From: a phage | Length of the DNA: 64,000 bases | Sequence record: PZ172995.1 | Reading direction: 5' to 3' (one strand) | Part shown: piece by piece, positions 1 through 64,000 of the stretch | Layout of the letters: each line of letters begins with the position of its first letter | How positions within the stretch are numbered: the stretch's first letter is position 1 | Notes under the pieces: model-generated | What the model saw: the letters and a program-made list of their open reading frames with translations, nothing else | Told to the model about the DNA's origin: nothing | Database searches by the model: none | Translations under genes and position numbers: made by a program

Positions 1-363
1 AAAGTCTCTGAAGACGGTTATTATAATGATGATGGTGATTGGGTAGCTTCACAAGATATTGTAGAGGTTAACTGTAAAGGTAATATCCAACCATACATCA
101 AAGGTTCTGTAAAGAATGGTACGCAGATTGCTTTACCGGAAGGTATTAGGCTCACTGATACAAGAATCCTGTATACAACATATAAACTTAGAACTTCAGA
201 TGATGTAGAGTGGAATGAGTCTGATATTGTTATGATTGATGGTCATGAGTATGAAGTATTTATGACTATGGATTGGTCACAGCAATTAGCCCATACGTCC
301 CATTATGAATATATCATTATTAGAAGGGATAAAATGAATGCAGTTAGAAACAGCAGAACTTGA
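1..363 (+). CDS. partial CDS, 3' end of a gene starting upstream of the window (likely virion morphogenesis protein)
   Basis: Frame 1 is open from base 1 to TGA at 361-363 (about 120 codons); overlaps next start; sits at head of tail gene block. Confidence 0.4.
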   Translation, partial: KVSEDGYYNDDGDWVASQDIVEVNCKGNIQPYIKGSVKNGTQIALPEGIRLTDTRILYTTYKLRTSDDVEWNESDIVMIDGHEYEVFMTMDWSQQLAHTSHYEYIIIRRDKMNAVRNSRT

Positions 364-937
364 AAAAGGTCTAGTTAGAACCTTAGTGGATGTTATTGGT
401 CACAGACTAGCTCGTGATAAAAATAATAGACCAAATGTAATTAGAGCTTACCCTTCTGATAACTCAAATGACAAAGGTTTAAAACCTGACCAGCCATTTA
501 TTACCGTATATTGTCAAGATGCTGCAACACCTTATGGTTGGGTTCTTGATAAATTTGTTGAAGATGATGTAGTTTGTTACAGAATTGCTTTTCAGATTCC
601 TGTACTGATTACGGTAAATGGTAAAGGTGCTCACAGCATCATGCTTGAGCTTAAACAACGATTAGAGATGAGTTCAGTCAGAGATTTAATCCTTGAAGAA
701 ACAGGGGCTACAGTACTAGACACTGGAGCAATCCCAAATGATTATACTTATCTCAATACAGATTTCGAAAATTCTGCACCTCTTGTTGTAACTCTTGTAA
801 AAAATTCAGTCCTGAAAGATGAACGTGGGGGTATTATTGAACGTGTCATTGTCGATGGTGAATTGGTTTACGAAGAAGGACAAGAGCCACCAGAATATAC
901 TATCCATCTAGATGTAGACTCCAAAGGGGTAAAATAA
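338..937 (+). CDS. hypothetical virion protein (possible neck/tail completion protein)
   Basis: 199-aa ORF, ATG overlapping upstream stop, immediately precedes sheath-like gene; no motif recognised. Confidence 0.45.
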   Translation: MQLETAELEKGLVRTLVDVIGHRLARDKNNRPNVIRAYPSDNSNDKGLKPDQPFITVYCQDAATPYGWVLDKFVEDDVVCYRIAFQIPVLITVNGKGAHSIMLELKQRLEMSSVRDLILEETGATVLDTGAIPNDYTYLNTDFENSAPLVVTLVKNSVLKDERGGIIERVIVDGELVYEEGQEPPEYTIHLDVDSKGVK

Positions 938-2290
938 ATGTGGAATCCAATTGTTAATGTAGATATTACATTGAACACCGCAGGAACTACAAGAGAAGGT
1001 TTTGGGCTACCACTATTTTTAGCTTCAACAGATAACTTTGAAGAAAGAGTCCGTGGTTACACTTCCTTAACTGAAGTTGCTGAAGATTTCGATGAAAATT
1101 CTGCTGCATATAAGGCTGCTAAACAACTTTGGAGTCAGACTCCTAAAGTAACTCAGCTTTATATTGGTAGACGTGCTATGCAGTACACTGTGTCAATTCC
1201 TGACTCTGTTACTGAAAGTACCGATTATTCTTTAACTGTAGCTGTTAGAGGTGGAGTTTCTCAACCATTCCAGTACACTTCACAGTCAGAAGATACTGCT
1301 GAGAAGGTGTTACAGCAGCTTAAAACACAGATTGAAGCAGAACCTTCTGTAAAAGACCTTGTTACTGTCAATGTAACTGGTACTGGTGGTTCAGCAACAA
1401 TGGTAATCACCAAAGCTGGTGACAACGACTTCGTGAAGGTTACTACTACAGCACAAACAGTGTCAATTGCAAGTACAACTGCTGACACGGCATCGACTGC
1501 TCTGGCAGCTATTGAAGCTTATTCAACTGACTGGTATTTCATTGCAGCAGAAGACAGAACTCAACAGTTTGTCTTAGCAATGGCTTCTGAGATTCAAGCT
1601 CGCAAGAAGATTTTCTTTACAGCTAACTCCGATGTAGCAGCACTGCAAGGTACAGAATTAGCTAGTGCAAATGATGTTCCAGCACAACTTGCTAAGAATA
1701 AATACACTCGTACAGTTTGCTTGTGGCATCACACAGCAGCAGAAGACTATCCAGAAATGGCATACATTGCTTATGGTGCTCCATATGATGCAGGTTCAAT
1801 TGCTTGGGGTAACGCACAGTTAACTGGCGTAGCTGCTTCTCTACAGCCATCTAATCAGAGACCTCTGACAAGTATTCAGAAGTCAGCTTTAGATGCACGT
1901 CACTGTAACTTCATTGACCTTGATGGTGGTGTTCCAGTGGTTCGTAGAGGGATTACTTCTGGTGGGGAATGGATTGATATCATTCGTGGTGTTGACTGGT
2001 TAGAATCAGACCTGAAAACTTCTCTGAGAGACTTGCTAATTAACCAGAAGGGTGGTAAGATTACTTATGATGATACTGGTATTACCCGTATTCGTCAAGT
2101 CATTGAAACCTCTCTACAAAGAGCAGTCAACAGAAACTTCCTGTCATCTTACACAGTTAATGTTCCTAAAGCCTCTCAAGTTGCTTTAGCAGACAAGAAA
2201 GCTCGTATCCTGAAAGATGTTACCTTCGCAGGTATCTTAGCAGGGGCTATCTTGGATGTTGACTTGAAAGGTACAGTGGCTTACGAATAA
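938..2290 (+). CDS. putative tail sheath / major tail protein
   Basis: 450-aa ORF followed by 148-aa tube-like ORF, chaperone pair and tape measure; assignment by size and synteny only. Confidence 0.45.
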   Translation: MWNPIVNVDITLNTAGTTREGFGLPLFLASTDNFEERVRGYTSLTEVAEDFDENSAAYKAAKQLWSQTPKVTQLYIGRRAMQYTVSIPDSVTESTDYSLTVAVRGGVSQPFQYTSQSEDTAEKVLQQLKTQIEAEPSVKDLVTVNVTGTGGSATMVITKAGDNDFVKVTTTAQTVSIASTTADTASTALAAIEAYSTDWYFIAAEDRTQQFVLAMASEIQARKKIFFTANSDVAALQGTELASANDVPAQLAKNKYTRTVCLWHHTAAEDYPEMAYIAYGAPYDAGSIAWGNAQLTGVAASLQPSNQRPLTSIQKSALDARHCNFIDLDGGVPVVRRGITSGGEWIDIIRGVDWLESDLKTSLRDLLINQKGGKITYDDTGITRIRQVIETSLQRAVNRNFLSSYTVNVPKASQVALADKKARILKDVTFAGILAGAILDVDLKGTVAYE

Positions 2291-2305
2291 TAGAGGTAAA
2301 TTGGA

Positions 2306-2752
2306 ATGGCTATGTATCAGCAATATTCCCCTAAAGACGTTGTGTGTAGCTGGAATGGTATTGCCATTGAAGGCTTTGCCCCAGACTCATTTTTACGTCT
2401 ACAGAGAACATCACCACTTGTGACACCAGTTGTAGGTGCAGGTGGTCAAGTTGCTCTGACAAGAAATGCAGACAAGACAGGTACTATTGAGATTGAGCTA
2501 ATGCAGACTTCTCTCTCTAATCAGATGCTTTCTGCAATTCAAGCTAAACAAGACAATATGGAACTTGAAGAAGATATCTCTTCTAACTTCGTAATCTACG
2601 ACCCATCAGGCTCTGTTCTGGCAACTGGTATTAATGCTTGGTTGCAGGAACTACCACAGATTGAACTTGGTCGTGACCAGAACTCTAAAACTTGGATTTT
2701 TGGTTGTGAGAAGCTAGACTACACTTCTACAATTCCAGCGTCAAGTGTTTAA
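2306..2752 (+). CDS. putative tail tube protein
   Basis: 148 aa, between sheath-like gene and chaperones; followed by terminator; synteny only. Confidence 0.45.
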   Translation: MAMYQQYSPKDVVCSWNGIAIEGFAPDSFLRLQRTSPLVTPVVGAGGQVALTRNADKTGTIEIELMQTSLSNQMLSAIQAKQDNMELEEDISSNFVIYDPSGSVLATGINAWLQELPQIELGRDQNSKTWIFGCEKLDYTSTIPASSV

Positions 2753-2764
2753 TAAATCCTATAA

Positions 2765-2797
2765 GGGGGAGACTTTAAAAGGTCTTCCCCTTTTTTG
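2765..2797 (+). terminator. rho-independent terminator
   Basis: GGGGGAGAC...GTCTTCCCC stem followed by TTTTTTG, 13 nt after stop of 2306..2752. Confidence 0.6.
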
Positions 2798-2825
2798 TTT
2801 CTTTTAAAAGTATTAAGGAATCACA

Positions 2826-3224
2826 ATGAAAACAGAAGCTAGAGTAATTAATGGTAAGAAAGTAAATATCGTTCTGCTTGGGGCAAGAGATGGTATTAAG
2901 ATGTCTATGAAGCTGGGTAAAATTGTTGTTCCAACCTTTGCACAGATGCTGTCAAGCCTGACTGATAAAGATAAGAAAGAAGCTCCAATGGTTCCATTTA
3001 AAGAACTTGTTGAAGCTTGTTTTGACAGAATTGAAGAAATTAACCTTGAAGAAATGGCTACCCTGTTATTTCAAGGGGCAACTGTTGATGACTTCCCACT
3101 TAATATTGATACATACTTCCAAGCAAACTATGGTGAATTTATTGATTACTTAGCATTTGCGCTGGAGGCAAACTTCGGAAGTTTTTTCGAAGCAAGCATT
3201 TTCAAAAGCCTAACTTCTCAGTAA
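2826..3224 (+). CDS. tail assembly chaperone (G-like)
   Basis: 132 aa directly upstream of tape measure; contains slippery heptamer near 3' end. Confidence 0.5.
   Translation: MKTEARVINGKKVNIVLLGARDGIKMSMKLGKIVVPTFAQMLSSLTDKDKKEAPMVPFKELVEACFDRIEEINLEEMATLLFQGATVDDFPLNIDTYFQANYGEFIDYLAFALEANFGSFFEASIFKSLTSQ
3182..3188 (+). other. candidate -1 programmed ribosomal frameshift site (T TTT TTC)
   Basis: Heptamer in 0 frame of 2826..3224 (codons agt ttt ttc); -1 frame is open from here into ORF 3227..3466 with no stop. Confidence 0.45.
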
Positions 3225-3226
3225 AC

Positions 3227-3465
3227 ATGGGTAACACTCTACAGACACCACTAACTGATGCTGCTGTAGAGGCAACCTATGAAGAAGCAGACGAGATGAA
3301 ATTTGTGCTTGCTATTTATGGTATGGAAGGGTGTAAAGAAACACTTGACCAACTCTTTGCTATGACATTCTCTGATTTATTATCATTGAGACAATTTCTT
3401 GAAATTCAGAGGTCGTATAAAGAGGAAATTGCTTACAACGAACTTAGAAGAGCAGGAAAAATGTA

Positions 3466-3466
<1 letters not shown>
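3227..3466 (+). CDS. -1 frame extension of tail assembly chaperone (GT-like fusion partner)
   Basis: 79-aa ORF in -1 frame relative to 2826..3224, ends at start of tape measure. Confidence 0.4.
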
Positions 3467-8853
<5,387 letters not shown>

Positions 8854-8854
<1 letters not shown>

Positions 8855-10323
8855 TGGCAGGACTAACTACAACAGGATTACAAACTCTAAGATATCAGGA
8901 GATTTTTGATAATATCAAATCAAGACTTCTTAGAGATATTTCACCAAACCTTGACGTTTCTGAAGATAGTCAATTAGGACTCTTCCTAGCTTCAATTGCA
9001 AGGTCTTTAGCAGATACCCATGAGATTCTATCAGAAGTCTATGACGGTGGAACAATTGACAAGGCCGAAGGCTTTAACCTTGATGATATTACAGCTTTAA
9101 ATGCTGTATATAGATATGTTGCTCAGGCAACAAGAGGTCAGGTAGAGTTTACTGGAACGACTGGTGCTACCATTCCTTCAACAACAAGATTAAGAAGTAC
9201 TGCCGGAAATATCTTTTATCCAGTTAACAACATTACCCTAACCCCATCATATTGTGTTGAAGCTGTCCTTGAAGTTAACTCTTTACGAACTGATGCAGAT
9301 TATGTTATTATTATTGATAACGTCATTTTCTCATATAAACCAACCTCATCAGACACAATCACCACACTTCTAACAAAATTAGCAGAAGCTATTAATGGTG
9401 GTATTGTAGCAAAGGCAGAAGTCATTAATGATGGAGCATCATTGAGAGTCTATAAAGATGAGGGTGATATCATTGCCAGAACAAACCCTATGGTTGTCAC
9501 TGCGACAACATTTCTGACCTTTACAAAAATTACAACTATTTCAGATGTAGTAGCTGAAGAGGTGGGTGCTACCCCTGCTTTGGCTGGTACGCTTATTGAG
9601 ATTGAGACAACTGTTGATGGTCTTGACAGTATTTATAACAGATATGACTTAACAACTGGTAGAAACGAAGAAACTGACACAGAACTGAGACAGAGATATT
9701 TAGAATCCTTAGCAGTTACTGGTGTGGGGACTTTAGATGCAATTGTAGCTGCTGTTAAAAGAGTTCAAGGTGTCTCAGATGCTTCAGGTGTTGAAAATGA
9801 TACTGAAGAGACAAACTCAGAAGGTCTTCCACCAAAATCTTTTAAGATTGTCGTAGTTGGTGGTCAAAATGATAATGTAGCTCAGGCAATCTGGGATACA
9901 AAACCTGCTGGTATTAGAGCTTATGGTTCAATTTTTGGTACAGCCTATGATTTAGGTGGTTTAGCACATAATATCTATTTTAGCAGACCAACACCAAAAT
10001 ACGCATTTGTTAAAGTCTCTTACTCTTTATATGATGAAGAAAGCTTGACAATCCCTGAAGAAGATATCAGAGACAGTATTGTACAAGGTATTAATGCCTA
10101 CGGAAGAACTCTTAAGGTTGGTAATGACGTTATCCCTAACAGAATCTATGGATATATCTATGACGTAATTAAAGGTATTGAGATTAATGAAGTTAAAGTA
10201 GCATTATCAAACAGTCAATCAGTTCCACCTAGTGACGGACAGTATACTACAGCAAGAATTACTGTTGACGGTGACCAATATACTGTTTGGGAAAGCAGCC
10301 AGTATACCATCACTAAGGAGTAA
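8854..10323 (+). CDS. putative baseplate J-like protein
   Basis: 489 aa following small wedge-like ORF and preceding fiber genes; no motif recognised. Confidence 0.4.
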
Positions 10324-10325
10324 TA

Positions 10326-11180
10326 ATGTTTGAAAAGATTGATAGTGTTTATTACAAAACACTTGATGAACGAACTGTAACACAGTTTAAAGATAAGTTT
10401 ATCTACACAAGCATCTTGAAAGCAATCACTGATGAGTTACAAACACTAGAGGATGTTTGCTGGCAGATGCACACAGAGAGAAATATCAGGACATCAGTAG
10501 GTCAACAACTTGATAATATTGGCTCACTGATTAAAGTTCCTAGACCTTTAGGTGCTGATGATGAAACATATAGAGCTATGCTTTATATCCAAATCTTCCT
10601 AAGACGCTCTGACACTACTCCAACATTCTTGCAAAAAGCAATTATGACACTGTATGGTGCAACTTTCTCTCAGATTTTTGAGCATATTACTCCTAAGACT
10701 GGTGGTATCGTTATCCGTATCAACACTAGGAAAAGCGTTCTAGATGCTGCATATACACTGTCAAAGATTTCTGCAACAACTACTGGTTCTGCTGTTATCT
10801 TAAGAGATGTTACTTTAAAAGGAACTGCTTGGACACCTGTAGAGGTTGCTGATTCAGCACTTGCCATTGTTGATGATAAAGAGAACTGGTTTGTAACTGA
10901 TGCTAACAGAGGTCTTGTCACAAATAACACTGGTGGCTCTCTGGAGTCCAACCTAGTAGGAAGTCTTGCAGATGCTGGTGTTATTGATGGTTACTTTAAG
11001 GTTGACAGAACAGCAAACTCACAGAGTGATGATTACATGACTGTAGATAGGTCTAATAATAGTGGATATTTCATCGTTGGTAAAGAAGCTGTTGCAGGTG
11101 GTGCATACGGAATCATGGCTGAGGTTGCACAAATTGTCAAAGGCAGAAAAGATAAATCACAACAAGAAGGAAATTCTTAA
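10326..11180 (+). CDS. putative baseplate/tail fiber attachment protein
   Basis: 284 aa, RBS AAGGAG, between J-like and fiber genes. Confidence 0.35.
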
Positions 11181-11482
11181 TGGCAGTTTTAAATTGGTCT
11201 ACAAATGAAGTGGATACTGATGGTAATCAGTTAAAAGTTTTACCACCACCGGAAATTCAAGAGACAGGTCTTTTAAAGGGTGAGCCTATGGGTAGACAGT
11301 GGTTCAACTATATTATCAACTACCTGCTGAATAAAGTAAACGGCACTGTTGGTGAAGTTCGCTCATATGCAACTGAGCAACCAGATTTAGTGGCTAATGG
11401 CTGGAATCTAATTAAGTCTGAGACAGGGACTGCATCAACAAGCACAAGAAACCTTTACACATATGAATATGTAGGAGCTTAA
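11180..11482 (+). CDS. hypothetical tail protein
   Basis: 100 aa, coupled start, upstream of tail fiber. Confidence 0.4.
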
Positions 11483-11484
11483 TA

Positions 11485-12660
11485 ATGGCAGTAGGTGAAA
11501 TTCAAATTAGTGCCTTGCCACAAGCGGCCTTACCAATTGATTTGAGTGATATCTTCCATCTTAAGCAAGGTGTTGAGGATAAAAGATGTACGCTTGAACA
11601 GTTGTTAGCACCTCACGCATCTTTGAGGAATAATCCTCATGGTGTAACTAAATCACAAGTAGGTCTTGATAATGTTATTAACTCTCTTCAATTAGTTGCA
11701 GCTAATAACTTGTCAGATATTGTAAATGTTGCTGAGGCAAGAGCAAATCTACAAATTATGTCGTCAGAGGAAGTGAATAACTTAATTCAGCAACATATTG
11801 ACGACAAAAGTAACCCACACAACACAACGAAAGCACAGGTTGGTTTAAGTAATGTTCAGAACTGGACAACATCCAACCTGTACAATGAAGATGCTGATAA
11901 ATATGCTACCGCGAGAGCAGTGAATAATCTATACAAAGCTATCCAAGCATCATATCCAGTGGGGACTATTCATCTGTCTGTTAACTCTGCTAACCCATCC
12001 ACTTACTTGCTTTGTGGAGGTACTTGGGAGTTGGTTTCTAAAGGTAGGGCGCTTGTTGGTTATGATACAGAAGCTAGACCTGTTGGTTCAACGTTCGGTT
12101 CTCAGACTGTAGCATTAACAAATAATAATTTACCAGCACACACCCACTCTATCTATTTAACAGGTGGTGGTCACACACACTCTGCAAGCGTATCTATCTC
12201 TAGTTTTGATTATGGTTCAAAAAGTACATCAACTTTTGATTACGGTACAAAAACGACTAATAGTGCTGGTGCTCACACTCACACGTTTAGCGGCACGACA
12301 AGTAATGATGGTAACCATAACCATAGAGTACCACTGAGAGGTAATGATAGAAGTGGGGGGGATGCTATTACTGCATCTGCTTATGCTGGGGTTAATAATA
12401 ATACGTATACTGATTTAGCAGGTGCTCACACCCATAGCTTCTCAGGCACAACTGCATCATCTGGTGCTCATAACCATACTGTTGCAATTGGTGCTCATAG
12501 CCACACTGTTAATATTGGTTCACACAGTCATACGGGCACTGTTACTGTCTCTAGCTCTGAACATACACACTCAGGAACATCTGGTTCTGTTGGTGGTGGT
12601 CAAGCTTTCAGTGTTGAGCAGCCATCTTTTGTCGTGTATGTATGGCAGAGAACAGCTTAA
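11485..12660 (+). CDS. tail fiber protein with C-terminal HxH-repeat domain
   Basis: 391 aa; C-terminal third has repeated H-T-H / H-N-H / H-S-H triplets (AHTHSFSGTT, GAHNHTVAIGAHSHTVNIGSHSHTG) and ends ...VWQRTA; RBS AGGAG. Confidence 0.65.
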   Translation: MAVGEIQISALPQAALPIDLSDIFHLKQGVEDKRCTLEQLLAPHASLRNNPHGVTKSQVGLDNVINSLQLVAANNLSDIVNVAEARANLQIMSSEEVNNLIQQHIDDKSNPHNTTKAQVGLSNVQNWTTSNLYNEDADKYATARAVNNLYKAIQASYPVGTIHLSVNSANPSTYLLCGGTWELVSKGRALVGYDTEARPVGSTFGSQTVALTNNNLPAHTHSIYLTGGGHTHSASVSISSFDYGSKSTSTFDYGTKTTNSAGAHTHTFSGTTSNDGNHNHRVPLRGNDRSGGDAITASAYAGVNNNTYTDLAGAHTHSFSGTTASSGAHNHTVAIGAHSHTVNIGSHSHTGTVTVSSSEHTHSGTSGSVGGGQAFSVEQPSFVVYVWQRTA

Positions 12661-12669
12661 TTTCTTTAC

Positions 12670-12690
12670 AGGGGCTTTGTAGCCCCTTTT
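12670..12690 (+). terminator. rho-independent terminator (weak U-tract)
   Basis: AGGGGCT-TTGT-AGCCCCT followed by TTTT between the two fiber genes. Confidence 0.45.
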
Positions 12691-12706
12691 AAGAGGAAAA
12701 TTCATA

Positions 12707-15073
12707 ATGGCAGATTACAAATTGAGTCAGTTAAACTCAATCGACACAATTCGTTCAGAAGACCTATTGCATATCAGAGTTAAGAAAAGACCTGAAATGT
12801 TGGGTGACGAAGACCGTAGAATGACCTATCAAGACTTCTTAGCTTCCTTCAAACTAGAAAGGTTTGTTCAGATTGCTGGGAGTAATATGACTGGGGATTT
12901 AGGTATTGTCAAGCTACTTTACGGTGGAAAGATTGTATTTGACCCTACAGGCTCTTCTGAGATTACTATTGGGGATGTTTTAAAGACTTTTAAACTTAAT
13001 GCAAGTGGCCTTAAACTCACTATTGCAGACTCTTCAAGGTCAGCAACTGTTTATCACACTCTGAATAAGCCAAGCCCTAATGAGCTTGGTATGAGAACTA
13101 ATGAAGAGAATGATGCAAGATATGCAAGGCTTGCTGCAAATAACATCTTTACATCCCAACAGACTATCCAAGCAAATGGTGAAGGTATTAGGTTAAAAAA
13201 CTCTTCTGAGAACTCACCGTTGTATATCAGAGGTCAGGATAGTGCTGGTGAGAATAGATGGTATATCGGTAATGGTTCAGGGGGTGATAATGTTACTATC
13301 CGCAACCACAAGACAGACTGTGAAGTTATTCTATCTAGTGTCGTGGCTATCAATAAAACATTAAGCATCACTGGTCAAGTCAAACCTTCAGATTTCTCTA
13401 ACTTAGATGCTAGATACTTCACTCAGACAGTTGCTAATCAGAGATTTGCACAGTTAGCTGGTAATAACACTTTTACAGGTGCTAATACATTTAGGACTAT
13501 GAGTATTATCTCAAATGCTGCTGCTATCACACTACAATGTGCATCAGCAAATGAATCCCTGTATCTACTTGCAAAAGATTATCAAGGTGGTAACTTATGG
13601 TATGTTGGTAAAGGTAGCTCAGGTGATGGTGTAACTATCTACAACTATACCACTAACACCTCTTTGGTCTTAGATGCTGCTGGAGTATCAGCAAATAAAA
13701 ATGTCAGAATCACTGGTCAAGTTCAACCTTCTGATTGGGCTAATATTGACTCTAGATACATTCCAGCAGGAACTTTGAGTAACCTTGCTAAACTGAGTGA
13801 TGTGAATACTTTTAGGTCTGCGCAAGTTATTAAACAGAATGGTCCAGTGTTGCAGCTAAGGAATACTATTCAGGACAGGGAGCTATATATCTCTGCTCAT
13901 AATGCTGATGATGTTAGAAAGTGGTACATCGGTAACGGGGATGCTAACCCAGCAAGGCTTATTATCCACAACGACAGAACTGCAACTACGATTTATATGC
14001 AAGACGATTTCTTGCTGAATAAAACAGTTAGAATCACTGGTCAAGTCCAACCTTCAGATTTCTCTAACTTAGATGCTAGATATTATACGCAATCTGTAGC
14101 AAACTCTAGGTACATGCTTGCTGTCTCTACTGGTTCTGGTACAGAGGCTGGTGATGGTGATGGTATTGCTTGGAATGCTAGGACTGGTCTGTATAATGTT
14201 ACAGGGAAATCTGGTTGTTCAACACAGCTAGTTTATCAAATGTTTATCGGTGGTGGCTCAACACCAACTGCACAGTTGAAGTTTAGCTACAGGAATGGTG
14301 GTGTCTGGTATAGGACAGCAAGAGATGGCTATGGATTTGAGAATAGCTGGGCTAAAATCTATACAGACCAAGATAAGCCAACCCCTTCAGATATCGGTGC
14401 ATACACTAAAGCTGAAACTGACCAGAAGATTGCAGAAGCAATTAGTGACTCTACAGACCTGAATAAAATCTATCCAGTAGGTATTGTAACGTGGTTTAAC
14501 AGTAATGTTAACCCTAATACAGCACTTCCTGGTCTAACTTGGACGTACCTGAATAATGGTGTTGGCAGAACTATTAGGATTGCAGCAGCAAATGGTTCAG
14601 ATGTTGCTACAACTGGTGGTTCAGACTCTGTAACGTTATCTGTTGGTAACTTACCTTCACACACACATAGTTTCTCTGCTACCACTTCATCATTTGATTA
14701 TGGTACTAAGACTTCTAGCACAACTGGTAACCATAACCACAACAGAGGTAACATGGAAATTTCTGGTGTGGTTGGTTGGTTCAGAAGTGATAACAGTGCA
14801 TTCTACACTGCGAGCGGTGCGTTTCAGATGGGTAGTTCTCAGGCTTCACATGGCTTCACAGGCTCTAACTTCACTTACGGTGCTGCTGCTGATTTCCACG
14901 CGTCAAGAACTTGGACAGGTGTAACCAACACAACTGGCAACCACGCGCACACTGTTGGTATTGGTGCTCACAGCCACACAGTTAGCGGTAACACAGGTGG
15001 TACTGGTTCTGGTTCAGCATTTAGCGTCACTAACCAGTTCTACAAGTTAATGGCTTGGGTAAGGACTGCTTAA
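12707..15073 (+). CDS. long tail fiber protein with internal tandem repeats and HxH C-terminal domain
   Basis: 788 aa; three ~100-aa repeats each ending ITGQV(K/Q)PSD(F/W)(S/A)N(L/I)D(A/S)RY; C-terminus has HxH repeats and ends ...AWVRTA, homologous to C-terminus of 11485..12660. Confidence 0.65.
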   Translation: MADYKLSQLNSIDTIRSEDLLHIRVKKRPEMLGDEDRRMTYQDFLASFKLERFVQIAGSNMTGDLGIVKLLYGGKIVFDPTGSSEITIGDVLKTFKLNASGLKLTIADSSRSATVYHTLNKPSPNELGMRTNEENDARYARLAANNIFTSQQTIQANGEGIRLKNSSENSPLYIRGQDSAGENRWYIGNGSGGDNVTIRNHKTDCEVILSSVVAINKTLSITGQVKPSDFSNLDARYFTQTVANQRFAQLAGNNTFTGANTFRTMSIISNAAAITLQCASANESLYLLAKDYQGGNLWYVGKGSSGDGVTIYNYTTNTSLVLDAAGVSANKNVRITGQVQPSDWANIDSRYIPAGTLSNLAKLSDVNTFRSAQVIKQNGPVLQLRNTIQDRELYISAHNADDVRKWYIGNGDANPARLIIHNDRTATTIYMQDDFLLNKTVRITGQVQPSDFSNLDARYYTQSVANSRYMLAVSTGSGTEAGDGDGIAWNARTGLYNVTGKSGCSTQLVYQMFIGGGSTPTAQLKFSYRNGGVWYRTARDGYGFENSWAKIYTDQDKPTPSDIGAYTKAETDQKIAEAISDSTDLNKIYPVGIVTWFNSNVNPNTALPGLTWTYLNNGVGRTIRIAAANGSDVATTGGSDSVTLSVGNLPSHTHSFSATTSSFDYGTKTSSTTGNHNHNRGNMEISGVVGWFRSDNSAFYTASGAFQMGSSQASHGFTGSNFTYGAAADFHASRTWTGVTNTTGNHAHTVGIGAHSHTVSGNTGGTGSGSAFSVTNQFYKLMAWVRTA
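13113..14110 (+). repeat. in-frame tandem triplication (~290-340 nt units) inside tail fiber gene
   Basis: Protein-level repeats NSPLYIRGQ...WYIGNG...ITGQVKPSDFSNLDARY / ESLYLLAK...WYVGKG...ITGQVQPSDWANIDSRY / RELYISAH...WYIGNG...ITGQVQPSDFSNLDARY; coordinates approximate. Confidence 0.6.
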
Positions 15074-15080
15074 TCCCTTG

Positions 15081-15109
15081 TTGACTGATTGTTAAGATGG
15101 TGTTAATAT
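15081..15109 (+). promoter_or_regulatory. sigma70-like promoter candidate (TTGACT-N17-TAATAT)
   Basis: Hexamers at 15081-15086 and 15104-15109, 44 nt upstream of ATG 15153. Confidence 0.4.
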
Positions 15110-15152
15110 TCTTTATGGGTATTCTCACCATCTTGGCTGATGAGGTGATTAA

Positions 15153-15350
15153 ATGCCTACAATCCTAGCAATTCTTCTAAAAAATCTAGGTAGCTTCTTC
15201 TGGAAACTCATTTTATCCCTTCTAAGTGAATACATGATTGAGAAAGTGTTCTTTAAGCTTGCAAGATATCTTGCTAGTAAGACAGACACACCTATTGATG
15301 ATGAGTTCGTAGATAACTTAGAAAAAGCTTTTAAGGGGGAGAATAAATGA
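15153..15350 (+). CDS. small membrane protein (holin-like size)
   Basis: 65 aa, hydrophobic N-terminal segment (PTILAILLKNLGSFFWKLILSLL), charged C-terminus; RBS GGTGA. Confidence 0.35.
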   Translation: MPTILAILLKNLGSFFWKLILSLLSEYMIEKVFFKLARYLASKTDTPIDDEFVDNLEKAFKGENK

Positions 15351-15718
15351 AGTGGCTAGAGGAAGCTTTTAAAAATAATATTGGTGCAATTGTAGTTGGT
15401 ATTTTTAGTGTTATTGGGATGTATACCACGATGCAAGTTTCAAGTGGTAAACAAGAAGTGTCTATCACAACAAAATTACAGCAGCTAGATAATTATTCCA
15501 AAAGTAATTATTCAGCTATTCGTGATTTACAGTCTGATATGAGGCTGCTTCAGCTAGGGATGGAGAACCAGAAAGTCCAGTTAGAGAATGTTAAGGGTGA
15601 GAACGCAAAACTTACTAAGACTCTTGATAAATTCTCTGATAGTGTGAACAATCTGGCTCAATCAGTATCAGCCCTCCAAGCTATTACTGAAAAGAACACA
15701 AAGAATACTGAAAAGTAA
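15347..15718 (+). CDS. membrane-anchored coiled-coil protein
   Basis: 123 aa, N-terminal TM-like segment (IGAIVVGIFSVIGMY) then heptad-like Q/L/K-rich region; overlaps upstream stop. Confidence 0.4.
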   Translation: MKWLEEAFKNNIGAIVVGIFSVIGMYTTMQVSSGKQEVSITTKLQQLDNYSKSNYSAIRDLQSDMRLLQLGMENQKVQLENVKGENAKLTKTLDKFSDSVNNLAQSVSALQAITEKNTKNTEK

Positions 15719-15723
15719 AGTTT

Positions 15724-15752
15724 AAGGCTCCTTTTTACGGGAGCCTTTTTTG
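15724..15752. terminator. bidirectional rho-independent terminator
   Basis: GGCTCC-TTTTTAC-GGAGCC stem flanked by A-rich 5' and TTTTTTG 3'; between convergent genes ending 15718 (+) and 15755 (-). Confidence 0.7.
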
Positions 15753-15754
15753 TT

Positions 15755-16654
15755 TTATTTACCTACTGATAAAGGTGCTTCAATCTTTCCTGCATGTTGG
15801 TAGTTGTTAATTCCACCGATAAAGTCACTTGCAGTGAGATGTTTTAGGTCACTTAAAGTATTAAGTTGTAAACCAATCTCAAAAGTAGGTGCATGAAACT
15901 CTTCATTGTTCATCAGTTCATAAACCTGCTTCATATGATTCTGATAAATCTGAGTATCTCCAAAGACACCTATCAAGTACCGTGGAGTGTATCCAGTCAT
16001 CTTACAAAGAACTTCCAGAATAAAACCGTAAGATGCAATATTGAATGGAAGTCCTAAAAAGGTGTCTACTGAACGCTGATACCATTGTAAGTCAACTTCA
16101 CCCTCGTTAGTAATATAAATCTGAAACAGAACATGACAAGGTGCTAGAGCCATTGAGTTTGCTGCAATATCTGCTGCATTCCAAGCATTAACAAGCATGT
16201 AACGGTCTGTGATATCACCCTTCATCTTTGTTACTAAGGTCTCTAACTGGTCTACAACACAACCGTTATGACCTTCAAAGTTTCTCCACTGAACTCCGTA
16301 GATTCTTCCACCTGCATCCTCTAACCAATCTTGTTCAGAAGAATAATTAGAGCTTAACCAGCGTTTAAAATCATCTGACCAGATAGTCCAACGTTCCCCA
16401 TCATTTTCACCCCAAGTGCGGTAACGGAGTTCACCAAGCTTATTCTCACCGTTCAGGAACCATAAAGCTTCCCCAATAACTTGCCGTGTAAACACCTGTT
16501 TAGATGTTAAGAGCGGGAAACCAGTTCGCATATCAAAACGAAACTGAGGTGGAGCAAATGCAGAGATAACATCTCCAGTTCGTGTAGTACGCAGTTCGCC
16601 AACTGATAAAACATGGTTCAGGATATTTTTGTAACTTGAATCTGCTTGTGACAT
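15755..16654 (-). CDS. thyA: thymidylate synthase
   Basis: 299 aa with hallmark motifs: RTGDVISAF (R-TG-G region), ALAPCHVLFQ (active-site PCH), WYQRSVDTFLGLPFNIASY. Confidence 0.9.
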   Translation of the reverse strand: MSQADSSYKNILNHVLSVGELRTTRTGDVISAFAPPQFRFDMRTGFPLLTSKQVFTRQVIGEALWFLNGENKLGELRYRTWGENDGERWTIWSDDFKRWLSSNYSSEQDWLEDAGGRIYGVQWRNFEGHNGCVVDQLETLVTKMKGDITDRYMLVNAWNAADIAANSMALAPCHVLFQIYITNEGEVDLQWYQRSVDTFLGLPFNIASYGFILEVLCKMTGYTPRYLIGVFGDTQIYQNHMKQVYELMNNEEFHAPTFEIGLQLNTLSDLKHLTASDFIGGINNYQHAGKIEAPLSVGK

Positions 16655-16655
16655 A

Positions 16656-17201
16656 TCAAAAGTGTCCTTTTACTTGTGGAACATAAATTTCAAAGGTTGC
16701 TTTACCATCATCTGATGGTTTTGACTGTACCTTTGTAAATACACGACCATCATACAACTTCTCGAAGAAGTTTTCAAAAGGTAAATGCACAGTGACCTCT
16801 TCAGTAACCTTATGGAAAACTGTATGGAACACTACATCAGCATACGGTAAAGCATTGATAAGGACACCTGCACCACCAATTACAAAGACATCTTCATCAA
16901 TAGAGCTATCAAGATACTTCAAAAATGCTCCAAACGACTCTTTACTGGCTTTAGCATACATTACCTCATCTTTGCCAAAGTCTATGCCTAAGTATGGTAC
17001 AGAGTTTGTTAAGATGAGGTTTGCACGTTCTGGTAAAGGTTTACTACCCAGAGTCTTAAAAGTCTCATTCCCCATCACTACTAAGTTATTTTTAGTGAGT
17101 CTCTTAAACTCTTGCATGTCCTGTTTATGTCGAGGCCACGGCATACCAGTTGGAGTACCAAACTCACCATTTTCACCACTTGCAAAGATTAGTTTAATCA
17201 T
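16656..17201 (-). CDS. folA: dihydrofolate reductase
   Basis: 181 aa; MIKLIFA...GMPW, VVMGNETFKTL, VIGGAGV motifs; adjacent to thyA. Confidence 0.8.
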   Translation of the reverse strand: MIKLIFASGENGEFGTPTGMPWPRHKQDMQEFKRLTKNNLVVMGNETFKTLGSKPLPERANLILTNSVPYLGIDFGKDEVMYAKASKESFGAFLKYLDSSIDEDVFVIGGAGVLINALPYADVVFHTVFHKVTEEVTVHLPFENFFEKLYDGRVFTKVQSKPSDDGKATFEIYVPQVKGHF

Positions 17202-17458
17202 TTTATAAATCCTTTCTTAATGAACCAGTTGATAACATTCTTCACAGCTTTATTGCTATGGTAGATTAAGTGTGGTGTAGGCTGGTATGAACCATAGGCC
17301 CAGAATGATAGATGCTCACCACAACCAACACATGTAGTACTTTCTTCAGCTATATGACCATTAACAATCACATGAACTTCACCTTGCAAGTCTGTACACC
17401 CACAATGTGGGCAACGGATAGGTGTTCCATCAGACTCATAGCAGTGTTCAATTTTCAT
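17198..17458 (-). CDS. small Cys-rich zinc-ribbon protein
   Basis: 86 aa with CPHCGC...CVGCGEH pattern. Confidence 0.4.
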   Translation of the reverse strand: MKIEHCYESDGTPIRCPHCGCTDLQGEVHVIVNGHIAEESTTCVGCGEHLSFWAYGSYQPTPHLIYHSNKAVKNVINWFIKKGFIK

Positions 17459-17974
17459 TTATTTAACCTCAAAAACTGGTTCAAGAACCAATATAAAGTC
17501 TACACAGTCATCTTCTTCATCCAGAATACCATCAAAGTTCTTAGGAACGAAGTCGAATAGACTCATAACAAAACAGTCAGAAGTAACCCTAATAGTGCCT
17601 CCCATATTCTCTACAGTCAACACTGTACGACTTTCTTTTACCTCTCGCAGAAGATTGCTCACAAAGTCATCTAAGAAGTACTTCATCAGTGACTTAAAAC
17701 CTTTAGGGTAATCTGTACCAGAGTATGTTTCAATCTGGGGCGCAAGCTTAACATTTATACTAGTCTTTGCTAAGAACGTGCTAGAGAACATACTATCAGG
17801 TAACTTACAAACAGTCTTTCCAGTACCTTCATGTTCAATCTCAACAAAACCAGCTTCGTCGCCACATGTGACTATTTTAAAAGATGCTTCATTATCATGC
17901 TGTGAAGCCATAAACTTTTTAAGCATCACTTTAAGGAAGTCTGCATGAGCATCTTGTAAGTAGATATCAATCAT
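17459..17974 (-). CDS. hypothetical protein
   Basis: 171 aa, contiguous with neighbours on minus strand; no motif recognised. Confidence 0.45.
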   Translation of the reverse strand: MIDIYLQDAHADFLKVMLKKFMASQHDNEASFKIVTCGDEAGFVEIEHEGTGKTVCKLPDSMFSSTFLAKTSINVKLAPQIETYSGTDYPKGFKSLMKYFLDDFVSNLLREVKESRTVLTVENMGGTIRVTSDCFVMSLFDFVPKNFDGILDEEDDCVDFILVLEPVFEVK

Positions 17975-17987
17975 AGTTAATCACCTA

Positions 17988-18347
17988 TTATGGGAACAGA
18001 CACTTGATGTCATCATTTTTGAAAACGAAACTTGTGTAGTTGTGACCATCAACATCCAGCCAAACAGCCTGAACATCGACACCATCAAGATTGTGGTAAA
18101 GCTCTTTGATGAAGTGGTCTTTCACAATCTGGCTGCTAGTGGTTTCCAGCTTAATGTTTGAGATTGCTGAACCTACAGCCATATAACCCATTACACGTTT
18201 CTTCTCAGTATGCTTAATCTTACCATCTTTGTAAGCCATAATGAGATTGGAAAGAATCTTCACACCATAATACTTTTCAAGGTGAGTAGGTACACCATAA
18301 AAGCCTAATGCGAAGTTTTCAGAGTGGATAATGTTTTCACGTTTCAT
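17988..18347 (-). CDS. hypothetical protein
   Basis: 119 aa ORF; no motif recognised. Confidence 0.45.
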   Translation of the reverse strand: MKRENIIHSENFALGFYGVPTHLEKYYGVKILSNLIMAYKDGKIKHTEKKRVMGYMAVGSAISNIKLETTSSQIVKDHFIKELYHNLDGVDVQAVWLDVDGHNYTSFVFKNDDIKCLFP

Positions 18348-18348
18348 A

Positions 18349-18678
18349 TTAATCTGCCAACCTTAAGTTAAAATTAACACCAAATTTTTCGCATACTTCC
18401 AACATAAACTCAAGCGAGACATTACCAGTGAGATTGATTATGTTGGATACACGAGCCTGAGAGATACCACAAATTTTAGCAACTTGCTCTTGAGAAAGAC
18501 CTCTGGATTTAATCTCTCTCTTAAAACGATGTGCAACGAAATCTCTCATTTCGTCTACATCCATTGGACAAATATAACTCTCCATTTCAGCTTCTCTGTC
18601 AGCCTCCCAATCATCTTGTGGAGCATAAGGGTCAAAAACCTCATTCATCTTTCTTCTTCCGTTTGCGTGAAGTGTCAA
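18349..18678 (-). CDS. HTH (XRE-like) DNA-binding protein
   Basis: 109 aa; C-terminal region LSQEQVAKICGISQARVSNIIN resembles helix-turn-helix. Confidence 0.5.
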   Translation of the reverse strand: MTLHANGRRKMNEVFDPYAPQDDWEADREAEMESYICPMDVDEMRDFVAHRFKREIKSRGLSQEQVAKICGISQARVSNIINLTGNVSLEFMLEVCEKFGVNFNLRLAD

Positions 18679-18853
18679 TCAATGAATCTATGCTTGTAGC
18701 CCTAACCTTTTCACGTTCATCGTTAAGATAATCATCAAGAGCCTTTTCAATCTGTGAATCATCTTGACAGATAACTGTAAAGACTGTAAAGCCATCTGTA
18801 TCATCAATTATCTTACCATAACCGCTTCTTGGATGTAACTTTTTAAGAGCCAT
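18641..18853 (-). CDS. hypothetical small protein
   Basis: 70 aa, overlaps downstream gene by ~38 nt; uncertain. Confidence 0.3.
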   Translation of the reverse strand: MALKKLHPRSGYGKIIDDTDGFTVFTVICQDDSQIEKALDDYLNDEREKVRATSIDSLIDTSRKRKKKDE

Positions 18854-18854
18854 A

Positions 18855-19238
18855 TCAAATACCTGTGCAGCTTCTGTTTTCTAAGAAATACTCAACACCA
18901 TACATAGCTTTTTGCATCAAATCTTCTTTAAACTGAATACGATGATTGAGCATAGCCTGTACATCAATATCATCATGGTGCTTCTCTTTAATATTTGCAG
19001 ATTGCAGGAAATACTCTGCAAGAACACGATACTGATAGTCAGTTACCTTGTCAGTCATCTCTGTTAAAGACTCTTCAGAGATTGGTTTAAGTAACTCACC
19101 ATTAGCCAGAGCAACACCTTTAACAATCTGGCAAGTGTCTTCTGGAACACCTGATAAGTCCACGTTTGGGAGTTCTGTTGCATTGACTGGTAAATTCATT
19201 GCCATAACCATTGCAGCAGCTAATAAAATCTTTTTCAT
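18855..19238 (-). CDS. secreted/periplasmic protein with signal peptide
   Basis: 127 aa; N-terminus MKKILLAAAMVMAMNLPVNA is a signal-peptide-like segment; own promoter-like element upstream. Confidence 0.5.
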   Translation of the reverse strand: MKKILLAAAMVMAMNLPVNATELPNVDLSGVPEDTCQIVKGVALANGELLKPISEESLTEMTDKVTDYQYRVLAEYFLQSANIKEKHHDDIDVQAMLNHRIQFKEDLMQKAMYGVEYFLENRSCTGI

Positions 19239-19282
19239 AATGACCTCAAAGTTATATTAAATTTTGTATTACATTGAGTATA

Positions 19283-19311
19283 AAAATAAGCTATAACACC
19301 TGACTTGTCAA
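19283..19311 (-). promoter_or_regulatory. sigma70-like promoter candidate on minus strand (TTGACA-N17-TATTTT)
   Basis: Reverse complement of 19306-19311 is TTGACA, of 19283-19288 is TATTTT; ~45 nt upstream of ATG at 19238. Confidence 0.4.
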
Positions 19312-19417
19312 CAGATTTTATAGCTTATTTGGCAGATTTTTTATAAGGCTACTGCCATCCTTCCATACATTACCTAACCAAGCCGAACATCACACAACCA
19401 GACCGAGCCGCACCCCG

Positions 19418-19501
19418 CCTTATTAAAAGACCCTGTTTAAAGACCTTTTAAAAAGGTAAGTCTCATTTTAATGTAGCTGAGACTAACTACCCATACCTCA
19501 C
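19418..19501. repeat. conserved intergenic element, copy A (~85 nt)
   Basis: CCTTATTAAAAGACCCTGTTTAAAGACCTTTTAAAAAGG followed by a ~52-nt core (GTAAGTCTCATTTTAATGTAGCTGAGACTAACTACCCATACCTCAC) identical to 20842-20893; core carries inverted repeat AGTCTCA/TGAGACT; partial third copy at ~19557-19595. Confidence 0.7.
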
Positions 19502-19585
19502 CTTACCACGCCGAACAGTACCGGACTATACCAGACCATGCCGAACATTGCCGAGCCTTATTAAAAGACCCTCTTAAAGACCTTT

Positions 19586-19610
19586 TAAAAAGGAGCCTCC
19601 GAAGAGGCTA
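19586..19610 (-). terminator. rho-independent terminator on minus strand (UUCG loop)
   Basis: Minus-strand read: GTAGCCTC-TTCG-GAGGCTCC then TTTTT; directly downstream of stop of 19621..20061. Confidence 0.65.
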
Positions 19611-19620
19611 CCTAGTCAAC

Positions 19621-20061
19621 TTAGAAAGGTTTTCTACGTTGCTTGTTAATGTTAGCTTTCATAGCAGCTAAATGGTTTTGCTGTTCAATCAGTCGTGAAC
19701 GTTCTTGATGACTAAGTGCCATAGTGTTCACATTCTCAATTGCTTGAGTGGCTTGCTTTAAAGCACGACCAATCTTACCAGACATTTTACGTTTTGCAAT
19801 AGTTGCTTGATGTTTAGGTTCAACCACACGATAACCAACACCCATTGAAGCAACCAGATAAATCTTCTCTTCTTTAAGAAGCTTCTCAATAAACTTCTCA
19901 AGTCGGTTTAGACGTGTAAGTGCATAAGCCTTCATTTCATCTTCGTACTTAACAATGTCACCTTGATAAGTTGGCTTCGCAATACCTAAGAAGGTATCCA
20001 TCTCAGAATGTGATACAGTGTCACCGTAACTAAACTTTGCTGCTAATGCTTTTGTATTCAT
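19621..20061 (-). CDS. hypothetical protein (basic C-terminal half)
   Basis: 146 aa; no motif recognised; second gene of a two-gene unit bracketed by repeated intergenic elements. Confidence 0.45.
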   Translation of the reverse strand: MNTKALAAKFSYGDTVSHSEMDTFLGIAKPTYQGDIVKYEDEMKAYALTRLNRLEKFIEKLLKEEKIYLVASMGVGYRVVEPKHQATIAKRKMSGKIGRALKQATQAIENVNTMALSHQERSRLIEQQNHLAAMKANINKQRRKPF

Positions 20062-20063
20062 AA

Positions 20064-20669
<606 letters not shown>

Positions 20670-20808
20670 TTAGTTGATTGTTAAGTTGTTTGTAAAGAAC
20701 CCTCAACAGAAGACTCTTTAGAAACTTGGTAGATTTTTAACGTGGCTACTACCATCCACCCTTACCGCGACACACCGAACCAGACCTTACACCACCTTAC
20801 ACCACCCC

Positions 20809-20893
20809 ACCTCATTAAAAGACCCTCTTAAAAGGCCTTTTAAAAAGGTAAGTCTCATTTTAATGTAGCTGAGACTAACTACCCATACCTCAC
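20809..20893. repeat. conserved intergenic element, copy B (~85 nt)
   Basis: CCTCATTAAAAGACCCTCTTAAAAGGCCTTTTAAAAAGG plus core identical to copy A; flanked by A/C-rich (minus strand G/T-rich) CACC/CCGAAC-repeat sequence as in copy A. Confidence 0.7.
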
Positions 20894-21061
20894 ATCACCG
20901 CACCATACTACACCTGACACCACCTTACACCACCGCACCATACCTGACCGAGCTACACATCACTTAAAAACCCTCTTAGAAAGACTCTTAAGTGATGCTG
21001 GTGAGTACCTGTTGGTTTATGCTGCTCAGTATACTCACCAAATTTTCTATGTCAACAACTT

Positions 21062-22198
21062 TTATTCATAATCTCGTATAACGAGACCAACAGGGAACTG
21101 TAAAGACCCCTTACGAGTCATCTTCTGGAACTGAACAGTTAAAGGTTTCCCGATAAACTCTTCAGGATGTTCAGCAAGATACTGTTTCTTCTCGTGTGTA
21201 GTTTTCCATGAGACATCTACAAAGACGTTAGGAAGAGTCTCTACAACGAACTTGCCATGACCACGCTTATCAGTCTTTACACCAGTCACTTTAAACTCTT
21301 CAGTGTGCATCTTCTTGTGCTTAATCAAGAAGTATGAACGGTGACAACACTCATAGAAGGAGTCTTCAGAGATTGAACGGTACATTGCACCTTCAAACTT
21401 AGCTTCAACCCACTTATCATGAGCTTCATCAAACTCTTCCCAAGAATTTACACGACGAGACTTAACAGGAACAACTTTACAGCCATCTCTAAAGTCATTC
21501 AATGGTGAAGTCTCAATAATATCTCTACGCTCAGGCCACGTCTTAGTGCTGTCACAGATATCGTACCAGTAGAACTGGAGTAGATGTCGGTCTGGATTGT
21601 CAGCATTCTTAATCATAGACACAATATCTTCTAAGTCCCAACCGTGAGCATAAATCTCACCATCAAAGTCTTCTACTTGTGGATGCAATTTAAGCAACAA
21701 AAGCAAATCTGGGATTAGTTCTTCTGGGACGTTGTAAATAGTATTCTCACGAGAATAAGCCGTGAAGCTAACTAAATCAGCATCTCTTGAAATCCTACAA
21801 CGGACACCATCAAGTTTCGGTTGAGCATCAGCAGGGAACTTCAGATACTTTGCATGGCTAACCTTTGCAGCATCATGAGCAAGCTGTACACCTACCTTCT
21901 CAGTATTCTGTGCAGACTCTTTTGTGTAAGCATAACCTTTGCGGTCAACCTGCTTTTTATACTTTGCAGCAACTTCAAAGAGAGCTTGCTGTTCAGCGTT
22001 ACGCTCATTCTTTTTACCGATGTTTTTAGGTTCTGCTGTATACTCTTCAAACATCATCTTGCCATTTTCTTTACCGTAGGTTGTAATAACTTTGTCACCT
22101 ACAGCAACGCATGACCAGACGTTGAAAGAGCCATCTTTATTTTGTTTGTACAGTATTGTCATTTTTAACCTCTGAGTGATACCAAGTGTAACAAGCAT
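21062..22198 (-). CDS. ATP-dependent DNA ligase
   Basis: 378 aa with adenylation motif KLDGVRC (KxDGxR); true start may be internal Met at ~22162 (RBS GAGG upstream). Confidence 0.8.
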   Translation of the reverse strand: MLVTLGITQRLKMTILYKQNKDGSFNVWSCVAVGDKVITTYGKENGKMMFEEYTAEPKNIGKKNERNAEQQALFEVAAKYKKQVDRKGYAYTKESAQNTEKVGVQLAHDAAKVSHAKYLKFPADAQPKLDGVRCRISRDADLVSFTAYSRENTIYNVPEELIPDLLLLLKLHPQVEDFDGEIYAHGWDLEDIVSMIKNADNPDRHLLQFYWYDICDSTKTWPERRDIIETSPLNDFRDGCKVVPVKSRRVNSWEEFDEAHDKWVEAKFEGAMYRSISEDSFYECCHRSYFLIKHKKMHTEEFKVTGVKTDKRGHGKFVVETLPNVFVDVSWKTTHEKKQYLAEHPEEFIGKPLTVQFQKMTRKGSLQFPVGLVIRDYE

Positions 22199-22355
22199 TA
22201 CATGCGTAAAGCTCTAAGTCATTTTTATCTGGTTTATGGAAACAGTTTGACCCACAACGACACCGAAATAGTTTACCATCAACACGAAGAATGAATGTTT
22301 CAAGCTCACCATCTTCTGTAAGAACTGCGTTCTTAAATTTATCTGCTACAGTCAT
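22137..22355 (-). CDS. small zinc-ribbon protein
   Basis: 72 aa; CRCGSNCFHK...CNACYTWYH four-Cys pattern. Confidence 0.4.
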   Translation of the reverse strand: MTVADKFKNAVLTEDGELETFILRVDGKLFRCRCGSNCFHKPDKNDLELYACNACYTWYHSEVKNDNTVQTK

Positions 22356-22558
22356 TTTCTCTTACCGCCAATCTCTACGTCGATAACTTGAACATCACCA
22401 GCAACATCAAACTTATGGATGATGCTTTCCACAGTGTAAGTCCAACCCCCAATGCGAACCAACTCACCTTCTCGTGGGACGATTGGATTACGTTGAGCTA
22501 CGGTTGTAGTGGAGTGAACAACATCATAACAGTAGATATAGTTTACTAGGACTTCCAT
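22352..22558 (-). CDS. hypothetical small protein (start adjusted to internal Met)
   Basis: ORF-track frame 22352..22657; Met at 22558 is preceded by GAGG 8 nt upstream and avoids overlap with 22569..22805. Confidence 0.35.
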   Translation of the reverse strand: MEVLVNYIYCYDVVHSTTTVAQRNPIVPREGELVRIGGWTYTVESIIHKFDVAGDVQVIDVEIGGKRK

Positions 22559-22568
22559 CGTAAAAACC

Positions 22569-22805
22569 TCACTCAATAACCGTGGTATGTGATTGACTAT
22601 TTTTACCATATCTATAAGATGTTGTTGTTTGAGAGTTTGGACATCTGACAACAACAATATCTGTGCTTATTGCATCACCATTTAACTTATAGACTTTGCA
22701 ATCTTGCATCTCTGGCGGGAGACTATAAGAAGCATTCTTGTCCTCGTAAGAGGGGTTACAGCCAGATAGAAAGATAATACTAAGCACAATTACTGCTTTC
22801 CACAT
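22569..22805 (-). CDS. putative lipoprotein
   Basis: Start adjusted to Met (MWKAVIVLSIIFLSGC...) with AGGAGA RBS; lipobox-like FLSGC after hydrophobic segment. Confidence 0.5.
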   Translation of the reverse strand: MWKAVIVLSIIFLSGCNPSYEDKNASYSLPPEMQDCKVYKLNGDAISTDIVVVRCPNSQTTTSYRYGKNSQSHTTVIE

Positions 22806-22818
22806 AATACTTCTCCTA

Positions 22819-22974
22819 TTACTGTTCACGATGTTCTACTTCTCTGTACGTTCGTCGATAGTTTATAATAAGCTGTGCTAATTCGTTGCTTTTAACATCT
22901 GAACGTAGCAGTTGCCAATCAAAACCTTTACCGACCCTTCCATATAAACTAAAGAGTTTTACTTTGCGTTTCAT
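22819..22974 (-). CDS. small basic protein (51 aa), not in supplied ORF track
   Basis: ATG with upstream GGAGA RBS (GGAGATACCAAAATG); translation MKRKVKLFSLYGRVGKGFDWQ...; below 60-aa cutoff. Confidence 0.35.
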   Translation of the reverse strand: MKRKVKLFSLYGRVGKGFDWQLLRSDVKSNELAQLIINYRRTYREVEHREQ

Positions 22975-22991
22975 TTTGGTATCTCCAATAC

Positions 22992-23204
22992 TCAGATGTC
23001 AATGCTAATACGTTCACCCTTAAGGACTCCTGTACGGTCCCTTGCAATCTTACCGTCAACAATAAGGATATGCGCAGACTTTAAAGATTCACTATTAAAA
23101 CCTTTTACGAACTTACTAGGCATCACTACAATAAGCATCTCCTGAATCAACTCTGGAGTATAGCAATTGTCGTGAAGTTGCTGAATAACGTCTGAAAGTG
23201 TCAT
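22992..23204 (-). CDS. small protein, paralog A of 23407..23625
   Basis: Start adjusted to MTLSDV... (RBS GGAGACATCAAAAATG); C-terminal DGKIARDRTGVLKGERI matches paralog B GGKIAKDKTGYLKGERV. Confidence 0.45.
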   Translation of the reverse strand: MTLSDVIQQLHDNCYTPELIQEMLIVVMPSKFVKGFNSESLKSAHILIVDGKIARDRTGVLKGERISIDI

Positions 23205-23410
23205 TTTTGATGTCTCCAATACTCAATATCAATAAGTTCTTGTGCAATGCTTTTCAGATTACCTTTCAAGAAAACCTTCTCAGAACCTGAAAGAGATGAA
23301 TTGTCAATTAACCTGTTCATTCTCTCAAACAACTTCTGCTTACGGTTCTTGATAGTTTCCTTTGAAGCATCTTTCATCATTGCTGCATGGGTTCTTCCAC
23401 GGTGGCTCAT
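23201..23410 (-). CDS. small basic protein
   Basis: 69 aa, K/R-rich, sandwiched between two paralogous small genes. Confidence 0.4.
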   Translation of the reverse strand: MSHRGRTHAAMMKDASKETIKNRKQKLFERMNRLIDNSSLSGSEKVFLKGNLKSIAQELIDIEYWRHQK

Positions 23411-23625
23411 AGTAAACTCTCAATATTTACACGCTCACCTTTTAAGTAGCCTGTCTTATCTTTTGCGATTTTACCTCCAGCAATAAAGATATCTACTCTA
23501 CGTAGAACTTCAGGGTTTACCTTCAAATTCCTACAGCTACTGCAAAGAACAATAAACATCCCTTCAATCTCTTTTTGAGAATAACCTGCACATTGCAACT
23601 GAACTTCAATCTCTGAAAGTGTCAT
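23407..23625 (-). CDS. small protein, paralog B of 22992..23204
   Basis: 72 aa starting MTLSEI...; shares N- and C-terminal sequence with paralog A. Confidence 0.45.
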   Translation of the reverse strand: MTLSEIEVQLQCAGYSQKEIEGMFIVLCSSCRNLKVNPEVLRRVDIFIAGGKIAKDKTGYLKGERVNIESLL

Positions 23626-23686
23626 GTGACCTCCTATACAAGATATAGTATAAGGTACTCTTCCATGAGCACCTTGTCAATACTAA

Positions 23687-26416
23687 TTAGTGTACTTCAA
23701 GCCAGCTTTTACCAACCTTACCAGTACCTGTAACAAGTGTTTCTTTCTTAAGACCTAAGTTTTTAGAAGCTTGTCCATAATACCAGTCAGTAACTGCTTT
23801 CACATCTGCCGTCATACTTTCTGGACATTCCCAGCTTGTTTCATCGTGATATGCGCAGAGCAAACGAGCACCAATAGCTGGTTGACGACCATTCAACTTC
23901 ATCAAGCCTTCGTCAATCATACGGCGACAAGCAAGGTTAATTGCCTCATTTTGAATCTGAGCCTCCGAACCCATTAGCAAATAATTCAATAACTTATGTG
24001 GAGATTTACACCACAACCAAGCTCCAGCAACCTTTACAAAACCTCCTTTAGAGATTGCAGCAGTCTTACCAAACACCTCTTCAAGTGCCTTTTTAGTCGC
24101 TTTGTAGTCAGCTTCCAAGTCATCTAGCAGCTTCTTAATTTTAGGCAAACGAATAAAGTAAGTCTGTTTAGTCAGTGCACCTTCCTGAGTAGTTGCAGCT
24201 TTAATCGTCTTAGCAAACTTCTCATCACCTGCACCGAACAGCAGTGCATAGATACCATTCTTAGCTTTCTTACGACCCTTACTAATCTCATGAAGGAGAT
24301 TCTCATCTTGAGTAGCTCGGCAAGTCAAGATATCCTGCTCATCATTCAAGCTAAAGTAAATACTGTTCAGTGTGTGTGCATCAGTCCCTGAATAGACAAC
24401 GTAAAGGTCATTCTCAGAGTCATAGCGAAGGTACTTATCAATCTCTGGATTGAGGTACTCATCAAAATGTTTGCAGTAATAGCGTCCATCTTCTTGACGA
24501 ATAAACTCAATTTCTTCTTTACCTTGCGTTACCGCTTTGGTGAAGTCTTTGTCACCCATAAAGTTACAAAGAAGAACTAGCTGGGCTGAGTTCATGTCTA
24601 CAGAGACAACGTTAGTACCTTCTTCACAAATCCACACTGCCCTCATTGGTTCCCCATAGACAGCAGCACCAGACGGTACGTTTACAATACCATACTGTGT
24701 CATACGTCCAGTTGAAGTACCAAATACCATTGCACCAGCACTAAGGCGACCATCTGGACGAATCTGGTTCAACCAACCTTTTTCATCATCCTTTGAGTTC
24801 TCAATAGTTCTGCGTCGGTGCATCAAAGTATAGTACTTAGCAATCTTCTGTCCAAGCTCACCTTCAATCGTATCATAAGATGATTCAGTAAGTTTTGGTG
24901 AAGTACGGATTAAGCAAGGCTCAAGCAAATCTGTGTACTTCTTCACAGACCAGTTATGCTCAATGTATTGGACACCTTCATGTTCAACATAACTCAAACC
25001 ACACCGTTCAACCATCTCCTGCCACTTAGGATGCTTGGTAATCATCTTTTTGTTGTCTTTGAAACGACAAACCTTAACAGGACGACCATCTGAGTCTTTC
25101 TTGTAGTTCCAGTCATCTGGAATCCAACCAACTGATTTCAAGTAGTCTTTAACAACTGCTACCTGAGTCATACGAGAAACTTCGAACTCAATTGGTGTAT
25201 ATGGTGCATCAATCAAACCTGTGTAGCGACTTGACTCAAGTTCAAAGTGGTTAACAACATGACTGTTATAGTACTTCACAGTCTTAACTGTTTTTACTGG
25301 CTTCCAGTCTTTGCACTTCTTACCAATCTTTGCATTCAACTCATTGCAAATTGCACGAGCATCCTTCATTGCTACAAAACCTTCCTTGTACTCTTCACCA
25401 GTTACAGAGTTGGTTGGGGTATAGCAATTCCGCTTTTCAATGTTAAAAATCTTGGTAGTTGGTTTACCAAATGGCTTGATTTCATATGTCTGCATCTCAC
25501 CGTTACGTACCTGTTGACGATACTTTGTCTTAGGGTACTTGGTAATTCTTTTCAGTCCATCTGCATGACCAAACGCTTCAACATACTCATTCCAAGCTTT
25601 TGCAAACTCTTCTCCAGTAACTTTACCTTTGGTTTTAATAGTTGGAGGAAGATGTGGTTCAACTTCTGAAGCAAGCTCATTAGTCAACTTATCAAGTTCC
25701 TTTACATGGAACTCCATAAGCTCTTTATCAGCTTTCCAACCATTGATAGCCTGTTGACTCATCCAGAAAGATGTTTCTTTAGCTCGCATGTAGGTTTCAT
25801 AAGTATCTACGCCACACTTCTTCAGCTTGAGATATTCATTATCCAGTGCACGTTTAGTTTTGGCGTTAATACGGATATCCTCTACGACACGAGTGAAGAT
25901 TTCTGCATTCCACACACCCCAATGTTCAATCTCTGGTTTACGTACACCAACACGAGCACCCCATGCTGCCAAGCCATGAGCACCTTTATAGCCCTTTGGA
26001 GTTGGTCTATCCATCCACTGAACACGAGACTGGATAAGAGAATCCTGAAAGAAATTACTCCACGGCTTACACTTTGGATTATCAAAGTTCCATAAATCAG
26101 GTGCAATGTGATTGAAAACCCACCAGTCATAACCCAAACCATTATGGATGCAAAGTCGTTTTGCCTTTAACGCAAACTCAATACCTTCACGCAAACCACC
26201 CTTGATGTACTTGGTGTATTTGTGACCGAGGATAGGCTCATCTGTAAAGACCCATACAGGTGGCTCTTCATCGTCAGATTTATAGTCTGCGAAAGCCATT
26301 ACGTGCACTTTAGTGAACTCAAGGAGTAAACCATCAGTTTCTGTATCACCAACTAAATGTAAGTTTTTAAAATCTACGTTTTCCATTTTTACTCCCTCTA
26401 AAATCATTAACCTCAT
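23687..26416 (-). CDS. DNA polymerase, family A (T7 gp5-like) with 3'-5' exonuclease domain
   Basis: 909 aa; N-terminal exo motif DTETDGL; motif B-like KAKNGIYALLFGAG; motif C-like CAYHDE; RBS GAGGGAG. Confidence 0.85.
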   Translation of the reverse strand: MRLMILEGVKMENVDFKNLHLVGDTETDGLLLEFTKVHVMAFADYKSDDEEPPVWVFTDEPILGHKYTKYIKGGLREGIEFALKAKRLCIHNGLGYDWWVFNHIAPDLWNFDNPKCKPWSNFFQDSLIQSRVQWMDRPTPKGYKGAHGLAAWGARVGVRKPEIEHWGVWNAEIFTRVVEDIRINAKTKRALDNEYLKLKKCGVDTYETYMRAKETSFWMSQQAINGWKADKELMEFHVKELDKLTNELASEVEPHLPPTIKTKGKVTGEEFAKAWNEYVEAFGHADGLKRITKYPKTKYRQQVRNGEMQTYEIKPFGKPTTKIFNIEKRNCYTPTNSVTGEEYKEGFVAMKDARAICNELNAKIGKKCKDWKPVKTVKTVKYYNSHVVNHFELESSRYTGLIDAPYTPIEFEVSRMTQVAVVKDYLKSVGWIPDDWNYKKDSDGRPVKVCRFKDNKKMITKHPKWQEMVERCGLSYVEHEGVQYIEHNWSVKKYTDLLEPCLIRTSPKLTESSYDTIEGELGQKIAKYYTLMHRRRTIENSKDDEKGWLNQIRPDGRLSAGAMVFGTSTGRMTQYGIVNVPSGAAVYGEPMRAVWICEEGTNVVSVDMNSAQLVLLCNFMGDKDFTKAVTQGKEEIEFIRQEDGRYYCKHFDEYLNPEIDKYLRYDSENDLYVVYSGTDAHTLNSIYFSLNDEQDILTCRATQDENLLHEISKGRKKAKNGIYALLFGAGDEKFAKTIKAATTQEGALTKQTYFIRLPKIKKLLDDLEADYKATKKALEEVFGKTAAISKGGFVKVAGAWLWCKSPHKLLNYLLMGSEAQIQNEAINLACRRMIDEGLMKLNGRQPAIGARLLCAYHDETSWECPESMTADVKAVTDWYYGQASKNLGLKKETLVTGTGKVGKSWLEVH

Positions 26417-26581
26417 ACATTACTGCAAAAAATTATAAAAAGCAAGTTGACAATGTACTTGACAAGGTGTTAATCTTTGCGAAGTGGGTTTTTACTTAAA
26501 AGGTTACTTAACAGTTTAACTATACAGATACTTTAAAACTCTTAAAAGATTATTTAATAGCTTTTAAAAAGCTTTAAAGTA

Positions 26582-26600
26582 TAACGTATAGAATACGTTA
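26582..26600. promoter_or_regulatory. 19-bp perfect palindrome (candidate operator) in divergent promoter region
   Basis: TAACGTATAGAATACGTTA in the 227-bp gap between divergent DNA polymerase (-) and 26644 (+) genes; two TTGACA hexamers at ~26447 and ~26459 nearby. Confidence 0.4.
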
Positions 26601-26643
26601 AGATAAAAGATTAAAACTTAATAGTTACTTAAAAGAGGCTTAC

Positions 26644-27066
26644 ATGCAGAAAATGTTTGTTCACCCAGACATAGCTGACTTTGTTAGAGCTTTGCAGAAG
26701 TTGGAAGAACTTGACATTGCTGCTCAACGGGAATATGCTCACCATCACAGGAGAATGGTTGATATACAACATGAAATAGAGTTGTCTGAAAACTATGAAG
26801 ATGACTTAAAATGCTCTGTGTTTGAGCATATGAAAGATGTTGCTACAGCGAGACGTAAAGCTAAAGACACAGTTGCTTTACTAGATTCTCTTAAAAAGAG
26901 GTTGCAAAGTGGTACAGACCTGTGTAATCTAGCGTCACTGATTAATGATGTTGAAACTTCTTGGGATAGACATTACTATCCACGTTCTGAAAAGACACTT
27001 GACTTTTCTTCATCAGAAAACTTAAAATGTTCTAGAAAGAAACTTAACCAACTGAGAGAGAAATAA
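26644..27066 (+). CDS. hypothetical protein
   Basis: 140 aa, RBS AAGAGG; no motif recognised. Confidence 0.45.
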   Translation: MQKMFVHPDIADFVRALQKLEELDIAAQREYAHHHRRMVDIQHEIELSENYEDDLKCSVFEHMKDVATARRKAKDTVALLDSLKKRLQSGTDLCNLASLINDVETSWDRHYYPRSEKTLDFSSSENLKCSRKKLNQLREK

Positions 27067-27067
27067 T

Positions 27068-27880
27068 ATGAATACTACTGTAGACCAGATGCTTGAAGAA
27101 AAAGGTATTGACGAAGCATTCTTAATCAATGCCGTAGAAAGCATGGCTATGATTCTTCGTGGAAACAACTACACAGAACAGTTTATGCCTGCAAGCTATA
27201 ACTTGCCTAAAGACAAGTCTGATAACGGTGCTTTTGCAGAACAGGTTAATATGATGCTGTGCGACAAAAAACTTGCCTTAGCATCTATCGTTGTAGGTGT
27301 TGATGCTCTTGCAGAGTTCATTTTTTATGAGATGCAGAAAAATGACTATATTGCCATGACCTCTGAAGAAAAAGACTCGCTACTGCTCTTAGATAATAAT
27401 GAGCTAGTTGACCTGTTAATTTCGTCAACGAGTGCTGTTATGGCTGCTCTTGAGAAGCGCATGGAAGAGAAGCTGTCACGATATGAAAAACTTGATTGGG
27501 GTGTAGAAGAGTTAAACCCACGAATCAAAGAGATTATCCAGCAAACTAAAGACTCTTTAGCAGAAGCTGTGAAAGATGATTCTGTAGCTGATGTAGAACC
27601 ACTACAGGTGAAGGTTGCTCTGATGATTCCAGCTATTTCTACAATGATGAATATCGTTGCACTAATCCAACTTTCTCAGATGTTGGGTGTGACCATTGAG
27701 TTCGTTGAGGAGATGACTGGTGGTGTCAGTATGCAAGCAATCAATGATGTTTTGGTAAACATTGGTGCTTCAATCATTGAAGAGAAGCTACGTATCAACT
27801 TCGGTGATGATTTTGTGAAGCAAATCTCAGCTATGGCTGAAAAAGAGCACTCACAAATTACTAGTGACCAACTGCACTAA
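27068..27880 (+). CDS. hypothetical acidic protein
   Basis: 270 aa, rich in D/E; coupled to upstream gene; followed by terminator. Confidence 0.45.
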   Translation: MNTTVDQMLEEKGIDEAFLINAVESMAMILRGNNYTEQFMPASYNLPKDKSDNGAFAEQVNMMLCDKKLALASIVVGVDALAEFIFYEMQKNDYIAMTSEEKDSLLLLDNNELVDLLISSTSAVMAALEKRMEEKLSRYEKLDWGVEELNPRIKEIIQQTKDSLAEAVKDDSVADVEPLQVKVALMIPAISTMMNIVALIQLSQMLGVTIEFVEEMTGGVSMQAINDVLVNIGASIIEEKLRINFGDDFVKQISAMAEKEHSQITSDQLH

Positions 27881-27898
27881 GTCTTTATGAATCTTATA

Positions 27899-27922
27899 AG
27901 CCTCCTTAGTTGGGGGCTTTTT
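27899..27922 (+). terminator. rho-independent terminator
   Basis: AGCCTCC-TTAGTT-GGGGGCT followed by TTTTT. Confidence 0.5.
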
Positions 27923-27941
27923 AGTAATTAAGGGAGATAAA

Positions 27942-28685
27942 ATGAGTAGTATTATTGCATTTACTGGAAAAGCACGTTCTGGAAAGGACACCTCATGTTC
28001 TATTGTCAAGAATATCTTAGAAGATGAGTATGGCTACAATGTTGCAGTAATGGCCTATGCAGACAATCTTAAGCTATCTGCATCAAAGATATTTGACTTG
28101 ACGTGGAATGACCTGTACGGTGAAACTAAAGAGACTCCACAGGTCTTTGATTTATCATACTCTGAACTTATGAGTAAAGTTACAGAAGCTATGGAGTTCA
28201 CCTTCAGAGATGAACGTTACCATATGGACTTTAAGCTTATGTCAGAGTTAACCGGACGATTAATCATGGAACTTAAGAAGGTTGCTAAGCCAACTCTATT
28301 GACACGTCTGGGATTTAGCAAGAAGTATAAATTCTCATCAAGACAAATTCAACAGATTTGGGGTACTGAAGTTATCCGTAAAGTTATGGGTGACAAGTTC
28401 TGGGCTAAAGACCTTGAAAAAAGAATGGTAAACTTCTTTGACGTTTGCTCACTTAGAAATCAAGAAGGTGTTGTTTTAATCAGTGACTTAAGGTTTGACT
28501 CTGAAGCTGAGTGGCTGAGCAGATTTGCACACCAAATTATTGAAGTAAAAAGAGACAATGTGGACAAGGTTTCATCACATGTTTCAGAAAATGGAATTTC
28601 TACCAAATATGCGCGTGACATTATTCATAATAATGGTACTCTTGAAGACCTTGAAAGCAAGCTAAGAGCTATCCTGAAAATTTAA
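27942..28685 (+). CDS. deoxynucleoside monophosphate kinase (T4 gp1-like)
   Basis: 247 aa; N-terminal P-loop IIAFTGKARSGKDT typical of phage dNMP kinases. Confidence 0.65.
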   Translation: MSSIIAFTGKARSGKDTSCSIVKNILEDEYGYNVAVMAYADNLKLSASKIFDLTWNDLYGETKETPQVFDLSYSELMSKVTEAMEFTFRDERYHMDFKLMSELTGRLIMELKKVAKPTLLTRLGFSKKYKFSSRQIQQIWGTEVIRKVMGDKFWAKDLEKRMVNFFDVCSLRNQEGVVLISDLRFDSEAEWLSRFAHQIIEVKRDNVDKVSSHVSENGISTKYARDIIHNNGTLEDLESKLRAILKI

Positions 28686-28693
28686 AAGAGAGA

Positions 28694-28894
28694 ATGAAGA
28701 TGAGAGTAAAAGATAATTTTAAAGTTATTGACCATCGTTTAGTGGAACTCTCATCTCTTTCCAATGAGGTAATGATTGAACGTCTTAAGAGAGTTGAATC
28801 ACGAAGGAAAGAGATTGCAGATGAAATTCATGAACTGGACAAGATTGAAAATGGATTGAAGGCAGAACTACAACGAAGAGGTGCTAATGTCTAA
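28694..28894 (+). CDS. small coiled-coil protein
   Basis: 66 aa, charged helical sequence; overlaps primase-helicase start. Confidence 0.4.
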   Translation: MKMRVKDNFKVIDHRLVELSSLSNEVMIERLKRVESRRKEIADEIHELDKIENGLKAELQRRGANV

Positions 28895-30872
28895 AGGTCG
28901 TAAATTGAAAGAGGCTGGTCAGTTTATTGGTCATTGTGCATGTCCACGTTGTGGTTCATCAGATGCTGGTTCAATCTACCATCATGACGATGATTCTTAT
29001 TCGATGACTTGCTTTAGCTGTAACAAAGGTTTCCCAGAGTGGGATTTTGATAAAGGACAAATCGTGAGCACTTATTCTACTGGTTCAGATAATAAAAACC
29101 GTACTTTCCGTGGAATGGATTTAGACGATGTAAAAGAAAACCTAGAAGCAATGGACTTGAAAGACAGGAAGATTCCTGCAAAAGTCCTCGAACGCTTAGG
29201 TATCAAGGTTGACATTGATAGTGACGGTGAAATTGATGCACATTTCTATCCAACTTACAAACGTAATGAAGATGGCAAGCTAGAACATGTTGGTTATCGT
29301 GTTCGTCACCGTTACCCAGAAGACCATCCAAAAGAACACCTACGTGGTAAGTTAAAAGACTTTTCAGGTGGTGTTGGAGATATTAAAGGTGAACTGGCAA
29401 TGTTCGGTTCATGGATTGCTCCAGAAGGTGGGAACCGACTGTTCATCTGGGAAGGTGAGATGGAATGTGCGACAGCTATCTACATGACTTCTTTGGCGAT
29501 TAAAGATAAGTCTCGTCGTAAGAATTACTGTCACGTATCTGTTCCATCAGGTGCAAACATTAAGTCTATCAAAGACAACTATCAGTACATCACATCATTT
29601 GATGAGATTTACTTGTGCTTTGATAACGATGAAGCAGGTGCTAAAGCTACCAAAGAGGCTGCTGGTATCCTACCTATTGAGAAGGTTCGTTTGTTCCAGT
29701 ATCCAGAGGGTGTAAAAGACCTTAATGAATGGTGGACAAAGTTCTACAAAGAGAAAGACACAGTTCTGGAAGGATTTAAACAGCGTATCTACAACGCACC
29801 TCGTTACTGTCCTGCTGGTATCAAGAACTTCGCAGATGGTTTTGAGGCAATGAAGAATCGTGGTCAGATTCCATTGATTCCTTTCCCAGAATCTTTCGGG
29901 GATTTGAACAGGTTGACTTATGGTGGTTACGGTTTAGGTGAGATTACAACTCTGGCAGCACCATCTTCAGTAGGTAAATCAGCATACACCCGTGAAATGA
30001 TTTACACTGCTTGGAAGGAAACCGATTACAATATTGGTGTAATTCCAGTTGAAGATACCTATGAAGAGTTGATGGAGATGCTCTGTGCAATCCACTTAAG
30101 CAAGCAGATTTCTGAGATTCCTTATGACGAACGTGATTGGGATGAATTAAAGGAAGCACACGCAGAACTATCTAAAGGTCGTCGTATCCACATCGTAGAC
30201 CATCAAGGGGCAATTGACCAAGATAACCTGCTGGAATTTGTTGACTATCTTGTTAACAGTTTAGACTGTAAGATTATTATTCTTGACCCTATTACGTTGG
30301 CTCTGTCACGTTCAGATACGGATGAAGAGGAAGTTTTGTCTGAACTATTGCGTCGTTGCAAACGCTACCAGTATGCACAGGTTAACGTCTGCCACGTTCG
30401 TAAGAGTGCAGGTGGTCAGAAAGCTAACTCTGAAGGTGGAGATATCTCTGAAGAGGATATTAAGGGTTCTGGTGCATACTTCCAGATTTCCATGAACAAC
30501 ATTCTGTTAATGCGTAACAAGGTTGACCCAGACCCTGTTAAGAAAAACTTGACAAAAATCAAGTTAACTAAGTGTCGTCGTCATGGTAAGTCAACAGGTA
30601 TTGCTGGTCACACTTGGTACAATCCAGATACAGGACGGCTTATCAAAGCTTCTGGGTGTGGTGTTGATATTGATGGTGCAGCAGAAAATATTCGTCAACA
30701 GTTTGGTATTGGTGAAGCTGAAGACCATTACGATGACTCTTTACCTCATTATGAGGATGAAGTGTTTGACCGTGAGACTGGTGAAGTCTATACTGAAGAA
30801 CAGCGCCAAAGCTCAACGATTCCACCTGTATTAAGTGAGGATGCAGATGACTGCCCGTTTGAAACTGAGTGA
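28881..30872 (+). CDS. bifunctional DNA primase-helicase (T7 gp4-like)
   Basis: 663 aa; N-terminal Cys4 zinc ribbon CPRCGSSD...CFSCNKGF; central TOPRIM-like acidic region; helicase Walker A APSSVGKSA and DnaB-like C-terminal half. Confidence 0.85.
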   Translation: MLMSKGRKLKEAGQFIGHCACPRCGSSDAGSIYHHDDDSYSMTCFSCNKGFPEWDFDKGQIVSTYSTGSDNKNRTFRGMDLDDVKENLEAMDLKDRKIPAKVLERLGIKVDIDSDGEIDAHFYPTYKRNEDGKLEHVGYRVRHRYPEDHPKEHLRGKLKDFSGGVGDIKGELAMFGSWIAPEGGNRLFIWEGEMECATAIYMTSLAIKDKSRRKNYCHVSVPSGANIKSIKDNYQYITSFDEIYLCFDNDEAGAKATKEAAGILPIEKVRLFQYPEGVKDLNEWWTKFYKEKDTVLEGFKQRIYNAPRYCPAGIKNFADGFEAMKNRGQIPLIPFPESFGDLNRLTYGGYGLGEITTLAAPSSVGKSAYTREMIYTAWKETDYNIGVIPVEDTYEELMEMLCAIHLSKQISEIPYDERDWDELKEAHAELSKGRRIHIVDHQGAIDQDNLLEFVDYLVNSLDCKIIILDPITLALSRSDTDEEEVLSELLRRCKRYQYAQVNVCHVRKSAGGQKANSEGGDISEEDIKGSGAYFQISMNNILLMRNKVDPDPVKKNLTKIKLTKCRRHGKSTGIAGHTWYNPDTGRLIKASGCGVDIDGAAENIRQQFGIGEAEDHYDDSLPHYEDEVFDRETGEVYTEEQRQSSTIPPVLSEDADDCPFETE

Positions 30873-30942
30873 TAGTTATAAAAGAGAGGGGTTCATACCC
30901 TTCTTTGAAGAAAAAAGTTTAAACGAATTTCAGGAAGAGTGT

Positions 30943-30971
30943 TTGACAAAGGTTGATAGGTTCTATAGAAT
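30943..30971 (+). promoter_or_regulatory. sigma70-like promoter candidate (TTGACA-N17-TAGAAT)
   Basis: Hexamers at 30943-30948 and 30966-30971, ~70 nt downstream of helicase stop; same architecture as promoters at 31282 and 50349. Confidence 0.5.
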
Positions 30972-31124
30972 GCTCTACATGAAATGTGATGGAGGCGTTG
31001 AGGTAGAAGAAAAGTTCCATCACAGTATGATAACAGTCACTATTACTATACCTCGACATAATATTGGTTGGCTGTTTATAATTAAAGAAAATGTGTTTGA
31101 ATATCAAGTATATCGGAGAATATC

Positions 31125-31274
31125 ATGAAACACTCTAAAGCATTTGAACAAGTTTTTGGGGATTCCTTAAAAGCCACTGCTGGTAAACCAGCAAAATACT
31201 ACGAAGAGAAGCGTGTAAGAACTGGAAAAACTGCACGTAAAGCAGCTTCTAAAGATAAGCACAACTTCCAGTAA
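31125..31274 (+). CDS. small basic protein (49 aa), not in supplied ORF track
   Basis: ATG preceded by GGAGA RBS; translation MKHSKAFEQVFGDSLKATAGKPAKYYEEKRVRTGKTARKAASKDKHNFQ. Confidence 0.4.
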   Translation: MKHSKAFEQVFGDSLKATAGKPAKYYEEKRVRTGKTARKAASKDKHNFQ

Positions 31275-31281
31275 TTAATGT

Positions 31282-31310
31282 TTGACAATAGAGTATCAAC
31301 AAATTAGAAT
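31282..31310 (+). promoter_or_regulatory. sigma70-like promoter candidate (TTGACA-N17-TAGAAT)
   Basis: Hexamers at 31282-31287 and 31305-31310, 37 nt upstream of SSB-like gene. Confidence 0.55.
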
Positions 31311-31346
31311 TGGTACTCTTCATAAATTGAGATAGAGGTTTAAATA

Positions 31347-32204
31347 ATGTCTAAAGTTGTTAAAATGAAAGCTCCGGTAGAGAAGTACAATGGTACTGAA
31401 CGTCAAACTCTGCGTTACCTTCTGAAAGATGTCTGGTTTTATTACCTGAACACTTCACCACGTCCGGGAAAAGGTAAATCCATTGATAAGAAGTTCCCAG
31501 GAAAAGACTGCAACTACAGTGTTTCAATTCTGGCAGAAGATGGTAACAAGCTGTTTAAAGAGTTCACTAAGTCTAAGAAAAACCCAGAAGGTTGGGATAA
31601 AGTTACTACTGAAGCTGTTGATGCAGATGACTTCGAAGAGAAGTTTGGTTGCAAACCACCATTTGAAGCAGACACTTACTACATCTTGAAAGTAAGTCGT
31701 GCAGCAGCTTATAAAGATGGTGCTGTGTGGACAGCTAAACAGTCATTCCCTGTAATGCTGATTGAAGAAGTAAACGGTAAGCGTGTAGCTGTTAAGCAGC
31801 CGATGAAGAAAATCAAAGCTCAAGCATCTGACAAACATGAAGATGACAAGAACTATGATGTAATTCATCCAGATATTGCAGTTGGTAACGGTTCTTTTGG
31901 TAGCGTGATTCTTTCTACTCACTTCTACACTTTTGAGAACAATGTTCTGACAAAACCTATTCAGGAACAGTTTATCATTGATACTCTTGTACCTTACACT
32001 GGTGGTAACGGTGGTAACGGTGAACCTGAACTGGATGAAGACGAACTGGCTATGCTTGGTCTTGATGGTGTTGAAGATAACGGTGAAATCACTGAAGAAG
32101 ACGCAAAAGACCACAAACCTTCGAATCACTCTGATGATGGTGATGATGAAGACTTGCCAGACCCAGATGACGAAGAAGATGAAGACTTCGATACAGAAGA
32201 CTAA
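31347..32204 (+). CDS. single-stranded DNA-binding protein (T7 gp2.5-like) candidate
   Basis: 285 aa with strongly acidic C-terminal tail (DDGDDEDLPDPDDEEDEDFDTED) and position beside primase-helicase. Confidence 0.5.
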   Translation: MSKVVKMKAPVEKYNGTERQTLRYLLKDVWFYYLNTSPRPGKGKSIDKKFPGKDCNYSVSILAEDGNKLFKEFTKSKKNPEGWDKVTTEAVDADDFEEKFGCKPPFEADTYYILKVSRAAAYKDGAVWTAKQSFPVMLIEEVNGKRVAVKQPMKKIKAQASDKHEDDKNYDVIHPDIAVGNGSFGSVILSTHFYTFENNVLTKPIQEQFIIDTLVPYTGGNGGNGEPELDEDELAMLGLDGVEDNGEITEEDAKDHKPSNHSDDGDDEDLPDPDDEEDEDFDTED

Positions 32205-32222
32205 TCTCTAAAAGTTACTTTA

Positions 32223-32250
32223 AAGCCCTGTACTTAGTATGGGGCTTTTT
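32223..32250 (+). terminator. rho-independent terminator
   Basis: AAGCCC...GGGCTT stem followed by TTTTT after SSB-like gene. Confidence 0.5.
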
Positions 32251-32266
32251 CATATGGAGAGTCACA

Positions 32267-33307
32267 ATGGAGAAGTATACGCTAACAAAACTTCCCGATT
32301 CAGTTACACATGTCTTTATTGACTCTGACAGTATTGCCTATAAAGGTGCTTGTGTAGTTGAGAAAGCAAAATATAAATACGTCAATAAACTCACAGCAGA
32401 AGAATCTGAATCATTTGATAATGCAAAAGATGCTGCAAGATGGTTAGCAGACCAGAGAATCCTTGTAGAAGAGCTTGGCCTAGCATTTGATGAAGATGAA
32501 TGGGAAAGACAGACTTGGAAAGAAGCTAAGAGTGAAAAAGAAGCTATCATGGCTACTCAGCAGGTTCTTCAGGAATGGCTTAAGGTTGTTGGTAAAGAAA
32601 GAACTTGGGTAGGTTACTTAACAGAGAAAGGTGTGCATAAGCATAAAGACGTTAAAGGTCTTGAGCACCAATATCAAGGTAACCGTAAAGATGCTGTCAC
32701 ACCAACACACTTAGTTGCTTGTCGTGAATATCTCCTGTCAAGACCAGAGTTCAAACTCTTAAAGGGTGGCTTCGAAGCCGACTCAATCGTTATTGCTAAA
32801 GCTGAAAAGATGGGTAAGAAAGCTGCTCTTATGAGTATTGACAAAGACCTTCGACAAGCTGAAGGGACTTATTGTATTGATATGACTTATGAAAAGTCAC
32901 CACTAATTTTTATTGCTGACAATAATGTTGGTGATATCTGGGATTGCCCTATCAAATCAAAACCAAAAGCTGCAAAAACAGTTGGTGTAGGTTTTAAATT
33001 CTTGTGTTATCAGGCTGTTGCTGGAGATAATGCAGACAACTACTTCGGCCTTAAAGGTGCTGGTAAAGTAGCTGTGATGAATGCTTTAGAGGGTAAAGAG
33101 ACCTACAAAGAGTGTCTTGATGCTATCTATGAACTTTATGCTAAAAAAGATTCTTATACCTATGTATCATGGGATGGACAGACTGTTACCAAAACACCAT
33201 TAGAGTTAATGGAACAGCATTTCTGGATAGCATATCAAGAGAGAAATCCAAAAGATAATTTCTCTTTTAAGAAATATAATTGGGAGCCGTGTATGAATGA
33301 AGATTAA
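32267..33307 (+). CDS. 5'-3' exonuclease / flap endonuclease (FEN family)
   Basis: 346 aa; acidic clusters (VFIDSDSIAY, GFEADSIVIA, MSIDKDLRQ) and H3TH-like GLKGAGKVAV motif. Confidence 0.7.
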   Translation: MEKYTLTKLPDSVTHVFIDSDSIAYKGACVVEKAKYKYVNKLTAEESESFDNAKDAARWLADQRILVEELGLAFDEDEWERQTWKEAKSEKEAIMATQQVLQEWLKVVGKERTWVGYLTEKGVHKHKDVKGLEHQYQGNRKDAVTPTHLVACREYLLSRPEFKLLKGGFEADSIVIAKAEKMGKKAALMSIDKDLRQAEGTYCIDMTYEKSPLIFIADNNVGDIWDCPIKSKPKAAKTVGVGFKFLCYQAVAGDNADNYFGLKGAGKVAVMNALEGKETYKECLDAIYELYAKKDSYTYVSWDGQTVTKTPLELMEQHFWIAYQERNPKDNFSFKKYNWEPCMNED

Positions 33308-33794
33308 AGGATTTGGCAATTGTCCTACCTATGGTCATTGGGTATCTTTATGTGGGGAAGTTGACCCCACTAAACATTTTGGTTTTGTCTATTTAGTACA
33401 CTGTAAGAAGACCGGACAATATTATATCGGAAAGAAACAGCTTAATAGTGTGACCAAAAGAAAAGTTGCTGGCAAGACTCGGAAGAAGGTAGTCACTAAG
33501 GAGAGTGATTGGATGACTTATGAGACTTCTTCTGAGTATATTAAAAAAGATATTGAGAGCTTTGGGAAAGAATTTTTTGACTTTTACATTATCCAAACCT
33601 ACTACACGAAAGGTGGTCTAGTTTATGGTGAAGCAAACCTCCAACATAAATTCGATGTAATGACAAAAAGGATTGACTCTAAGCTCAGACTCTTCTACAA
33701 TGCCAATATTGCAGCAATTAAGTTTATCACTAAAGAAACTTATGAAGATGCTGAAAAAAGAATCCATAAGGTAATGAAAGCAAATTGTGCTTGA
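33297..33794 (+). CDS. GIY-YIG-like domain protein (possible homing-type endonuclease)
   Basis: 165 aa; FVYLVHCKKTGQYYIGKK matches GIY-(x9-11)-YIG spacing; weak. Confidence 0.4.
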   Translation: MKIKGFGNCPTYGHWVSLCGEVDPTKHFGFVYLVHCKKTGQYYIGKKQLNSVTKRKVAGKTRKKVVTKESDWMTYETSSEYIKKDIESFGKEFFDFYIIQTYYTKGGLVYGEANLQHKFDVMTKRIDSKLRLFYNANIAAIKFITKETYEDAEKRIHKVMKANCA

Positions 33795-33800
33795 TAACTA

Positions 33801-34046
33801 TTGAGAGAGAATAAAATGTTTAACAAAAGTAAAGCTGTGAGTCATGTAGCAAAGGTTGACAGCAAGATTGAAGAACTTGAGCGCATTCTTGCAAATGCCA
33901 GAGAGTCAATAATTAAAGAGGTTGAAGCTGTTGAATCTCAAATGCAGCACCTAATGCTTAAACGTCAAGAGTTACGTGAGCATCTGGAATATATTGAAAC
34001 ACGAGAGCTAAAAGTTAACAGATTTTTAAGGAGTCCGAATGTTTAA
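33801..34046 (+). CDS. small coiled-coil protein
   Basis: 81 aa, charged helical sequence. Confidence 0.4.
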   Translation: MRENKMFNKSKAVSHVAKVDSKIEELERILANARESIIKEVEAVESQMQHLMLKRQELREHLEYIETRELKVNRFLRSPNV

Positions 34047-34794
34047 CTCAAGAGAATCAGTAAAAAACTGGAATCTTCGTTGCGGAAACACCCAAAAGCA
34101 ACCTTACAGTGATGAGTATTGGGAATCTTTGAAATCCCAGTCTCTGTGTATGCTTGAAGAAGCAAAAGAGCTTGTAAAAGCAATTGAAGAGAAAGACCCC
34201 ATTGAGACATTGGATGCTCAGGCAGATTTGCAATATGTTCTTGACGGTCTAATTTATCTGTCACAACATGACCACAATGGCGCTATGGAAGCTGTTTGCC
34301 ATAATAATGACCTGAAGTACACAGACGACTATGAAGAAGCTTTAAAACGTCTTGCAGATATTGAGAAGCGTACTGGTCAAGAGTGTATTATCAGAATGTC
34401 AGTGGTTGATGGTAAAGAGTGGTATGCGATTGTCCGTGCAGCCGATGGGAAGATTATGAAGCAATCAAATCTCCCTAAAGTACAACTTGGTGAATACATT
34501 GTAGAACTTGAAAGCCAAGAACTTTTTGTGGTAGTATCTGAGACATGCGTTATCTGCAAAGGTATTGTATGTAGCTTAAAGGATTTGGGTGTAGATGGTT
34601 TTGTAGAAGTTAATCCAATTACCTCTAAAGCAGATAAAGATTTCTGTAAAGAGAATGGATTATGGATTGCAGATATTGTCTACTACGATGGTGAGCAGTT
34701 CCATGTAACCTCATACCCGAAACTGAATTATGATGCTAATAACCTAAAGTGCTGGTTAAAAGGGGTTGGTTATAATGGATTCACAGAACATTAA
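34039..34794 (+). CDS. MazG-like nucleotide pyrophosphohydrolase candidate
   Basis: 251 aa; N-terminal EEAKELVKAIEE ... LDAQADLQYVLDGL resembles MazG EExxE/ExxD helices; low confidence. Confidence 0.35.
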   Translation: MFNSRESVKNWNLRCGNTQKQPYSDEYWESLKSQSLCMLEEAKELVKAIEEKDPIETLDAQADLQYVLDGLIYLSQHDHNGAMEAVCHNNDLKYTDDYEEALKRLADIEKRTGQECIIRMSVVDGKEWYAIVRAADGKIMKQSNLPKVQLGEYIVELESQELFVVVSETCVICKGIVCSLKDLGVDGFVEVNPITSKADKDFCKENGLWIADIVYYDGEQFHVTSYPKLNYDANNLKCWLKGVGYNGFTEH

Positions 34795-35098
34795 TAAAGA
34801 AGGTGTGGCTCAGAAGAGCCACTTCTCAAACTACAATATTTCTATGACGGTGTTTATGAATGACCCGTTACTTGAGAAGTATGGTGAGACTCCAGATACA
34901 CTTCTGGATAATGAACAAGTTTTAAAAGCAGTCCTGTACAAATATGGGATTGATATTGAGAAAGAGTATTCCTTTGAAATCTGCCAACACAGAAATACTT
35001 TTGGTAAAGTTGTGATGGCTCCGCTCTTTATGGGTGTAGAAAGGACTGACTACGGTTGGTTATATCTAAAAAGAAACTTGGAGAAATACCGTGTCTAA
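34766..35098 (+). CDS. hypothetical protein
   Basis: 110 aa; true start may be a few codons downstream. Confidence 0.4.
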   Translation: MVIMDSQNINKEGVAQKSHFSNYNISMTVFMNDPLLEKYGETPDTLLDNEQVLKAVLYKYGIDIEKEYSFEICQHRNTFGKVVMAPLFMGVERTDYGWLYLKRNLEKYRV

Positions 35099-35432
35099 AG
35101 CAAAAAAGTTATCTTATGATGACATTATCTCAGGTGCTAAGTTAGGTGTTGACAGTATCGGACAAGATGTTAAGCACGGAGACACAGTTATGTACTGTGA
35201 TGACCGAAGAGGGAGAAGTGCAATCTTGTTTGGAAGAATTGTTTGCAAGATGCGAGGTAATTACGTTGTTGCAGACATGGATGTGAACGTTACACAAAAA
35301 CTTGAAACACTTATGGATGATAATACATCATCATCATGGTTCTTCCTGAATTGTATGCACACTTCTTCAGTCACAAAAGTAAGTGATAAGTTTTACGATA
35401 TGTGGCAGAATGAGCAAATTTTCAAGATTTAA
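35091..35432 (+). CDS. hypothetical protein
   Basis: 113 aa; followed by strong terminator. Confidence 0.45.
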   Translation: MSKAKKLSYDDIISGAKLGVDSIGQDVKHGDTVMYCDDRRGRSAILFGRIVCKMRGNYVVADMDVNVTQKLETLMDDNTSSSWFFLNCMHTSSVTKVSDKFYDMWQNEQIFKI

Positions 35433-35436
35433 ACTA

Positions 35437-35461
35437 GGGAGCCTCTTCGGAGGCTCTTTTC
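35437..35461 (+). terminator. rho-independent terminator (UUCG tetraloop)
   Basis: GGGAGCCTC-TTCG-GAGGCTC followed by TTTTC. Confidence 0.7.
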
Positions 35462-35478
35462 ACCTGTAGGATTCAAAA

Positions 35479-37713
35479 ATGATTAAGACAATTAAAAAAT
35501 CAAACGGTACAGTAGTAAACTTTGACCCAGAAAGACTGAATAAGTGGGCATCATGGGCAGATAAGCGTGGTATTATCTGGTCAGAAGTCACTATGGAAGC
35601 TATGAAACGTGTCTATGAAGGTTGCACCACAAAAGAGATGCACCAAGCCATGATTGATGTTTGTGTTGATAAACAAACTCAAGAGTACTCAGATATGGCT
35701 GGACGGCTACTTCTGGGAATTATCTACAAAGAAGCCTTTGGAGGCTTTACTAAGGTTCCTACGCTGGTTACCTTCGTTAAAAATATGGAGAGAGCAGGAC
35801 TTTGGGAGAAGATGGATTATTCTCAGGAAGAGCTTGAATATCTGCAAGGGTACATTGTGCACTCAAAAGATATCTCTTACGGTTATGCAGTCCTGAAACA
35901 GTTCAGAGACAAGTATGGTATCCGTGATATTAAAACGGGAAGACTTTTTGAGTCACCACAATTTATGTTTATGGGTATGGCTATGAAAGCCTTTGAGAAG
36001 CAACCAAAGCACCGTAGACTGCAAGATGTTATCAAGCTGTACACTTACCTATCTGACCTGAAGATTAACGCTCCTACGCCTTATCTGAATGGTTTAAGAG
36101 CTACTAAATCAGGTTATGCGTCATGCTGTTTGATTAAGGCGAATGATACTGCTGAGTCTCTAGGTATTGCTGCAAAGGTTGCCTATGACATGACCACAAA
36201 GCAAGCTGGTATTGGTATGCTGATGGAGACTCGCACTATTGGTGATGGTATCCGTCAAAATACTATTGAGCATATGGGTAAGCTGCCTTATTACAAGCTT
36301 GTACGTTCATCTGTAGAGGCAAACAAACAAAAGAGCCGTGGTGGTTCAGCTAACAACTTCTACACTGCTCTAGACCCGCAGATTGAAGATTTACTGCGTT
36401 TGAAGCACCCTACAACGGTTCCTTCGAAACGTATTAATGAGATGGACTACTCATTCGGCACAAATGATTATTTCTGGCAGTGTGTTCAATATGATACCGA
36501 TTGGTTGCTATTCTCTTACAAGGATGCACCAAAACTCTATGACATGTTCTACACAGCATCTGCTGATGAGTTTGCTATGGCAGTTGGTCACGCAGTACAT
36601 TCAGGTGTTAAGCACAGACGGGTGAAGGCTCGTGAAATTGCTAAACTGTTTATCCAGCAGCGTTATGCAACAGGCCGTGTGTACCCATTCTTCACGAATA
36701 ATGCAAACACACATACACCATTTAAAGAACCTTTGAAGATGTCAAATCTTTGTATGGAAATTGTGTTGCCAGTGTATGGGTTTGAGAAAGAGACAGACCT
36801 TTACAGAGATGATGCTGTGAAAGAGGATGGTGAGGTAGCTCTTTGCTTCCTAGCTAGTTTGGTTGCAGGGAGAATTTCAGAAGATGAATACGCTGACGTT
36901 GCTTATTATGCTCTTGCAATGGTTGACTCCGTTATTGACCTTATGGATTATCCGTATCCGTCGATGCGCAACCATGTTCAGAAGCGTCGTTCTGTTGGTA
37001 TTGGCCTTACAAATGTGGCTCATTACCTTGCGAAAAACTACGTGAACTACTCTTCAAGAGCAGGTAAGACGAAGCTTCATGAGCTTGCTGAAATGCACTC
37101 TTACTACTTACACGAAGCTTCTTTAAGACTTGCTAAAGAACGTGGTGTACCTGAGTATATGCAGTTCACTAAGTATCCTGAAGGTTGGGTTCCTCCGAAG
37201 ACAGCTAACAGGAAGATTGATGAGAAGCATGATGCAAAACTTCGTTATGATTGGGATGACTTAGCACAACGTATTAAAGAAAATGGTGGAATCCGCAACT
37301 CTGTATTAGAAGCTTACATGCCTAATGAAAGTTCTTCACTGGCAACTAATACGACAAATGGCTTGTATCCAATTCGTGACTTTATTTTAACTAAAAAGTC
37401 TGCAACTGGTAACGTACTGTTTATTGTTCCAGATTACGAAGAGTTGAAGTATGTCTATGAAATTGCTTGGGATATTGACACCTTTGACCTGATTGATTGT
37501 TATGCAATTGTTCAAAAGTTCACTGGTCAAGCTATCTCTTCAGATTTCTATGTTGACTATGCAAAGTCTAAGAAGGTATCATTGGCTCAAGCTTTGAAGT
37601 ACATGATTTATGCCAACTCAGTAGGTATGAAAACCATGTACTACCTTAACAGTCGCATTGGTGTAGGTAAATCTGCACTGCAAGATGCTTATTGCGAGGG
37701 TTGTGGTGTTTAG
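35479..37713 (+). CDS. nrdA: ribonucleotide reductase class Ia large subunit
   Basis: 744 aa; N-terminal ATP-cone-like segment; active-site NLCMEIVLP; C-terminal Cys pair (CEGCGV). Confidence 0.9.
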   Translation: MIKTIKKSNGTVVNFDPERLNKWASWADKRGIIWSEVTMEAMKRVYEGCTTKEMHQAMIDVCVDKQTQEYSDMAGRLLLGIIYKEAFGGFTKVPTLVTFVKNMERAGLWEKMDYSQEELEYLQGYIVHSKDISYGYAVLKQFRDKYGIRDIKTGRLFESPQFMFMGMAMKAFEKQPKHRRLQDVIKLYTYLSDLKINAPTPYLNGLRATKSGYASCCLIKANDTAESLGIAAKVAYDMTTKQAGIGMLMETRTIGDGIRQNTIEHMGKLPYYKLVRSSVEANKQKSRGGSANNFYTALDPQIEDLLRLKHPTTVPSKRINEMDYSFGTNDYFWQCVQYDTDWLLFSYKDAPKLYDMFYTASADEFAMAVGHAVHSGVKHRRVKAREIAKLFIQQRYATGRVYPFFTNNANTHTPFKEPLKMSNLCMEIVLPVYGFEKETDLYRDDAVKEDGEVALCFLASLVAGRISEDEYADVAYYALAMVDSVIDLMDYPYPSMRNHVQKRRSVGIGLTNVAHYLAKNYVNYSSRAGKTKLHELAEMHSYYLHEASLRLAKERGVPEYMQFTKYPEGWVPPKTANRKIDEKHDAKLRYDWDDLAQRIKENGGIRNSVLEAYMPNESSSLATNTTNGLYPIRDFILTKKSATGNVLFIVPDYEELKYVYEIAWDIDTFDLIDCYAIVQKFTGQAISSDFYVDYAKSKKVSLAQALKYMIYANSVGMKTMYYLNSRIGVGKSALQDAYCEGCGV

Positions 37714-37768
37714 TTTTAATAACTATGAGGGTCGTAAAAGACCCTCTAAAATTAACTTTGGAGAAACT

Positions 37769-38026
37769 ATGAAAGACTTAATAGCAAATCACGAGTGGCC
37801 CATATACTTGCTCCACAAACCTCGGAAAACGATGTACTATGTGAGTAGCACAGACATGATGATAAAACAAAATGATGACTCATGGGTCGCTGGTGTCTCT
37901 TACATCTCTACAGCAGATGGTAAAATCTATGCAAGACCTTATGACATGTTTAACAAAGAAAATTGGGAAGTTTTAGACAGAAAACAAGCCTTAGAGATGA
38001 TAAAGAAAGGAGAAATCACACTATGA
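37769..38026 (+). CDS. hypothetical small protein between nrdA and nrdB
   Basis: ORF-track frame 37685..38026 overlaps nrdA; Met at 37769 has GGAG RBS; stop overlaps nrdB ATG. Confidence 0.35.
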   Translation: MKDLIANHEWPIYLLHKPRKTMYYVSSTDMMIKQNDDSWVAGVSYISTADGKIYARPYDMFNKENWEVLDRKQALEMIKKGEITL

Positions 38027-39096
38027 TTAACCAACACCCAATCTTTTTAGGTGGTGAGAGAAAAACTTTTGACTCACTTAATAAACACTACCCAAAAATC
38101 TTTGAACTTTATAAACAACAAAAAGCACAAGACTGGTCAGAAGATGAGTTCCCTTTTGAACAATCACGTCTTGATTTTGAGAGTGTTCCAGCATCTATGT
38201 CAGGTGTAATGCTTGAGATTCTTAAGTGGCAATGGGAAGCAGATACCCAAGTTGCTAAGAGCTTGGCATTTGCCTTTGCACCATTTATCTCTGATGACAT
38301 CTATGCAACTGCAATTATGAAGCAGTCGGAGATTGAAAACCTACATGCTCTTACTTACTCGGAGATTGTAAGGCAATGTATTAAAAATCCTGAAACAATC
38401 TTAGATGAGATTAACCAGAATGTTGCTGTACAAGACCGATTAAAAACTGTGAATCGTGTTCTTGAAGAATTACTAGATGAAGGCATAAACTATCGTCTGA
38501 GTTATGTCCGTGACTCGCTTCTGGACAAAGACCCTTTACACTTTCATAAAGTGATTCTAAAAGGTCTATTTGCAGTGACTGCACTTGAAGGTATCTCTTT
38601 TATGGCATCCTTTGCATGTACTTTTGCACTTGATGCTCAAGATAAATTTCAAGGTATTGCTCAAGCTGTCCAGAAAATTATGCTTGACGAAATCCTTCAC
38701 ACTAAAATTGATATTGAAGTTTTAAAAGAAACTTTAAGAGATGATGAGTGGCAAAAAGCTTTCCAACAAATTCTCCCAGAGATTAAAGTAATCTTAGATG
38801 AAGTAGTTGAAAGCGAAGAGAAATGGTCGTATTATATCTTCTCCGAAGGACGCGCTGTAGTTGGGTTAAATACAAAACTTCTTCATGAGTGGGTTTACTA
38901 TAATGCTGCCCCACTGTATGATATGTTTGGCATTCCCAGAGATTTTGTAGCTCCTAAAGAACCACCTTTGAAGTATATGATTAAGAAGATGGAAATTGAT
39001 AAAGAGCAGAATGCTAATCAGGAGCAACAGAACGGTGCGTATTTATTGAATACTGTTGTAGATGATTTGAATAGTGGATTTTTAGAGGTTCCTTAA
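38023..39096 (+). CDS. nrdB: ribonucleotide reductase class Ia small subunit
   Basis: Start set at MINQHPIFLGG (RBS AAGGAG); iron-ligand-like ExxH (DEILHT) and LEGISFMASFA region; alternative upstream start 37963. Confidence 0.8.
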   Translation: MINQHPIFLGGERKTFDSLNKHYPKIFELYKQQKAQDWSEDEFPFEQSRLDFESVPASMSGVMLEILKWQWEADTQVAKSLAFAFAPFISDDIYATAIMKQSEIENLHALTYSEIVRQCIKNPETILDEINQNVAVQDRLKTVNRVLEELLDEGINYRLSYVRDSLLDKDPLHFHKVILKGLFAVTALEGISFMASFACTFALDAQDKFQGIAQAVQKIMLDEILHTKIDIEVLKETLRDDEWQKAFQQILPEIKVILDEVVESEEKWSYYIFSEGRAVVGLNTKLLHEWVYYNAAPLYDMFGIPRDFVAPKEPPLKYMIKKMEIDKEQNANQEQQNGAYLLNTVVDDLNSGFLEVP

Positions 39097-39338
39097 TGAC
39101 TTATGTAATTTACTCCAAAACTGGATGCCCTCAGTGTGAGACTGCAAAGAATTTTGCGAAAGCTCGTGGTATTGACCATGTTGTGAGGATGTTAGGGCAG
39201 GATTATGAACTGTCAGACCTGATGGATATTGCACAGATGCCAGTTCGTCAGATGCCATTCATCATGAAAACTGACGGTCAAAACCTAAAACCTGTTGGAA
39301 CGCTACAGAATTTTATGGCAGAGGTGAATAATGCTTAA
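39096..39338 (+). CDS. glutaredoxin/NrdH-like redoxin
   Basis: 80 aa with CPQC active-site motif near N-terminus; adjacent to nrdB. Confidence 0.7.
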   Translation: MTYVIYSKTGCPQCETAKNFAKARGIDHVVRMLGQDYELSDLMDIAQMPVRQMPFIMKTDGQNLKPVGTLQNFMAEVNNA

Positions 39339-39537
39339 ACGCCTTTGGGAAGGTTTGGTTGTTGATGCACCAGCTATTGTGATTGGTATGCTTGTTGTTA
39401 ACCTATTTACTGATTTTGAACAAGGTTCATTGTTTGGAGCCATGTTACTATGGGTTATCTTTGAAATATTAGAAATACAGTTAGGCATCACTGAAAAACT
39501 AAGAGAACTCTTTTCGAAGTTTTCTAAAAAGATTTAA
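39331..39537 (+). CDS. small membrane protein
   Basis: 68 aa with hydrophobic segments (VVDAPAIVIGMLVVNLF, FGAMLLWVIF). Confidence 0.4.
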   Translation: MLKRLWEGLVVDAPAIVIGMLVVNLFTDFEQGSLFGAMLLWVIFEILEIQLGITEKLRELFSKFSKKI

Positions 39538-39544
39538 AATGAAA

Positions 39545-39566
39545 GGGTCTCTTCGGAGACCTTTTT
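39545..39566 (+). terminator. rho-independent terminator (UUCG tetraloop)
   Basis: GGGTCTC-TTCG-GAGACC followed by TTTTT. Confidence 0.7.
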
Positions 39567-39585
39567 AGCATGTAAAGGGGCAATA

Positions 39586-41730
39586 ATGAACAAAGTACAA
39601 ATTATTAAAAAGAATGGCTCACTTGAAGAACCGGATATCAAAAAAGTTTTAGCAGCAGTAACTAAGTCAGCTAACAGGGTTGGATATAAAGAACTCCCAC
39701 CAGATGTTACCCAAGCTCTTGAGTCAGCATTTATGAGGATTCTGGTAAAGTCCACTAAGCAGAATAATTTGCTCATCTCGGTAAATGATATTCACAGCAT
39801 CGTTGAAGGTGCTTTGGCAGAAGTCAATCACGAGATTTATGAGTCTTACTCAACATACAGAAATTACCGTAAAGAGGTTGCTCAAAATTGGGATGAGCTT
39901 TACCAAAAGACTAAGGACACGCTCTTCTTAGGTGACCGTGAAAATGCTAACTTTGACAGTAGTTTAATTTCTACAAAAGGTTCAATTATTCGTGGTTATC
40001 TGACTAAAGAAATCTTTAAACAGTACCATTTAACACCAGAGGAACTCGAAGCCATTGAAAAGGGGTTTATCTACATCCATGACTTAAGAGACCTAATTTT
40101 TGGTGGGATTAACTGTTGCCTGTTTGACATTGGTAAAGTACTGAAAGGCGGCTTTGAAATGTCTGGCATCGAATACTGTGAACCGAAGTCAGTACTGTCA
40201 GCCTTACAGGTTATCGGTGATGTAGTTCTTTCAGCAACTGCACAACAATTTGGTGGCTTTACTTTAGCAGAGATTGATAAGGTGCTTGTACCGTATGCTA
40301 AGAAGTCTCTACGCTATCATGCTGAGAAAGCAGCATCTTACGGTATTCCTAAAGAGCATTACCATAACTATGTCATGGAGCAGCTACAGATTGAATTAAC
40401 TCAAGGCTTCCAGTCACTAGAGATGAAACTAAACACTGTACCTTGCAGCCGTGGTGATTTTGCATTCACAACTTTAACATTTGGTTTACTTGACTCAGAT
40501 ATGTCTAATGAAGACAACCGGCTACAATACATGATTGCAAACACCATTCTTGATGTTCGCATGAATGGACAAGGTAAGAGTAAGAAGCCTGTTGTATTCC
40601 CTAAACTGGTTTATATTCATGACCAGAAGAGACACGATGAGAATATCTGTCAAGGCCAACTGTACAGTAAAGCTATTGAGTGTTGCTCTAAAGCAATGTA
40701 TCCAGATTTCTTAAGCGTATCTGGTCATGGTGCTGTAGCAGAGGCTTTTGAGCGTTCTGGCAAGGTAATTTCACCGATGGGTTGCAGAGCTTTCTTATCC
40801 CCATATCTTAACGAGAATGGAGAAGAGTTCTACGTTGGTCGTGCTAACATTGGTGCTGTATCTTTGAACTTACCAATGATTTACCAGTATTCTAAAGAGA
40901 ATGGTTTAGATTTCTGGAAAGAACTTGATAAGTACCTAGAGATGATTCGCAGCTTCCACAAGAAACGCTACGAAATGATTGCTAATATGCCAGCAAGTTC
41001 TAACCCTCTTGCATTCACACAAGGTGGTCTGTACAAAGGGACTAAGAAACCTACTGACAAGGTTGGCTGGGATATTGTGAAGTCTTTCACAGCTTCTTTT
41101 GGGGTTACTGCGCTTGATGAGTTATCTGTTCTTGCTGAGGGTAAACGACTCCATGAAGTTGGAAGCTATAGTTTTGCATACGATGTTCTGGCATACATTA
41201 ACATGAAAACTGAAGAGTTTAAGAATGAAGATGGCTTCTTATATGCGGTATATGGCACTCCAGCAGAATCACTTTGCGGAACTCAGCTAAAACAGTTCAG
41301 AGATATGTTTGGCGTTATCAAAGGCGTTTCTGATAAGGAATACTTTACAAACAGTTTCCATATGAATGTTGCAGCAGACATCTCACCATTTGAGAAGCAG
41401 GACTTAGAAGAGCCGTTCTTCCATATCTGTAGAGGTGGTAGAATCCAGTATGTCAGAGTAGCTAACCCAGAAAACTTACCAGCACTTAAAAGTTGTATTA
41501 CAAGAGGGATGTTGAAAGGTTTTTATCAGGGACTTAACTTTGACTTAGCAATCTGTGAACATTGTGGTAACAGACCAAAGGCTGATGTTGAAGAATGTGA
41601 GGTTTGCCATTCACATGACATCTCTGTGATTAACAGGGTGTGTGGGTATCTTGGGTGGACTAAGATTAAAGGCGAATCCCGAATGAACGATGCAAAAATT
41701 GCTGAGATTCGTGATAGAGTCTCTATGTAA
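39586..41730 (+). CDS. nrdD: anaerobic ribonucleoside-triphosphate reductase
   Basis: 714 aa; N-terminal ATP cone; C-terminal Cys4 (CEHCG...CEVCH) and glycyl-radical motif RVCGYLG. Confidence 0.9.
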   Translation: MNKVQIIKKNGSLEEPDIKKVLAAVTKSANRVGYKELPPDVTQALESAFMRILVKSTKQNNLLISVNDIHSIVEGALAEVNHEIYESYSTYRNYRKEVAQNWDELYQKTKDTLFLGDRENANFDSSLISTKGSIIRGYLTKEIFKQYHLTPEELEAIEKGFIYIHDLRDLIFGGINCCLFDIGKVLKGGFEMSGIEYCEPKSVLSALQVIGDVVLSATAQQFGGFTLAEIDKVLVPYAKKSLRYHAEKAASYGIPKEHYHNYVMEQLQIELTQGFQSLEMKLNTVPCSRGDFAFTTLTFGLLDSDMSNEDNRLQYMIANTILDVRMNGQGKSKKPVVFPKLVYIHDQKRHDENICQGQLYSKAIECCSKAMYPDFLSVSGHGAVAEAFERSGKVISPMGCRAFLSPYLNENGEEFYVGRANIGAVSLNLPMIYQYSKENGLDFWKELDKYLEMIRSFHKKRYEMIANMPASSNPLAFTQGGLYKGTKKPTDKVGWDIVKSFTASFGVTALDELSVLAEGKRLHEVGSYSFAYDVLAYINMKTEEFKNEDGFLYAVYGTPAESLCGTQLKQFRDMFGVIKGVSDKEYFTNSFHMNVAADISPFEKQDLEEPFFHICRGGRIQYVRVANPENLPALKSCITRGMLKGFYQGLNFDLAICEHCGNRPKADVEECEVCHSHDISVINRVCGYLGWTKIKGESRMNDAKIAEIRDRVSM

Positions 41731-41884
41731 AACTTGACAGGGTGGTGTGGGTCTTGATAGGCTTACATCACCTTTTTTATTGGATGTTAGATATGGCAGA
41801 GAGTATTATTGGGTTGTTCATAGGTTCTGTCTTACTAGGGTTCTTTTTAGGACTTTCTTATTGTGAATTGAGAGATAATTTAAA

Positions 41885-42085
41885 ATGTTTAAAATATCAA
41901 AAACGTTGATATACATACTCCACATTCTAATCTTCTTCTTTGGGGTTAGTGTTATGGTATGGGGTTTTTCAGACCCACAATGGAGTTTATCATATCATGG
42001 ACAAATGGATTTATGGTCATGCTTCAAACCATTTTTAGGGTTAGCTATAGCATTCAGTGCATTACCAACCAGGGTGAAATTATGA
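41885..42085 (+). CDS. small membrane protein
   Basis: 66 aa with two hydrophobic segments. Confidence 0.35.
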   Translation: MFKISKTLIYILHILIFFFGVSVMVWGFSDPQWSLSYHGQMDLWSCFKPFLGLAIAFSALPTRVKL

Positions 42086-42477
42086 TTAAGTTGAACCAAA
42101 AACAGTTAGAGTGGGTTAAAGATTACGCCTCAGAGTGTGGCTCTTGCGAAAAGAATCACGTAAAATACTCAACATTCCATACAGTCTTCACATTGTACAT
42201 CAGCGACAATGTTCTAAGTGATTCCGTAGAAGACGGTGTAGCATTGCCTAATGAGTTACTTGATAAATTAGCTGTAGTCACTGGAACTTGGTCTGAAGAA
42301 GACGGTCATGAATTATCTGATGATGTTGTCTTCTACACTCTTGAAAACATCATGAATCCAGAGTACATTATGCTAATGACTTGTGCACAAGACTGTGTGC
42401 CATTGCAAAACTTCATTAAAGAACACTGTGAAGAATTTATTACTAAACAGGTTCCTTGTCAGGTAGTGTTTGAATAA
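42082..42477 (+). CDS. hypothetical Cys-containing protein
   Basis: Start set at internal Met MIKLNQ... of ORF 41959..42477 (ATGA overlap with upstream gene). Confidence 0.4.
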   Translation: MIKLNQKQLEWVKDYASECGSCEKNHVKYSTFHTVFTLYISDNVLSDSVEDGVALPNELLDKLAVVTGTWSEEDGHELSDDVVFYTLENIMNPEYIMLMTCAQDCVPLQNFIKEHCEEFITKQVPCQVVFE

Positions 42478-42512
42478 GTAAAACAATTAAATAATATTGG
42501 TGAGGTAACTAG

Positions 42513-42998
42513 ATGAATTACATGGAGATTCGACCATTTGACACAGCTAATGGTGAAGGGGTTCGTGTGAGCATCTTCGTAGCTGGCTGCAAACATCACT
42601 GTGAAGGCTGCTTTAACAGGGAGTCTTGGAAGTTTAATGCTGGTAAAGTGTTTACTTATGCAAACCTTTACGGCATCATTCAGCTAATGAATGATAATGC
42701 TATCAGTGGGCTGTCAATACTTGGTGGGGAACCTCTGGATGACAGAAACATTCAAGAGGTCACCAACATATGCAAGCGTATTAAAACTGTTTATCCAGAA
42801 AAGTCTATATGGCTTTGGACAGGTTTTCAACTACACGAAAAAATCCACTTAGATGTTATGAAATATGTTGACGTGGTGATTGATGGTAAGTATGATTCTT
42901 CTAAACCAACAATTAAACCATATCGTGGTTCTGATAACCAAAACCTCTGGAGAAAAGAGTATGGATGGCAAGGCGATTGTCAATGGCGAGCAGAATGA
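42513..42998 (+). CDS. nrdG: anaerobic ribonucleotide reductase activating protein (radical SAM)
   Basis: 161 aa; CX3CX2C cluster VAGCKHHCEGCFN. Confidence 0.85.
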   Translation: MNYMEIRPFDTANGEGVRVSIFVAGCKHHCEGCFNRESWKFNAGKVFTYANLYGIIQLMNDNAISGLSILGGEPLDDRNIQEVTNICKRIKTVYPEKSIWLWTGFQLHEKIHLDVMKYVDVVIDGKYDSSKPTIKPYRGSDNQNLWRKEYGWQGDCQWRAE

Positions 42999-43236
42999 TT
43001 ATTCTGGCAAGTGGACTTACGACATCAACAAGTTAGATGCTTGGATGATTTACACAAGAGAAAAGTTTGGTGAACGTTCATTATGTGCCCTTGCAACGAT
43101 GGTGAAGAACGTTACCTTTGTCATCCATGAATCAGATAAATTTGGAGACTTCTACAGGATTCAAAACATCAGAGAAGGTGTAACTCCAATAGGAATCACT
43201 GAAGAAGAACTTCATAAGTTCTGTATTAAACTTTAA
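42961..43236 (+). CDS. hypothetical small protein
   Basis: ATG at 42961 (MDGKAIVNGEQ...) with RBS AGAAAAGAG inside 3' end of nrdG; ORF-track frame 42880..43236. Confidence 0.4.
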   Translation: MDGKAIVNGEQNDYSGKWTYDINKLDAWMIYTREKFGERSLCALATMVKNVTFVIHESDKFGDFYRIQNIREGVTPIGITEEELHKFCIKL

Positions 43237-43251
43237 TGAGAGAGACTAAAA

Positions 43252-43518
43252 ATGGGAATTTTAGGTAATATGAAAGCTGGCTTCTTGAAGGCACTGGCAA
43301 AAGCAGCAGCAATCATTTCTATGACTGGAAAGCAGGTTGGTGTAGATGCTTCAGCAGTTGCACAAGTTCTTGCAAGCCAAATTGAACAGCACCCTTACAT
43401 CTACGTAGGCCGTGGCAAAGGTGGTAAGAAACAAGCACATCGACCAACTGGTGCAGCAGCAATTAAACGTGCAGCTAAAAAAGCTAGTAACCGTAAACGT
43501 AACAAGAAGGCTAAATAA
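43252..43518 (+). CDS. small basic protein
   Basis: 88 aa, A/K-rich, C-terminal RKRNKKAK. Confidence 0.4.
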   Translation: MGILGNMKAGFLKALAKAAAIISMTGKQVGVDASAVAQVLASQIEQHPYIYVGRGKGGKKQAHRPTGAAAIKRAAKKASNRKRNKKAK

Positions 43519-43520
43519 TC

Positions 43521-43841
43521 ATGAGCAAAGTTTATAACACTCGTAAATTACAGATTTTCGTACTGTGCCAGTTTATGGCTAAAGAGTATAACTACTACTA
43601 TTGTGGTACAGGGTTCATTAGTGATAATGACGGCTCATATCTACCATTCAAAGAGGCTGTAAAACTCTTCAATGAAGAGAAAAGCTCTAAGAAAGATATT
43701 GAAAAGGTTAAGCTAACCTACAGCAAGAAAGATAAGAAGATTATCTGCCTAGATAACTTTGTCAAAGTTACTGGAGAAGCAAAAGAGTTTATGGATGAGA
43801 GTGAAATCTCATTCACAAGCATCTTGAAAGTAGCTCAGTAA
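43521..43841 (+). CDS. hypothetical protein
   Basis: 106 aa; followed by terminator. Confidence 0.4.
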   Translation: MSKVYNTRKLQIFVLCQFMAKEYNYYYCGTGFISDNDGSYLPFKEAVKLFNEEKSSKKDIEKVKLTYSKKDKKIICLDNFVKVTGEAKEFMDESEISFTSILKVAQ

Positions 43842-43853
43842 ACAGATACTATA

Positions 43854-43880
43854 AGGGGACTGTAAAGGTTCCCTTTTTTA
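43854..43880 (+). terminator. rho-independent terminator
   Basis: AGGGGAC...GTTCCCT stem (one G-U) followed by TTTTTTATTTT. Confidence 0.55.
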
Positions 43881-43893
43881 TTTTGGAGATAAT

Positions 43894-44409
43894 ATGTATC
43901 TGTCAAATCTGAAACGTTCTGCTGCAATGTCAGTTCTAAGACTCAGCTTCGATGAACGTCAAGAGTTCATTGACACCCACCAATATGACCCTTCTAACTC
44001 TAATCACATGATTCTCTGGAATCGTGACAGTACTCGTGAAAGAGCACTATTCCGCTATTATCCACACTACACTGTAGATAACTTGTATGAATGTTTTGTT
44101 GTGAAGAACACCATTGCAGTTCTCAATAAACTTTGCAGATACACAGGTAGTCAATCCTTCACATTAGGTCACCACAAGCCTGTTACAAAAGGTGGTGAAC
44201 ATCACTGCGCAAACTGGTTTATCCAAACTAAAGCTGATAACCAGAAGCAAGGAGATAGCCTTCTAAGCACTCCTAAGATGACCTATGAAGAGCAAGAGAA
44301 ATATATCAAAAATAATATGCCAGATGTGCTTGACAACAACTATACAGATTTGGCAATATCTCTCCTGTTGAAGTTCGAGACAGTTTATAGGGCAACTTAC
44401 AATGGCTAA
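43894..44409 (+). CDS. HNH endonuclease-like protein
   Basis: 171 aa; LGHHKPVTKGGEHHCANWFIQTKADNQKQGD resembles HNH core (HH ... N ... N/K). Confidence 0.45.
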   Translation: MYLSNLKRSAAMSVLRLSFDERQEFIDTHQYDPSNSNHMILWNRDSTRERALFRYYPHYTVDNLYECFVVKNTIAVLNKLCRYTGSQSFTLGHHKPVTKGGEHHCANWFIQTKADNQKQGDSLLSTPKMTYEEQEKYIKNNMPDVLDNNYTDLAISLLLKFETVYRATYNG

Positions 44410-44680
44410 AGAGAAGTGGGAGATTTTACCACTAGTCAGTGAGGGTGGTAACGGTTGTGAAATGTACATGATACGAGGTCATGTTCCAGAACCAATTGCA
44501 CTTGAGATGGTAAACAATTTTACAGATGGCTCCTACAAAGACTTAGGAGAACCAACTGTCAAGCAACAATGGGTTAAACCTGTACCAGACAGCACAGGTA
44601 ACTGTAGTGTACTTTATCACGTTGTAGACCCTGCAAAATGCAAATCTGCAATGGCAGTAACAAACGTAACTTTTGATTGA
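44402..44680 (+). CDS. hypothetical protein
   Basis: 92 aa, coupled to Prs-like gene. Confidence 0.4.
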   Translation: MAKEKWEILPLVSEGGNGCEMYMIRGHVPEPIALEMVNNFTDGSYKDLGEPTVKQQWVKPVPDSTGNCSVLYHVVDPAKCKSAMAVTNVTFD

Positions 44681-45573
44681 GAGAGAAAACTATGAAAACA
44701 TCTATCCGTGTTACAGTTCATTCACCAACTAAAGGGACTCATGAAGAAGAGTTTAACATCATCCAATTCCCTTCTGGTGAGATTGGTGGACACTTTTCAC
44801 CAGAGTTTGTTGATTTTACTGCCTATGCAGCATCATCTATCAACAATGTGATTATGATTGTAAAAGGCTACGACAAGGACACATTGTTTGCTGTGGCACT
44901 TGCTAAAGAGGCAATTGATGATTTGATTCCTCATGATTATGCCTTAAAGACTGTCATCTTTTACTACTTACCAAATGCACGATATGACCGTCACATGTTT
45001 AAAGGTGATGCAGCAGCTTTGAAGGTTTTTGCTAAACAGGTTAATGCAATGGGTTTTGGCGCGGTCTGTGCAGTTGACCCTCACAGTTATGTGCCAGATA
45101 ACCTGTTTAACTGCTTCCAAAGTATTCCTCAAAATGAAATTGCAGTCCACTATGCAAATGACCCACTGGTTGATTACTTAGTAGCCCCAGATGCAGGTGC
45201 TTCTAAGAAGATTGCAGAAACTGCTAAAGAGTTGGATAAACCATACATCACAATGTCTAAAGTACGTAACCTTAAGACTGGTGAAATTACTGGTATGCGA
45301 ATCCTTGATGATGTTGATTTGACCGATAAAACTGTTATGATTCTCGACGATATCTGTGATGGTGGTCGAACCTTCATAGAAGCAGCTAAACATCTTCGTG
45401 AAGCAGGTGCAAAACGTGTGGAACTCTATGTAACACATGGCATCTTCTCTAAAGGTGTTGAAAACCTTCTTGACAATGGTATTGACCACATCTACACTAC
45501 AAACTCTTTAGGGGAAGCTAAAGACCGTGGTTTAACACATTATGGTCAAGTTACTGTAGCAAACCTTGATTAA
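44677..45573 (+). CDS. ribose-phosphate pyrophosphokinase (Prs)-like protein; candidate ADPR pyrophosphokinase
   Basis: 298 aa; type I PRTase PRPP-binding loop VMILDDICDGGRT; N-terminal FPSGEIGG resembles Prs. Confidence 0.7.
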   Translation: MREKTMKTSIRVTVHSPTKGTHEEEFNIIQFPSGEIGGHFSPEFVDFTAYAASSINNVIMIVKGYDKDTLFAVALAKEAIDDLIPHDYALKTVIFYYLPNARYDRHMFKGDAAALKVFAKQVNAMGFGAVCAVDPHSYVPDNLFNCFQSIPQNEIAVHYANDPLVDYLVAPDAGASKKIAETAKELDKPYITMSKVRNLKTGEITGMRILDDVDLTDKTVMILDDICDGGRTFIEAAKHLREAGAKRVELYVTHGIFSKGVENLLDNGIDHIYTTNSLGEAKDRGLTHYGQVTVANLD

Positions 45574-45582
45574 AACTTTATA

Positions 45583-45605
45583 GGGGGCTTTTAAGCCCCA
45601 TTTTG
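45583..45605 (+). terminator. intergenic hairpin / weak terminator between Prs-like and NAMPT-like genes
   Basis: GGGGGC-TTTTAA-GCCCC followed by ATTTTG. Confidence 0.35.
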
Positions 45606-45619
45606 AGAGAGATTAAAAG

Positions 45620-47401
45620 ATGACTAAATCACTTTATGCAGTACCAGCAGGTTTAAACGCAGATGCTTACAAATCTGGTCACATTTACCAGTATCCTAGC
45701 GCAACAGAATACTTGATGTTCAACCTGACACCACGTAGTGATAAATGGTTTAACAGTCCTTTAGCAATTGACGGTGTGGTGGCTTTTGGTATTCAACGTT
45801 TTGTTAAAGACTACTTAATAGACCACTGGAACGCCACCTTCTTCGAACGTGACAAAGAAGAAGCAATTGACGAAATCTTAGAAGTCATGAACGGTGTTCT
45901 GGGTAAAGATGCTATTGGCCGTGAACATTGGGAAGCACTTCACGACTTAGGTTATCTACCAGTTGAAGTATACGCTGTAGAAGAAGGCACAGTTGTTCCT
46001 ATGCGTGTACCAATGATTGTCTTCCAGAACACTGTTTCAGGTTTCCATTGGGTAGCGGGGTATCTGGAAGATGCTTTCTCTGCTGAGATTTGGAAGGCTT
46101 GTACCATTGCAACTATTGCATTGCACTACAAACGTATCTGTAAGAAGTGGTCTGACCTTACTTGTGATAACGACTTACATTTGCCTTATCAGTGCCATGA
46201 CTTTGCTATGCGTGGTATGTCCGGCTTTACCGATGACGCATTTAACGCTGTAGGCCACTTAACCAGCTTTAAAGGAACTGATAGCTTCCCTGCTGTATAT
46301 ACAGCTAAACGCATCTATGGACAGTCCTACCCAATCTCTGATATTGGTAGCTCTGTACCAGCCACTGAGCACTCTGTAATGTGTGCAAACATTGCTTGGG
46401 AAGGTGGTAATGAGTTGATTGAAGAAGAAAGACGCTTTAAAGGTGAGTTACAGACCTTCCGTCGTTTCTTAACAGAAACTTACCCAACTGGTATTGCAAG
46501 TGTTGTTTCAGACACTTATAACTTTTGGAGAACTGTGTCAGAAATCTTACCAGCACTTCGTAAAGAGATTATGGAACGTGATGGCAAACTGGTCATTCGT
46601 CCTGACTCTGGCGACCCTGTACATATTGTCACAGGTTATAAAGCAATCCACTTAGAGTGTGCTAAAAAGGCTTATTACGAACACCTAAGCAAGCTGGAAG
46701 CCAGCGACACAATGCTGAATGCTGTTCTGAACATGAAGCTTGAAAACATCAACTATGGTATTGCTGGATGGCTACTGTCAGAAGGCTACGAAATGGTTGT
46801 TGACAGAGAAGACTTTGAAGTTGCTGATACAGTGCTGTTGAAAAATGCTTATATGGTTGGTTCTGCAAACGTTGTAACACGTCCTGTAGCAGAGATTGAT
46901 GGGGCTATTAAGACCCTGTATAACATCTTTGGAGGGACTATCAACTCTAAAGGTTTTAAGGTACTGGATGAGCACATTGGCCTTATTTATGGTGACTCTA
47001 TCACGTTGGAACGTGCAAACGAAATCCTGAAACGTTTGTATGAAATGGGTTTTGCAAGCTCTAACGTAGTGTTTGGTGTAGGTTCTTATACTTACCAGTA
47101 CATGACTCGTGACACCTTTGCATTTGCTGTCAAAGCAACTCTTGCAAGTATTGGTGGTAAAGAGATTATGCTTGCAAAAGACCCTAAAACAGATAGCGGT
47201 GTTAAGAAGTCTGCTTTTGGTGGTGTAGCACCCATGTGGGATGGTGATAAGCTGAAAGCTGTAGATGGCTATGGATTCCAGAGCTTTGCAGATGTGCTTG
47301 AACATCCAGCTTGTGCTTTACGTTTAGTCTTTAGTGACTCTGAGCAGTTCGGTTACACAACTCTTGGTGATATTCGAAATAATATTGACAAGCAACTTTA
47401 A
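45620..47401 (+). CDS. nicotinamide phosphoribosyltransferase (NAMPT/NadV)-like protein
   Basis: 593 aa; N-terminal LNADAYKSGH resembles NAMPT/NAPRTase family substrate-binding region; adjacent to Prs-like gene. Confidence 0.65.
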   Translation: MTKSLYAVPAGLNADAYKSGHIYQYPSATEYLMFNLTPRSDKWFNSPLAIDGVVAFGIQRFVKDYLIDHWNATFFERDKEEAIDEILEVMNGVLGKDAIGREHWEALHDLGYLPVEVYAVEEGTVVPMRVPMIVFQNTVSGFHWVAGYLEDAFSAEIWKACTIATIALHYKRICKKWSDLTCDNDLHLPYQCHDFAMRGMSGFTDDAFNAVGHLTSFKGTDSFPAVYTAKRIYGQSYPISDIGSSVPATEHSVMCANIAWEGGNELIEEERRFKGELQTFRRFLTETYPTGIASVVSDTYNFWRTVSEILPALRKEIMERDGKLVIRPDSGDPVHIVTGYKAIHLECAKKAYYEHLSKLEASDTMLNAVLNMKLENINYGIAGWLLSEGYEMVVDREDFEVADTVLLKNAYMVGSANVVTRPVAEIDGAIKTLYNIFGGTINSKGFKVLDEHIGLIYGDSITLERANEILKRLYEMGFASSNVVFGVGSYTYQYMTRDTFAFAVKATLASIGGKEIMLAKDPKTDSGVKKSAFGGVAPMWDGDKLKAVDGYGFQSFADVLEHPACALRLVFSDSEQFGYTTLGDIRNNIDKQL

Positions 47402-47415
47402 AAGTATATGATAAG

Positions 47416-47437
47416 AGGCTCCTACGGGAGCCTTTTT
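47416..47437 (+). terminator. rho-independent terminator
   Basis: AGGCTCC-TACG-GGAGCCT followed by TTTTT. Confidence 0.7.
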
Positions 47438-47454
47438 AATTTCTGGAGAAGATT

Positions 47455-47790
47455 ATGAAAATCAAAGAAATGAACATCAACATTGTCTTAGAAGAACGTT
47501 GGGAGAACATCAAGAAGCCTGAAAATGGTCATAAGTTCCTCAACAAAATCTTAGTGGCAGCTAAAGAAGAACTGACTGGCAAGGTTGCAGCAGCAATCAC
47601 AATAAAGGTGTGTGTAAAAGGTCTTCCAGACAATCACCAATTTGCACTTGACGAGTTTAAAGAAAGCTTCTACAATCCAAACAAACAGATGCTTGAAAGT
47701 AACTTTGCAGTATCTACAAGTATCGTTCATGACAGAAGCTTTATCCTTTACAAGAATATGAGAGGTGAGTCATGCAAGCATATTGGATAG
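47455..47790 (+). CDS. hypothetical protein
   Basis: 111 aa, RBS GGAGAAGA. Confidence 0.45.
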   Translation: MKIKEMNINIVLEERWENIKKPENGHKFLNKILVAAKEELTGKVAAAITIKVCVKGLPDNHQFALDEFKESFYNPNKQMLESNFAVSTSIVHDRSFILYKNMRGESCKHIG

Positions 47791-47948
47791 AAATTTTACT
47801 GTCACTTGGTAGTGTAGCAGTGTTCGTTTACCTTCTTTGCAAGTACTATGCAGAGCACAAAAAATGTGACTTCTGTGACGGAGAAGGTTATACAAGAGCA
47901 GGTTGTTGCCCTATGTGTGGCGGTTCTGGTAAAATGTTTAATAAGTAA
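47772..47948 (+). CDS. small membrane plus zinc-ribbon protein (58 aa), not in supplied ORF track
   Basis: ATG with RBS AGAGGTGA; hydrophobic N-terminus then CDFCDG...CCPMCGGSG. Confidence 0.4.
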   Translation: MQAYWIEILLSLGSVAVFVYLLCKYYAEHKKCDFCDGEGYTRAGCCPMCGGSGKMFNK

Positions 47949-47976
47949 TTTAACAGTAAACTAAGAGGAAAGTATT

Positions 47977-50343
47977 ATGCGCATGGTAAATGACCACGCA
48001 GAAGTGATTAAGAGTTCAACTTCTTTAGAGACGTCTCAAGCACAGATTACAATGACACCTGAAATGTTCAGCCTTTTGAGTTCTGGTGTATATACCTTTA
48101 AAGAAAGGGCAGTTATTCGTGAACTGTCATGTAACGCAGTAGATGCTCAGAAAGAAGCTGGAAAAGAGAACATCCCGTTCCATGTGCATTTACCTACTCG
48201 TTTTGAGCCTTACTTTGAAGTTCGTGATTTTGGAACTGGATTGACTCATGATAAAGTTATGAGTTTGTATCTAAATTACGGGGCTTCTACGAAGAATGAC
48301 TCTAATGACTACATTGGTGCAATGGGTATCGGCTCAAAATCCCCATTTGCAATTGCTCAGTCATTCACAGTATCTAGCTATGTTGATGGTGTTGTCAATA
48401 AGTACTCTGTTTACCTTGAGAATGGTATCCCTCAAGTAACTAAGTTGACCACTAACCCAACAAAAGAACCTAATGGTTTAGCTGTACGTGTAGCAGTTGC
48501 TGACCACCGTATTTCAAAGTTCTTTGAAGAAGCTGGTCATGTATACTCATACTTTGCTGTAAAACCAGAAAGTAATATCGAGTATGATGATGTATTAGCA
48601 GATATGAATGTCATTGCCCGTGAAGAAGGTGTTTATGATGCCATGATTCACAAACAAAGCTGGCGTTCTAGTGGTAACAGGACAGAGTTTAATGTGGTGA
48701 TGGGTAACATTGCCTATCCAGTGAACATGGAAGCATTACTTGGTGATGATTTCTTCAAAGTCTTACCAGAATTTTTCCGTAGGAGCGTAGACCTTGTAAA
48801 CATCTACATGCCTATTGGTTCAGTTGCTATTGCAGCTTCTCGTGAAGCATTGCAGATGAATGACACGACAAAAAATGTTATCATCGAGGCTACTAAAAAG
48901 ATAACTGAAGCAATTACAAAGGATGTTATCAAGAAAGTTAATAGTCAACCTACACTCATGGATGCTGCACAGGCTTATGCTGAGTTACGCTTGAACTCAC
49001 GAGAGATGTTTAATGCTGTGTGTCCAAAGCTAGAGTGGGGAGGCGTTAAGCTTGATTCTCTGGAAGAAGAATTACTAAACATTCGTCGTGGAATTATCTA
49101 CGCAGAAGATGGCTCAGTTATTTATGAACGTGATGGTAAAGGTAATATTAAGGTTGATAGGAACGGAAACAACATACCTAAAGTAGATTATCTTTATAAT
49201 CCAGTTGCTTATGTTAAGTTCAACTCTTTAGAAAGTAAGATTCGTGCAACAGCACTTTCCTACACTCAAGAGGCAAGTATGTTCAATATCTTTGGCGCAA
49301 TGCGTAAAAGTCAAATTGAGCAGTTTTTGTTTGTTATAAATGACCGTCGCAATAAAAATGGTACTGAGAAGACTGTAGGACGCAATCAGATTCTGCGTGG
49401 TGCATGTCGAGACTATGCCAGTGAGTCAAATCTGTTTCACAGATACAATGGTATTGTCTTTGTATTCTCGACTGAAAAAGAGTTAGACGACCTAATCAAT
49501 CTGCACAAACTTGATAAAAGCTTGTTAAAGATTGTGAAGATGTCTGATAAGGAACACCATTACCAGCGTAAAGAAACTGTAAGAGGTGTTGTAAAACTCT
49601 GGAAAGCTGTTCCAGCAGAAGGTGTAGCTTCATACAAAGAGGTGTCAGAAGACTTAGATACGATTGAAGAACCTCAGCTTTATATTAAGGCAGTAGGCGA
49701 CACAGTTGATGGTGAATGTTTTTGCTCATCTCCAGAAGATGTAGCTAAGTCAGTTGCCAATGTCATTGGAAAGACAGTCTATGTTTTCCGAAAAGCAAAT
49801 TGGAAAAAGATACCAGAAGACTGGATTGAAGTAGATGAGAAACTCTTGAACGACAGCTTAACTGATGTTCACTGGATTAATCATAACAGGTATATGACAC
49901 GTATCTATATGAATGGTGTCCTTGACCTTACAAGCAGTTGGATTATTGCCAGAAACTTTACGTTTAATAACAGGAAGATTTCTCGTGGCTATTGCTATTC
50001 ACGGGATACAAACAAAACTATCTTCTTAGAAGGTAATGAAGATGCTGTTGAGGCAATGTTTGGTAAAATCCAATACGTTGCTGCACCGTTTGCATACACT
50101 TACACTGTTAGTCGGTTGCAAACTTTGAAAGAATGCCTTGACAATGACACAAAGCTGTACAAGAAAATTAAGAAAGCTGGTGACCGTATGGTTATTAAGG
50201 TGACAAACTATCTTTCAAAAAGAAAACAAGAAAACTTCTTGCTTTCTCATTTAGATTGGAATAAAGTGTCACCCATCGAAGTGAGTAAGTTCTTAGGCTT
50301 TGATGTGAAGTGTGTTCCAGAAGGGACTACAATTTACGATTAA
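47977..50343 (+). CDS. rIIA: rIIA-like protein with GHKL-type ATPase domain
   Basis: 788 aa; N-box-like ELSCNAVDA, G1-like RDFGTGL, G2-like GAMGIGSKS; followed by rIIB-sized gene. Confidence 0.55.
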   Translation: MRMVNDHAEVIKSSTSLETSQAQITMTPEMFSLLSSGVYTFKERAVIRELSCNAVDAQKEAGKENIPFHVHLPTRFEPYFEVRDFGTGLTHDKVMSLYLNYGASTKNDSNDYIGAMGIGSKSPFAIAQSFTVSSYVDGVVNKYSVYLENGIPQVTKLTTNPTKEPNGLAVRVAVADHRISKFFEEAGHVYSYFAVKPESNIEYDDVLADMNVIAREEGVYDAMIHKQSWRSSGNRTEFNVVMGNIAYPVNMEALLGDDFFKVLPEFFRRSVDLVNIYMPIGSVAIAASREALQMNDTTKNVIIEATKKITEAITKDVIKKVNSQPTLMDAAQAYAELRLNSREMFNAVCPKLEWGGVKLDSLEEELLNIRRGIIYAEDGSVIYERDGKGNIKVDRNGNNIPKVDYLYNPVAYVKFNSLESKIRATALSYTQEASMFNIFGAMRKSQIEQFLFVINDRRNKNGTEKTVGRNQILRGACRDYASESNLFHRYNGIVFVFSTEKELDDLINLHKLDKSLLKIVKMSDKEHHYQRKETVRGVVKLWKAVPAEGVASYKEVSEDLDTIEEPQLYIKAVGDTVDGECFCSSPEDVAKSVANVIGKTVYVFRKANWKKIPEDWIEVDEKLLNDSLTDVHWINHNRYMTRIYMNGVLDLTSSWIIARNFTFNNRKISRGYCYSRDTNKTIFLEGNEDAVEAMFGKIQYVAAPFAYTYTVSRLQTLKECLDNDTKLYKKIKKAGDRMVIKVTNYLSKRKQENFLLSHLDWNKVSPIEVSKFLGFDVKCVPEGTTIYD

Positions 50344-50348
50344 AGTGT

Positions 50349-50378
50349 TTGACAAGGGGCTTCAAAGCCCCTTAGAAT
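50349..50378 (+). promoter_or_regulatory. sigma70-like promoter candidate (TTGACA-N18-TAGAAT) with hairpin in spacer
   Basis: Hexamers at 50349-50354 and 50373-50378; spacer is AGGGGCTTCAAAGCCCC stem-loop; 45 nt upstream of 50423. Confidence 0.45.
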
Positions 50379-50422
50379 AGCCTTACAAAATGATTTATTA
50401 ACTAACAAGAGAGAGTAATAAG

Positions 50423-51529
50423 ATGACTACTAAAACTAAAGCACAGATTGACGCAGAAATCTACAAACTGGTTAAAGAAGGCAAGCTGACTAAAACAGCT
50501 ATTGCACAGAAGTTCAATACTTCAACCCGTTCAGTTGGTCGTGCTGTAGAGCGTCATGAAGCAACCTTAAAAGGTAAGAAAAAGGTAGCTTCTAAACCAG
50601 CTACAAAGACTTTGAAGCAAGTTGCTAAATCAGTTAAAAAGAAAACTGGAAAACCAGTTGAAAAGGTTGTTAAAGAGGCTGTACAAAAGGCTCCGGTAAA
50701 TAAACTACACGAAGCTATGCAGAATGGTAACCAGATTGAGTATATGATTACTGGCGATTCTGTTATCATGACTTTCGGTGCAGATTCTGAAATCGTTGAA
50801 TCTACCCATCCGAACTACAAAGAAATCGTAATGGCTGTTGTAGGTGGTGAGTACAAGAAAGCTTTCGAACTGATGAACATTCGTAAATCTATCGAAAACT
50901 TCACTCAGGGTGCTATCACAATCAAAGGTGACAAGTTATTCTACGGTGCTGTTGAGATGCGTTCTACTCTGGTTGACCGTATTCTTCATATGATGAAGAC
51001 TGGTGATAAAGGTTTTGAACGACTTGTAATGTTCTTCGAAAAACTGATGGAAAACCCATCTAAAGGCTCTGTAGAACAACTGTGGGGATTCATATCTCAC
51101 CTTGATGTTGAAATTGATGAAGAAGGTTACATTATCGGTTGGAAAAAGGTACAAAGTAAAGCTGATGGTTCTCTGGTAGACAGCCACACTCATAAAGTAC
51201 CTAATGACTTGGGTAACCTAGTTGAGATGCCTCGTTGGATGGTTGATAGTGACCCTAACCGCACTTGCTCTCAGGGTTTACATGTTGGTGCATGGGAATA
51301 CGTATCATGTTTTGGAGGTGATACCATTCTGAAAGTTCGTGTCCATCCACGAGATGTTGTATCTGTTCCGGTTGATTACAACGATATGAAGATGCGTGTA
51401 TCAGCTTATGAATCTTTTGCGATTGTTGACAGCAACCGTAAAGTTATCAAGACTTACTCTGGCTCTGGTGGGCATCGTGTAGTGATTGGTTCTCACGGTG
51501 AGTTAATCTCCAAGACACCACGCGTTTAA
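50423..51529 (+). CDS. rIIB: rIIB-like protein candidate
   Basis: 368 aa directly downstream of rIIA-like gene; N-terminal HTH-like segment; assignment by synteny. Confidence 0.4.
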   Translation: MTTKTKAQIDAEIYKLVKEGKLTKTAIAQKFNTSTRSVGRAVERHEATLKGKKKVASKPATKTLKQVAKSVKKKTGKPVEKVVKEAVQKAPVNKLHEAMQNGNQIEYMITGDSVIMTFGADSEIVESTHPNYKEIVMAVVGGEYKKAFELMNIRKSIENFTQGAITIKGDKLFYGAVEMRSTLVDRILHMMKTGDKGFERLVMFFEKLMENPSKGSVEQLWGFISHLDVEIDEEGYIIGWKKVQSKADGSLVDSHTHKVPNDLGNLVEMPRWMVDSDPNRTCSQGLHVGAWEYVSCFGGDTILKVRVHPRDVVSVPVDYNDMKMRVSAYESFAIVDSNRKVIKTYSGSGGHRVVIGSHGELISKTPRV

Positions 51530-51540
51530 TAGTTTACAAT

Positions 51541-51564
51541 AGGCTGCTTCGGCGGCCTTTTTTA
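51541..51564 (+). terminator. rho-independent terminator (UUCG loop)
   Basis: GGCTGC-TTCG-GCGGCC (one G-U) followed by TTTTTTA. Confidence 0.65.
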
Positions 51565-51624
51565 TTTGTATTTTGTGCAGAGTGCTGTATAATTGTTGTC
51601 ACGATAAACTAAACAGGAGAACCA

Positions 51625-52173
51625 ATGAAGAAGTTGATTCTAGGTTTGTGCTTAATGTTTACAGCACACTTATCTTATGCAGTTGACTGCCCAGAGCTAT
51701 CAATTAGCCAAAAAGTAAACATGTTAAAAGCTTACCAGTATGGTGAGAATAATATGGGTAAAGGTTGGGGTATCACTCTAGCTGCTATAGCCTTACAAGA
51801 GTCAGAGTTAGGTCTGAATATGGAGAATAAAAAGACCCATGACTATGGTATCTTCCAGAATCACTTGAAGACTGTTGTAAAGCGTAACAAAATCAGTCCT
51901 AATGTGGCTAAAAAGAAACTCTTAAAAGATTTTGACTATGCTGCAAAGGAAACACACAAAGAGCTTGAGTTTTGGACGAAGGTACATGGTCAACCAAAGT
52001 CAAAGAAGACTTTACAAAAAGTTTTAGCGTCATATAATGCTGGGTATTCGTACAAAATCCCTAAAGCTAAGAAATACTCTCAAGATGTCTACAACAATAT
52101 GAAAGTTATTGCTCAATGTGAATTTGCAACAAACATTTCTAAGGTAAACCATGAAAAAATTAAGAAAGTCTGA
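51625..52173 (+). CDS. secreted lytic transglycosylase (SLT domain) candidate, possible endolysin
   Basis: 182 aa; N-terminal signal-like MKKLILGLCLMFTAHLSYA; ALQESELG, YGIFQN and ASYNAGYS resemble SLT motifs (ES, GLMQ, AYNAG). Confidence 0.5.
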   Translation: MKKLILGLCLMFTAHLSYAVDCPELSISQKVNMLKAYQYGENNMGKGWGITLAAIALQESELGLNMENKKTHDYGIFQNHLKTVVKRNKISPNVAKKKLLKDFDYAAKETHKELEFWTKVHGQPKSKKTLQKVLASYNAGYSYKIPKAKKYSQDVYNNMKVIAQCEFATNISKVNHEKIKKV

Positions 52174-52846
52174 TGAAGTACTGTGTCATGCTTATGACTT
52201 ACATCCTCATGAGTTAGGTCTTGATTCCTGTGTATGGACCCCAGAACAGTGCAGAGATTTTGAAGATACTGCAAGAGAGGTTGTATGTTCACTTGAAGAG
52301 TTCCACACATCAGAATCAATTGTGAATGTTGTGGACAAAGAGACTGGACAATCTATAGGTGTAAGACGTGACAGTTTAGTCATAGTCAATAAAGACCTTG
52401 TAGAAAAAGGTAACCTCATCTTAGCAGACATTGATGGTGTTCTTACAAATTTTAATCACGAAGATTGCTCAACAGAATTGATTGATGGGTCATTTTCACA
52501 GTACACTAATTTGCTTGACTCTGTAAGTGCAAAGCCAACGTATGTTTTCAATATTATTGATGCAATCTCTAATCATGCTGCCATTGGACTCTTGACAGCG
52601 AGGGGTGAATCTCAGAGAATACCTACTGAGATGTTTTTAAGGCATTACATAGAGCATGATTACATGCTTTTCATGCGTGGTTTTGGAACTAACTCTATAA
52701 GTGCAGAAAGTTTAAAAGTGAGGATGATTCAGTCTTGCATTCTTCCTTACTTTAATATAGTATGCTTTATAGAAGATACAGAGAAGAATGTTCAGAAGGT
52801 AAACAGAATCCTTCCACACATTAAAACCATGTTAGTTAAACATTGA
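52151..52846 (+). CDS. HAD-superfamily phosphatase candidate
   Basis: 231 aa; ILADIDGVLTNF matches HAD motif I (DxDGxL); later GLLTARGE motif II-like. Confidence 0.45.
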   Translation: MKKLRKSDEVLCHAYDLHPHELGLDSCVWTPEQCRDFEDTAREVVCSLEEFHTSESIVNVVDKETGQSIGVRRDSLVIVNKDLVEKGNLILADIDGVLTNFNHEDCSTELIDGSFSQYTNLLDSVSAKPTYVFNIIDAISNHAAIGLLTARGESQRIPTEMFLRHYIEHDYMLFMRGFGTNSISAESLKVRMIQSCILPYFNIVCFIEDTEKNVQKVNRILPHIKTMLVKH

Positions 52847-53322
52847 GAGAAAAACTTATGAACAATATCATTACGGTAGCACTGGACGATACGACAAACA
52901 AATCTGTAGTAGTTCGTAAATTGATTCAAGGTAACTTTGAAGGTAAAATTTTTCGTGCTGTCAATGTAAAAGCTGATGGCAGCATTCGTGAATATCGTGC
53001 ATTGTTGAATGTTAAAAAGCACGTAAAAGGCGCTGGTTCAACGACTGCACACAAAGAAAACCTGATGACTATTTATGATATGGGTAAGGCTTCAGAGTTA
53101 GGTGCTGAAGGTATCGTTAAAGAAGGTGCTCCGTATCGCTCTTTCAATCTGGAAACTACTCTTATGCTTTCCTTTACAAGTGGTTCTAAAACAATCACTT
53201 ACCTCTTTACTGATGCTGCAACGGTATCTGCTATTAAGGATGGCACTGTCAAAGCTGGCGTAGTTGCTGCTGCAAAAGCTTCTTCGATGGCTGCGAATAT
53301 CCTTGCTAAAGTCCTCAGTTAA
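52843..53322 (+). CDS. hypothetical protein
   Basis: 159 aa; no motif recognised; followed by terminator. Confidence 0.45.
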   Translation: MREKLMNNIITVALDDTTNKSVVVRKLIQGNFEGKIFRAVNVKADGSIREYRALLNVKKHVKGAGSTTAHKENLMTIYDMGKASELGAEGIVKEGAPYRSFNLETTLMLSFTSGSKTITYLFTDAATVSAIKDGTVKAGVVAAAKASSMAANILAKVLS

Positions 53323-53333
53323 GGTTAAGATAC

Positions 53334-53356
53334 AGGCTCCTTCGGGAGCCTTTTTC
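53334..53356 (+). terminator. rho-independent terminator (UUCG tetraloop)
   Basis: AGGCTCC-TTCG-GGAGCCT followed by TTTTC. Confidence 0.7.
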
Positions 53357-53374
53357 ATTTCAGGAGATTGTTAA

Positions 53375-53722
53375 ATGACATTTAAAGAGTTCTGCCAAGC
53401 TACTTTCATAATTGTTTTCTTAGTTGGGGCAGGTGTCTGGGGAGGATACTCTTACAGAGACTACCAAGTTGCTGAAGCTGAGTTAAGCAATGAGAAACTA
53501 ATAAGTGTTGCTAAAGATGCTTATCAGGAAGGTTTAGCCACACTCAGCACCAATTACAAAAATGATTTGAAAGATGTGCTTGCTAAGAATAAGCATACAA
53601 AAGAGGTACTAACATATGAAAAAACTAAGCCAGAGTTTTATAATGTTTGTGTTACTGATAATTATGTCAGGGTGTTCAACGAACAAAGTGAACAGTACAT
53701 TCAAAAACTCCCAAGTAAGTGA
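53375..53722 (+). CDS. i-spanin (Rz-like) candidate
   Basis: 115 aa; N-terminal TM segment (ATFIIVFLVGAGVWGG) then charged helical periplasmic region; contains start of overlapping lipoprotein gene. Confidence 0.5.
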   Translation: MTFKEFCQATFIIVFLVGAGVWGGYSYRDYQVAEAELSNEKLISVAKDAYQEGLATLSTNYKNDLKDVLAKNKHTKEVLTYEKTKPEFYNVCVTDNYVRVFNEQSEQYIQKLPSK

Positions 53723-53885
53723 GAGTGACAAGTACACTCAAGAAGAGTCAAGATTCACTGTCAAAGGTAATACTGGTAGTGATGTGGCAGCAGCCCTTGA
53801 GTTTTATCGTGATGGTTTTTACCAGTGCACAATCAAAGCTAATAACCTGATTGATATGATTTTATTAGGAAATAAACAGCAATGA
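53616..53885 (+). CDS. o-spanin (Rz1-like lipoprotein) candidate
   Basis: 89 aa in +1 frame overlapping 3' end of 53375..53722; signal plus lipobox (LLIIMSGC). Confidence 0.5.
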   Translation: MKKLSQSFIMFVLLIIMSGCSTNKVNSTFKNSQVSESDKYTQEESRFTVKGNTGSDVAAALEFYRDGFYQCTIKANNLIDMILLGNKQQ

Positions 53886-54151
53886 CAGAGAATGAAGATA
53901 CTTTCTATGTAGAAGGGTACTTACTACTACCACGACCAAAAGAAACTTATATGCGGGTTGATTTCTCACCAACCATTATGGATAACGTGATGTGCCATAT
54001 CTTTATGCAAGGTGTCACAGCACAGCTTAAGCATGTTGGTAAAGAGTGCAAAATAAAGGTTGACACTCATCCAGAAATCAAAGAGAATCACTACACATGG
54101 TTCTTACCAGACTCTAAAGAAATCTTAGCAGTTCTTAAAACGAGGAAATGA
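53882..54151 (+). CDS. hypothetical protein
   Basis: 89 aa, coupled starts. Confidence 0.4.
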   Translation: MTENEDTFYVEGYLLLPRPKETYMRVDFSPTIMDNVMCHIFMQGVTAQLKHVGKECKIKVDTHPEIKENHYTWFLPDSKEILAVLKTRK

Positions 54152-54462
54152 TTATGAAATTCCAGCCAACAAATCGTGGATTTTCTTATGCAGAATTTAA
54201 AGATGCTAAAGGGGAAATTTGTACTTTACAAGAGAGTTCATCATATGAACCATGTATCTGGTTAGGTGCTAAAGAGGTCTCTGTTCAGTACCTAGATGGT
54301 GGCTGGAAAACACTTGATATCCCAGCATTAGTAGGCAAAGATTTTGTAGGTAACCAAAGAATGAAACTCAACCAAGAACAGGTGAAAGAGTTATTACCAT
54401 ACCTTCAGTACTTTGCTGAAAATGGTGAATTACCAACAGAGGAACTTACAAATGCAGATTAA
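54148..54462 (+). CDS. hypothetical protein
   Basis: 104 aa, coupled starts. Confidence 0.4.
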   Translation: MIMKFQPTNRGFSYAEFKDAKGEICTLQESSSYEPCIWLGAKEVSVQYLDGGWKTLDIPALVGKDFVGNQRMKLNQEQVKELLPYLQYFAENGELPTEELTNAD

Positions 54463-54778
54463 TGGAAGAGACTTTGTAGCCGTTTACTACGAGAAAGATA
54501 AAGAAGTTGGCGTAGCACAAGTATCTTATGGTAATGGTAAGTGGTTGTATGGGACAATTGCAGTAGTCGGAACAAGAAGTGATACAAAAACTTTTAAAGA
54601 TTGTGTTGACCTTCTTGAAGAATCCATCCACAATCATTGGTGTCTGATATGGATGACTGACAACGAAGTGATAGAACGCTTCAAAAAGATTGGTATCAAC
54701 ATTGATAGCATTGAGCATGTTGACTTGTATGAGCTAACTGAGAAGGTAAACTATGAAAGTAATACTAGCCAGAGATAA
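54452..54778 (+). CDS. hypothetical protein
   Basis: Start set at internal Met MQINGRDF... of ORF 54413..54778. Confidence 0.4.
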   Translation: MQINGRDFVAVYYEKDKEVGVAQVSYGNGKWLYGTIAVVGTRSDTKTFKDCVDLLEESIHNHWCLIWMTDNEVIERFKKIGINIDSIEHVDLYELTEKVNYESNTSQR

Positions 54779-54986
54779 AAAGACCCGCAAGATTGTACGT
54801 TCAGCAGTATTCATAGGGAGAGATGAAGTCGTCCCGTTTGCAGGGGAAGATGTACTAACTTATAAGAAGGGTTTAAAACGTAAATTCAGTGACCGTTTAC
54901 GCGGATTCATCTCTGAACCATTAGAAGATTTCAAAAGTCGCTGTGGCGAAGGCATCATCATTCAAGAGGCAATTATTCATGGCTGA
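54753..54986 (+). CDS. hypothetical small protein
   Basis: 77 aa ORF. Confidence 0.35.
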   Translation: MKVILARDKKTRKIVRSAVFIGRDEVVPFAGEDVLTYKKGLKRKFSDRLRGFISEPLEDFKSRCGEGIIIQEAIIHG

Positions 54987-55179
54987 TTTCTGCAAAGATT
55001 GTGCTATCGAAATGTTTGGACGTGATACAGGTGACTTAAAAGGTCTTATCACTGAAGATGACTTTAAAGCTGGCTATGCAATGCCAGTAATCTGTGAAGG
55101 TTGTGGATGTATCTGGGTAGACCACGAAGGACAACGTGTAAAACCTTCAGAAGATAAAGAATCTTGGGAGAGATGCTAA
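54979..55179 (+). CDS. small Cys-rich protein
   Basis: Start set at MADFCKDC...; CxxC ... CEGCGC pattern; directly upstream of macrodomain gene. Confidence 0.35.
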   Translation: MADFCKDCAIEMFGRDTGDLKGLITEDDFKAGYAMPVICEGCGCIWVDHEGQRVKPSEDKESWERC

Positions 55180-55965
55180 ATGGGTATTGTAAAAATCATC
55201 AATGGGGATATCTTCTCCGCATTTGATAAAGGTAAGTTTGATATTATTGGTCACGGTTGCAACTGTATGAATTTAATGGGCGCAGGTATCGCTGACAAGA
55301 TTTCTAAACTTTACCCAAAAGCATATGAGACTGATACAGAAGTCTATCTGTATGCAGGTGGTATAGGTCACAAACCATGTGAAAATTTACTAGGCAATTT
55401 CTCTGTAGCACGTTTAGAACAAGGCCGTATAGCTAACCTTTACACTCAGCTTAAGACTGGTAAAGATGCCCGATACAGTGCTTTAGAGTCATCTTTGAAA
55501 CAACTTAACAGATACTGTGAAGTCAATCAGTTGAAGAAAGTTGGGTTACCTATGATTGGTGCAGGTATCGGTGGACTAGACTCTCAAGCCGTCACAGTCA
55601 TCATTAATCAGGTGATGAAGAGTGTAGATGTGTATCTGTATGTCTATGAAGGAGAGATGTACCACAAGTTACGCTCAGGTTGGAAGAACTACTGTGAACC
55701 AGAATACTTTGCTGGTGTAGTAGTGTTCACTAATGATGTAGTTACCCTCTTCAGACGAAGAAAAGGCAAGATACATCAAAGTAACCCTCCGGTTGAAAAG
55801 ATGTCTCTAAGTAACGCTCTAGTTACCCACCTGTCGAAGAGCAATCACAGAATTGCAGTAACATTTGGCAGTGATGCAGATACATATATCTATGCAAGAA
55901 CTGATGAGGATGTTGAGGAAATTTTCTCTTCACCGGAAGTAACCTTCTTAGACGCAAAGAACTAA
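55180..55965 (+). CDS. macrodomain protein (TARG1/DarG-like ADP-ribose binding/hydrolase fold)
   Basis: 261 aa; N-terminal IINGDIF...DIIGHGCNCMNLMGAGIA and later GLPMIGAGIGGLD match TARG1-type macrodomain motifs. Confidence 0.6.
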   Translation: MGIVKIINGDIFSAFDKGKFDIIGHGCNCMNLMGAGIADKISKLYPKAYETDTEVYLYAGGIGHKPCENLLGNFSVARLEQGRIANLYTQLKTGKDARYSALESSLKQLNRYCEVNQLKKVGLPMIGAGIGGLDSQAVTVIINQVMKSVDVYLYVYEGEMYHKLRSGWKNYCEPEYFAGVVVFTNDVVTLFRRRKGKIHQSNPPVEKMSLSNALVTHLSKSNHRIAVTFGSDADTYIYARTDEDVEEIFSSPEVTFLDAKN

Positions 55966-56034
55966 GAAACTCTGTAGAATATTCACAATAGGTTAAGCCT
56001 TTCTTATCTGGTAAATTTTTCAGGTAAGGAGGGC

Positions 56035-56234
56035 TTTTTCATTTCAGGATTGTGCAGGTAGAGTTCTGGACAGAAATCTGTAGAGAAAATTTTGAACTCC
56101 AAAGAGAAAATTCATTTTCAAACTGTGCAGGTAATCTCCAAAGAGCTTTTTCATTTTCAAAACGTGCAGACCCCGCTCAGGTCGGGCAAGAAAAATCATT
56201 TTAGAATTGTGCAGGTAGGTGGGTGCAGGTGGGG
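56035..56234. repeat. cluster of four to five direct repeats (~25-bp unit TTTTCATTTTCAAA-yTGTGCAGGTA)
   Basis: Copies at ~56035-56060, 56111-56133, 56146-56170, 56193-56217, partial 56218-56234, in a 500-bp gene-free gap. Confidence 0.65.
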
Positions 56235-56471
56235 ATGTCGCCATTTCTCACAAGGCTACCACATCTGAAAAGAAAAGTCAACAGAAAAATTTGTAGCGGA
56301 TTGAAAAATAATTCTTGATTGTAGTTCTGTTTTGTGGTAGTCGCGTGCACCCGTTTCATTACAATTTTTGCAAAAAATATTTTTAAAATTCCTATTGACT
56401 CTTTGAGTATGGTTATCTAATATTTGCATCAGACGGGCAATCAAGCCCACTTCCTAAACTGGAGAATCAAA

Positions 56472-56678
56472 ATGCTTTACAGTCGTGAATTGATGGTTAC
56501 AACTAACGTTAACACAAAGGTAAAACGTTTTTATATGCAAGTGTGCGGCGCATGGCGTAGAATATCAGAAGCTGACTATTGCAACTATGTAGAGACGGCT
56601 ATTAATTCTAATTGCTACCTTACAATAAACACTAAGAAGTTTACAAGACAGACAGCAATTTACTACTACGATAAATAA
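56472..56678 (+). CDS. small early protein
   Basis: Start set at MLYSRE... after RBS CTGGAGAATCAAAATG (ORF-track frame 56424..56678). Confidence 0.45.
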   Translation: MLYSRELMVTTNVNTKVKRFYMQVCGAWRRISEADYCNYVETAINSNCYLTINTKKFTRQTAIYYYDK

Positions 56679-56679
56679 A

Positions 56680-56769
56680 AAAGTACTTTACAAGGGGCTT
56701 AAAAGCTGATATCTTAAGCCCCAGATAAAGAGCTTTACTAAATTAACCCTTAAACTAGGAGATTCAAAA
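56680..56769 (+). promoter_or_regulatory. early intergenic cassette type 1 (stem-loop + AGATAAAGAGCTTTAC + SD)
   Basis: AGTACTTTACA, hairpin GGGGCTTAAAAGCTGATATCTTAAGCCCC (56694-56722), AGATAAAGAGCTTTAC, CCTTAAACTAGGAGATTCAAAAATG. Confidence 0.6.
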
Positions 56770-57150
56770 ATGGCTTATCGTGCACCGAAATTCATCAACA
56801 AAGACAACTTCCGCAACGCACTGGAGAAGTCACTTGGTGAAAATTTTAAAGGTAACATTATCGTTGTTCACGTATTCAATTTTAAGTATGATGTAAACGG
56901 GAATAGAATCAACCATTACACAGCAACCATGTTAGATGGTACGCTATCAAGTGAAAAAGCTGTACTGAATGCACTTGCAGGACGTGGTAAAAACCTGATA
57001 AGATGCGATAAGAGACGTTATCAGGGTGGCGCATATGGTTATGATGATGCTGTTTATCATCTTGAAAATATGGGCTATTCAGTGGAAAAAGCTGGAGTGT
57101 CTCAAATAATCGGCAGTGACGGCTATGTGACAATTTTCAAAATTAACTAA
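56770..57150 (+). CDS. small early protein
   Basis: 126 aa, preceded by conserved AGGAGATTCAAAAATG. Confidence 0.5.
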   Translation: MAYRAPKFINKDNFRNALEKSLGENFKGNIIVVHVFNFKYDVNGNRINHYTATMLDGTLSSEKAVLNALAGRGKNLIRCDKRRYQGGAYGYDDAVYHLENMGYSVEKAGVSQIIGSDGYVTIFKIN

Positions 57151-57151
57151 T

Positions 57152-57238
57152 AAAGTACTTTACAGGGGGCTTATAGTTCGATAAAGTAAGCCCCAGATAA
57201 AGAGCTTTACCACTAAATCCTAAATTGGAGATTCAAAA
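57152..57238 (+). promoter_or_regulatory. early intergenic cassette type 1
   Basis: Hairpin GGGGGCTTAT...GTAAGCCCC (~57166-57194) + AGATAAAGAGCTTTACCACTAAATCCTAAATTGGAGATTCAAAAATG. Confidence 0.6.
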
Positions 57239-57529
57239 ATGGCTATTATTAAAAACGTTGTAATTCCTGCAAAAACTCGTGATGACGCTCGCATCATGGC
57301 GAAAAAGTTAGGCGGGAAAGTGGTTGACAACGGAAAACAAACTGCTGTAAGGTGGAACGTGAAGGCGGATAAACAAATGAATTTAAAAAATTCACCAATA
57401 AACCTTTTTACATGTGTAAACACTATCGGGAAAACGAATGTATACACTAAAAAGGCATATATCAGACGCATCGCCATGACGTCACCTATTCGGACAATGA
57501 GAAGTCATGCAAAGCTGAAAATTAAGTAA
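57239..57529 (+). CDS. small early protein
   Basis: 96 aa after conserved SD context. Confidence 0.5.
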   Translation: MAIIKNVVIPAKTRDDARIMAKKLGGKVVDNGKQTAVRWNVKADKQMNLKNSPINLFTCVNTIGKTNVYTKKAYIRRIAMTSPIRTMRSHAKLKIK

Positions 57530-57530
57530 T

Positions 57531-57619
57531 AGAGTACTTTACAGGGGGCTTAAAAGCTGATATCTTAAGCCCCAGATAAAGAGCTTTACCACTCAATCCT
57601 TAAACTAGGAGATTCAAAA
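57531..57619 (+). promoter_or_regulatory. early intergenic cassette type 1
   Basis: Hairpin GGGGGCTTAAAAGCTGATATCTTAAGCCCC (57545-57573), near-identical to copy at 56694. Confidence 0.6.
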
Positions 57620-58132
57620 ATGAAAACTGTAGACGCTACCTTTGAAGTTGTAAAAGAAAAATTTTCCATCATTTACGAAGCTGTCAATTGCTACGAAGCA
57701 AGCCATAATCTTGATAATTGGAAGTTTACAGATGACCATCAAGGCGGTGTGACTATTAAAAACCCCAACTGTCAGCGTAATGGATTTAAATATGCAATTC
57801 CTTTACATTACAGCCTTAAACAGCTTTCAATTGACTATGCAAAACAAGGCCGGGAAAATCCATCGAAAGAGGCTTACATCAGCTTACAGAAAGAACTAGA
57901 AAGAGATTTAGAGGCTTCAGAATATAACATCGCCGCGAAAGTTGTAGATGCAAACGGTAGCACGGTTTTAGAGAGTTTTTATATTGGTTATGCTTTCGAT
58001 TGGTGCTACAGTGACGGCGATGATTTAGATGACAGACTAAAAGAGGAAGTGAACAACGCAGACGCAGAATCTGAAGTATTAGAACGCTTGGAAGCATTAA
58101 AAGATTCAGTGATGAATATCTTTAAGAACTAA
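57620..58132 (+). CDS. small early acidic protein
   Basis: 170 aa, D/E-rich C-terminal half. Confidence 0.5.
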   Translation: MKTVDATFEVVKEKFSIIYEAVNCYEASHNLDNWKFTDDHQGGVTIKNPNCQRNGFKYAIPLHYSLKQLSIDYAKQGRENPSKEAYISLQKELERDLEASEYNIAAKVVDANGSTVLESFYIGYAFDWCYSDGDDLDDRLKEEVNNADAESEVLERLEALKDSVMNIFKN

Positions 58133-58133
58133 A

Positions 58134-58223
58134 TAGACCTCTTTACACGGGGCTAACAAGCGGATATGATAGCCCCAGATAAAGAGATTTATCAAATTAA
58201 CCCTTAAACTAGGAGATTCAAAA
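58134..58223 (+). promoter_or_regulatory. early intergenic cassette type 1 (variant)
   Basis: Hairpin GGGGCTAACAAGCGGATATGATAGCCCC (~58149-58176) + AGATAAAGAGATTTATC + CCTTAAACTAGGAGATTCAAAAATG. Confidence 0.55.
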
Positions 58224-58520
58224 ATGAAATTATCAAATAAAGTTAGGGAAAACCTTAGCAAATTACTCAACAAAATTGATTTTATAGAGACATCAAGGAA
58301 TAGTCATGATGTTATGGAATGGTTACACGGCAAAATAAAAGGCCGTCGTGTAGTGATTTGCTTATGGAATAGTTGCAGGGAGTATAAAAAGCCTGTATTG
58401 CAAATTAATGTTTATGATGATACTTTTAAAAGTCCTGTAAAGTCTAAAAGCGATTTATTAGAATCCTATGAGATAACTGTAAATGGCAAAGTATCACGTA
58501 AAGAGGAAACACCATGTTAA
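58224..58520 (+). CDS. small early protein
   Basis: 98 aa after conserved SD context. Confidence 0.5.
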   Translation: MKLSNKVRENLSKLLNKIDFIETSRNSHDVMEWLHGKIKGRRVVICLWNSCREYKKPVLQINVYDDTFKSPVKSKSDLLESYEITVNGKVSRKEETPC

Positions 58521-58846
58521 TGACTGGTATCACTGCAATCATTGCCATTTTCGCGCTATATAAGGCATATAAAGCCTATAATCTAGCAAATAAGGCAATC
58601 ACACAGCAAGTTAGCAATAACCTTGTAGAGAGCTTTCTAGGGCGTTTAAGTGATGAGCAAATAAAGCGGCTAGAGATGAGCTTCAGATATAAAGCGAAAA
58701 CCTATCAGATAAGTGACATCTTCAAAGATGATTTCCAGTTAGTTGATGATTATAATTCTCTGATAAATGCTTTAAACATCAGTGACTTGAAAGACTATCA
58801 CGCTGTAATTGTTCAAGAATTGAGCAAACGAAAACAAAGTGTTTGA
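58514..58846 (+). CDS. small early membrane protein
   Basis: 110 aa; N-terminal hydrophobic segment (MLMTGITAIIAIFALY); stop overlaps TTGACA of next cassette. Confidence 0.45.
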   Translation: MLMTGITAIIAIFALYKAYKAYNLANKAITQQVSNNLVESFLGRLSDEQIKRLEMSFRYKAKTYQISDIFKDDFQLVDDYNSLINALNISDLKDYHAVIVQELSKRKQSV

Positions 58847-58937
58847 CACTGATTTTTAGATAGGTTAAATTACACATCAACGGGGAGGGAATGACCTTCC
58901 CCACTAAATAAAGTCCTTAAACTAGGAGATTCTAAAA
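58843..58937 (+). promoter_or_regulatory. early intergenic cassette type 2 (TTGACA-N17-TAAATT promoter + 5' stem-loop + SD)
   Basis: TTGACA 58843-58848, TAAATT 58866-58871, hairpin GGGGAGGGAATGACCTTCCCC (~58881-58902), SD AGGAGATTCTAAAAATG. Confidence 0.6.
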
Positions 58938-59096
58938 ATGTTTTGTGCAGGTGATAAAGTTGTCTGGAATGATATAGATGACGGTTTATGTACGAAAGTT
59001 GTTGTTATCTTAGAAATTGATTATATCACTGGTGTTGCAACTGTAGCAGATAATGATATAATCTTTGATGTCTTAATTAGTGAACTGTCAAAATAA
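58938..59096 (+). CDS. small early protein (52 aa), not in supplied ORF track
   Basis: ATG after conserved cassette SD; translation MFCAGDKVVWNDIDDGLCTK... Confidence 0.4.
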   Translation: MFCAGDKVVWNDIDDGLCTKVVVILEIDYITGVATVADNDIIFDVLISELSK

Positions 59097-59121
59097 AGTC
59101 CTTAAACTAGGAGATTCAAAA

Positions 59122-59394
59122 ATGTACACTACTAACAACGGTCGCACTTTAAATGTAACCCTACGCCACTATGTGAACGGTGTAATGCACTTCGAGGATT
59201 TACAAGCTGAACAACATATATTGGATTGGCAACTTGCAGGACTCCAAAAAACTGCTACCGGATACGGGAAAAAGATTCCAACTAGCTGGAAAGTATACTA
59301 CGAAGGCCGTTTGCGTAGAATTTATCAAGATGTATGCGGCAATAGCGCATCAAGTTACATCATAGTAAAAGGCAAAAAGCTGCATTTAGCATAA
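59122..59394 (+). CDS. small early protein
   Basis: Start set at MYTTNNGRT... after AGGAGATTCAAAAATG (ORF-track frame 59080..59394 begins upstream with GTG). Confidence 0.45.
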   Translation: MYTTNNGRTLNVTLRHYVNGVMHFEDLQAEQHILDWQLAGLQKTATGYGKKIPTSWKVYYEGRLRRIYQDVCGNSASSYIIVKGKKLHLA

Positions 59395-59395
59395 A

Positions 59396-59479
59396 GTACT
59401 TTACAAGGGGCTTATAAATCTGTACAGTAAGCCCCAGATAAAGAGCTTTACCACTAAATCCTAAATTGGAGATTCAAAA
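59396..59479 (+). promoter_or_regulatory. early intergenic cassette type 1
   Basis: Hairpin GGGGCTTATAAATCTGTACAGTAAGCCCC (59407-59435) + AGATAAAGAGCTTTACCACTAAATCCTAAATTGGAGATTCAAAAATG. Confidence 0.6.
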
Positions 59480-59884
59480 ATGGCTATTAATAATCGTGAG
59501 TTATCTATCTTAAAAGCACGTTTGACCGTTAACCGGATTAATGTTATCACATCAGCAGCACCGGATGAAACACTGCAAAACATTATTGGGAAGATTCAAA
59601 GTGTTATCTTAGACGTTGAAAGCGTAAAAAACTCATTGGCTGACGTTGCAGCCGGTATCACGCTAGACGGTGCACAACATGAGATGGCTGACATGTTAGG
59701 CAAATCAAAGGTAATGAATAAAGAATTAGACTTGAAAATGTTTCGATTTGCTGTTAAAGTGTGGCTATCCGTCGAGTATGACGCTAATTTTGCAATCGCT
59801 GATTTCTTTGCCACTTGGTTACAACGTAACTTAACAAATCATGATTTCCGTGATGTCTGTGATGCAATCTACGCAGAACTTTAA
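59480..59884 (+). CDS. small early protein
   Basis: 134 aa after conserved SD context. Confidence 0.5.
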   Translation: MAINNRELSILKARLTVNRINVITSAAPDETLQNIIGKIQSVILDVESVKNSLADVAAGITLDGAQHEMADMLGKSKVMNKELDLKMFRFAVKVWLSVEYDANFAIADFFATWLQRNLTNHDFRDVCDAIYAEL

Positions 59885-59891
59885 AAAGATG

Positions 59892-59984
59892 TTGACACTG
59901 ATTTTTAGATAGATTAAATTACTCATCAACGGGGAGGCAATAACCTCCCTACTAAATAAAGTCCTTAAACTAGGAGATTCTAAA
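59892..59984 (+). promoter_or_regulatory. early intergenic cassette type 2
   Basis: TTGACA 59892-59897, TAAATT 59915-59920, hairpin GGGGAGGCAATAACCTCCC (~59931-59949); near-identical to cassette at 58843. Confidence 0.6.
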
Positions 59985-60182
59985 ATGGCTATTATTAACG
60001 GCTTAACCATTGAAACAACACACATCAAAGATATCAAAGTTGGTGATGTAGTCCTTTCCCACGGCGTAGAAAAAACTGTCACTGCAAAGGATATCAAAGA
60101 GGATTCTTTCATGGGTAGAACTCTCTTCGGTGATTCTTATTGCTTAGGTTATCTTGCAGTTTTAAAAGTTGTCAAAAATTAA
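59985..60182 (+). CDS. small early protein
   Basis: 65 aa after conserved SD. Confidence 0.45.
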   Translation: MAIINGLTIETTHIKDIKVGDVVLSHGVEKTVTAKDIKEDSFMGRTLFGDSYCLGYLAVLKVVKN

Positions 60183-60183
60183 G

Positions 60184-60274
60184 TAATAAAGTACTTTACA
60201 AGGGGCTTAAAAAGTTGGTATCTTAAGCCCCAGATAAAGAGCTTTACACAGTCCTTAAACTAGGAGATTCAAAA
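60184..60274 (+). promoter_or_regulatory. early intergenic cassette type 1
   Basis: Hairpin GGGGCTTAAAAAGTTGGTATCTTAAGCCCC (60203-60231) + AGATAAAGAGCTTTACAC + CCTTAAACTAGGAGATTCAAAAATG. Confidence 0.6.
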
Positions 60275-60817
60275 ATGAAATGCTTTCACGGTACTACTCA
60301 AGAAAACTTCACCAACCTGATTAATAACGGTGATAAACCATCAGGCGCATGGAATTGTTCGGATATGGATGGCAATTTTTACGTTTATCCAGAAAATAAA
60401 ATCTATGGCGACGATGAGGAAGAAATAATCTCTGAAGGCATTCAACAAGCTTTAGGCAATGCCACTATAACGGCAGCTTTTCAGATGAAAACTCAAAACA
60501 TTGTTATCTTGGAACTTGATATTCCAGAGGATGAGTTGAATGATGATTATTCTTGTGATAATATGTCGAGCGTGGCAAGTTTTACAGAGTATTTCGATAT
60601 AAGCTGGATTAAAAAGGTTTACATCACTGAATTTAATGCTATGTTTTCGCCTTTTTGTCTCCCTTCACTGGATAACCCAAATTTAAACTATATTGACGAG
60701 TCTCTGGAACTTCTCGCTAAAAGTGTTCAACAATCAGACAGTATTCAGGTTTTTTGTGACATCATGGATACACTAACAGGAAACATCATAGAAAGTGATT
60801 TGAAGAGCTTTTTATAA
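60275..60817 (+). CDS. early protein
   Basis: 180 aa, acidic; no motif recognised. Confidence 0.5.
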   Translation: MKCFHGTTQENFTNLINNGDKPSGAWNCSDMDGNFYVYPENKIYGDDEEEIISEGIQQALGNATITAAFQMKTQNIVILELDIPEDELNDDYSCDNMSSVASFTEYFDISWIKKVYITEFNAMFSPFCLPSLDNPNLNYIDESLELLAKSVQQSDSIQVFCDIMDTLTGNIIESDLKSFL

Positions 60818-60883
60818 TAACCTATACAATCACCTTATAAATACTGATTAGCCCCTCACAGGGGCTTTTAGGAGGCCTAAATC

Positions 60884-61117
60884 ATGCTTACAACCATTTA
60901 TCTCATCCTTTCTATTTGTAATGGTCATTCATGCGATTTTAAAGGGCTTGAGGAGTTTACAGGGAGTAAAGAAAATGCCGTTCAAGTGTGCCAGATAGCA
61001 AGGCAAGACTATCCCGCCAGTGATGATATACAATGTTACTTTAAGACAGAAGATAATGACGGCGTTTATTTTGATAGCGTAGATGGTCAATATGAAATTA
61101 TCATTGAAAAAGACTAG
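60884..61117 (+). CDS. small early protein with N-terminal hydrophobic segment
   Basis: 77 aa; MLTTIYLILSICNGHSC... signal-like N-terminus. Confidence 0.4.
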   Translation: MLTTIYLILSICNGHSCDFKGLEEFTGSKENAVQVCQIARQDYPASDDIQCYFKTEDNDGVYFDSVDGQYEIIIEKD

Positions 61118-61129
61118 ACAAGCCTGATA

Positions 61130-61206
61130 AAAGTCTGTAAATTGTCAATCAACGGGAGGTAATAACCTCCCCACTAAGTAAAGTCCTTAAACTAGGAGAT
61201 TCAAAA
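61130..61206 (+). promoter_or_regulatory. early intergenic cassette type 2 (variant lacking clear TTGACA)
   Basis: GTCTGTAAATTGTCAATCAACGGGAGGTAATAACCTCCCCACTAAGTAAAGTCCTTAAACTAGGAGATTCAAAAATG; hairpin ~61154-61172. Confidence 0.55.
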
Positions 61207-61548
61207 ATGGCTTATGTAACCGTAATTACCGATAAAGATGGTTCATCTTGGTCAACTCAAGTAAGTGATAAGATGTCACCTATGCAGTGCCTAAAATACT
61301 TTGAGCAATGGAACAAAGGTGAAGAAACAAGCCCCTTCCAAGTGATGCAGATTATCCATACAGATAACGAAGGGAATAAAACTGTTTTGAATAGTGAGTA
61401 CTATGCAACCAGATTCGAAACGAGAAGTAAAGCAATGAAACTCTTACGTGAATCCGGTTACTCTCATATTGCCTCACTAATCTGGGATGACCTGCTAAAA
61501 AGTCAGCGTATCAGCTATGTAAAACCTGAAAAAACATTCATCAGTTAA
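61207..61548 (+). CDS. small early protein
   Basis: 113 aa after conserved SD. Confidence 0.5.
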   Translation: MAYVTVITDKDGSSWSTQVSDKMSPMQCLKYFEQWNKGEETSPFQVMQIIHTDNEGNKTVLNSEYYATRFETRSKAMKLLRESGYSHIASLIWDDLLKSQRISYVKPEKTFIS

Positions 61549-61699
61549 TCAATAACTTACAAAAAACTTTTAAAAAAGTGTTGACAATCCCTCTTGACAT
61601 TGGTAACTTTGTTCGAGGGGGTTTATCTAAAAGGGATTAACTTAAAAGATTCTTTATAGATAAACTTAAAAAATTGCTTGCAATCAGCTATCAAAACAA

Positions 61700-61769
61700 G
61701 TAAATTACTAATCAACGGGAGGTAATGACCTCCCCACTAAGTAAAGTCCTTAAACTAGGAGATTCAAAA
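61700..61769 (+). promoter_or_regulatory. early intergenic cassette type 2
   Basis: TAAATTACTAATCAACGGGAGGTAATGACCTCCCC (hairpin ~61717-61735) + ACTAAGTAAAGTCCTTAAACTAGGAGATTCAAAAATG; TTGACA boxes at ~61572-61600 upstream. Confidence 0.55.
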
Positions 61770-62300
61770 ATGAACAAGTTCAAAGCTATCAATTACATTC
61801 GTTCGAGTAGCATCATGTCAAAACCTGTTAAAGATACCTATGAATTTCGTTGCAATGGGGTGCATTTTGCAACCATCACCAAATCAGAAAACGGAGCTTA
61901 TTACATCCATCGCCGTAATGTTGCAACCGTTGTTGTCTCTCATTTTATGCAAGCTGTCGCGGAACTTCTCCCGATGTTTTTAGGGCTTTACTTGGATGAG
62001 TGTAAAAACGTTCACAATCACGTTAAAAACCTTTTAAACAGCTATAAAATGGCTTATGAACGTTCTATCAAGTCATTGAACAAGTTTTACAACGCACCTG
62101 AAAATACTGTGTCAATAGCCTATGGTGTAAGCGGTGAAATGGTAAACTTATCCAATGTGGAAGAAATCAAGCTGCATGATTTACGCCCTAACGGTTACGC
62201 TAAAACCATCGGTGAAGGTTTAACTTTCAATATCAAGAACTTAGAAAAAACTTTAAAAGATATTGAAAAAGATATTGACGAGACAATCAAAAGTCTGTAA
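61770..62300 (+). CDS. early protein
   Basis: Start set at MNKFKAIN... after cassette SD (ORF-track frame 61725..62300). Confidence 0.5.
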   Translation: MNKFKAINYIRSSSIMSKPVKDTYEFRCNGVHFATITKSENGAYYIHRRNVATVVVSHFMQAVAELLPMFLGLYLDECKNVHNHVKNLLNSYKMAYERSIKSLNKFYNAPENTVSIAYGVSGEMVNLSNVEEIKLHDLRPNGYAKTIGEGLTFNIKNLEKTLKDIEKDIDETIKSL

Positions 62301-62366
62301 ATTGTCAATCAACGGGGAGGGAATGACCTTCCCCACTAAACAAAGTCCTAAACTGGAGTTATCAAG
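62301..62366 (+). promoter_or_regulatory. early intergenic cassette type 2
   Basis: GTCTGTAAATTGTCAATCAACGGGGAGGGAATGACCTTCCCC (hairpin ~62314-62334) + ACTAAACAAAGTCCTAAACTGGAGTTATCAAGATG. Confidence 0.55.
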
Positions 62367-62630
62367 ATGGAAAACGTCGAACTGACCACACTTTTACAAA
62401 TTGCAACCGACAAAGAGGATGTAGCATTATTCCACCGTATCGAAAGTGATTTGTTCAATGGTGAAATCATTAAAGAATCTTACGAAGTGGTCGGATTCAA
62501 AGATGGTAAATCATTTGGATTCTTTGACCTCGACAAAGGCAACGCTATTACAAAGTATGATGTTTTATCTTGTGAGATTCTGACAAAATACAACGAAAAA
62601 AGACTTGCAACATACGCCAACATGCAGTAA
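62367..62630 (+). CDS. small early protein
   Basis: 87 aa after cassette. Confidence 0.5.
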   Translation: MENVELTTLLQIATDKEDVALFHRIESDLFNGEIIKESYEVVGFKDGKSFGFFDLDKGNAITKYDVLSCEILTKYNEKRLATYANMQ

Positions 62631-62695
62631 ATTACTAATCAACGGGAGGGATAACCTCCCTACTAAGTAAAGTCCTTAAACTAGGAGATTCTAAA
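62631..62695 (+). promoter_or_regulatory. early intergenic cassette type 2
   Basis: TAAATTACTAATCAACGGGAGGGATAACCTCCC (hairpin ~62644-62660) + TACTAAGTAAAGTCCTTAAACTAGGAGATTCTAAAATG. Confidence 0.55.
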
Positions 62696-62944
62696 ATGGC
62701 AACTATCCGCGCAATTGTAAATTCTTATGGCTGCTACACTCTGGACGTTAAATTTGATATAGGTGGGACCGATGAGTGTTTCGAACTGGTGAAAACAGTC
62801 ATTAAACAAGTTATCCCAGACTATAACCCTACTGATGACTTCTGGAAAGATGCAGTAAAAGAGGCGTTGAACGATGAATATCATTACCATTATTGGGGTG
62901 ATTTGATTGTCTCCCTGTACTACAATAAACAAGGTTGCAACTAA
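62696..62944 (+). CDS. small early protein
   Basis: 82 aa; last ORF before ~1 kb non-coding repeat region. Confidence 0.5.
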   Translation: MATIRAIVNSYGCYTLDVKFDIGGTDECFELVKTVIKQVIPDYNPTDDFWKDAVKEALNDEYHYHYWGDLIVSLYYNKQGCN

Positions 62945-62982
62945 TCGACGCAACGGGGCTAAATAGCCCCAGATACCTTTAT

Positions 62983-63006
62983 AGCCCCTTAAATGGGGCT
63001 TTTTTA
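62983..63006 (+). terminator. rho-independent terminator
   Basis: AGCCCC-TTAAAT-GGGGCT followed by TTTTTT; preceded by second hairpin GGGGCTAAATAGCCCC at ~62955-62970. Confidence 0.65.
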
Positions 63007-63049
63007 CGTCTTAACAAATCCCTATACAACCCTTTTCCTTTCCTTTCCA

Positions 63050-63700
63050 GAATCTATCCCATACCTTAAAAGCAATAACTCTATAGCTTACTCTATAGCC
63101 CCTTATCAAATCAACTTAAATATAAGCCCATAACCCGAAAGGGAAGGGCAACCATTTAAACGCTCTATAAAGCCCTATAACAGCCTTATCAACCTAACTT
63201 AAGGGATTGCATTACCTCACCCTTAAAAGCCCTTTATAAAGCTTCCCAGAGCCTTAAAAGAATCTTATAAGGGTGTAAGCTTTATTATCTCGTTAGCTAT
63301 CTTGTGAATGGTTAAACAACCCCTTGATAGTAACTGAAAAGTATGTTATAGGGGCTATAAAGTTACTTTGAAGTAGTTTAAAAGTTACTTAAAAGTTACG
63401 TAAATGCTAGCCCCCTTAACATTTTCTTAACAATTTCTTAACAATCCCTACATAGTTATGCTTTTAAGGTACTTGTTAGCAACTTGTTAGCCCCTTGTTA
63501 AATCTCTGTTAAAACCACGTAAAAGCCTTGTAAGAGCCTTTGACATAGCCTATAAAGCCTCTGTAAAGCCCTATAAATAGCTTTCTGTATAGTTGGGGTG
63601 TAATTACTAGGAAGAGACTAAAAAGAGCTTATAAGGAGCTATAAAGGGCTTTTAAGAGGGCTATTTAAAGGGTCACTAAGAGAGAAAGGGAACGATAAGA
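63050..63700. repeat. dispersed short direct repeats of CTATAAAG(C/G)C family in gene-free region
   Basis: About ten copies or variants (CTCTATAAAGCCCTATAA, CTTTATAAAGC, GGCTATAAAGTTAC, CCTATAAAGCCTCTGTAAAGCCCTATAAATAGC, GAGCTATAAAGGGC ...). Confidence 0.6.
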
Positions 63701-63995
63701 AAAGAGATAGTGACCATGTTAATAGCTTGTTAAAAAGATTAAACACTTGTTAGAAACTTGTTAATTATCTTAACAAAATAACTCTTTAAAATTAACTTGT
63801 TAGCTCTTGTTAGTCATCTGTTAAGACACTGTAAAGCCTATGTATCAACTGTTAAGAAACTGTTAAGTTCTTGTTAAAACTGTTAAGAATCTGTTAAGAC
63901 CTCTGAAGAGATGTTAAGAGGTTGTAAGAACTGTTAAGAGATTGTTAATGATATTTTAAAATTCTGCAAAGGGGATGTTACAGGGCTGTTAAGGG
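63420..63995. repeat. iteron-like array of CTTGTTA(A/G) / CTGTTAAG repeats, ~11-13 bp periodicity
   Basis: Two inverted copies (TTCTTAACAA x2, ~63428-63450), four copies ~63471-63510, and at least 15 copies from ~63725 to 63995 (e.g. CAACTGTTAAGAAACTGTTAAGTTCTTGTTAAAACTGTTAAGAATCTGTTAAGAC). Confidence 0.7.
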
Positions 63996-64000
63996 CTACC

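Follow-up and report, generated by a model that had tools for sequence, protein, structure and literature searches.

The 64,000-nt window (the whole stretch of phage DNA that we analysed) comes from a Felix O1-like phage (Felixounavirus), and the adjacent genes adps and namat that it carries are very probably a NARP1 operon, the syntenic ortholog of genes 79-80 of phage Bas63. An initial annotation had proposed a NARP1-type module rather than plain salvage, and this proposal is supported by the synteny with Bas63, by a Namat signature in the second protein and by the absence of an NMN adenylyltransferase (NMNAT) from the sequences searched. The novelty that it implied does not stand, because the phage genus itself is that of the published type example: the NARP1 discovery operon is Bas63 genes 79-80 (bas63_0079-0080; Osterman et al., bioRxiv 10.1101/2024.02.11.579819), and the window pair, a near-copy of it, is an ordinary member of an already published system that has been re-identified here.

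In the proposed mechanism, host defence systems (SIR2-HerA, Thoeris, DSR1/2, SEFIR and others) would cleave NAD+ to ADP-ribose and nicotinamide; Adps would transfer pyrophosphate from ATP to the terminal ribose of ADP-ribose and so make ADP-ribose pyrophosphate (ADPR-PP), and Namat would swap the pyrophosphate of ADPR-PP for nicotinamide, yielding NAD+ directly, with neither an NMN intermediate nor an NMN adenylyltransferase needed. Deletion of Bas63 genes 79-80 raises sensitivity to SIR2-HerA about 20-fold and deepens NAD+ depletion, ADPR-PP is seen in Bas63 infections only with wild-type phage and a defence system, and the NARP1 effect is independent of host pncC or nadR (bioRxiv 10.1101/2024.02.11.579819). 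The in vitro chemistry comes from purified SpbetaL1 enzymes only, Bas63 Adps reportedly 'did not purify well', and the counter-defence phenotype in the literature comes from Bas63, Fado and SBSphiJ knock-ins. The chemistry ascribed to Felix O1-like phages would accordingly combine Bas63 in vivo metabolomics and genetics with in vitro data from Bacillus-phage homologs of 28-48% identity. Nothing that we found contradicts the NARP1 reading, to which four caveats attach.

Table 1. Features of the NARP1 locus and of the candidate accessory gene (positions in the window)
Feature	Position	Strand	Description or basis
adps, ADPR-PP synthetase, Prs-family pyrophosphokinase	44692..45573	+	293 aa from ATG 44692
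Divergent 5' segment of adps, codons 1-180	44692..45231	+	Identity drop against Bas63
Type I phosphoribosyltransferase-type phosphoribosyl-binding loop VMILDDICDGGRT in Adps	45334..45372	+	Read from the translation
Hairpin GGGGCT-TTTA-AGCCCC, then ATTTTG, in the adps-namat spacer	45584..45599	+	Fold energy
namat, nicotinamide ADPR-transferase, Nampt family	45620..47401	+	593 aa
Selectivity-clamp loop (SCL) stacking pair K42-W43	45743..45748	+	Same as in Bas63 Namat
77-aa Namat insertion, residues 351-427	46670..46900	+	Alignment with SpbetaL1 and Fado Namat, both without it
Selectivity-clamp helix (SCH) GSYTYQYMTRD, residues 488-498	47081..47113	+	Fits the published Namat consensus
Intrinsic terminator ending the operon	47413..47436	+	GC-rich 10-bp stem, then T-run
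Candidate accessory Macro-domain gene, Adpp homolog	55180..55965	+	261 aa; Pfam Macro E 2.1e-7

Computation established that the locus is orthologous and syntenic to that of Bas63, that the catalytic and specificity residues are kept, how the operon is built and that no NMNAT is present in the sequences searched. The window is colinear with positions 8015-71566 of Bas63 (JohannRWettstein, MZ501086), with which it shares the gene order, the pair lying between nrdG and rIIA in both, and the phage origin of the locus is borne out by 239 of 259 matching phage records, in which 80% or more of the locus query is covered. Both genes are intact, lie on the same strand with a 46-bp spacer between them and are followed by a single terminator after namat; this adjacency and co-orientation is that of NARP1, adps and namat being adjacent in 97% of Adps-clade genes. 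Compared with Bas63, both genes are under purifying selection. The two open reading frames of the initial annotation lie where it placed them (44677..45573, 298 aa from a TTG, and 45620..47401), both motifs that it quoted were recovered (the binding loop of Table 1 and LNADAYKSGH, Namat residues 12-21), and its Prs-like and NAMPT-like naming agrees with the Pfam families Pribosyltran/Pribosyl_synth and NAPRTase/NAMPT_N. The length of 298 aa holds for the maximal mechanical frame from TTG 44677 and not for the gene, which likely starts at ATG 44692 and gives a 293-aa protein (MKTSIRV...), because the Bas63 and VpaE1 orthologs are annotated at 882 nt, in agreement with that start, and because a Shine-Dalgarno-like GAGAGAGA precedes this ATG and that of namat alike.

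The first protein falls into phrog_619 (E 6.6e-97) and shares 228 of 293 positions (78% identity, ungapped) with Bas63 gp79, which served among the queries defining the Adps clade (Osterman et al., bioRxiv 10.1101/2024.02.11.579819). Its BLASTP scores were 100 bits for SpbetaL1 Adps, which has been purified, and 62 bits for E. coli Prs, though in a multiple alignment the gap between the two was marginal (28% and 26% identity, respectively). A bona fide Prs was considered for this protein and rejected: it clears only the broad subfamily model TIGR01251 (120.2 bits, cut-off 113) and falls short of every NCBIfam Prs equivalog cut-off by at least 190 bits, the best, NF002095, giving 103.6 bits where 296 are required. 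The protein would thus appear to belong to the Adps clade, apart from cellular Prs. In the multiple alignment, its K190 (K195 in the 298-aa numbering) stands opposite the SpbetaL1 lysine K162, and the K162A change abolishes the activity of that enzyme (NAD+ synthesis). The FPxGE, RxDR, PHS and DD..G.T motifs are kept, and D219, D220, G225 and T227 (293-aa numbering) do not vary among E. coli Prs and the four Adps proteins compared (window, Bas63, SpbetaL1, Fado). We found in the literature no testable residue-level determinant of specificity for ADPR versus ribose-5-phosphate.

The likeness to Bas63 is unevenly spread along adps. Nucleotide identity is 64-83% in the 5' segment and 88-99% in the flanks; the first ~180 codons give 58-75% amino acid identity, as against 96% for the C-terminal 113 residues. 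Synonymous sites are saturated over codons 1-120 (dS 3.1-4.1; dN/dS 0.05-0.09), dS is 0.56 over codons 181-293, and dN/dS is 0.16 for the whole gene. In megablast, the alignments of some groups of relatives do not begin until query position 69 or 291. Judged by its sequence, the 5' half of adps is an anciently diverged allele gained by recombination. Since these first ~180 codons differ from the Bas63 allele, the function of Adps is inferred across an allele difference; by analogy, the alleles of the window phage would be expected to act as the Bas63 and homologous enzymes do and to protect likewise.

The second protein falls into phrog_448 (E 8.6e-202) and is identical to Bas63 gp80 at 583 of 593 positions (98%, ungapped; dN 0.007, dS 0.268), none of the ten substitutions lying at a mapped ligand contact. 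Two crystal structures of Namat from the Bacillus phage SpbetaL1 are available, 9W5X with nicotinamide and 9W5W with NAD+ (NAR 2026, PMC12774641), and in the profile and structure comparison that the initial annotation had called for these were the best solved-structure matches (E 9e-128 and 8.5e-128, respectively), with weaker matches to Xanthomonas Nampt (6.7e-52) and human NAMPT (about 1e-40). All mapped NAD+ contacts of SpbetaL1 are kept, namely D15, Y17, F195, R198, D221, A248, H251, R327, D329, G458, D459, G488, S489, Y490, Y494, T496, R497 and D498. The Nampt-like catalytic core, which in SpbetaL1 numbering consists of F189, R192, D215, R306, D308 and the catalytic His (PMC12774641), is complete (F195, R198, D221, R327, D329 and H251).

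What separates Namats from Nampts is the motif GS-X-phi1-X-phi2-X-phi3-TRD, in which positions 3 and 7 are aromatic (PMC12774641). The clamp helix of the window protein has aromatics at both (Y490 and Y494), as does GSFTYQYNTRD of SpbetaL1, and the Xanthomonas Nampt, our negative control, reads GGALLQKVDRD. The SpbetaL1 counterparts of Y490 and Y494, F392 and Y396, stack on adenine (PMC12774641). In the clamp loop, adenine is stacked by an Arg at position 3 or, if the third residue is Lys or Tyr, by the fourth residue, and Bas63 Namat has been modelled with the latter arrangement (PMC12774641). Residues 1-60 of the two Namats are identical but for I22V, and K42-W43 would provide the same stacking in the window protein. 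The 77-aa insertion contains no detectable Pfam domain and goes unmentioned in the Namat structure paper (PMC12774641). A tblastn search with residues 343-428 matched 254 phage records, all of them Felix O1-like to judge by their organism names and by the rows listed. Identity falls to 40-50% in the remotest of these, and there was no match elsewhere, which suggests that the insertion is restricted to Ounavirinae.

The names carried by the databases speak for a different pathway, plain salvage, in which the first enzyme would turn ribose-5-phosphate into PRPP, the second would join PRPP to nicotinamide as NMN, and the last steps to NAD+ would fall to host NadR or PncC/NadD. Pfam, PHROG and NCBIfam all name the pair ribose-phosphate pyrophosphokinase and nicotinamide/nicotinate phosphoribosyltransferase, the same names appear in nearly all ~260 GenBank records for the locus, and Namat can also make NMN from PRPP in vitro, so that some salvage activity is possible. 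Offered PRPP and ADPR-PP together, however, Namat made NAD+ only, and SpbetaL1 Adps gave no product in a ribose-5-phosphate Prs assay (Figure 2D of the original work). Together with the adenine-clamp motif, which Nampts lack, and the distance of Adps from the Prs equivalogs, these results make plain salvage very improbable here; for the Bas63 ortholog it is already largely refuted.

A pathway of the NARP2 type, the kind used by Vibrio phage KVP40, would pair an NMN-making Nampt with an NMN adenylyltransferase that the phage encodes elsewhere in its genome. It would likewise account for a Nampt-family second protein, and genes for NadR-type NMNATs are frequent in other phages (773 records). We searched for NMNAT by tblastn, phmmer and profile HMM in the complete six-frame ORF sets of the window, of the whole Bas63 genome and of the out-of-window parts of HMD-P10, the closest complete genome to the window phage, and found none of a fold that sequence profiles can recognise. 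The best match anywhere had an E value of at least 0.095 and fewer than 6 bits, as against 1.7e-93 for the leave-one-out positive control, and Pfam scans of 20 otherwise unannotated ORFs returned no NMNAT. The absence that the initial annotation had noted in the window is thereby confirmed, and the wider search that it had suggested extends it to the other two sequence sets. NARP2 moreover has no Prs homolog, whereas the window pair includes an adjacent one, and the clamp helix is of the Namat type; we regard this pathway as the least probable of all. NARP1 thus remains the preferred reading of the pair.

The short hairpin and the strong terminator that had been described for the locus were both found. 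The hairpin has a centroid energy of -11.4 and an MFE of -12.7 kcal/mol (z = -2.1); its stem is kept in Bas63 with a different loop, and it is possibly a weak attenuator or RNA-stability element. In VpaE1, the same spacer holds an HNH homing-endonuclease gene. The terminator has an energy of -16.6 kcal/mol (z = -4.1), was equalled in stability by none of 200 shuffles and is identical in sequence in Bas63.

An extended pathway, NARP1-AP, includes Adpp, a Macro-domain ADPR-1''-phosphate phosphatase, and is estimated to occur in 15% of NARP1 phages, from a screen of two genes on either side of NARP1 (bioRxiv 10.64898/2026.01.28.702374). No Macro-domain gene was found within two genes of the operon, which places the locus outside the published NARP1-AP definition: the two ORFs upstream have no Pfam domain, and the two downstream (111 and 58 aa, the first being phrog_4262) are too short for a ~150-aa macro domain. 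At the level of the genome, an Adpp-family (Poa1p-like) Macro-domain protein is encoded 15 genes and 7.8 kb downstream of namat, past rIIA/rIIB and polynucleotide kinase. It is a candidate accessory NARP1 gene outside the core operon, not an established one. In a split NARP1-AP, an extension compatible with the core reading, this protein (the ortholog of Bas63 gp95) would convert the aRES product ADPR-1''-phosphate to ADP-ribose for Adps and Namat.

We consider such a split pathway in Felix O1-like phages possible but doubtful. The macro protein matches the characterised Adpp of Vibrio phage Gary (BLASTP E 7e-14) and an operon-embedded Pakpunavirus macro protein (E 8e-22), keeps 13 of 13 family-invariant residues and scores indistinguishably from Gary Adpp against DarG and Macro profiles. 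The gene would have escaped the published screen because only two genes on either side of NARP1 were scanned, and the preprint lists Pakpunavirus phages in its Table S1 and Felix-like phages nowhere (bioRxiv 10.64898/2026.01.28.702374). Against it stands the distance of the gene from the operon. Its family is also broadly distributed, with 2,855 records that include T-even-type phages of 165-171 kb, and occurs in phages that have no adjacent NARP1; in a Vibrio schitovirus it lies beside rIIA/rIIB, and the neighbourhood contains no NARP1 genes. By bit score, T-even-type proteins (84-95 bits) are slightly nearer to the window protein than Gary Adpp is (54 bits). Among solved structures, TARG1/OARD1-type deacylases come closest to the window protein, which also carries an extra C-terminal extension of ~100 aa.

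The main value of these results lies in annotation, not discovery. As had been anticipated, nearly all GenBank records for the locus keep PRPP synthetase and NadV-type names, though the genes are Adps and Namat of a counter-defence pathway; these phages are therefore predicted to resist NAD+ depletion of the SIR2-HerA, Thoeris, DSR and SEFIR types, which would help when Felix O1-like phages are selected for use in typing or therapy. The macro side observation could outweigh the main finding. If the protein is a working Adpp, operon-proximity screens undercount the phages able to beat aRES, the 15% estimate among them, contiguous operons are not required for anti-defence pathways, and the C-terminal extension and the 77-aa Namat insertion would be lineage-specific adaptations.

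Compared with known systems, the pair shares folds and catalytic chemistry with cellular Prs (E. coli b1207) and Nampt (Xanthomonas 7YQO, human 2GVG): transfer of an ATP pyrophosphoryl group to ribose C1 by the former, and displacement of pyrophosphate by nicotinamide by the latter. It differs in that Adps is only 26-30% identical to E. coli Prs and lies under all Prs equivalog cut-offs, that cellular Nampts are without the aromatic adenine-clamp residues, and that, according to the literature, the cellular enzymes use ribose-5-phosphate and PRPP, whereas Adps and Namat use ADP-ribose and ADPR-PP. With NARP2 of KVP40 (the Nampt NadV and the bifunctional NMNAT NatV) it shares a Nampt-family enzyme sustaining NAD+ during infection, but the window phage has a Prs-family partner and a Namat-type clamp and no NMNAT. 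With NARP1-AP of Vibrio phage Gary and Pakpunavirus it has in common the core Adps and Namat and a genome-encoded Adpp homolog, the latter lying outside the operon, with its C-terminal extra segment and a predicted role.

The SpbetaL1 system has the same two-gene adps-namat operon, the same Adps catalytic lysine, the same residues contacting nicotinamide, NMN and AMP and the same SCH signature, yet identity to it is only 28-35% for Adps and 46% for Namat. The window Namat has added segments (residues 258-274 as well as 351-427), a Lys-Trp pair replaces the stacking Arg40 of the SpbetaL1 SCL, and the SpbetaL1 genes overlap by one base, whereas those of the window are 46 bp apart with a hairpin between them. 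Bas63 NARP1 agrees with the window operon in genus, genomic position, gene order, 293-aa Adps length, the 593-aa Namat with its 77-aa insertion, SCL, SCH, intergenic hairpin stem and terminator; the two differ in the allele of the first ~180 adps codons and in ten amino acids of Namat.

At the megablast threshold, 259 phage records matched the phage locus carrying the Prs-like and NAMPT-like genes (adps and namat), nearly all of them Felix O1-like and from Escherichia, Salmonella, Shigella and Citrobacter. The entire window runs colinearly with Bas63 (Escherichia phage JohannRWettstein, MZ501086, Felixounavirus) over positions 8015-71566 of the latter, with ~77-95% nucleotide identity per aligned block, and phage HMD-P10 is the closest complete genome. 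Namat shares 583 of 593 residues (98%) with Bas63 gp80 and Adps 228 of 293 (78%) with gp79, in both cases without gaps, and the same gene order, nrdG plus small ORFs followed by adps-namat and then rIIA/rIIB, is common to both phages. Judged by these identities and the matching gene order, the operon is an ortholog of the NARP1 type example, the Bas63 'genes 79-80' in which this NAD+ rebuilding pathway was discovered (Osterman et al., bioRxiv 10.1101/2024.02.11.579819). Since that published discovery was made on the same operon and within the same genus of phages, the pair found here is already known.

In the pathway so described, host NADases split NAD+ into ADP-ribose (ADPR) and nicotinamide, Adps uses ATP to add a pyrophosphate onto the terminal ribose of ADP-ribose, and Namat then lets nicotinamide displace the pyrophosphate, regenerating NAD+ directly. 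The chemistry was demonstrated with the enzymes of the Bacillus phage SpbetaL1, whereas the phenotype, and the intermediate in vivo, were observed in Bas63: ADPR-PP was seen only with wild-type phage in combination with the defence system, and Bas63 lacking genes 79-80 was ~20-fold more sensitive to SIR2-HerA and underwent deeper NAD+ depletion (bioRxiv 10.1101/2024.02.11.579819). Given the 98% (Namat) and 78% (Adps) identity, we infer that both the chemistry and the counter-defence carry over to the phage studied here.

Both ORFs lie where the initial annotation had placed them, with VMILDDICDGGRT and LNADAYKSGH readable in their translations, and profile searches assigned the first protein to the Prs family and the second to the Nampt family. 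The length of 298 aa claimed for the first protein holds for the maximal ORF, which begins at TTG, but the likely start is the ATG at 44692 (293 aa), as it agrees with the 882-nt ortholog annotation in Bas63 and in phage VpaE1 and is preceded by a GAGAGAGA motif that is also found upstream of the namat ATG. Computed fold energies bore out the hairpin between the genes and the strong terminator after the second; an Rfam scan over 43500-48000 gave no match above threshold. The stem of the intergenic hairpin is kept between the window and Bas63 while its loop differs, and only four T residues follow it on the 3' side; speculatively, it may act as a transcription attenuator or as a stabiliser of the upstream message. 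Among relatives, the spacer is an insertion site for homing endonucleases: VpaE1 carries an HNH gene exactly there (VpaE1 locus 1506-1997; its annotation notes similarity to an HNH endonuclease of Felix O1), and Mushroom, skuden, dune and several other relatives carry an HNH gene inside the locus match, whereas in the window, unlike in VpaE1, the site is empty and holds the hairpin.

Coordinates of the features of the NARP1 locus and of the unlinked Macro-domain gene
Feature	Coordinates	Strand	Remarks
Small ORF, 171 aa	43894-44409	+	phrog_3500; weak HNH-like similarity
Small ORF, 92 aa	44402-44680	+	phrog_4726
Prs-like ORF (adps)	44677-45573	+	maximal ORF, 298 aa, begins at TTG
Mosaic adps segment, ~180 codons (~540 nt)	44692-45231	+	64-83% nucleotide identity vs Bas63
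adps-namat spacer	45574-45619		46 bp, holds hairpin
Intergenic hairpin	45584-45599		-11.4 to -12.7 kcal/mol, z = -2.1
NAMPT-like ORF (namat), 593 aa	45620-47401	+	translation
77-aa Namat insertion, residues 351-427	46670-46900	+	vs SpbetaL1 and Fado enzymes
Strong intrinsic terminator after namat	47413-47436		-16.6 kcal/mol, z = -4.1
Macro-domain protein, 261 aa	55180-55965	+	97% identical to Bas63 gp95 'putative phosphatase'

Two small ORFs are packed tightly against adps, with overlaps of 8 nt and 4 nt, and because a terminator-like hairpin (43853-43875) precedes them, they may be co-transcribed with NARP1. Neither contains a known domain, and the 92-aa ORF, when searched, was found in Felix O1-like phages only (231 records). 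We also considered these ORFs as accessory genes and set that reading aside, as they are domainless and confined to this phage lineage.

The second protein was assigned to Namat rather than to bona fide Nampt. Its best matches among solved structures were the two crystal structures of SpbetaL1 Namat (9W5W, E 8.5e-128; 9W5X, E 9e-128), compared to E 6.7e-52 for Xanthomonas Nampt and ~1e-40 for human NAMPT. Namat is distinguished from Nampt by a selectivity clamp, consisting of a signature helix, GS-X-phi-X-phi-X-phi-TRD with an aromatic X, and a variable loop with a stacking residue (PMC12774641). The window protein reads GSYTYQYMTRD at the helix, where SpbetaL1 Namat has GSFTYQYNTRD and Xanthomonas Nampt, in the same place, GGALLQKVDRD. 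Its clamp loop carries K42-W43, identical in Bas63, whose loop has been cited as a Lys-then-stacker variant (PMC12774641), and the nicotinamide, NMN and AMP contacts of SpbetaL1 Namat all map onto identical or conservative residues. The third-best match (PDB 9KE8/9KEO, 'nicotinamide phosphoribosyltransferase', E 1.4e-103) has a non-aromatic clamp motif, GAQTYQRNTRD; 9KE8 had been intended to serve as the negative control for a phage Nampt, but as its best phage match reached only 64.7% and its origin could not be established, we did not use it as evidence. In relation to the SpbetaL1 and Fado enzymes, the Felix-type Namat of the window contains the large insertion listed in the table and a smaller one at residues 258-274. 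The large insertion was found in Ounavirinae only (254 phage records, the most distant at 40-50% identity), has no Pfam match and goes unmentioned in the paper on the Namat structure (PMC12774641); AlphaFold2 run on the single Namat sequence gave an unusable model (mean pLDDT 33, pTM 0.20).

Support for membership of the first protein in the Adps family is thinner than for Namat. In a multiple alignment it is 28% identical to the purified SpbetaL1 Adps versus 26% to E. coli Prs, and BLASTP scores separate the two better than percent identity (100 bits for SpbetaL1 Adps, 72 for Fado Adps and 62 for E. coli Prs). Compared to bona fide Prs profiles, the protein passed the broad TIGR01251 model only and fell far below every Prs equivalog cut-off. 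It keeps the ATP- and ribose-binding motifs as well as the lysine equivalent to K162 of SpbetaL1 Adps, mutation of which abolishes activity. We found neither a structure of Adps nor a published residue-level determinant of ADPR specificity, and Adps of Bas63 has itself never been obtained in purified form. The assignment is thus based on Bas63 gp79 being its ortholog and on the position next to Namat, a neighbor of 97% of Adps-clade genes.

The initial annotation, which read the pair as a candidate NARP1-type module rather than plain salvage, had seen no NMN adenylyltransferase (NMNAT) and had counted one elsewhere in the genome against its reading. As queries we used E. coli NadR, E. coli NadD, and NadR-like proteins from the KVP40-like phage PVA23, a T5-like phage and ICP1, and built a profile from the four NadR-type sequences among these five; NadR-type and NadD proteins stood in for KVP40 NadV/NatV. 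Across six-frame ORFs of the window, of complete Bas63 and of the out-of-window parts of HMD-P10, nothing scored better than E 0.095 (<6 bits), and a Pfam scan of 20 otherwise unannotated ORFs revealed no NMNAT. As a positive control, a leave-one-out profile recovered the NMNAT of the T5-like phage (E 1.7e-93), and NadR-type NMNATs are present in 773 other phage records. Taken together, the orthology and synteny with Bas63, the clamp signature of Namat and this search result support the NARP1-type reading.

The 5' segment of adps is only 64-83% identical in nucleotides to Bas63, compared to 88-99% for its flanks. Over codons 1-120, dS was saturated (3-4) and dN/dS was 0.05-0.09, values on which we rejected positive selection as an explanation for the divergence; dS was 0.56 in the 3' part of adps and 0.27 in namat. 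At least three adps allele classes were observed by megablast among Felix O1-like relatives. On these sequence comparisons, the segment is an ancient allele, exchanged by recombination and held under purifying selection.

Elsewhere, colinearity with Bas63 breaks at window positions 19500-21060 and 40783 and at Bas63 positions 27503-27802 and 47828-48568. About 1.5 kb of the window has no Bas63 counterpart and encodes two ORFs (19621-20061 and 20064-20666) with no Pfam domain, and the window lacks gp68, a homing endonuclease by which nrdD is interrupted in Bas63. The most divergent long segment (77% identity) is the tail-fibre region (12462-14728, + strand; 788-aa ORF at 12707-15073), which is consistent with host-range variation. 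A SegE-like GIY-YIG homing endonuclease of 165 aa (33297-33794, + strand; PF19835, E 9.4e-28) lies directly 3' of an exonuclease gene, and a 251-aa MazG-like nucleotide pyrophosphohydrolase is encoded at 34039-34794 (+ strand; Pfam PRA-PH, E 6.6e-6; phrog_2144, E 1.4e-101), its Bas63 counterpart being annotated as hypothetical only. In phages, enzymes of the MazG type have been associated with manipulation of the nucleotide pool or of alarmones.

The aRES defence system converts NAD+ to ADPR-1''-phosphate, which NARP1 cannot use, and in some phages the operon also includes a gene for Adpp, a phosphatase with a Macro domain (NARP1-AP); the screen for such operons covered only two genes on either side of NARP1, and its listing includes no Felix-like phage, with Pakpunavirus phages appearing in Table S1 (10.64898/2026.01.28.702374). 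Here, a Macro-domain gene lies 15 genes downstream of namat. Its product is homologous to the characterised Adpp of Vibrio phage Gary (E 7e-14) and also to the macro protein that Pakpunavirus encodes within its operon (E 8e-22), and retains all 13 residues invariant in the compared Adpp/macro set. The phage loci were located with a yeast Poa1p bait, which served for this alone, and were then verified by annotation and by Table S1 of the preprint. The Macro and DarG profile scores of the protein are the same as those of Gary Adpp; its match to the DarG model, considered as evidence for a role as DNA de-ADP-ribosylase, was rejected as uninformative, as a proven Adpp matches that model equally well.

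Several points argue against the Macro protein being dedicated to NARP1. Its family occurs very widely (2,855 records, T-even-type phages included) and is not NARP1-specific, since in a Vibrio schitovirus the Macro gene adjoins rIIA/rIIB with no NARP1 genes nearby, which also rules out that match as an operon-embedded Adpp. Moreover, the T-even-type proteins resemble it slightly more than Gary Adpp does, TARG1-type enzymes are its nearest relatives of solved structure, and it bears an unexplained extra C-terminal region of ~100 aa with no PDB or Pfam match. A functional split NARP1-AP, in which the unlinked protein would serve as Adpp, is a tentative and rather doubtful proposal.

To summarize, the remaining worth of this locus lies in correcting a widespread misannotation and in a possible, predicted unlinked Adpp. 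In the NARP1-AP systems of Gary and Pakpunavirus, Adpp is embedded in the operon, whereas here the Macro-domain gene stands apart from it.

What the first reader, a model, noticed from the sequence alone, without database searches (positions are those of the whole stretch)
55180..55965. TARG1/DarG-like macrodomain protein in the early/middle region
Seen in sequence: the 261-aa protein has the two glycine-rich macrodomain segments in TARG1-like form (IINGDIF...DIIGHGCNCMNLMGAGIA, then GLPMIGAGIGGLD), followed by a ~100-aa C-terminal extension with no recognised motif. Established knowledge: macrodomains bind or hydrolyse ADP-ribose adducts, and DarG-type macrodomains remove ADP-ribose from DNA. 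Inference: a phage macrodomain could reverse host ADP-ribosylation of DNA or protein (DarT-like or other ART toxins), or release free ADPR that would feed the Prs-like/NAMPT-like pair 8 kb upstream.
Basis: partly seen in the sequence, partly recalled or inferred. Interest (0 to 1): 0.7.

Follow-up and report, generated by a model that had tools for sequence, protein, structure and literature searches.

The report
Phage macrodomain ADP-ribose hydrolase, two-domain form
A FelixO1-like phage gene encodes a real ADP-ribose-removing macrodomain enzyme, related to two recently described phage counter-defence enzymes, with an extra fast-evolving tail domain of unknown role; it extends a known family and is not a new kind of system.

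Summary
ORF 55180..55965 (+) encodes a 261-aa protein whose first ~157 residues are a confident macrodomain: Pfam above cut-off, AlphaFold pLDDT 90.6, and TARG1, DarG and Poa1p as the best structural matches. The window is a Felixounavirus, and more than 250 GenBank records already annotate this gene as "phosphatase" or "macro domain protein" (PHROG 335).

The label "TARG1/DarG-like" holds for the fold class only. The catalytic Lys (TARG1 K84, DarG K80) is an invariant Gln (Q90), and TARG1 D125 is Gly. Gln at this position also occurs in Streptomyces SCO6735, which cleaves DarT-made thymine-ADP-ribose on DNA.

Two phage homologues now have experimental roles:
- T4 Tk.4/AdfM (anti-DarTG2; 34% identity, identical active-site motifs).
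- Vibrio phage Gary Adpp (ADPR-1''-phosphate phosphatase feeding NARP1; 27% identity).

The window phage also carries a NARP1-type pair 7.8 kb upstream. Residues shown to be essential in both precedents are all conserved here, so sequence cannot decide between the two roles. I favour the AdfM-like role (confidence 0.42) over the Adpp-like role (0.30).

The C-terminal ~100 aa form an orphan, fast-evolving β-module with no relatives outside this phage group.

Verdict: new variant of a known kind, moderate interest.

The parts
55180..55965 (+). Complete CDS, 261 aa plus stop: two-domain macro protein
   Evidence: 100% identical to the 'phosphatase' of Escherichia phage vB_EcoM_P54. PHROG 335 E=2.6e-112. 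The N-terminus MGIVK aligns with the start of all homologues.
55180..55650 (+). Macrodomain, residues 1-157
   Evidence: Pfam Macro. AF2 model with strand/helix pattern E3-8...E150-155. Foldseek TARG1/DarG/Poa1p. 34% identity, E=5e-24 to T4 Tk.4/AdfM.
55252..55266 (+). Motif H25-G-C-N28-C29. H and N are the positions mutated in Gary Adpp (H24A, N27A). N corresponds to DarG N22 and PhiKZ AdfM N23.
   Evidence: Invariant in the family. Mutants. The same H-x-C-N-C form occurs in yeast Poa1p.
55276..55293 (+). Loop 1, M33-G-A-G36-I-A38 (phosphate-binding glycine loop)
   Evidence: Invariant M33, G36, A38. Shared with TARG1 and DarG.
55435..55449 (+). Motif N86-L-Y-T89-Q90. Q90 occupies the column of TARG1 K84, DarG K80 and SCO6735 Q85.
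   Evidence: Profile and multiple alignments. SCO6735 Gln85 equivalence and the inactive Q85A mutant come from PMC9411070.
55549..55575 (+). Loop 2, P124-M-I-G-A-G-I-G-G132 (diphosphate-binding loop). TARG1 D125 aligns with a Gly here.
55651..55962 (+). Linker helix (residues 158-167) plus orphan C-terminal β-module with terminal helix (residues ~176-250)
55166..55172 (+). Shine-Dalgarno-like GGGAGAG 7 nt before the ATG. The stop codon of the upstream ORF (54943..55179) abuts the ATG.
   Evidence: Read directly from the sequence
55995..56036 (+). Terminator-like hairpin followed by a T-run, directly after the gene
53334..53351 (+). Terminator-like hairpin upstream. Together with 55995-56036 it brackets a putative unit running from the spanins through five unknown small ORFs to the macro gene.
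44692..45573 (+). Adps-like (Prs-like) gene of a NARP1-type pair. Context for the rival explanation.
   Evidence: Pfam Pribosyltran/Pribosyl_synth. 38% identity, E=3e-37 to validated Gary Adps.
45620..47401 (+). Namat-like (NAMPT-like) gene of a NARP1-type pair. Context for the rival explanation.
   Evidence: Pfam NAPRTase/NAMPT_N. 43% identity, 297 bits to SPβL1 Namat versus 28%, 128 bits to KVP40 Nampt.

Best explanation
The gene encodes an orphan (toxin-less) ADP-ribosyl hydrolase used by the phage for counter-defence. The N-terminal macrodomain binds the ADP-ribose moiety through its two glycine loops. It cleaves the C1'' linkage with a Gln-type active site (N28 plus Q90) rather than the Lys of TARG1/DarG, as in Streptomyces SCO6735 and T4 Tk.4/AdfM, and releases free ADP-ribose. 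The most likely physiological substrate is thymine-N3-linked ADP-ribose placed on single-stranded phage DNA by host DarT2 toxins (DarTG2 defence), so the enzyme would restore replication of modified phage DNA, as AdfM does for T4. The ~100-aa C-terminal β-module is an accessory domain that packs on the macrodomain through a linker helix. Its role is not established. Shown here: the fold, the conserved ADP-ribose-binding and catalytic motifs, and homology to AdfM. Inferred: the substrate, and any partner-binding role for the C-terminal module.
For: Macrodomain fold and family membership. All ADP-ribose-binding and catalytic motifs are invariant across 27 homologues. The active-site signature is identical to T4 Tk.4/AdfM at all three motifs (HGCNC / NLYTQ / IGAGIG) and differs from Gary-type Adpp at each (HQCNC / NVYGQ / IGCGLA). 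Best pairwise score among characterised homologues is to T4 AdfM (34%, 82 bits). T4 tk.4 is required for growth on DarTG2 hosts by Tn-seq and a clean knockout. This fits the earlier finding that T4 lacking adfA and adfN stays DarTG2-resistant. The Gln-for-Lys active site has a biochemical precedent: SCO6735 Gln85 is essential, the enzyme cleaves DarT-made dT-ADPr and rescues E. coli from DarT. From established knowledge, T4 lacks NARP1, so this motif type has a NARP1-independent function. The Kolesnikvirus orthologue has Q in place of H25, although H24A abolishes Adpp function. The C-terminal module evolves about twice as fast as the macrodomain, or is replaced. That pattern would fit a partner-binding role better than a small-molecule phosphatase role, but this is weak inference.
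Against: Identity to T4 AdfM is only 34%. T4 AdfM is itself as close to Gary Adpp (35%, 77 bits) as to this protein, and deep nodes of the tree are unresolved with bootstrap below 25%. AdfM activity in T4 rests on genetics in one preprint, with no published biochemistry for the Gln-type phage enzyme. Acinetobacter NARP1-operon macros also carry HGCNC/NAYTQ, so the motif argument is not clean. The C-terminal module has no conserved basic surface (pI 4.6-9.5) and no similarity to DarG's DarT-binding domain. No paper in the library reports Felixounavirus behaviour on DarTG2 hosts.
Confidence: 0.42

Rival explanations
1. Adpp-like role acting in trans with NARP1. The macrodomain dephosphorylates ADPR-1''-phosphate, the product of RES-type (aRES) NAD+ cleavage, to ADPR. 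The phage's own Adps-like/Namat-like pair 7.8 kb upstream then rebuilds NAD+ from it, which overcomes aRES defence.
For: Gary Adpp is a homologue (27%, E~1e-12), and Pseudomonas NARP1-operon macros score as high as T4 AdfM does (30-33%, 76-80 bits). The residues whose mutation kills Adpp function (H24, N27) are invariant here as H25 and N28. The H-x-C-N-C motif is that of Poa1p, the classic ADPR-1''-P phosphatase. The window's pair is NARP1-type, not canonical Nampt/Prs. NARP1 and the macro gene co-occur in conserved synteny across Ounavirinae and related contigs. aRES occurs in E. coli, Klebsiella and Enterobacter, the host range of these phages. Phages almost never carry two members of this superfamily (2,813 places in 2,808 records; one in Gary and one in the window), so one enzyme may serve both roles.
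Against: The gene is not in the NARP1 operon: it lies ~17 genes and 7.8 kb away, with rIIA/rIIB and the spanins in between, and no Escherichia or Salmonella phage appears in the authors' Table S1. It differs from the validated Gary-type signature at all three motifs. The Kolesnikvirus orthologue has Q at the His position. A small-molecule phosphatase role leaves the C-terminal domain unexplained. The synteny is inherited within one phage lineage, so co-occurrence is not independent evidence.
Confidence: 0.3
2. Hydrolase for another ADP-ribose conjugate. Candidates are mono-ADP-ribosylated proteins (host or phage ART products), ADP-ribosylated RNA (for example CmdT-type or phosphate-end modification), O-acetyl-ADP-ribose, or ADPR-based immune signals.
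For: ALC1-like macrodomains are promiscuous. SCO6735 also acts on protein substrates and RNA phosphate ends. The Aravind-lab survey argues that phage macros mainly target soluble ADPr derivatives (PMC9503650). Some GenBank records call the gene 'O-acetyl-ADP-ribose deacetylase'.
Against: No experimental precedent for these substrates exists in this phage clade. SCO6735 (TARG1/ALC1 type) does not cleave 2'-OH RNA ADP-ribosylation, which only PARG-type macrodomains do. The GenBank names are automatic transfers. No ART gene was identified near the locus, where neighbours are PHROGs of unknown function. The rest of the genome was not screened.
Confidence: 0.15
3. Non-catalytic ADP-ribose binder or sponge, or a stoichiometric inhibitor of a host ART through protein-protein contact, with the macrodomain acting only as a binding module.
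For: The catalytic Lys of TARG1/DarG is absent. SCO6735 and DarG also inhibit DarT by direct interaction. The variable C-terminal module could be a binding surface.
Against: N28, Q90 and H25 are invariant, exactly the residues shown to be catalytic in SCO6735, Adpp and PhiKZ AdfM. Gary Adpp is enzymatically active in vitro.
Confidence: 0.05

Closest known systems
T4 Tk.4 = AdfM (anti-DarT factor Macrodomain; bioRxiv 10.1101/2025.11.20.689424)
   Same: Homologous macrodomain (34% identity, E=5e-24). Identical active-site motifs HGCNC / NLYTQ / IGAGIG. Orphan phage gene with no partner toxin.
   Different: Tk.4 is a single domain of 155 aa, whereas the window protein has an extra ~100-aa C-terminal module. 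The host phage T4 lacks NARP1 (established knowledge). The anti-DarTG2 phenotype is shown for T4 only.
Adpp of NARP1-AP (Vibrio phage Gary KNV71_gp137; bioRxiv 10.64898/2026.01.28.702374)
   Same: Same phage macro superfamily (27% identity). Conserved His and Asn that are essential for Adpp. The phage also encodes a NARP1-type Adps/Namat pair.
   Different: Adpp lies between Adps and Namat, whereas this gene is 7.8 kb downstream. Motifs differ (HQCNC / NVYGQ / IGCGLAGG). Adpp is a single domain of 158 aa.
Streptomyces coelicolor SCO6735 (PDB 5E3B; PMC9411070)
   Same: ALC1-like macrodomain with Gln at the position of the TARG1/DarG catalytic Lys. Orphan enzyme that cleaves DarT-made dT-ADPr. 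Profile hit E=4e-15.
   Different: Bacterial, DNA-damage-induced and single-domain. Residue equivalence with the window protein was established transitively through TARG1/DarG alignments, not by direct alignment here.
DarG antitoxin of DarTG2 (PDB 5M3I, 5M31/5M3E)
   Same: Fold (TM 0.74-0.77). The Asn of the V-N-C motif. PADLOC DarG model E=3.7e-13 over the macro part.
   Different: K80 is replaced by Q90. There is no DarT partner gene. The C-terminal module does not match DarG's DarT-binding domain. 48 bits against a 250-bit equivalog cut-off.
Human TARG1/OARD1 (PDB 4J5S)
   Same: Best structural and profile match (TM 0.80-0.83; E=7.5e-17).
   Different: The catalytic dyad K84/D125 is replaced by Q90/Gly.
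Yeast Poa1p (PDB 6LFQ), ADP-ribose-1''-phosphate phosphatase
   Same: H-x-C-N-C motif and absence of the Lys. TM 0.73.
   Different: Poa1p has T-S rather than T-Q. Poa1p S30 corresponds to L32 here. Loop 2 is divergent (PQINSGIFG).
Chimallivirus AdfM (PhiKZ gp104; PMC13309987)
   Same: Phage orphan macrodomain. It has been shown in vitro to remove DarT2 ADP-ribose from DNA, the same proposed biological role.
   Different: A different lineage that keeps DarG's N23/K78 (Lys type). It is imported into the phage nucleus.

Membership tests
Macro domain superfamily (Pfam PF01661) | Profile score above the curated gathering threshold | tested here: met
   31.3 bits versus 22, E=2e-7, residues 25-141
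Macro domain superfamily (Pfam PF01661) | Three-layer α/β/α macro fold | tested here: met
   AF2 pLDDT 90.6. Foldseek probability 1.00 and TM 0.73-0.83 to TARG1, DarG and Poa1p.
Macro domain superfamily (Pfam PF01661) | Two glycine-rich ADP-ribose/diphosphate-binding loops and the G-D adenine-contact motif | tested here: met
   G9-D10, M33-G-x-G36-x-A38 and P124-x-I-G-A-G129 are invariant or nearly so
TARG1-type hydrolase | Catalytic Lys84/Asp125 dyad | tested here: not met
   K84 aligns with invariant Q90 and D125 with a Gly
DarG antitoxin (DarTG2) | Catalytic Lys80 | tested here: not met
   N-F-P-T-K80 aligns with N-L-Y-T-Q90 (DarG sequences verified)
DarG antitoxin (DarTG2) | Active-site Asn (N22) | tested here: met
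   N28 is invariant and in the same column
DarG antitoxin (DarTG2) | Full-length equivalog score, including the C-terminal DarT-binding domain | tested here: not met
   NCBIfam NF048014 scores 48.4 bits against a cut-off of 250. The match covers profile positions 4-153 of 338 only. PADLOC DarG matches positions 17-146 of 329 only.
DarG antitoxin (DarTG2) | Adjacent cognate darT toxin gene | tested here: not met
   Neighbours are spanins and small PHROGs of unknown function. The gene is phage-borne and orphan.
Gln-type ALC1-like hydrolase (SCO6735 type) | Gln at the position of the TARG1/DarG catalytic Lys | tested here: met
   Q90 is invariant in that column. PMC9411070 states that SCO6735 Gln85 is the equivalent of K84/K80. 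The equivalence is transitive, and no direct alignment to 5E3B was obtained.
Gln-type ALC1-like hydrolase (SCO6735 type) | Hydrolysis of thymidine-linked ADP-ribose on ssDNA | not testable with these tools
   Needs an enzyme assay
T4 Tk.4/AdfM family | Significant homology and a shared active-site signature | tested here: met
   34% identity, E=5e-24. HGCNC/NLYTQ/IGAGIG are identical. However, the clade relationship is unresolved (bootstrap below 25%).
T4 Tk.4/AdfM family | Required for phage growth on DarTG2 hosts | not testable with these tools
   Genetic phenotype, known for T4 only
Adpp (NARP1-AP) | Macro gene located within the NARP1 operon (within two genes of Adps/Namat) | tested here: not met
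   7.8 kb and ~17 genes downstream. No Escherichia or Salmonella phage in Table S1.
Adpp (NARP1-AP) | Genome encodes NARP1 (Adps plus Namat) | tested here: met
   The window pair is closer to validated Adps/Namat than to Nampt
Adpp (NARP1-AP) | Essential His and Asn (Gary H24, N27) | tested here: met
   H25 and N28 are invariant. The Kolesnikvirus orthologue has Q at the His position.
Adpp (NARP1-AP) | ADPR-1''-phosphate phosphatase activity | not testable with these tools
   Needs an LC-MS assay

The most novel reading that the evidence does not exclude
The Ounavirinae two-domain protein is a dual-purpose counter-defence enzyme. In this reading its Gln-type macrodomain removes DarT2 thymine-ADP-ribose from phage DNA and also converts ADPR-1''-phosphate to ADPR for the phage's own NARP1 acting in trans. 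The fast-evolving, genus-specific C-terminal orphan module would be a toxin-binding inhibitor (of DarT2, aRES or another NAD-consuming effector), analogous but not homologous to the C-terminal domain of DarG.
Probability: 0.12. Interest if true: 0.65.

Novelty: new variant of a known kind. Interest (0 to 1): 0.4.

Why it matters
If the favoured reading holds, FelixO1-like phages, which are widely used for Salmonella and E. coli typing and therapy, carry a built-in eraser of DarT2 DNA ADP-ribosylation. That would help predict their host range on DarTG2-bearing strains. If the rival holds, a phage can run an extended NARP1-AP pathway with the phosphatase encoded far from the operon. The published figure of 15% of NARP1 phages having Adpp, counted only within two genes of the operon, would then underestimate how common aRES evasion is. 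In either case the locus shows that the two named phage macro activities (AdfM and Adpp) belong to one Gln-type superfamily. Its members cannot yet be told apart by sequence, and phages almost never carry two of them, so substrate promiscuity can be tested directly. The orphan C-terminal module is a small, well-defined target for finding a new protein-protein counter-defence interface.

Tried and rejected
1. The word-indexed homologue search with the C-terminal 102 aa alone returned nothing. The exhaustive phmmer search returned only its own family plus one spurious repetitive protein, P0031.
3. A conserved nucleic-acid-binding surface on the C-terminal module was rejected. Its pI ranges from 4.6 to 9.5, and the RRRKGK hairpin occurs only in close Felixounavirus relatives.
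4. The paralogue test asked whether a phage with a validated Adpp also carries a Tk.4-type macro. It was uninformative, because Gary has a single macro gene.
5. A bootstrapped NJ tree meant to place the protein with AdfM or Adpp left the deep nodes unresolved.
6. The curated DarG models (PADLOC, NCBIfam) score the window protein, T4 AdfM and Gary Adpp about equally, so they do not discriminate.
7. I could not obtain a direct alignment to SCO6735 (5E3B), because five TARG1 sequence variants fill the alignment output. The equivalence is therefore transitive.
8. The AFDB50 fold library was unavailable.
9. Literature searches for Felixounavirus together with DarTG2, macrodomain or NARP1 returned nothing. 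The original DarTG defence paper is not held.
10. Rfam found nothing in the repeat-bearing gap downstream.
11. I did not screen the phage for its own ADP-ribosyltransferases.
Full report
**Observation.** Both quoted glycine-rich segments are in the translation. A GGGAGAG Shine-Dalgarno-like element lies 7 nt upstream of the ATG, and the stop codon of the preceding small ORF abuts the ATG. A terminator-like hairpin follows the gene at 55995-56036, and another lies at 53334-53351. Together they bracket a putative unit that runs from the spanin genes through five small ORFs of unknown function to this gene. The match to the Macro family is well beyond chance:
- Pfam PF01661 scores 31.3 bits against a gathering score of 22.
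- PHROG 335 matches at E=2.6e-112 over the whole protein.
- A profile of 27 homologues hits TARG1 at 7.5e-17 and M. tuberculosis DarG at 2.7e-16.

**What the window is.** The region is 97% identical to Escherichia phage SME50, a Felixounavirus (Ounavirinae), and the protein is 100% identical to the 'phosphatase' of phage vB_EcoM_P54. Public records already call the gene 'phosphatase', 'macro domain protein' or 'O-acetyl-ADP-ribose deacetylase', so the gene family is not a discovery. A tblastn search finds relatives in 2,808 phage records. Only 263 of these cover the full length, and the rest, mostly T4-like phages, match residues ~3-160 only.

**Structure.** AlphaFold2 with the family alignment gives a confident model (mean pLDDT 90.6, pTM 0.88). 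It has a macrodomain (1-156), a linker helix (158-167), and a β-module with a terminal helix (~176-250). Foldseek against the PDB ranks TARG1 first (TM 0.80-0.83), then T. aquaticus and M. tuberculosis DarG (0.74-0.77) and yeast Poa1p (0.73).

**Active site.** The family has strictly invariant G9, H25, G26, N28, C29, M33, G36, A38, N86, L87, T89, Q90, P124, G127 and G129. I verified the PDB sequences of Mtb DarG, Taq DarG and Poa1p and aligned them with TARG1 and the phage proteins. Four points follow:
- The catalytic Lys of TARG1 (K84, L-I-T-K) and DarG (K80, F-P-T-K) is replaced by invariant Gln (L-Y-T-Q90).
- TARG1 D125 aligns with a Gly.
- The Asn of DarG's V-N22-C motif is kept as N28.
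- The H-x-C-N-C motif has the form seen in Poa1p (H23-S-C-N-C).

So 'TARG1-like form' is true for the fold but false for the catalytic residues.

It does not kill the hypothesis, because a Gln-type member of this class is biochemically characterised. Streptomyces SCO6735 (PDB 5E3B, third-best distinct protein in my profile search) has Gln85 at the position of K84/K80. Q85A is inactive. The enzyme efficiently removes DarT-made ADP-ribose from thymidine in ssDNA and rescues E. coli from DarT (PMC9411070). My equivalence of Q90 with SCO6735 Q85 is transitive, through TARG1 and DarG. I could not obtain a direct alignment.

**Two experimentally characterised phage homologues.**
- *T4 Tk.4.* The gene next to vs in T4 was identified by transposon sequencing and a clean knockout as necessary for growth on a DarTG2 host, and was named AdfM (bioRxiv 10.1101/2025.11.20.689424). 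This fits the earlier report that T4 lacking adfA and adfN is still DarTG2-resistant (PMC11825919). The window macrodomain is 34% identical to Tk.4 (E=5e-24).
- *Gary Adpp.* A Poa1p-like Macro protein encoded between Adps and Namat in Vibrio phage Gary dephosphorylates ADPR-1''-phosphate, the product of RES-type (aRES) NAD+ cleavage, to ADPR. NARP1 can then rebuild NAD+ (bioRxiv 10.64898/2026.01.28.702374). I took the sequence from the paper's Table S1. The window protein is 27% identical to it, and 30-33% identical to Pseudomonas NARP1-operon macros.

A third protein also called AdfM, PhiKZ gp104, belongs to a different, Lys-type lineage (N23/K78). It has been shown in vitro to remove DarT2 ADP-ribose (PMC13309987).

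**Can sequence decide between the two roles?** Not cleanly.
- T4 AdfM is as close to Gary Adpp (35%, 77 bits) as to the window protein (34%, 82 bits).
- In a bootstrapped NJ tree the two-domain proteins form their own clade (75%), and the deeper nodes are unresolved (below 25%).
- Curated DarG models score all three proteins alike.
- Every residue shown to be essential in a precedent is conserved here. Gary Adpp H24 and N27 correspond to H25 and N28, PhiKZ N23 to N28, and SCO6735 Q85 to Q90.
- Gary has a single macro gene, so does the window, and only 5 of 2,808 phage records show two places. There is no evidence of paralogous specialisation.

*Favouring the AdfM-like reading:*
- The window protein matches T4 AdfM at all three active-site motifs (HGCNC / NLYTQ / IGAGIG). 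Gary-type and Pseudomonas-type Adpp differ at each (HQ[CA]NC / N-x-Y-G-Q / IG-x-G-L).
- This motif type is maintained in T4, which has no NARP1 (established knowledge).
- The Kolesnikvirus orthologue has Gln at the His position whose alanine mutant kills Adpp.
- A small-molecule phosphatase has no obvious need for an extra, rapidly evolving domain.

*Favouring the Adpp-like reading:*
- The phage does carry a NARP1-type pair. Its NAMPT-like protein is 43% identical (297 bits) to validated SPβL1 Namat against 28% (128 bits) to KVP40 Nampt, and its Prs-like protein is 38% identical to Gary Adps.
- The layout NARP1 - rIIA - rIIB - ... - spanins - macro is conserved in Kolesnikvirus and in two distant metagenomic contigs. 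This synteny is inherited within one lineage, so it is not independent evidence.
- Acinetobacter NARP1-operon macros carry HGCNC/NAYTQ, which weakens the motif argument.

I put the AdfM-like role at about 0.42 and the Adpp-like role at 0.30. The two are not mutually exclusive. The general statement that this is a catalytically competent Gln-type ADP-ribosyl hydrolase used for counter-defence I hold at about 0.8.

**The C-terminal module.** Modelled alone it still folds (pLDDT 78.9, core blocks 83-90) as a small β-sandwich with a terminal helix. It has no significant structural relative:
- In BFVD the only match is its own family, the SUSP2 macro protein.
- An exhaustive phmmer search of 1.8 billion representatives finds only its own family.

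It is homologous to the C-termini of distant two-domain relatives (hhalign 95.5%, E=1.4e-8, 22% identity). It diverges much faster than the macrodomain, with 12-23% identity against 39-53% in the same protein pairs. The Kolesnikvirus protein has an appendage of the same length with no detectable similarity at all. Charge is not conserved (pI 4.6-9.5), and the basic RRRKGK hairpin is confined to close relatives, so I reject a conserved DNA-binding surface. The module does not match DarG's toxin-binding domain. Only N170, P174, F177, G179, D232 and Y236 are conserved, mostly at the junction with the macrodomain. The linker helix is confident only in the full-length model, which suggests it packs on the macrodomain. 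A partner-binding role in an arms race is a reasonable guess and nothing more.

**Comparison and novelty.** The protein works like the Gln-type ALC1-like hydrolases (SCO6735, T4 AdfM, and probably Adpp). It is a member of the Macro superfamily and of the phage Tk.4/Adpp superfamily. It is not a TARG1-type enzyme or a DarG equivalog, because defining features were tested and not met. No paper in the searchable library links Felixounavirus to macrodomains, DarTG2 or NARP1.

I rate it a new variant of a known kind. It belongs to a known enzyme family with a known class of function, and its two-domain architecture with an orphan, hypervariable C-terminal module is shared by neither characterised homologue. 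Interest is moderate (0.4).

Noticed in passing
window 56030-56296: Four imperfect copies (spacing 39-82 nt) of a ~34-nt unit 'AAAGAG..TTCATTTTCAAA..GTGCAG' lie immediately after the macro gene's terminator-like hairpin. No Rfam family matches there and no convincing ORF. Function unknown.
   Followed up: partly
window 56667-56752, 57139-57224, 57518-57603 (and 56745-56772, 57214-57241, 57595-57622): An 86-nt intergenic cassette is repeated three times at 72-100% identity. It contains a TTTACA promoter-like hexamer, a GGGGCTTA...TAAGCCCC hairpin and AGATAAAGAGCTTTAC. Each copy is followed by a conserved ribosome-binding block CTAGGAGATTCAAAAATG in front of a small ORF of unknown function. These look like modular promoter/terminator units framing single small genes.
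   Followed up: partly
window 54943-55179 (probable start at the ATG 36 nt downstream, codon 13 of the listed ORF): A small ORF directly upstream has its stop abutting the macro ATG. It has a CxxC...CxxCxC cysteine pattern (CKDCAIEMFG...ICEGCGC) suggesting a zinc ribbon. It belongs to PHROG 2210 (unknown function) and has no Pfam hit.
   Followed up: partly
window 44677-45573 and 45620-47401: The Prs-like/NAMPT-like pair is NARP1-type (Adps/Namat) by comparison with validated sequences. In SME50 and in metagenomic contig L005 an HNH homing endonuclease is inserted beside the pair. It is absent in the window.
   Followed up: yes
L006:11998-12780 (Erwinia phage vEam_PM_6, Kolesnikvirus): The syntenic 260-aa orthologue keeps NLYTQ and IGAGIGG but has Q at the otherwise invariant His25 position (GQGCNC). 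Its C-terminal ~100 aa show no detectable similarity to the Felixounavirus module.
   Followed up: partly
literature: Two unrelated phage macrodomain lineages have both been named AdfM. One is T4 Tk.4 (Gln type, genetics only). The other is PhiKZ gp104 (Lys type, in vitro activity shown). This is a nomenclature clash that could mislead annotation transfer.
   Followed up: yes
Table S1 of bioRxiv 10.64898/2026.01.28.702374: NARP1-operon Macro proteins are heterogeneous at the residue before the key Gln. Vibrio and Pseudomonas types have Y-G-Q, Acinetobacter types A-Y-T-Q, and Vibrio 184E37 types L-H-A-Q. Only the Gary (G-Q) type has been assayed.
   Followed up: partly
window 53375-53885: An overlapping i-spanin/o-spanin pair (PHROG 1152 Rz-like; lipobox LLIIMSGCS in the embedded ORF) heads the same putative transcription unit as the macro gene.
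   Followed up: no

What the first reader, a model, noticed from the sequence alone, without database searches (positions are those of the whole stretch)
56035..56234. Direct repeat cluster (TTTTCATTTTCAAA-TGTGCAGGTA) in a 500-bp gap between middle and early gene blocks
Seen in sequence: four full and one partial copy of a ~25-bp unit lie within 200 bp, with the TGTGCAGGTA part best conserved and ending in GGTGGGTGCAGGTGGGG. No ORF is present, and the region precedes the first early cassette gene (56472). A related TGTGCAGAGTGCTGTATAAT promoter-like element occurs at 51575-51593. Inference: iterated binding sites for a transcription factor, or origin-like iterons.
Basis: seen in the sequence. 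Interest (0 to 1): 0.5.

Follow-up and report, generated by a model that had tools for sequence, protein, structure and literature searches.

The report
Conserved four-copy protein-binding repeat array
A Felix O1-like phage carries one array of four same-direction copies of a two-part DNA motif (TCATTT-7 bases-GTGCA) at the border of its terminal early-gene block; it is conserved across the whole phage subfamily and looks like a docking array for an unidentified DNA-binding protein, but published knockout data show it is dispensable in laboratory hosts.

Summary
The repeat cluster is real. The core TCATTT-N7-GTGCA occurs exactly four times in the window, all on the + strand within 175 bp (0.08 expected). 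No comparable site exists in the rest of the genome.

The window is a Felixounavirus (Ounavirinae). The array lies between the intrinsic terminator after the macro-domain gene and the first sigma-70 promoter of the terminal early-gene cassette, about 7.8 kb from the right genome end.

Three to five copies occur in Felixouna-, Susp-, Moogle- and Kolesnikvirus, and in a phage with only about 50% protein identity. Core bases are 95% invariant, against 29% for the N7 spacer and 47% for the early promoter.

It is not the terminal repeat or pac site, which maps to 63418-64000. It is not coding, not a known or structured RNA, and not a sigma-70 promoter array.

The best reading is an array of double-stranded-DNA sites for an unidentified sequence-specific protein. 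I favour a transcriptional boundary or regulatory role (about 0.35) over origin iterons (about 0.25).

Spacing and copy number vary, and barcode insertions inside the array in phage Bas63 are neutral. It is therefore not an essential element.

The 'fifth copy' and the site near 51575 are not supported as members.

The parts
55995..56046 (+). Intrinsic terminator ending the rightward operon (macro-domain gene 55180-55965). Its T-tract forms the T-rich start of repeat unit 1.
   Evidence: Terminator scan: 17-bp stem followed by TTTCATTT. Annotated as a terminator in wV8 and listed as t13 of Felix O1, -21.8 kcal/mol.
56024..56060 (+). Repeat unit 1. Core TCATTT 56039-56044, N7, GTGCA 52-56.
   Evidence: Conserved in register in relatives.
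56097..56133 (+). Repeat unit 2. Head CTCCAAAGAG; core 56112-56129.
56136..56172 (+). Repeat unit 3. Head CTCCAAAGAG; core 56151-56168, followed by GACC rather than GGTA.
56181..56217 (+). Repeat unit 4. Head GTCGGGCAAG; core 56196-56213.
   Evidence: This is the part still alignable to Erwinia phages by blastn.
56218..56280 (.). Lineage-variable segment. It is G-rich here (GGTGGGTGCAGGTGGGG...). Most relatives have a polypyrimidine mirror repeat instead.
   Evidence: Alignment; 29% invariant columns.
56281..56394 (+). Conserved non-coding block (AAAAGTCAACAGAAAAATTTGTAG...TGAAAAATAATTCTTGA), ending in an A/T-rich UP-element-like stretch (about 56364-56392).
   Evidence: Alignment. The 80-bp stretch from 56354 has 22.5% GC, in the lowest 0.2% of the window.
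56395..56471 (+). First early promoter (TTGACT-17-TAATAT, 56395-56423), then a 5' leader with a small hairpin and the ribosome-binding site of the first cassette gene (ATG at 56472).
   Evidence: Promoter scan. The element is conserved in relatives.

Best explanation
The four units are independent, additive binding sites on double-stranded DNA for one sequence-specific protein. Each site is asymmetric and two-part: TCATTT, then a 7-bp A/T-rich spacer, then GTGCA, about 18-20 bp in all. That layout suits a monomer with two DNA-reading modules, or head-to-tail binding. The protein is unidentified and is probably phage-encoded.

The sites all point in the direction of transcription. They sit immediately after the terminator of the long rightward operon and 180-370 bp upstream of the first strong promoter of the terminal early-gene cassette.

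I infer that the bound array forms a boundary or regulatory complex. It could act as a polar roadblock that stops read-through into the early cassette, in the manner of a 'stoperator'. Alternatively it could modulate the first early promoter from upstream.

Shown: the array is real, unique in the genome, under strong purifying selection on two short blocks, not coding, not structured RNA, not a terminus, and dispensable for growth in laboratory hosts.

Inferred: that a protein binds it, which protein, and the boundary or regulatory role.
For: - Non-random and unique in the genome.
- Three to five copies, always in the same orientation and always just after the macro-domain gene, in four Ounavirinae genera and in a divergent uncultured relative with about 50% amino-acid identity.
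- 42 of 44 core columns are invariant across three genera, against 29% for the N7 spacer, 57% between units and 47% for the early promoter and leader.
- Heads and spacers are lineage-specific while the cores are constant.
- Position between terminator and early promoter.
- The early-cassette promoter and its translation-initiation modules occur only to the right of the array.
- Spacing varies (37-45 and 73-77 bp), copy number varies (3-5), and barcode insertions are neutral. This fits independent redundant sites rather than a phased machine.
- The array folds no better than shuffled sequence as RNA or as single-stranded DNA, and has no convincing consensus structure.
Against: - No binding protein is identified. 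The early-cassette proteins have no Pfam or PHROG function. The only recognisable helix-turn-helix protein (18349-18678, minus strand) is of the Cro/C1 type, which usually reads palindromes.
- The sites are far from the promoter, and no copy overlaps it.
- The other early promoters (at least 12) lack the motif.
- A strong intrinsic terminator already stands upstream, so a roadblock would be redundant in this lineage.
- No transcript or binding data exist.
Confidence: 0.35

Rival explanations
1. Iterons of a phage replication origin. An initiator would bind the four direct repeats and open the adjacent A/T-rich stretch, helped by transcription from the strong early promoter.
For: - One cluster per genome of asymmetric 18-20-bp direct repeats in a conserved 500-bp non-coding gap.
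- A very A/T-rich stretch 140 bp downstream (lowest 0.2% GC) and a strong promoter.
- A structure-prone G-rich or mirror-repeat segment lies next to it.
- It sits at the early/middle border. From my own knowledge, the T7 primary origin also sits there, and origins can be individually dispensable in T7 and T4.
Against: - Spacing is irregular and not helically phased, and differs between genera.
- The replisome is T7-like (Toprim + DnaB_C primase-helicase, family A polymerase), with no Rep/O/DnaA-like initiator recognisable.
- There is no DnaA-box or IHF cluster.
- The most A/T-rich non-coding region of the window lies at 26.44-26.64 kb, between the divergent replication genes, and has its own repeated motif.
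- Insertions in the array are neutral in Bas63.
Confidence: 0.25
2. Binding sites for an abundant host protein rather than a phage protein. Candidates are an AraC/XylS-type monomer such as Rob, MarA or SoxS, or a response regulator, recruited to boost or time early transcription.
For: - The core is identical in phages of Escherichia, Salmonella, Citrobacter, Shigella and Erwinia.
- In reverse complement the site reads TGCAC-N7-AAATGA. From my own knowledge, this resembles the two-part GCAC ... AAA layout of the marbox.
Against: - No unit matches the marbox consensus AYNGCACNNWNNRYYAAAYN within 3 mismatches; the second element is one base out of register.
- CRP, Fis, IHF and DnaA consensus scans give nothing repeated.
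- The paired core is absent from Enterobacterales reference genomes.
Confidence: 0.1
3. Tandem phage-specific promoters, or a transcribed RNA element such as a protein or sRNA sponge in the 3' region of the macro-domain gene.
For: - Redundant units that tolerate changes in spacing are typical of tandem promoters.
- Unit heads share AAAGAGCTTT with the leaders of the early transcripts.
- In the divergent relative L065 no terminator hairpin was seen by eye between the gene and the array.
Against: - No sigma-70-type promoter is found in the array.
- By eye, -10-like hexamers on either strand are inconsistent between copies, and there are no sigma-54, -32, -28 or -24 consensus matches.
- The motif occurs nowhere else in the genome, so it is not a general promoter class.
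- No Rfam hit, folding no better than shuffles, and weak alifold z-scores.
Confidence: 0.08
4. A polar barrier tied to the genome end. It could be a signal that pauses DNA entry, like the T5 injection stop signal, or a barrier to exonuclease or replication forks coming from the right terminus. Either way it would mark off the terminal host-takeover block.
For: - The array is 7.8 kb from the right physical end, about 9% of the genome. It lies exactly at the inner edge of the cassette of small genes that each have their own promoter.
- All sites share one orientation.
- T5 has a conserved untranslated repeat region at 7.9% from its end (bioRxiv 10.1101/866236).
Against: - There is no evidence that Felix O1-type phages inject in two steps.
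- The T5 region is 1.2 kb of palindromes, inverted repeats and 8 DnaA boxes; none of these occur here.
- Insertions are neutral.
Confidence: 0.06
5. A functionless relic of tandem duplication of a terminator tail.
For: - Unit 1 overlaps the terminator T-tract.
- Other terminators in the family also end in TTTTTCATTT.
- The array is dispensable in the laboratory.
Against: - Core columns are 95% invariant while the spacers between them are 29% invariant.
- The core is retained in a lineage where the flanking DNA is unalignable and proteins are about 50% identical.
Confidence: 0.03

Closest known systems
Iterons of plasmid and phage origins (lambda ori, P1 oriR, F ori2/RepE)
   Same: Several direct copies of an asymmetric site of about 19 bp, at one locus per replicon, in non-coding DNA next to an A/T-rich stretch and a promoter.
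   Different: The spacing here is irregular (37-77 bp) and not helically phased. No initiator gene is recognisable and the replisome is T7-like. Insertions in the array are tolerated.
'Stoperators' of cluster A mycobacteriophages (from my own knowledge)
   Same: Asymmetric sites oriented with transcription in intergenic DNA. A bound protein blocks elongating RNA polymerase.
   Different: Stoperators are dispersed in tens of copies and are bound by the immunity repressor of temperate phages. Here there is one cluster of four in a virulent phage, and the binder is unknown.
T5 injection-stop region (Repeat Region 3 of the left terminal repeat)
   Same: A conserved untranslated, repeat-rich region at the inner border of a terminal early-gene block, about 8-9% from a genome end. 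It is more conserved than the neighbouring genes.
   Different: The T5 region is about 1.2 kb with palindromes, inverted repeats and 8 DnaA boxes, and lies within a 10-kb terminal repeat. Here the array is 180 bp of simple direct repeats, outside the 0.6-kb terminal repeat, with no DnaA boxes.
Marbox (MarA/SoxS/Rob sites)
   Same: A two-part asymmetric site of about 20 bp with GCAC, a 7-bp A/T-rich spacer and an A-rich second element, read by a monomer with two helix-turn-helix modules.
   Different: The consensus is not met within 3 mismatches, and the second element is out of register by one base. Arrays of four sites 200-370 bp upstream of a promoter are not typical.
T7 primary origin (tandem promoters plus an A/T-rich region)
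   Same: Same kind of replisome. A non-coding element at the early/middle border next to A/T-rich DNA, and individually dispensable.
   Different: The T7 origin is defined by phage-polymerase promoters, not by protein-binding repeats. No promoter is detected in these units.

Membership tests
Iteron-type replication origin | Three or more direct repeats of about 17-22 bp at one locus | tested here: met
   Four copies of an 18-bp two-part core, unique in the genome.
Iteron-type replication origin | Regular, helically phased spacing of the repeats | tested here: not met
   Spacing is 73/39/45 bp here, 75/41/45 in Mooglevirus and 37/37/39 in Kolesnikvirus.
Iteron-type replication origin | A cognate initiator (Rep/O-type) gene in the genome, usually adjacent | tested here: not met
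   Flanking and early proteins have no Pfam or PHROG function. The replisome is Toprim + DnaB_C primase-helicase plus PolA. The tests are sequence-based only, so a novel initiator is not excluded.
Iteron-type replication origin | An adjacent A/T-rich unwinding element | tested here: inconclusive
   A 22.5% GC stretch starts at 56354 (lowest 0.2% of the window), but it coincides with the UP-like element of the promoter. The 26.5-kb region is more A/T-rich.
Iteron-type replication origin | Replication initiates there | not testable with these tools
   This needs marker-frequency or 2D-gel data. Insertions in the array are neutral in Bas63.
Terminal repeat / packaging (pac, cos) site | Coincides with the physical genome ends | tested here: not met
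   The experimentally determined 608-bp terminal repeat of UAB_Phi87 (PMC4837284, Fig. S1) maps to window 63418-64000. The CRP22 record starts with the same repeat.
Sigma-70 promoter array | -35 and -10 hexamers at 16-18 bp spacing in each unit | tested here: not met
   No promoter-like site falls between 56035 and 56234. The nearest is at 56395-56423.
Known non-coding RNA / structured RNA | An Rfam match, or a conserved stable structure | tested here: not met
   No Rfam hit at E<=1. Fold z-scores are +0.5 (DNA) and +1.0 (RNA). Alifold z-scores are -2.1 and -0.6.
T5-type injection stop region | A cluster of DnaA boxes with large inverted repeats and palindromes | tested here: not met
   Only scattered one-mismatch DnaA-like 9-mers, and no cluster (4 found against 1.3 expected from window density). 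There are no long inverted repeats. For T5 features.
T5-type injection stop region | Two-step DNA transfer that stops at the site | not testable with these tools
   No published data were found for Felix O1-like phages.
Marbox (MarA/SoxS/Rob) | Match to AYNGCACNNWNNRYYAAAYN | tested here: not met
   No match within 3 mismatches anywhere in the gap.
Protein-coding gene (as annotated in some records) | Reading frame conserved among relatives | tested here: not met
   Unit spacings differ between genera by non-multiples of 3, and public ORF calls lie on different strands.

The most novel reading that the evidence does not exclude
The array is an orientation-specific barrier bound by an unknown protein with two DNA-reading modules. 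It would mark off a terminal host-takeover module, so that a Felix O1-type myovirus delivers or expresses its genome in stages. This would be a simpler functional counterpart of the T5 injection-stop signal, or a virulent-phage version of stoperators.
Probability: 0.07. Interest if true: 0.75.

Novelty: new member of a known kind. Interest (0 to 1): 0.38.

Why it matters
Felix O1-type phages are widely used for Salmonella and E. coli typing, biocontrol and therapy. How they time transcription and where they start replication are both unknown; the Felix O1 genome paper says so explicitly.

This array is the most strongly conserved non-coding element at the junction between the main rightward operon and the host-takeover cassette. 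I found no description of it in the papers I could search.

It gives a defined, short and dispensable target for finding a regulator or initiator, by pull-down or by deletion in Bas63. Because insertions there are neutral, it may also be a safe landing site for engineering.

Tried and rejected
**Terminal repeat or pac site.** This was suggested by the KhF1 record, whose two ends both lie in this gap. I rejected it. The KhF1 ends are an N-rich assembly overlap, and the measured terminal repeat of UAB_Phi87 maps to 63418-64000.

**Coding repeat peptide.** Units 2-4 are in frame here (39 and 45 bp), but not in other genera.

**Rfam and structured RNA or single-stranded DNA.** Negative.

**Promoters.** The sigma-70 scan found nothing in the array. 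I checked alternative sigma factors and -10-only readings on both strands by eye, and the copies are inconsistent.

**Host-factor consensus sites.** DnaA, IHF, Fis, CRP, Chi and marbox scans gave nothing repeated. An apparent likeness to an OmpR half-site falls in the variable spacer.

**Finding the binder.** Pfam and PHROG searches of 15 early-cassette proteins and of proteins near the replication genes gave no functional assignment, apart from one HTH_3 protein elsewhere in the genome.

**The paired core in other collections.** In viral contigs the only real hits are Ounavirinae and one divergent relative; the rest are coding tandem repeats. Reference bacterial genomes gave no Enterobacterales hits.

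**An analogous array in distant phages.** Two phages with a 40%-identical macro-domain gene have none.

**Literature.** No paper found describes the array. The phiEa21-4 genome paper is not held in the library.

Full report
**What the window is.** A 3-kb query around the finding matches 252 phage records, nearly all Felix O1-like (Felixounavirus, subfamily Ounavirinae). The closest are vB_EcoM_CRP22, Shy and PHB11, at 97-99% identity.

The 608-bp direct terminal repeat of the related phage UAB_Phi87 was determined experimentally (PMC4837284, Fig. S1). It aligns to window 63418-64000. The CRP22 record also begins with that repeat. The window therefore ends at the right physical end of the genome, and the finding lies about 7.8 kb inside it.

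**The observation.** The sequence shows four units on the + strand. The common core is two-part: TCATTT, seven variable bases, then GTGCA. This exact core occurs four times in the window, against 0.08 expected, and no shuffle reaches four.

A weight matrix built from the family scores the four sites at 34-38 bits. The next best site in the window scores 15.6 bits. Nothing reaches 8 bits in the remaining 23.5 kb of the CRP22 genome. So there is one cluster per genome.

The 'fifth partial copy' (56219-56235) shares only TGCAGGT. It lies in a segment that most relatives replace with an unrelated C-rich tract.

The element near 51575 is a one-mismatch core directly after the terminator of rIIB, and it overlaps a sigma-70-like promoter. 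About two such one-mismatch sites are expected by chance, so a relationship cannot be claimed.

**Context.** Upstream lies a macro-domain gene, annotated 'phosphatase' (55180-55965). It is followed by a strong intrinsic terminator, 55995-56046. The same terminator is annotated in wV8 and listed as t13 of Felix O1. Its T-tract is the first part of unit 1.

Downstream of the array come three elements:
- a variable segment (56218-56280);
- a conserved non-coding block ending in an A/T-rich stretch;
- a sigma-70 promoter, TTGACT-17-TAATAT, at 56395-56423, before the first small gene.

From my own memory, the stretch AAAAATATTTTTAAAATTCCTATTGAC resembles the UP element and -35 region of rrnB P1.

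Almost every gene to the right has its own promoter module and a shared translation-initiation module. These modules occur only between 56.7 and 62.7 kb. The array therefore marks the left edge of this cassette.

Felix O1 RT-PCR places several of these genes at 5 minutes and others at 25 minutes after infection. 'Early' is thus broadly but not uniformly supported.

**Conservation.** The gene order macro-domain gene, then gap, then small genes is kept in four genera:
- Felixounavirus;
- Suspvirus (SUSP2);
- Mooglevirus (Moogle and the Sf13-like phages);
- Kolesnikvirus, the Erwinia phages.

All carry three or four copies in the same orientation. In Erwinia phage M7 the units are strictly tandem, at 37, 37 and 39 bp, and read ...TCATTTTCAATTTGTGCATAG.

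A search of viral contigs for two cores in tandem returned only Ounavirinae, chance hits in coding tandem repeats, and one uncultured 88-kb phage, L065. That phage shares about 50% protein identity and gene order with the window. It has five copies after its macro-domain gene, four with the exact or one-mismatch core and one more degenerate.

I aligned nine sequences from three genera, choosing regions by gene coordinates rather than by motif. The share of invariant columns was:

| Region | Invariant columns |
|---|---|
| Core blocks (TCATTT and GTGCA) | 42 of 44 (95%) |
| N7 spacers | 29% |
| Between units | 57% |
| Early promoter and leader | 47% |

The purine-rich heads of the units differ between lineages but are homogeneous within a lineage. 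This pattern indicates selection on two short sequence blocks read in double-stranded DNA.

**What it is not.**
- *Not the terminal repeat or pac site.* The KhF1 record has both ends in this gap, but these are an N-rich assembly overlap.
- *Not coding.* ORFs overlapping the array are annotated on either strand in different records. Unit spacings differ between genera by non-multiples of three.
- *Not a known or structured RNA.* There is no Rfam match. Folding z-scores are +0.5 as DNA and +1.0 as RNA. Consensus folding gives z = -2.1 and -0.6.
- *Not a sigma-70 promoter array*. Hexamers that look like -10 elements on either strand are inconsistent between copies.
- *No repeated host-factor consensus.* DnaA, IHF, CRP, Chi and marbox scans give nothing repeated.
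- *Not an array found in host genomes.* The paired core is absent from Enterobacterales reference genomes.

**Experimental evidence from the literature.** In phage Bas63, which is 97.6% identical across the gap with no net indel, the ORF call bas63_0096 spans the equivalent of window 56044-56199. That runs from the core of unit 1 to the start of unit 4's core.

The PhageMaP study inserted barcodes at 2-4 guide sites per gene. 'Gene 96' scores +0.24 to +0.98 in every replicate seen from the host and defence-system sheets, like its non-essential neighbours. Gene 97, equivalent to 56201-56359, has no row in any of the sheets seen.

The integrity of the array is therefore not needed for growth in laboratory hosts. 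Each insertion leaves at least three units intact, so redundancy could mask an effect.

**How it most likely works.** The core is asymmetric and two-part, and all copies share one orientation. Natural spacing and copy number vary, and insertions are tolerated. These features point to independent, additive sites bound by a protein with two DNA-reading modules or by head-to-tail binding. They argue against a strictly phased machine.

Given the position directly after a terminator and upstream of the first cassette promoter, I favour a transcriptional boundary or regulatory complex (about 0.35).

Origin iterons remain a serious rival (about 0.25). Uniqueness in the genome, neighbouring A/T-rich DNA, a strong promoter and a T7-type replisome all fit. 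Three things weaken it: the lack of phasing, the absence of a recognisable initiator, and a more A/T-rich non-coding candidate at 26.44-26.64 kb with its own repeated motif.

Lesser rivals are host-factor sites, tandem special promoters or an RNA element, an end-related polar barrier like the T5 stop signal, and a neutral relic. The binder could not be identified from Pfam or PHROG searches of the early and replication-neighbour proteins.

**Novelty and verdict.** I found no description of this array in the Felix O1, UAB_Phi87 or comparative Felixounavirus papers, or in full-text searches. It is a new, well-conserved example of a familiar kind of element, a repeated protein-binding site array. 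Its function is unproven and it is dispensable in the laboratory. Interest is moderate.

Noticed in passing
window 63418-64000: This is the direct terminal repeat of the genome, 85% identical to the measured 608-bp repeat of UAB_Phi87. The window ends at the physical right end. The repeat is packed with TGTTAAGA/TCTTAACA and CTTGTAA motifs, which are plausible packaging-protein sites.
   Followed up: partly
window 26491-26635 and 63330-63406: The motif GTTACTTAAAAG is enriched (31 matches at up to 2 mismatches, against 12.4 expected). It clusters in the most A/T-rich non-coding stretch of the window, between the divergent polymerase gene and the + strand block, and again just left of the terminal repeat. 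It is a candidate origin or unwinding element, or a phage-specific promoter class.
   Followed up: no
window 56218-56280; relatives L003, L008, L009, L024 and others: Most relatives carry a perfect polypyrimidine mirror repeat here (CCCCTCTCCCCCTC-TTA-CTCCCCCTCTCCCC). It is prone to triplex formation, and to G-quadruplex formation on the other strand. In the window and two other loci it is replaced by an unrelated 60-bp segment that starts G-rich.
   Followed up: partly
L024, L025 (IMG/VR contigs), L015: Two metagenome contigs end at the same base inside that mirror repeat (...CTCTTACTCC). One runs straight into a Nextera adapter. A third contig is chimeric within the array. The region seems to break assemblies, through either a coverage drop or strain variation.
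   Followed up: no
window 56679-62695: The early cassette is built from two repeated promoter modules. One is TTTACA-17-TATCTT embedded in the hairpin GGGGCTTAAAAGCTGATATCTTAAGCCCC. The other is TTGACA-17-TAAATT followed by a 5' hairpin. Both use a shared ribosome-binding module, CTTAAACTAGGAGATTC. The leader AGATAAAGAGCTTTAC shares AAAGAGCTTT with the heads of the array units.
   Followed up: partly
window 56364-56423: The first early promoter has an A/T-rich upstream stretch (AAAAATATTTTTAAAATTCC). It closely resembles the rrnB P1 UP element as I remember it, which suggests a very strong promoter.
   Followed up: no
window 56066-56090 and 56285-56300: A second small repeat, (T/A)CTG(T/G)A(G/C)AGAAA, occurs twice between units 1 and 2. 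A similar AAATTTGTAGCGG occurs downstream. One perfect Fis-like palindrome, GAGAAAATTTTGAAC, lies at 56083.
   Followed up: no
public records: wV8 gp13, RPN213 gp118, Bas63 0096/0097, Moogle 115: Small 'hypothetical protein' genes are annotated over the array, on different strands in different records. They are probably spurious ORF calls.
   Followed up: yes
KT184313.1 (KhF1), L003/L004: The two ends of this record overlap by about 370 bp within this gap, and one end is full of N. This is an assembly or primer-walking artefact rather than a true terminus.
   Followed up: yes
L065 (IMGVR_UViG_3300045988_063805, positions 1-1700): An uncultured 88-kb relative with no close cultured match has five copies of the core. 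A stretch with about ten TTAACA repeats follows directly, resembling the terminal-repeat motif of Felix O1-like phages.
   Followed up: partly
window 18349-18678 (- strand): This is the only recognisable helix-turn-helix regulator in the window (HTH_3). A gene with the matching annotation ('putative transcriptional regulator', gene 35) scores as essential in Bas63, at about -1.2; I did not check that the two are orthologs. Its targets are unknown.
   Followed up: no
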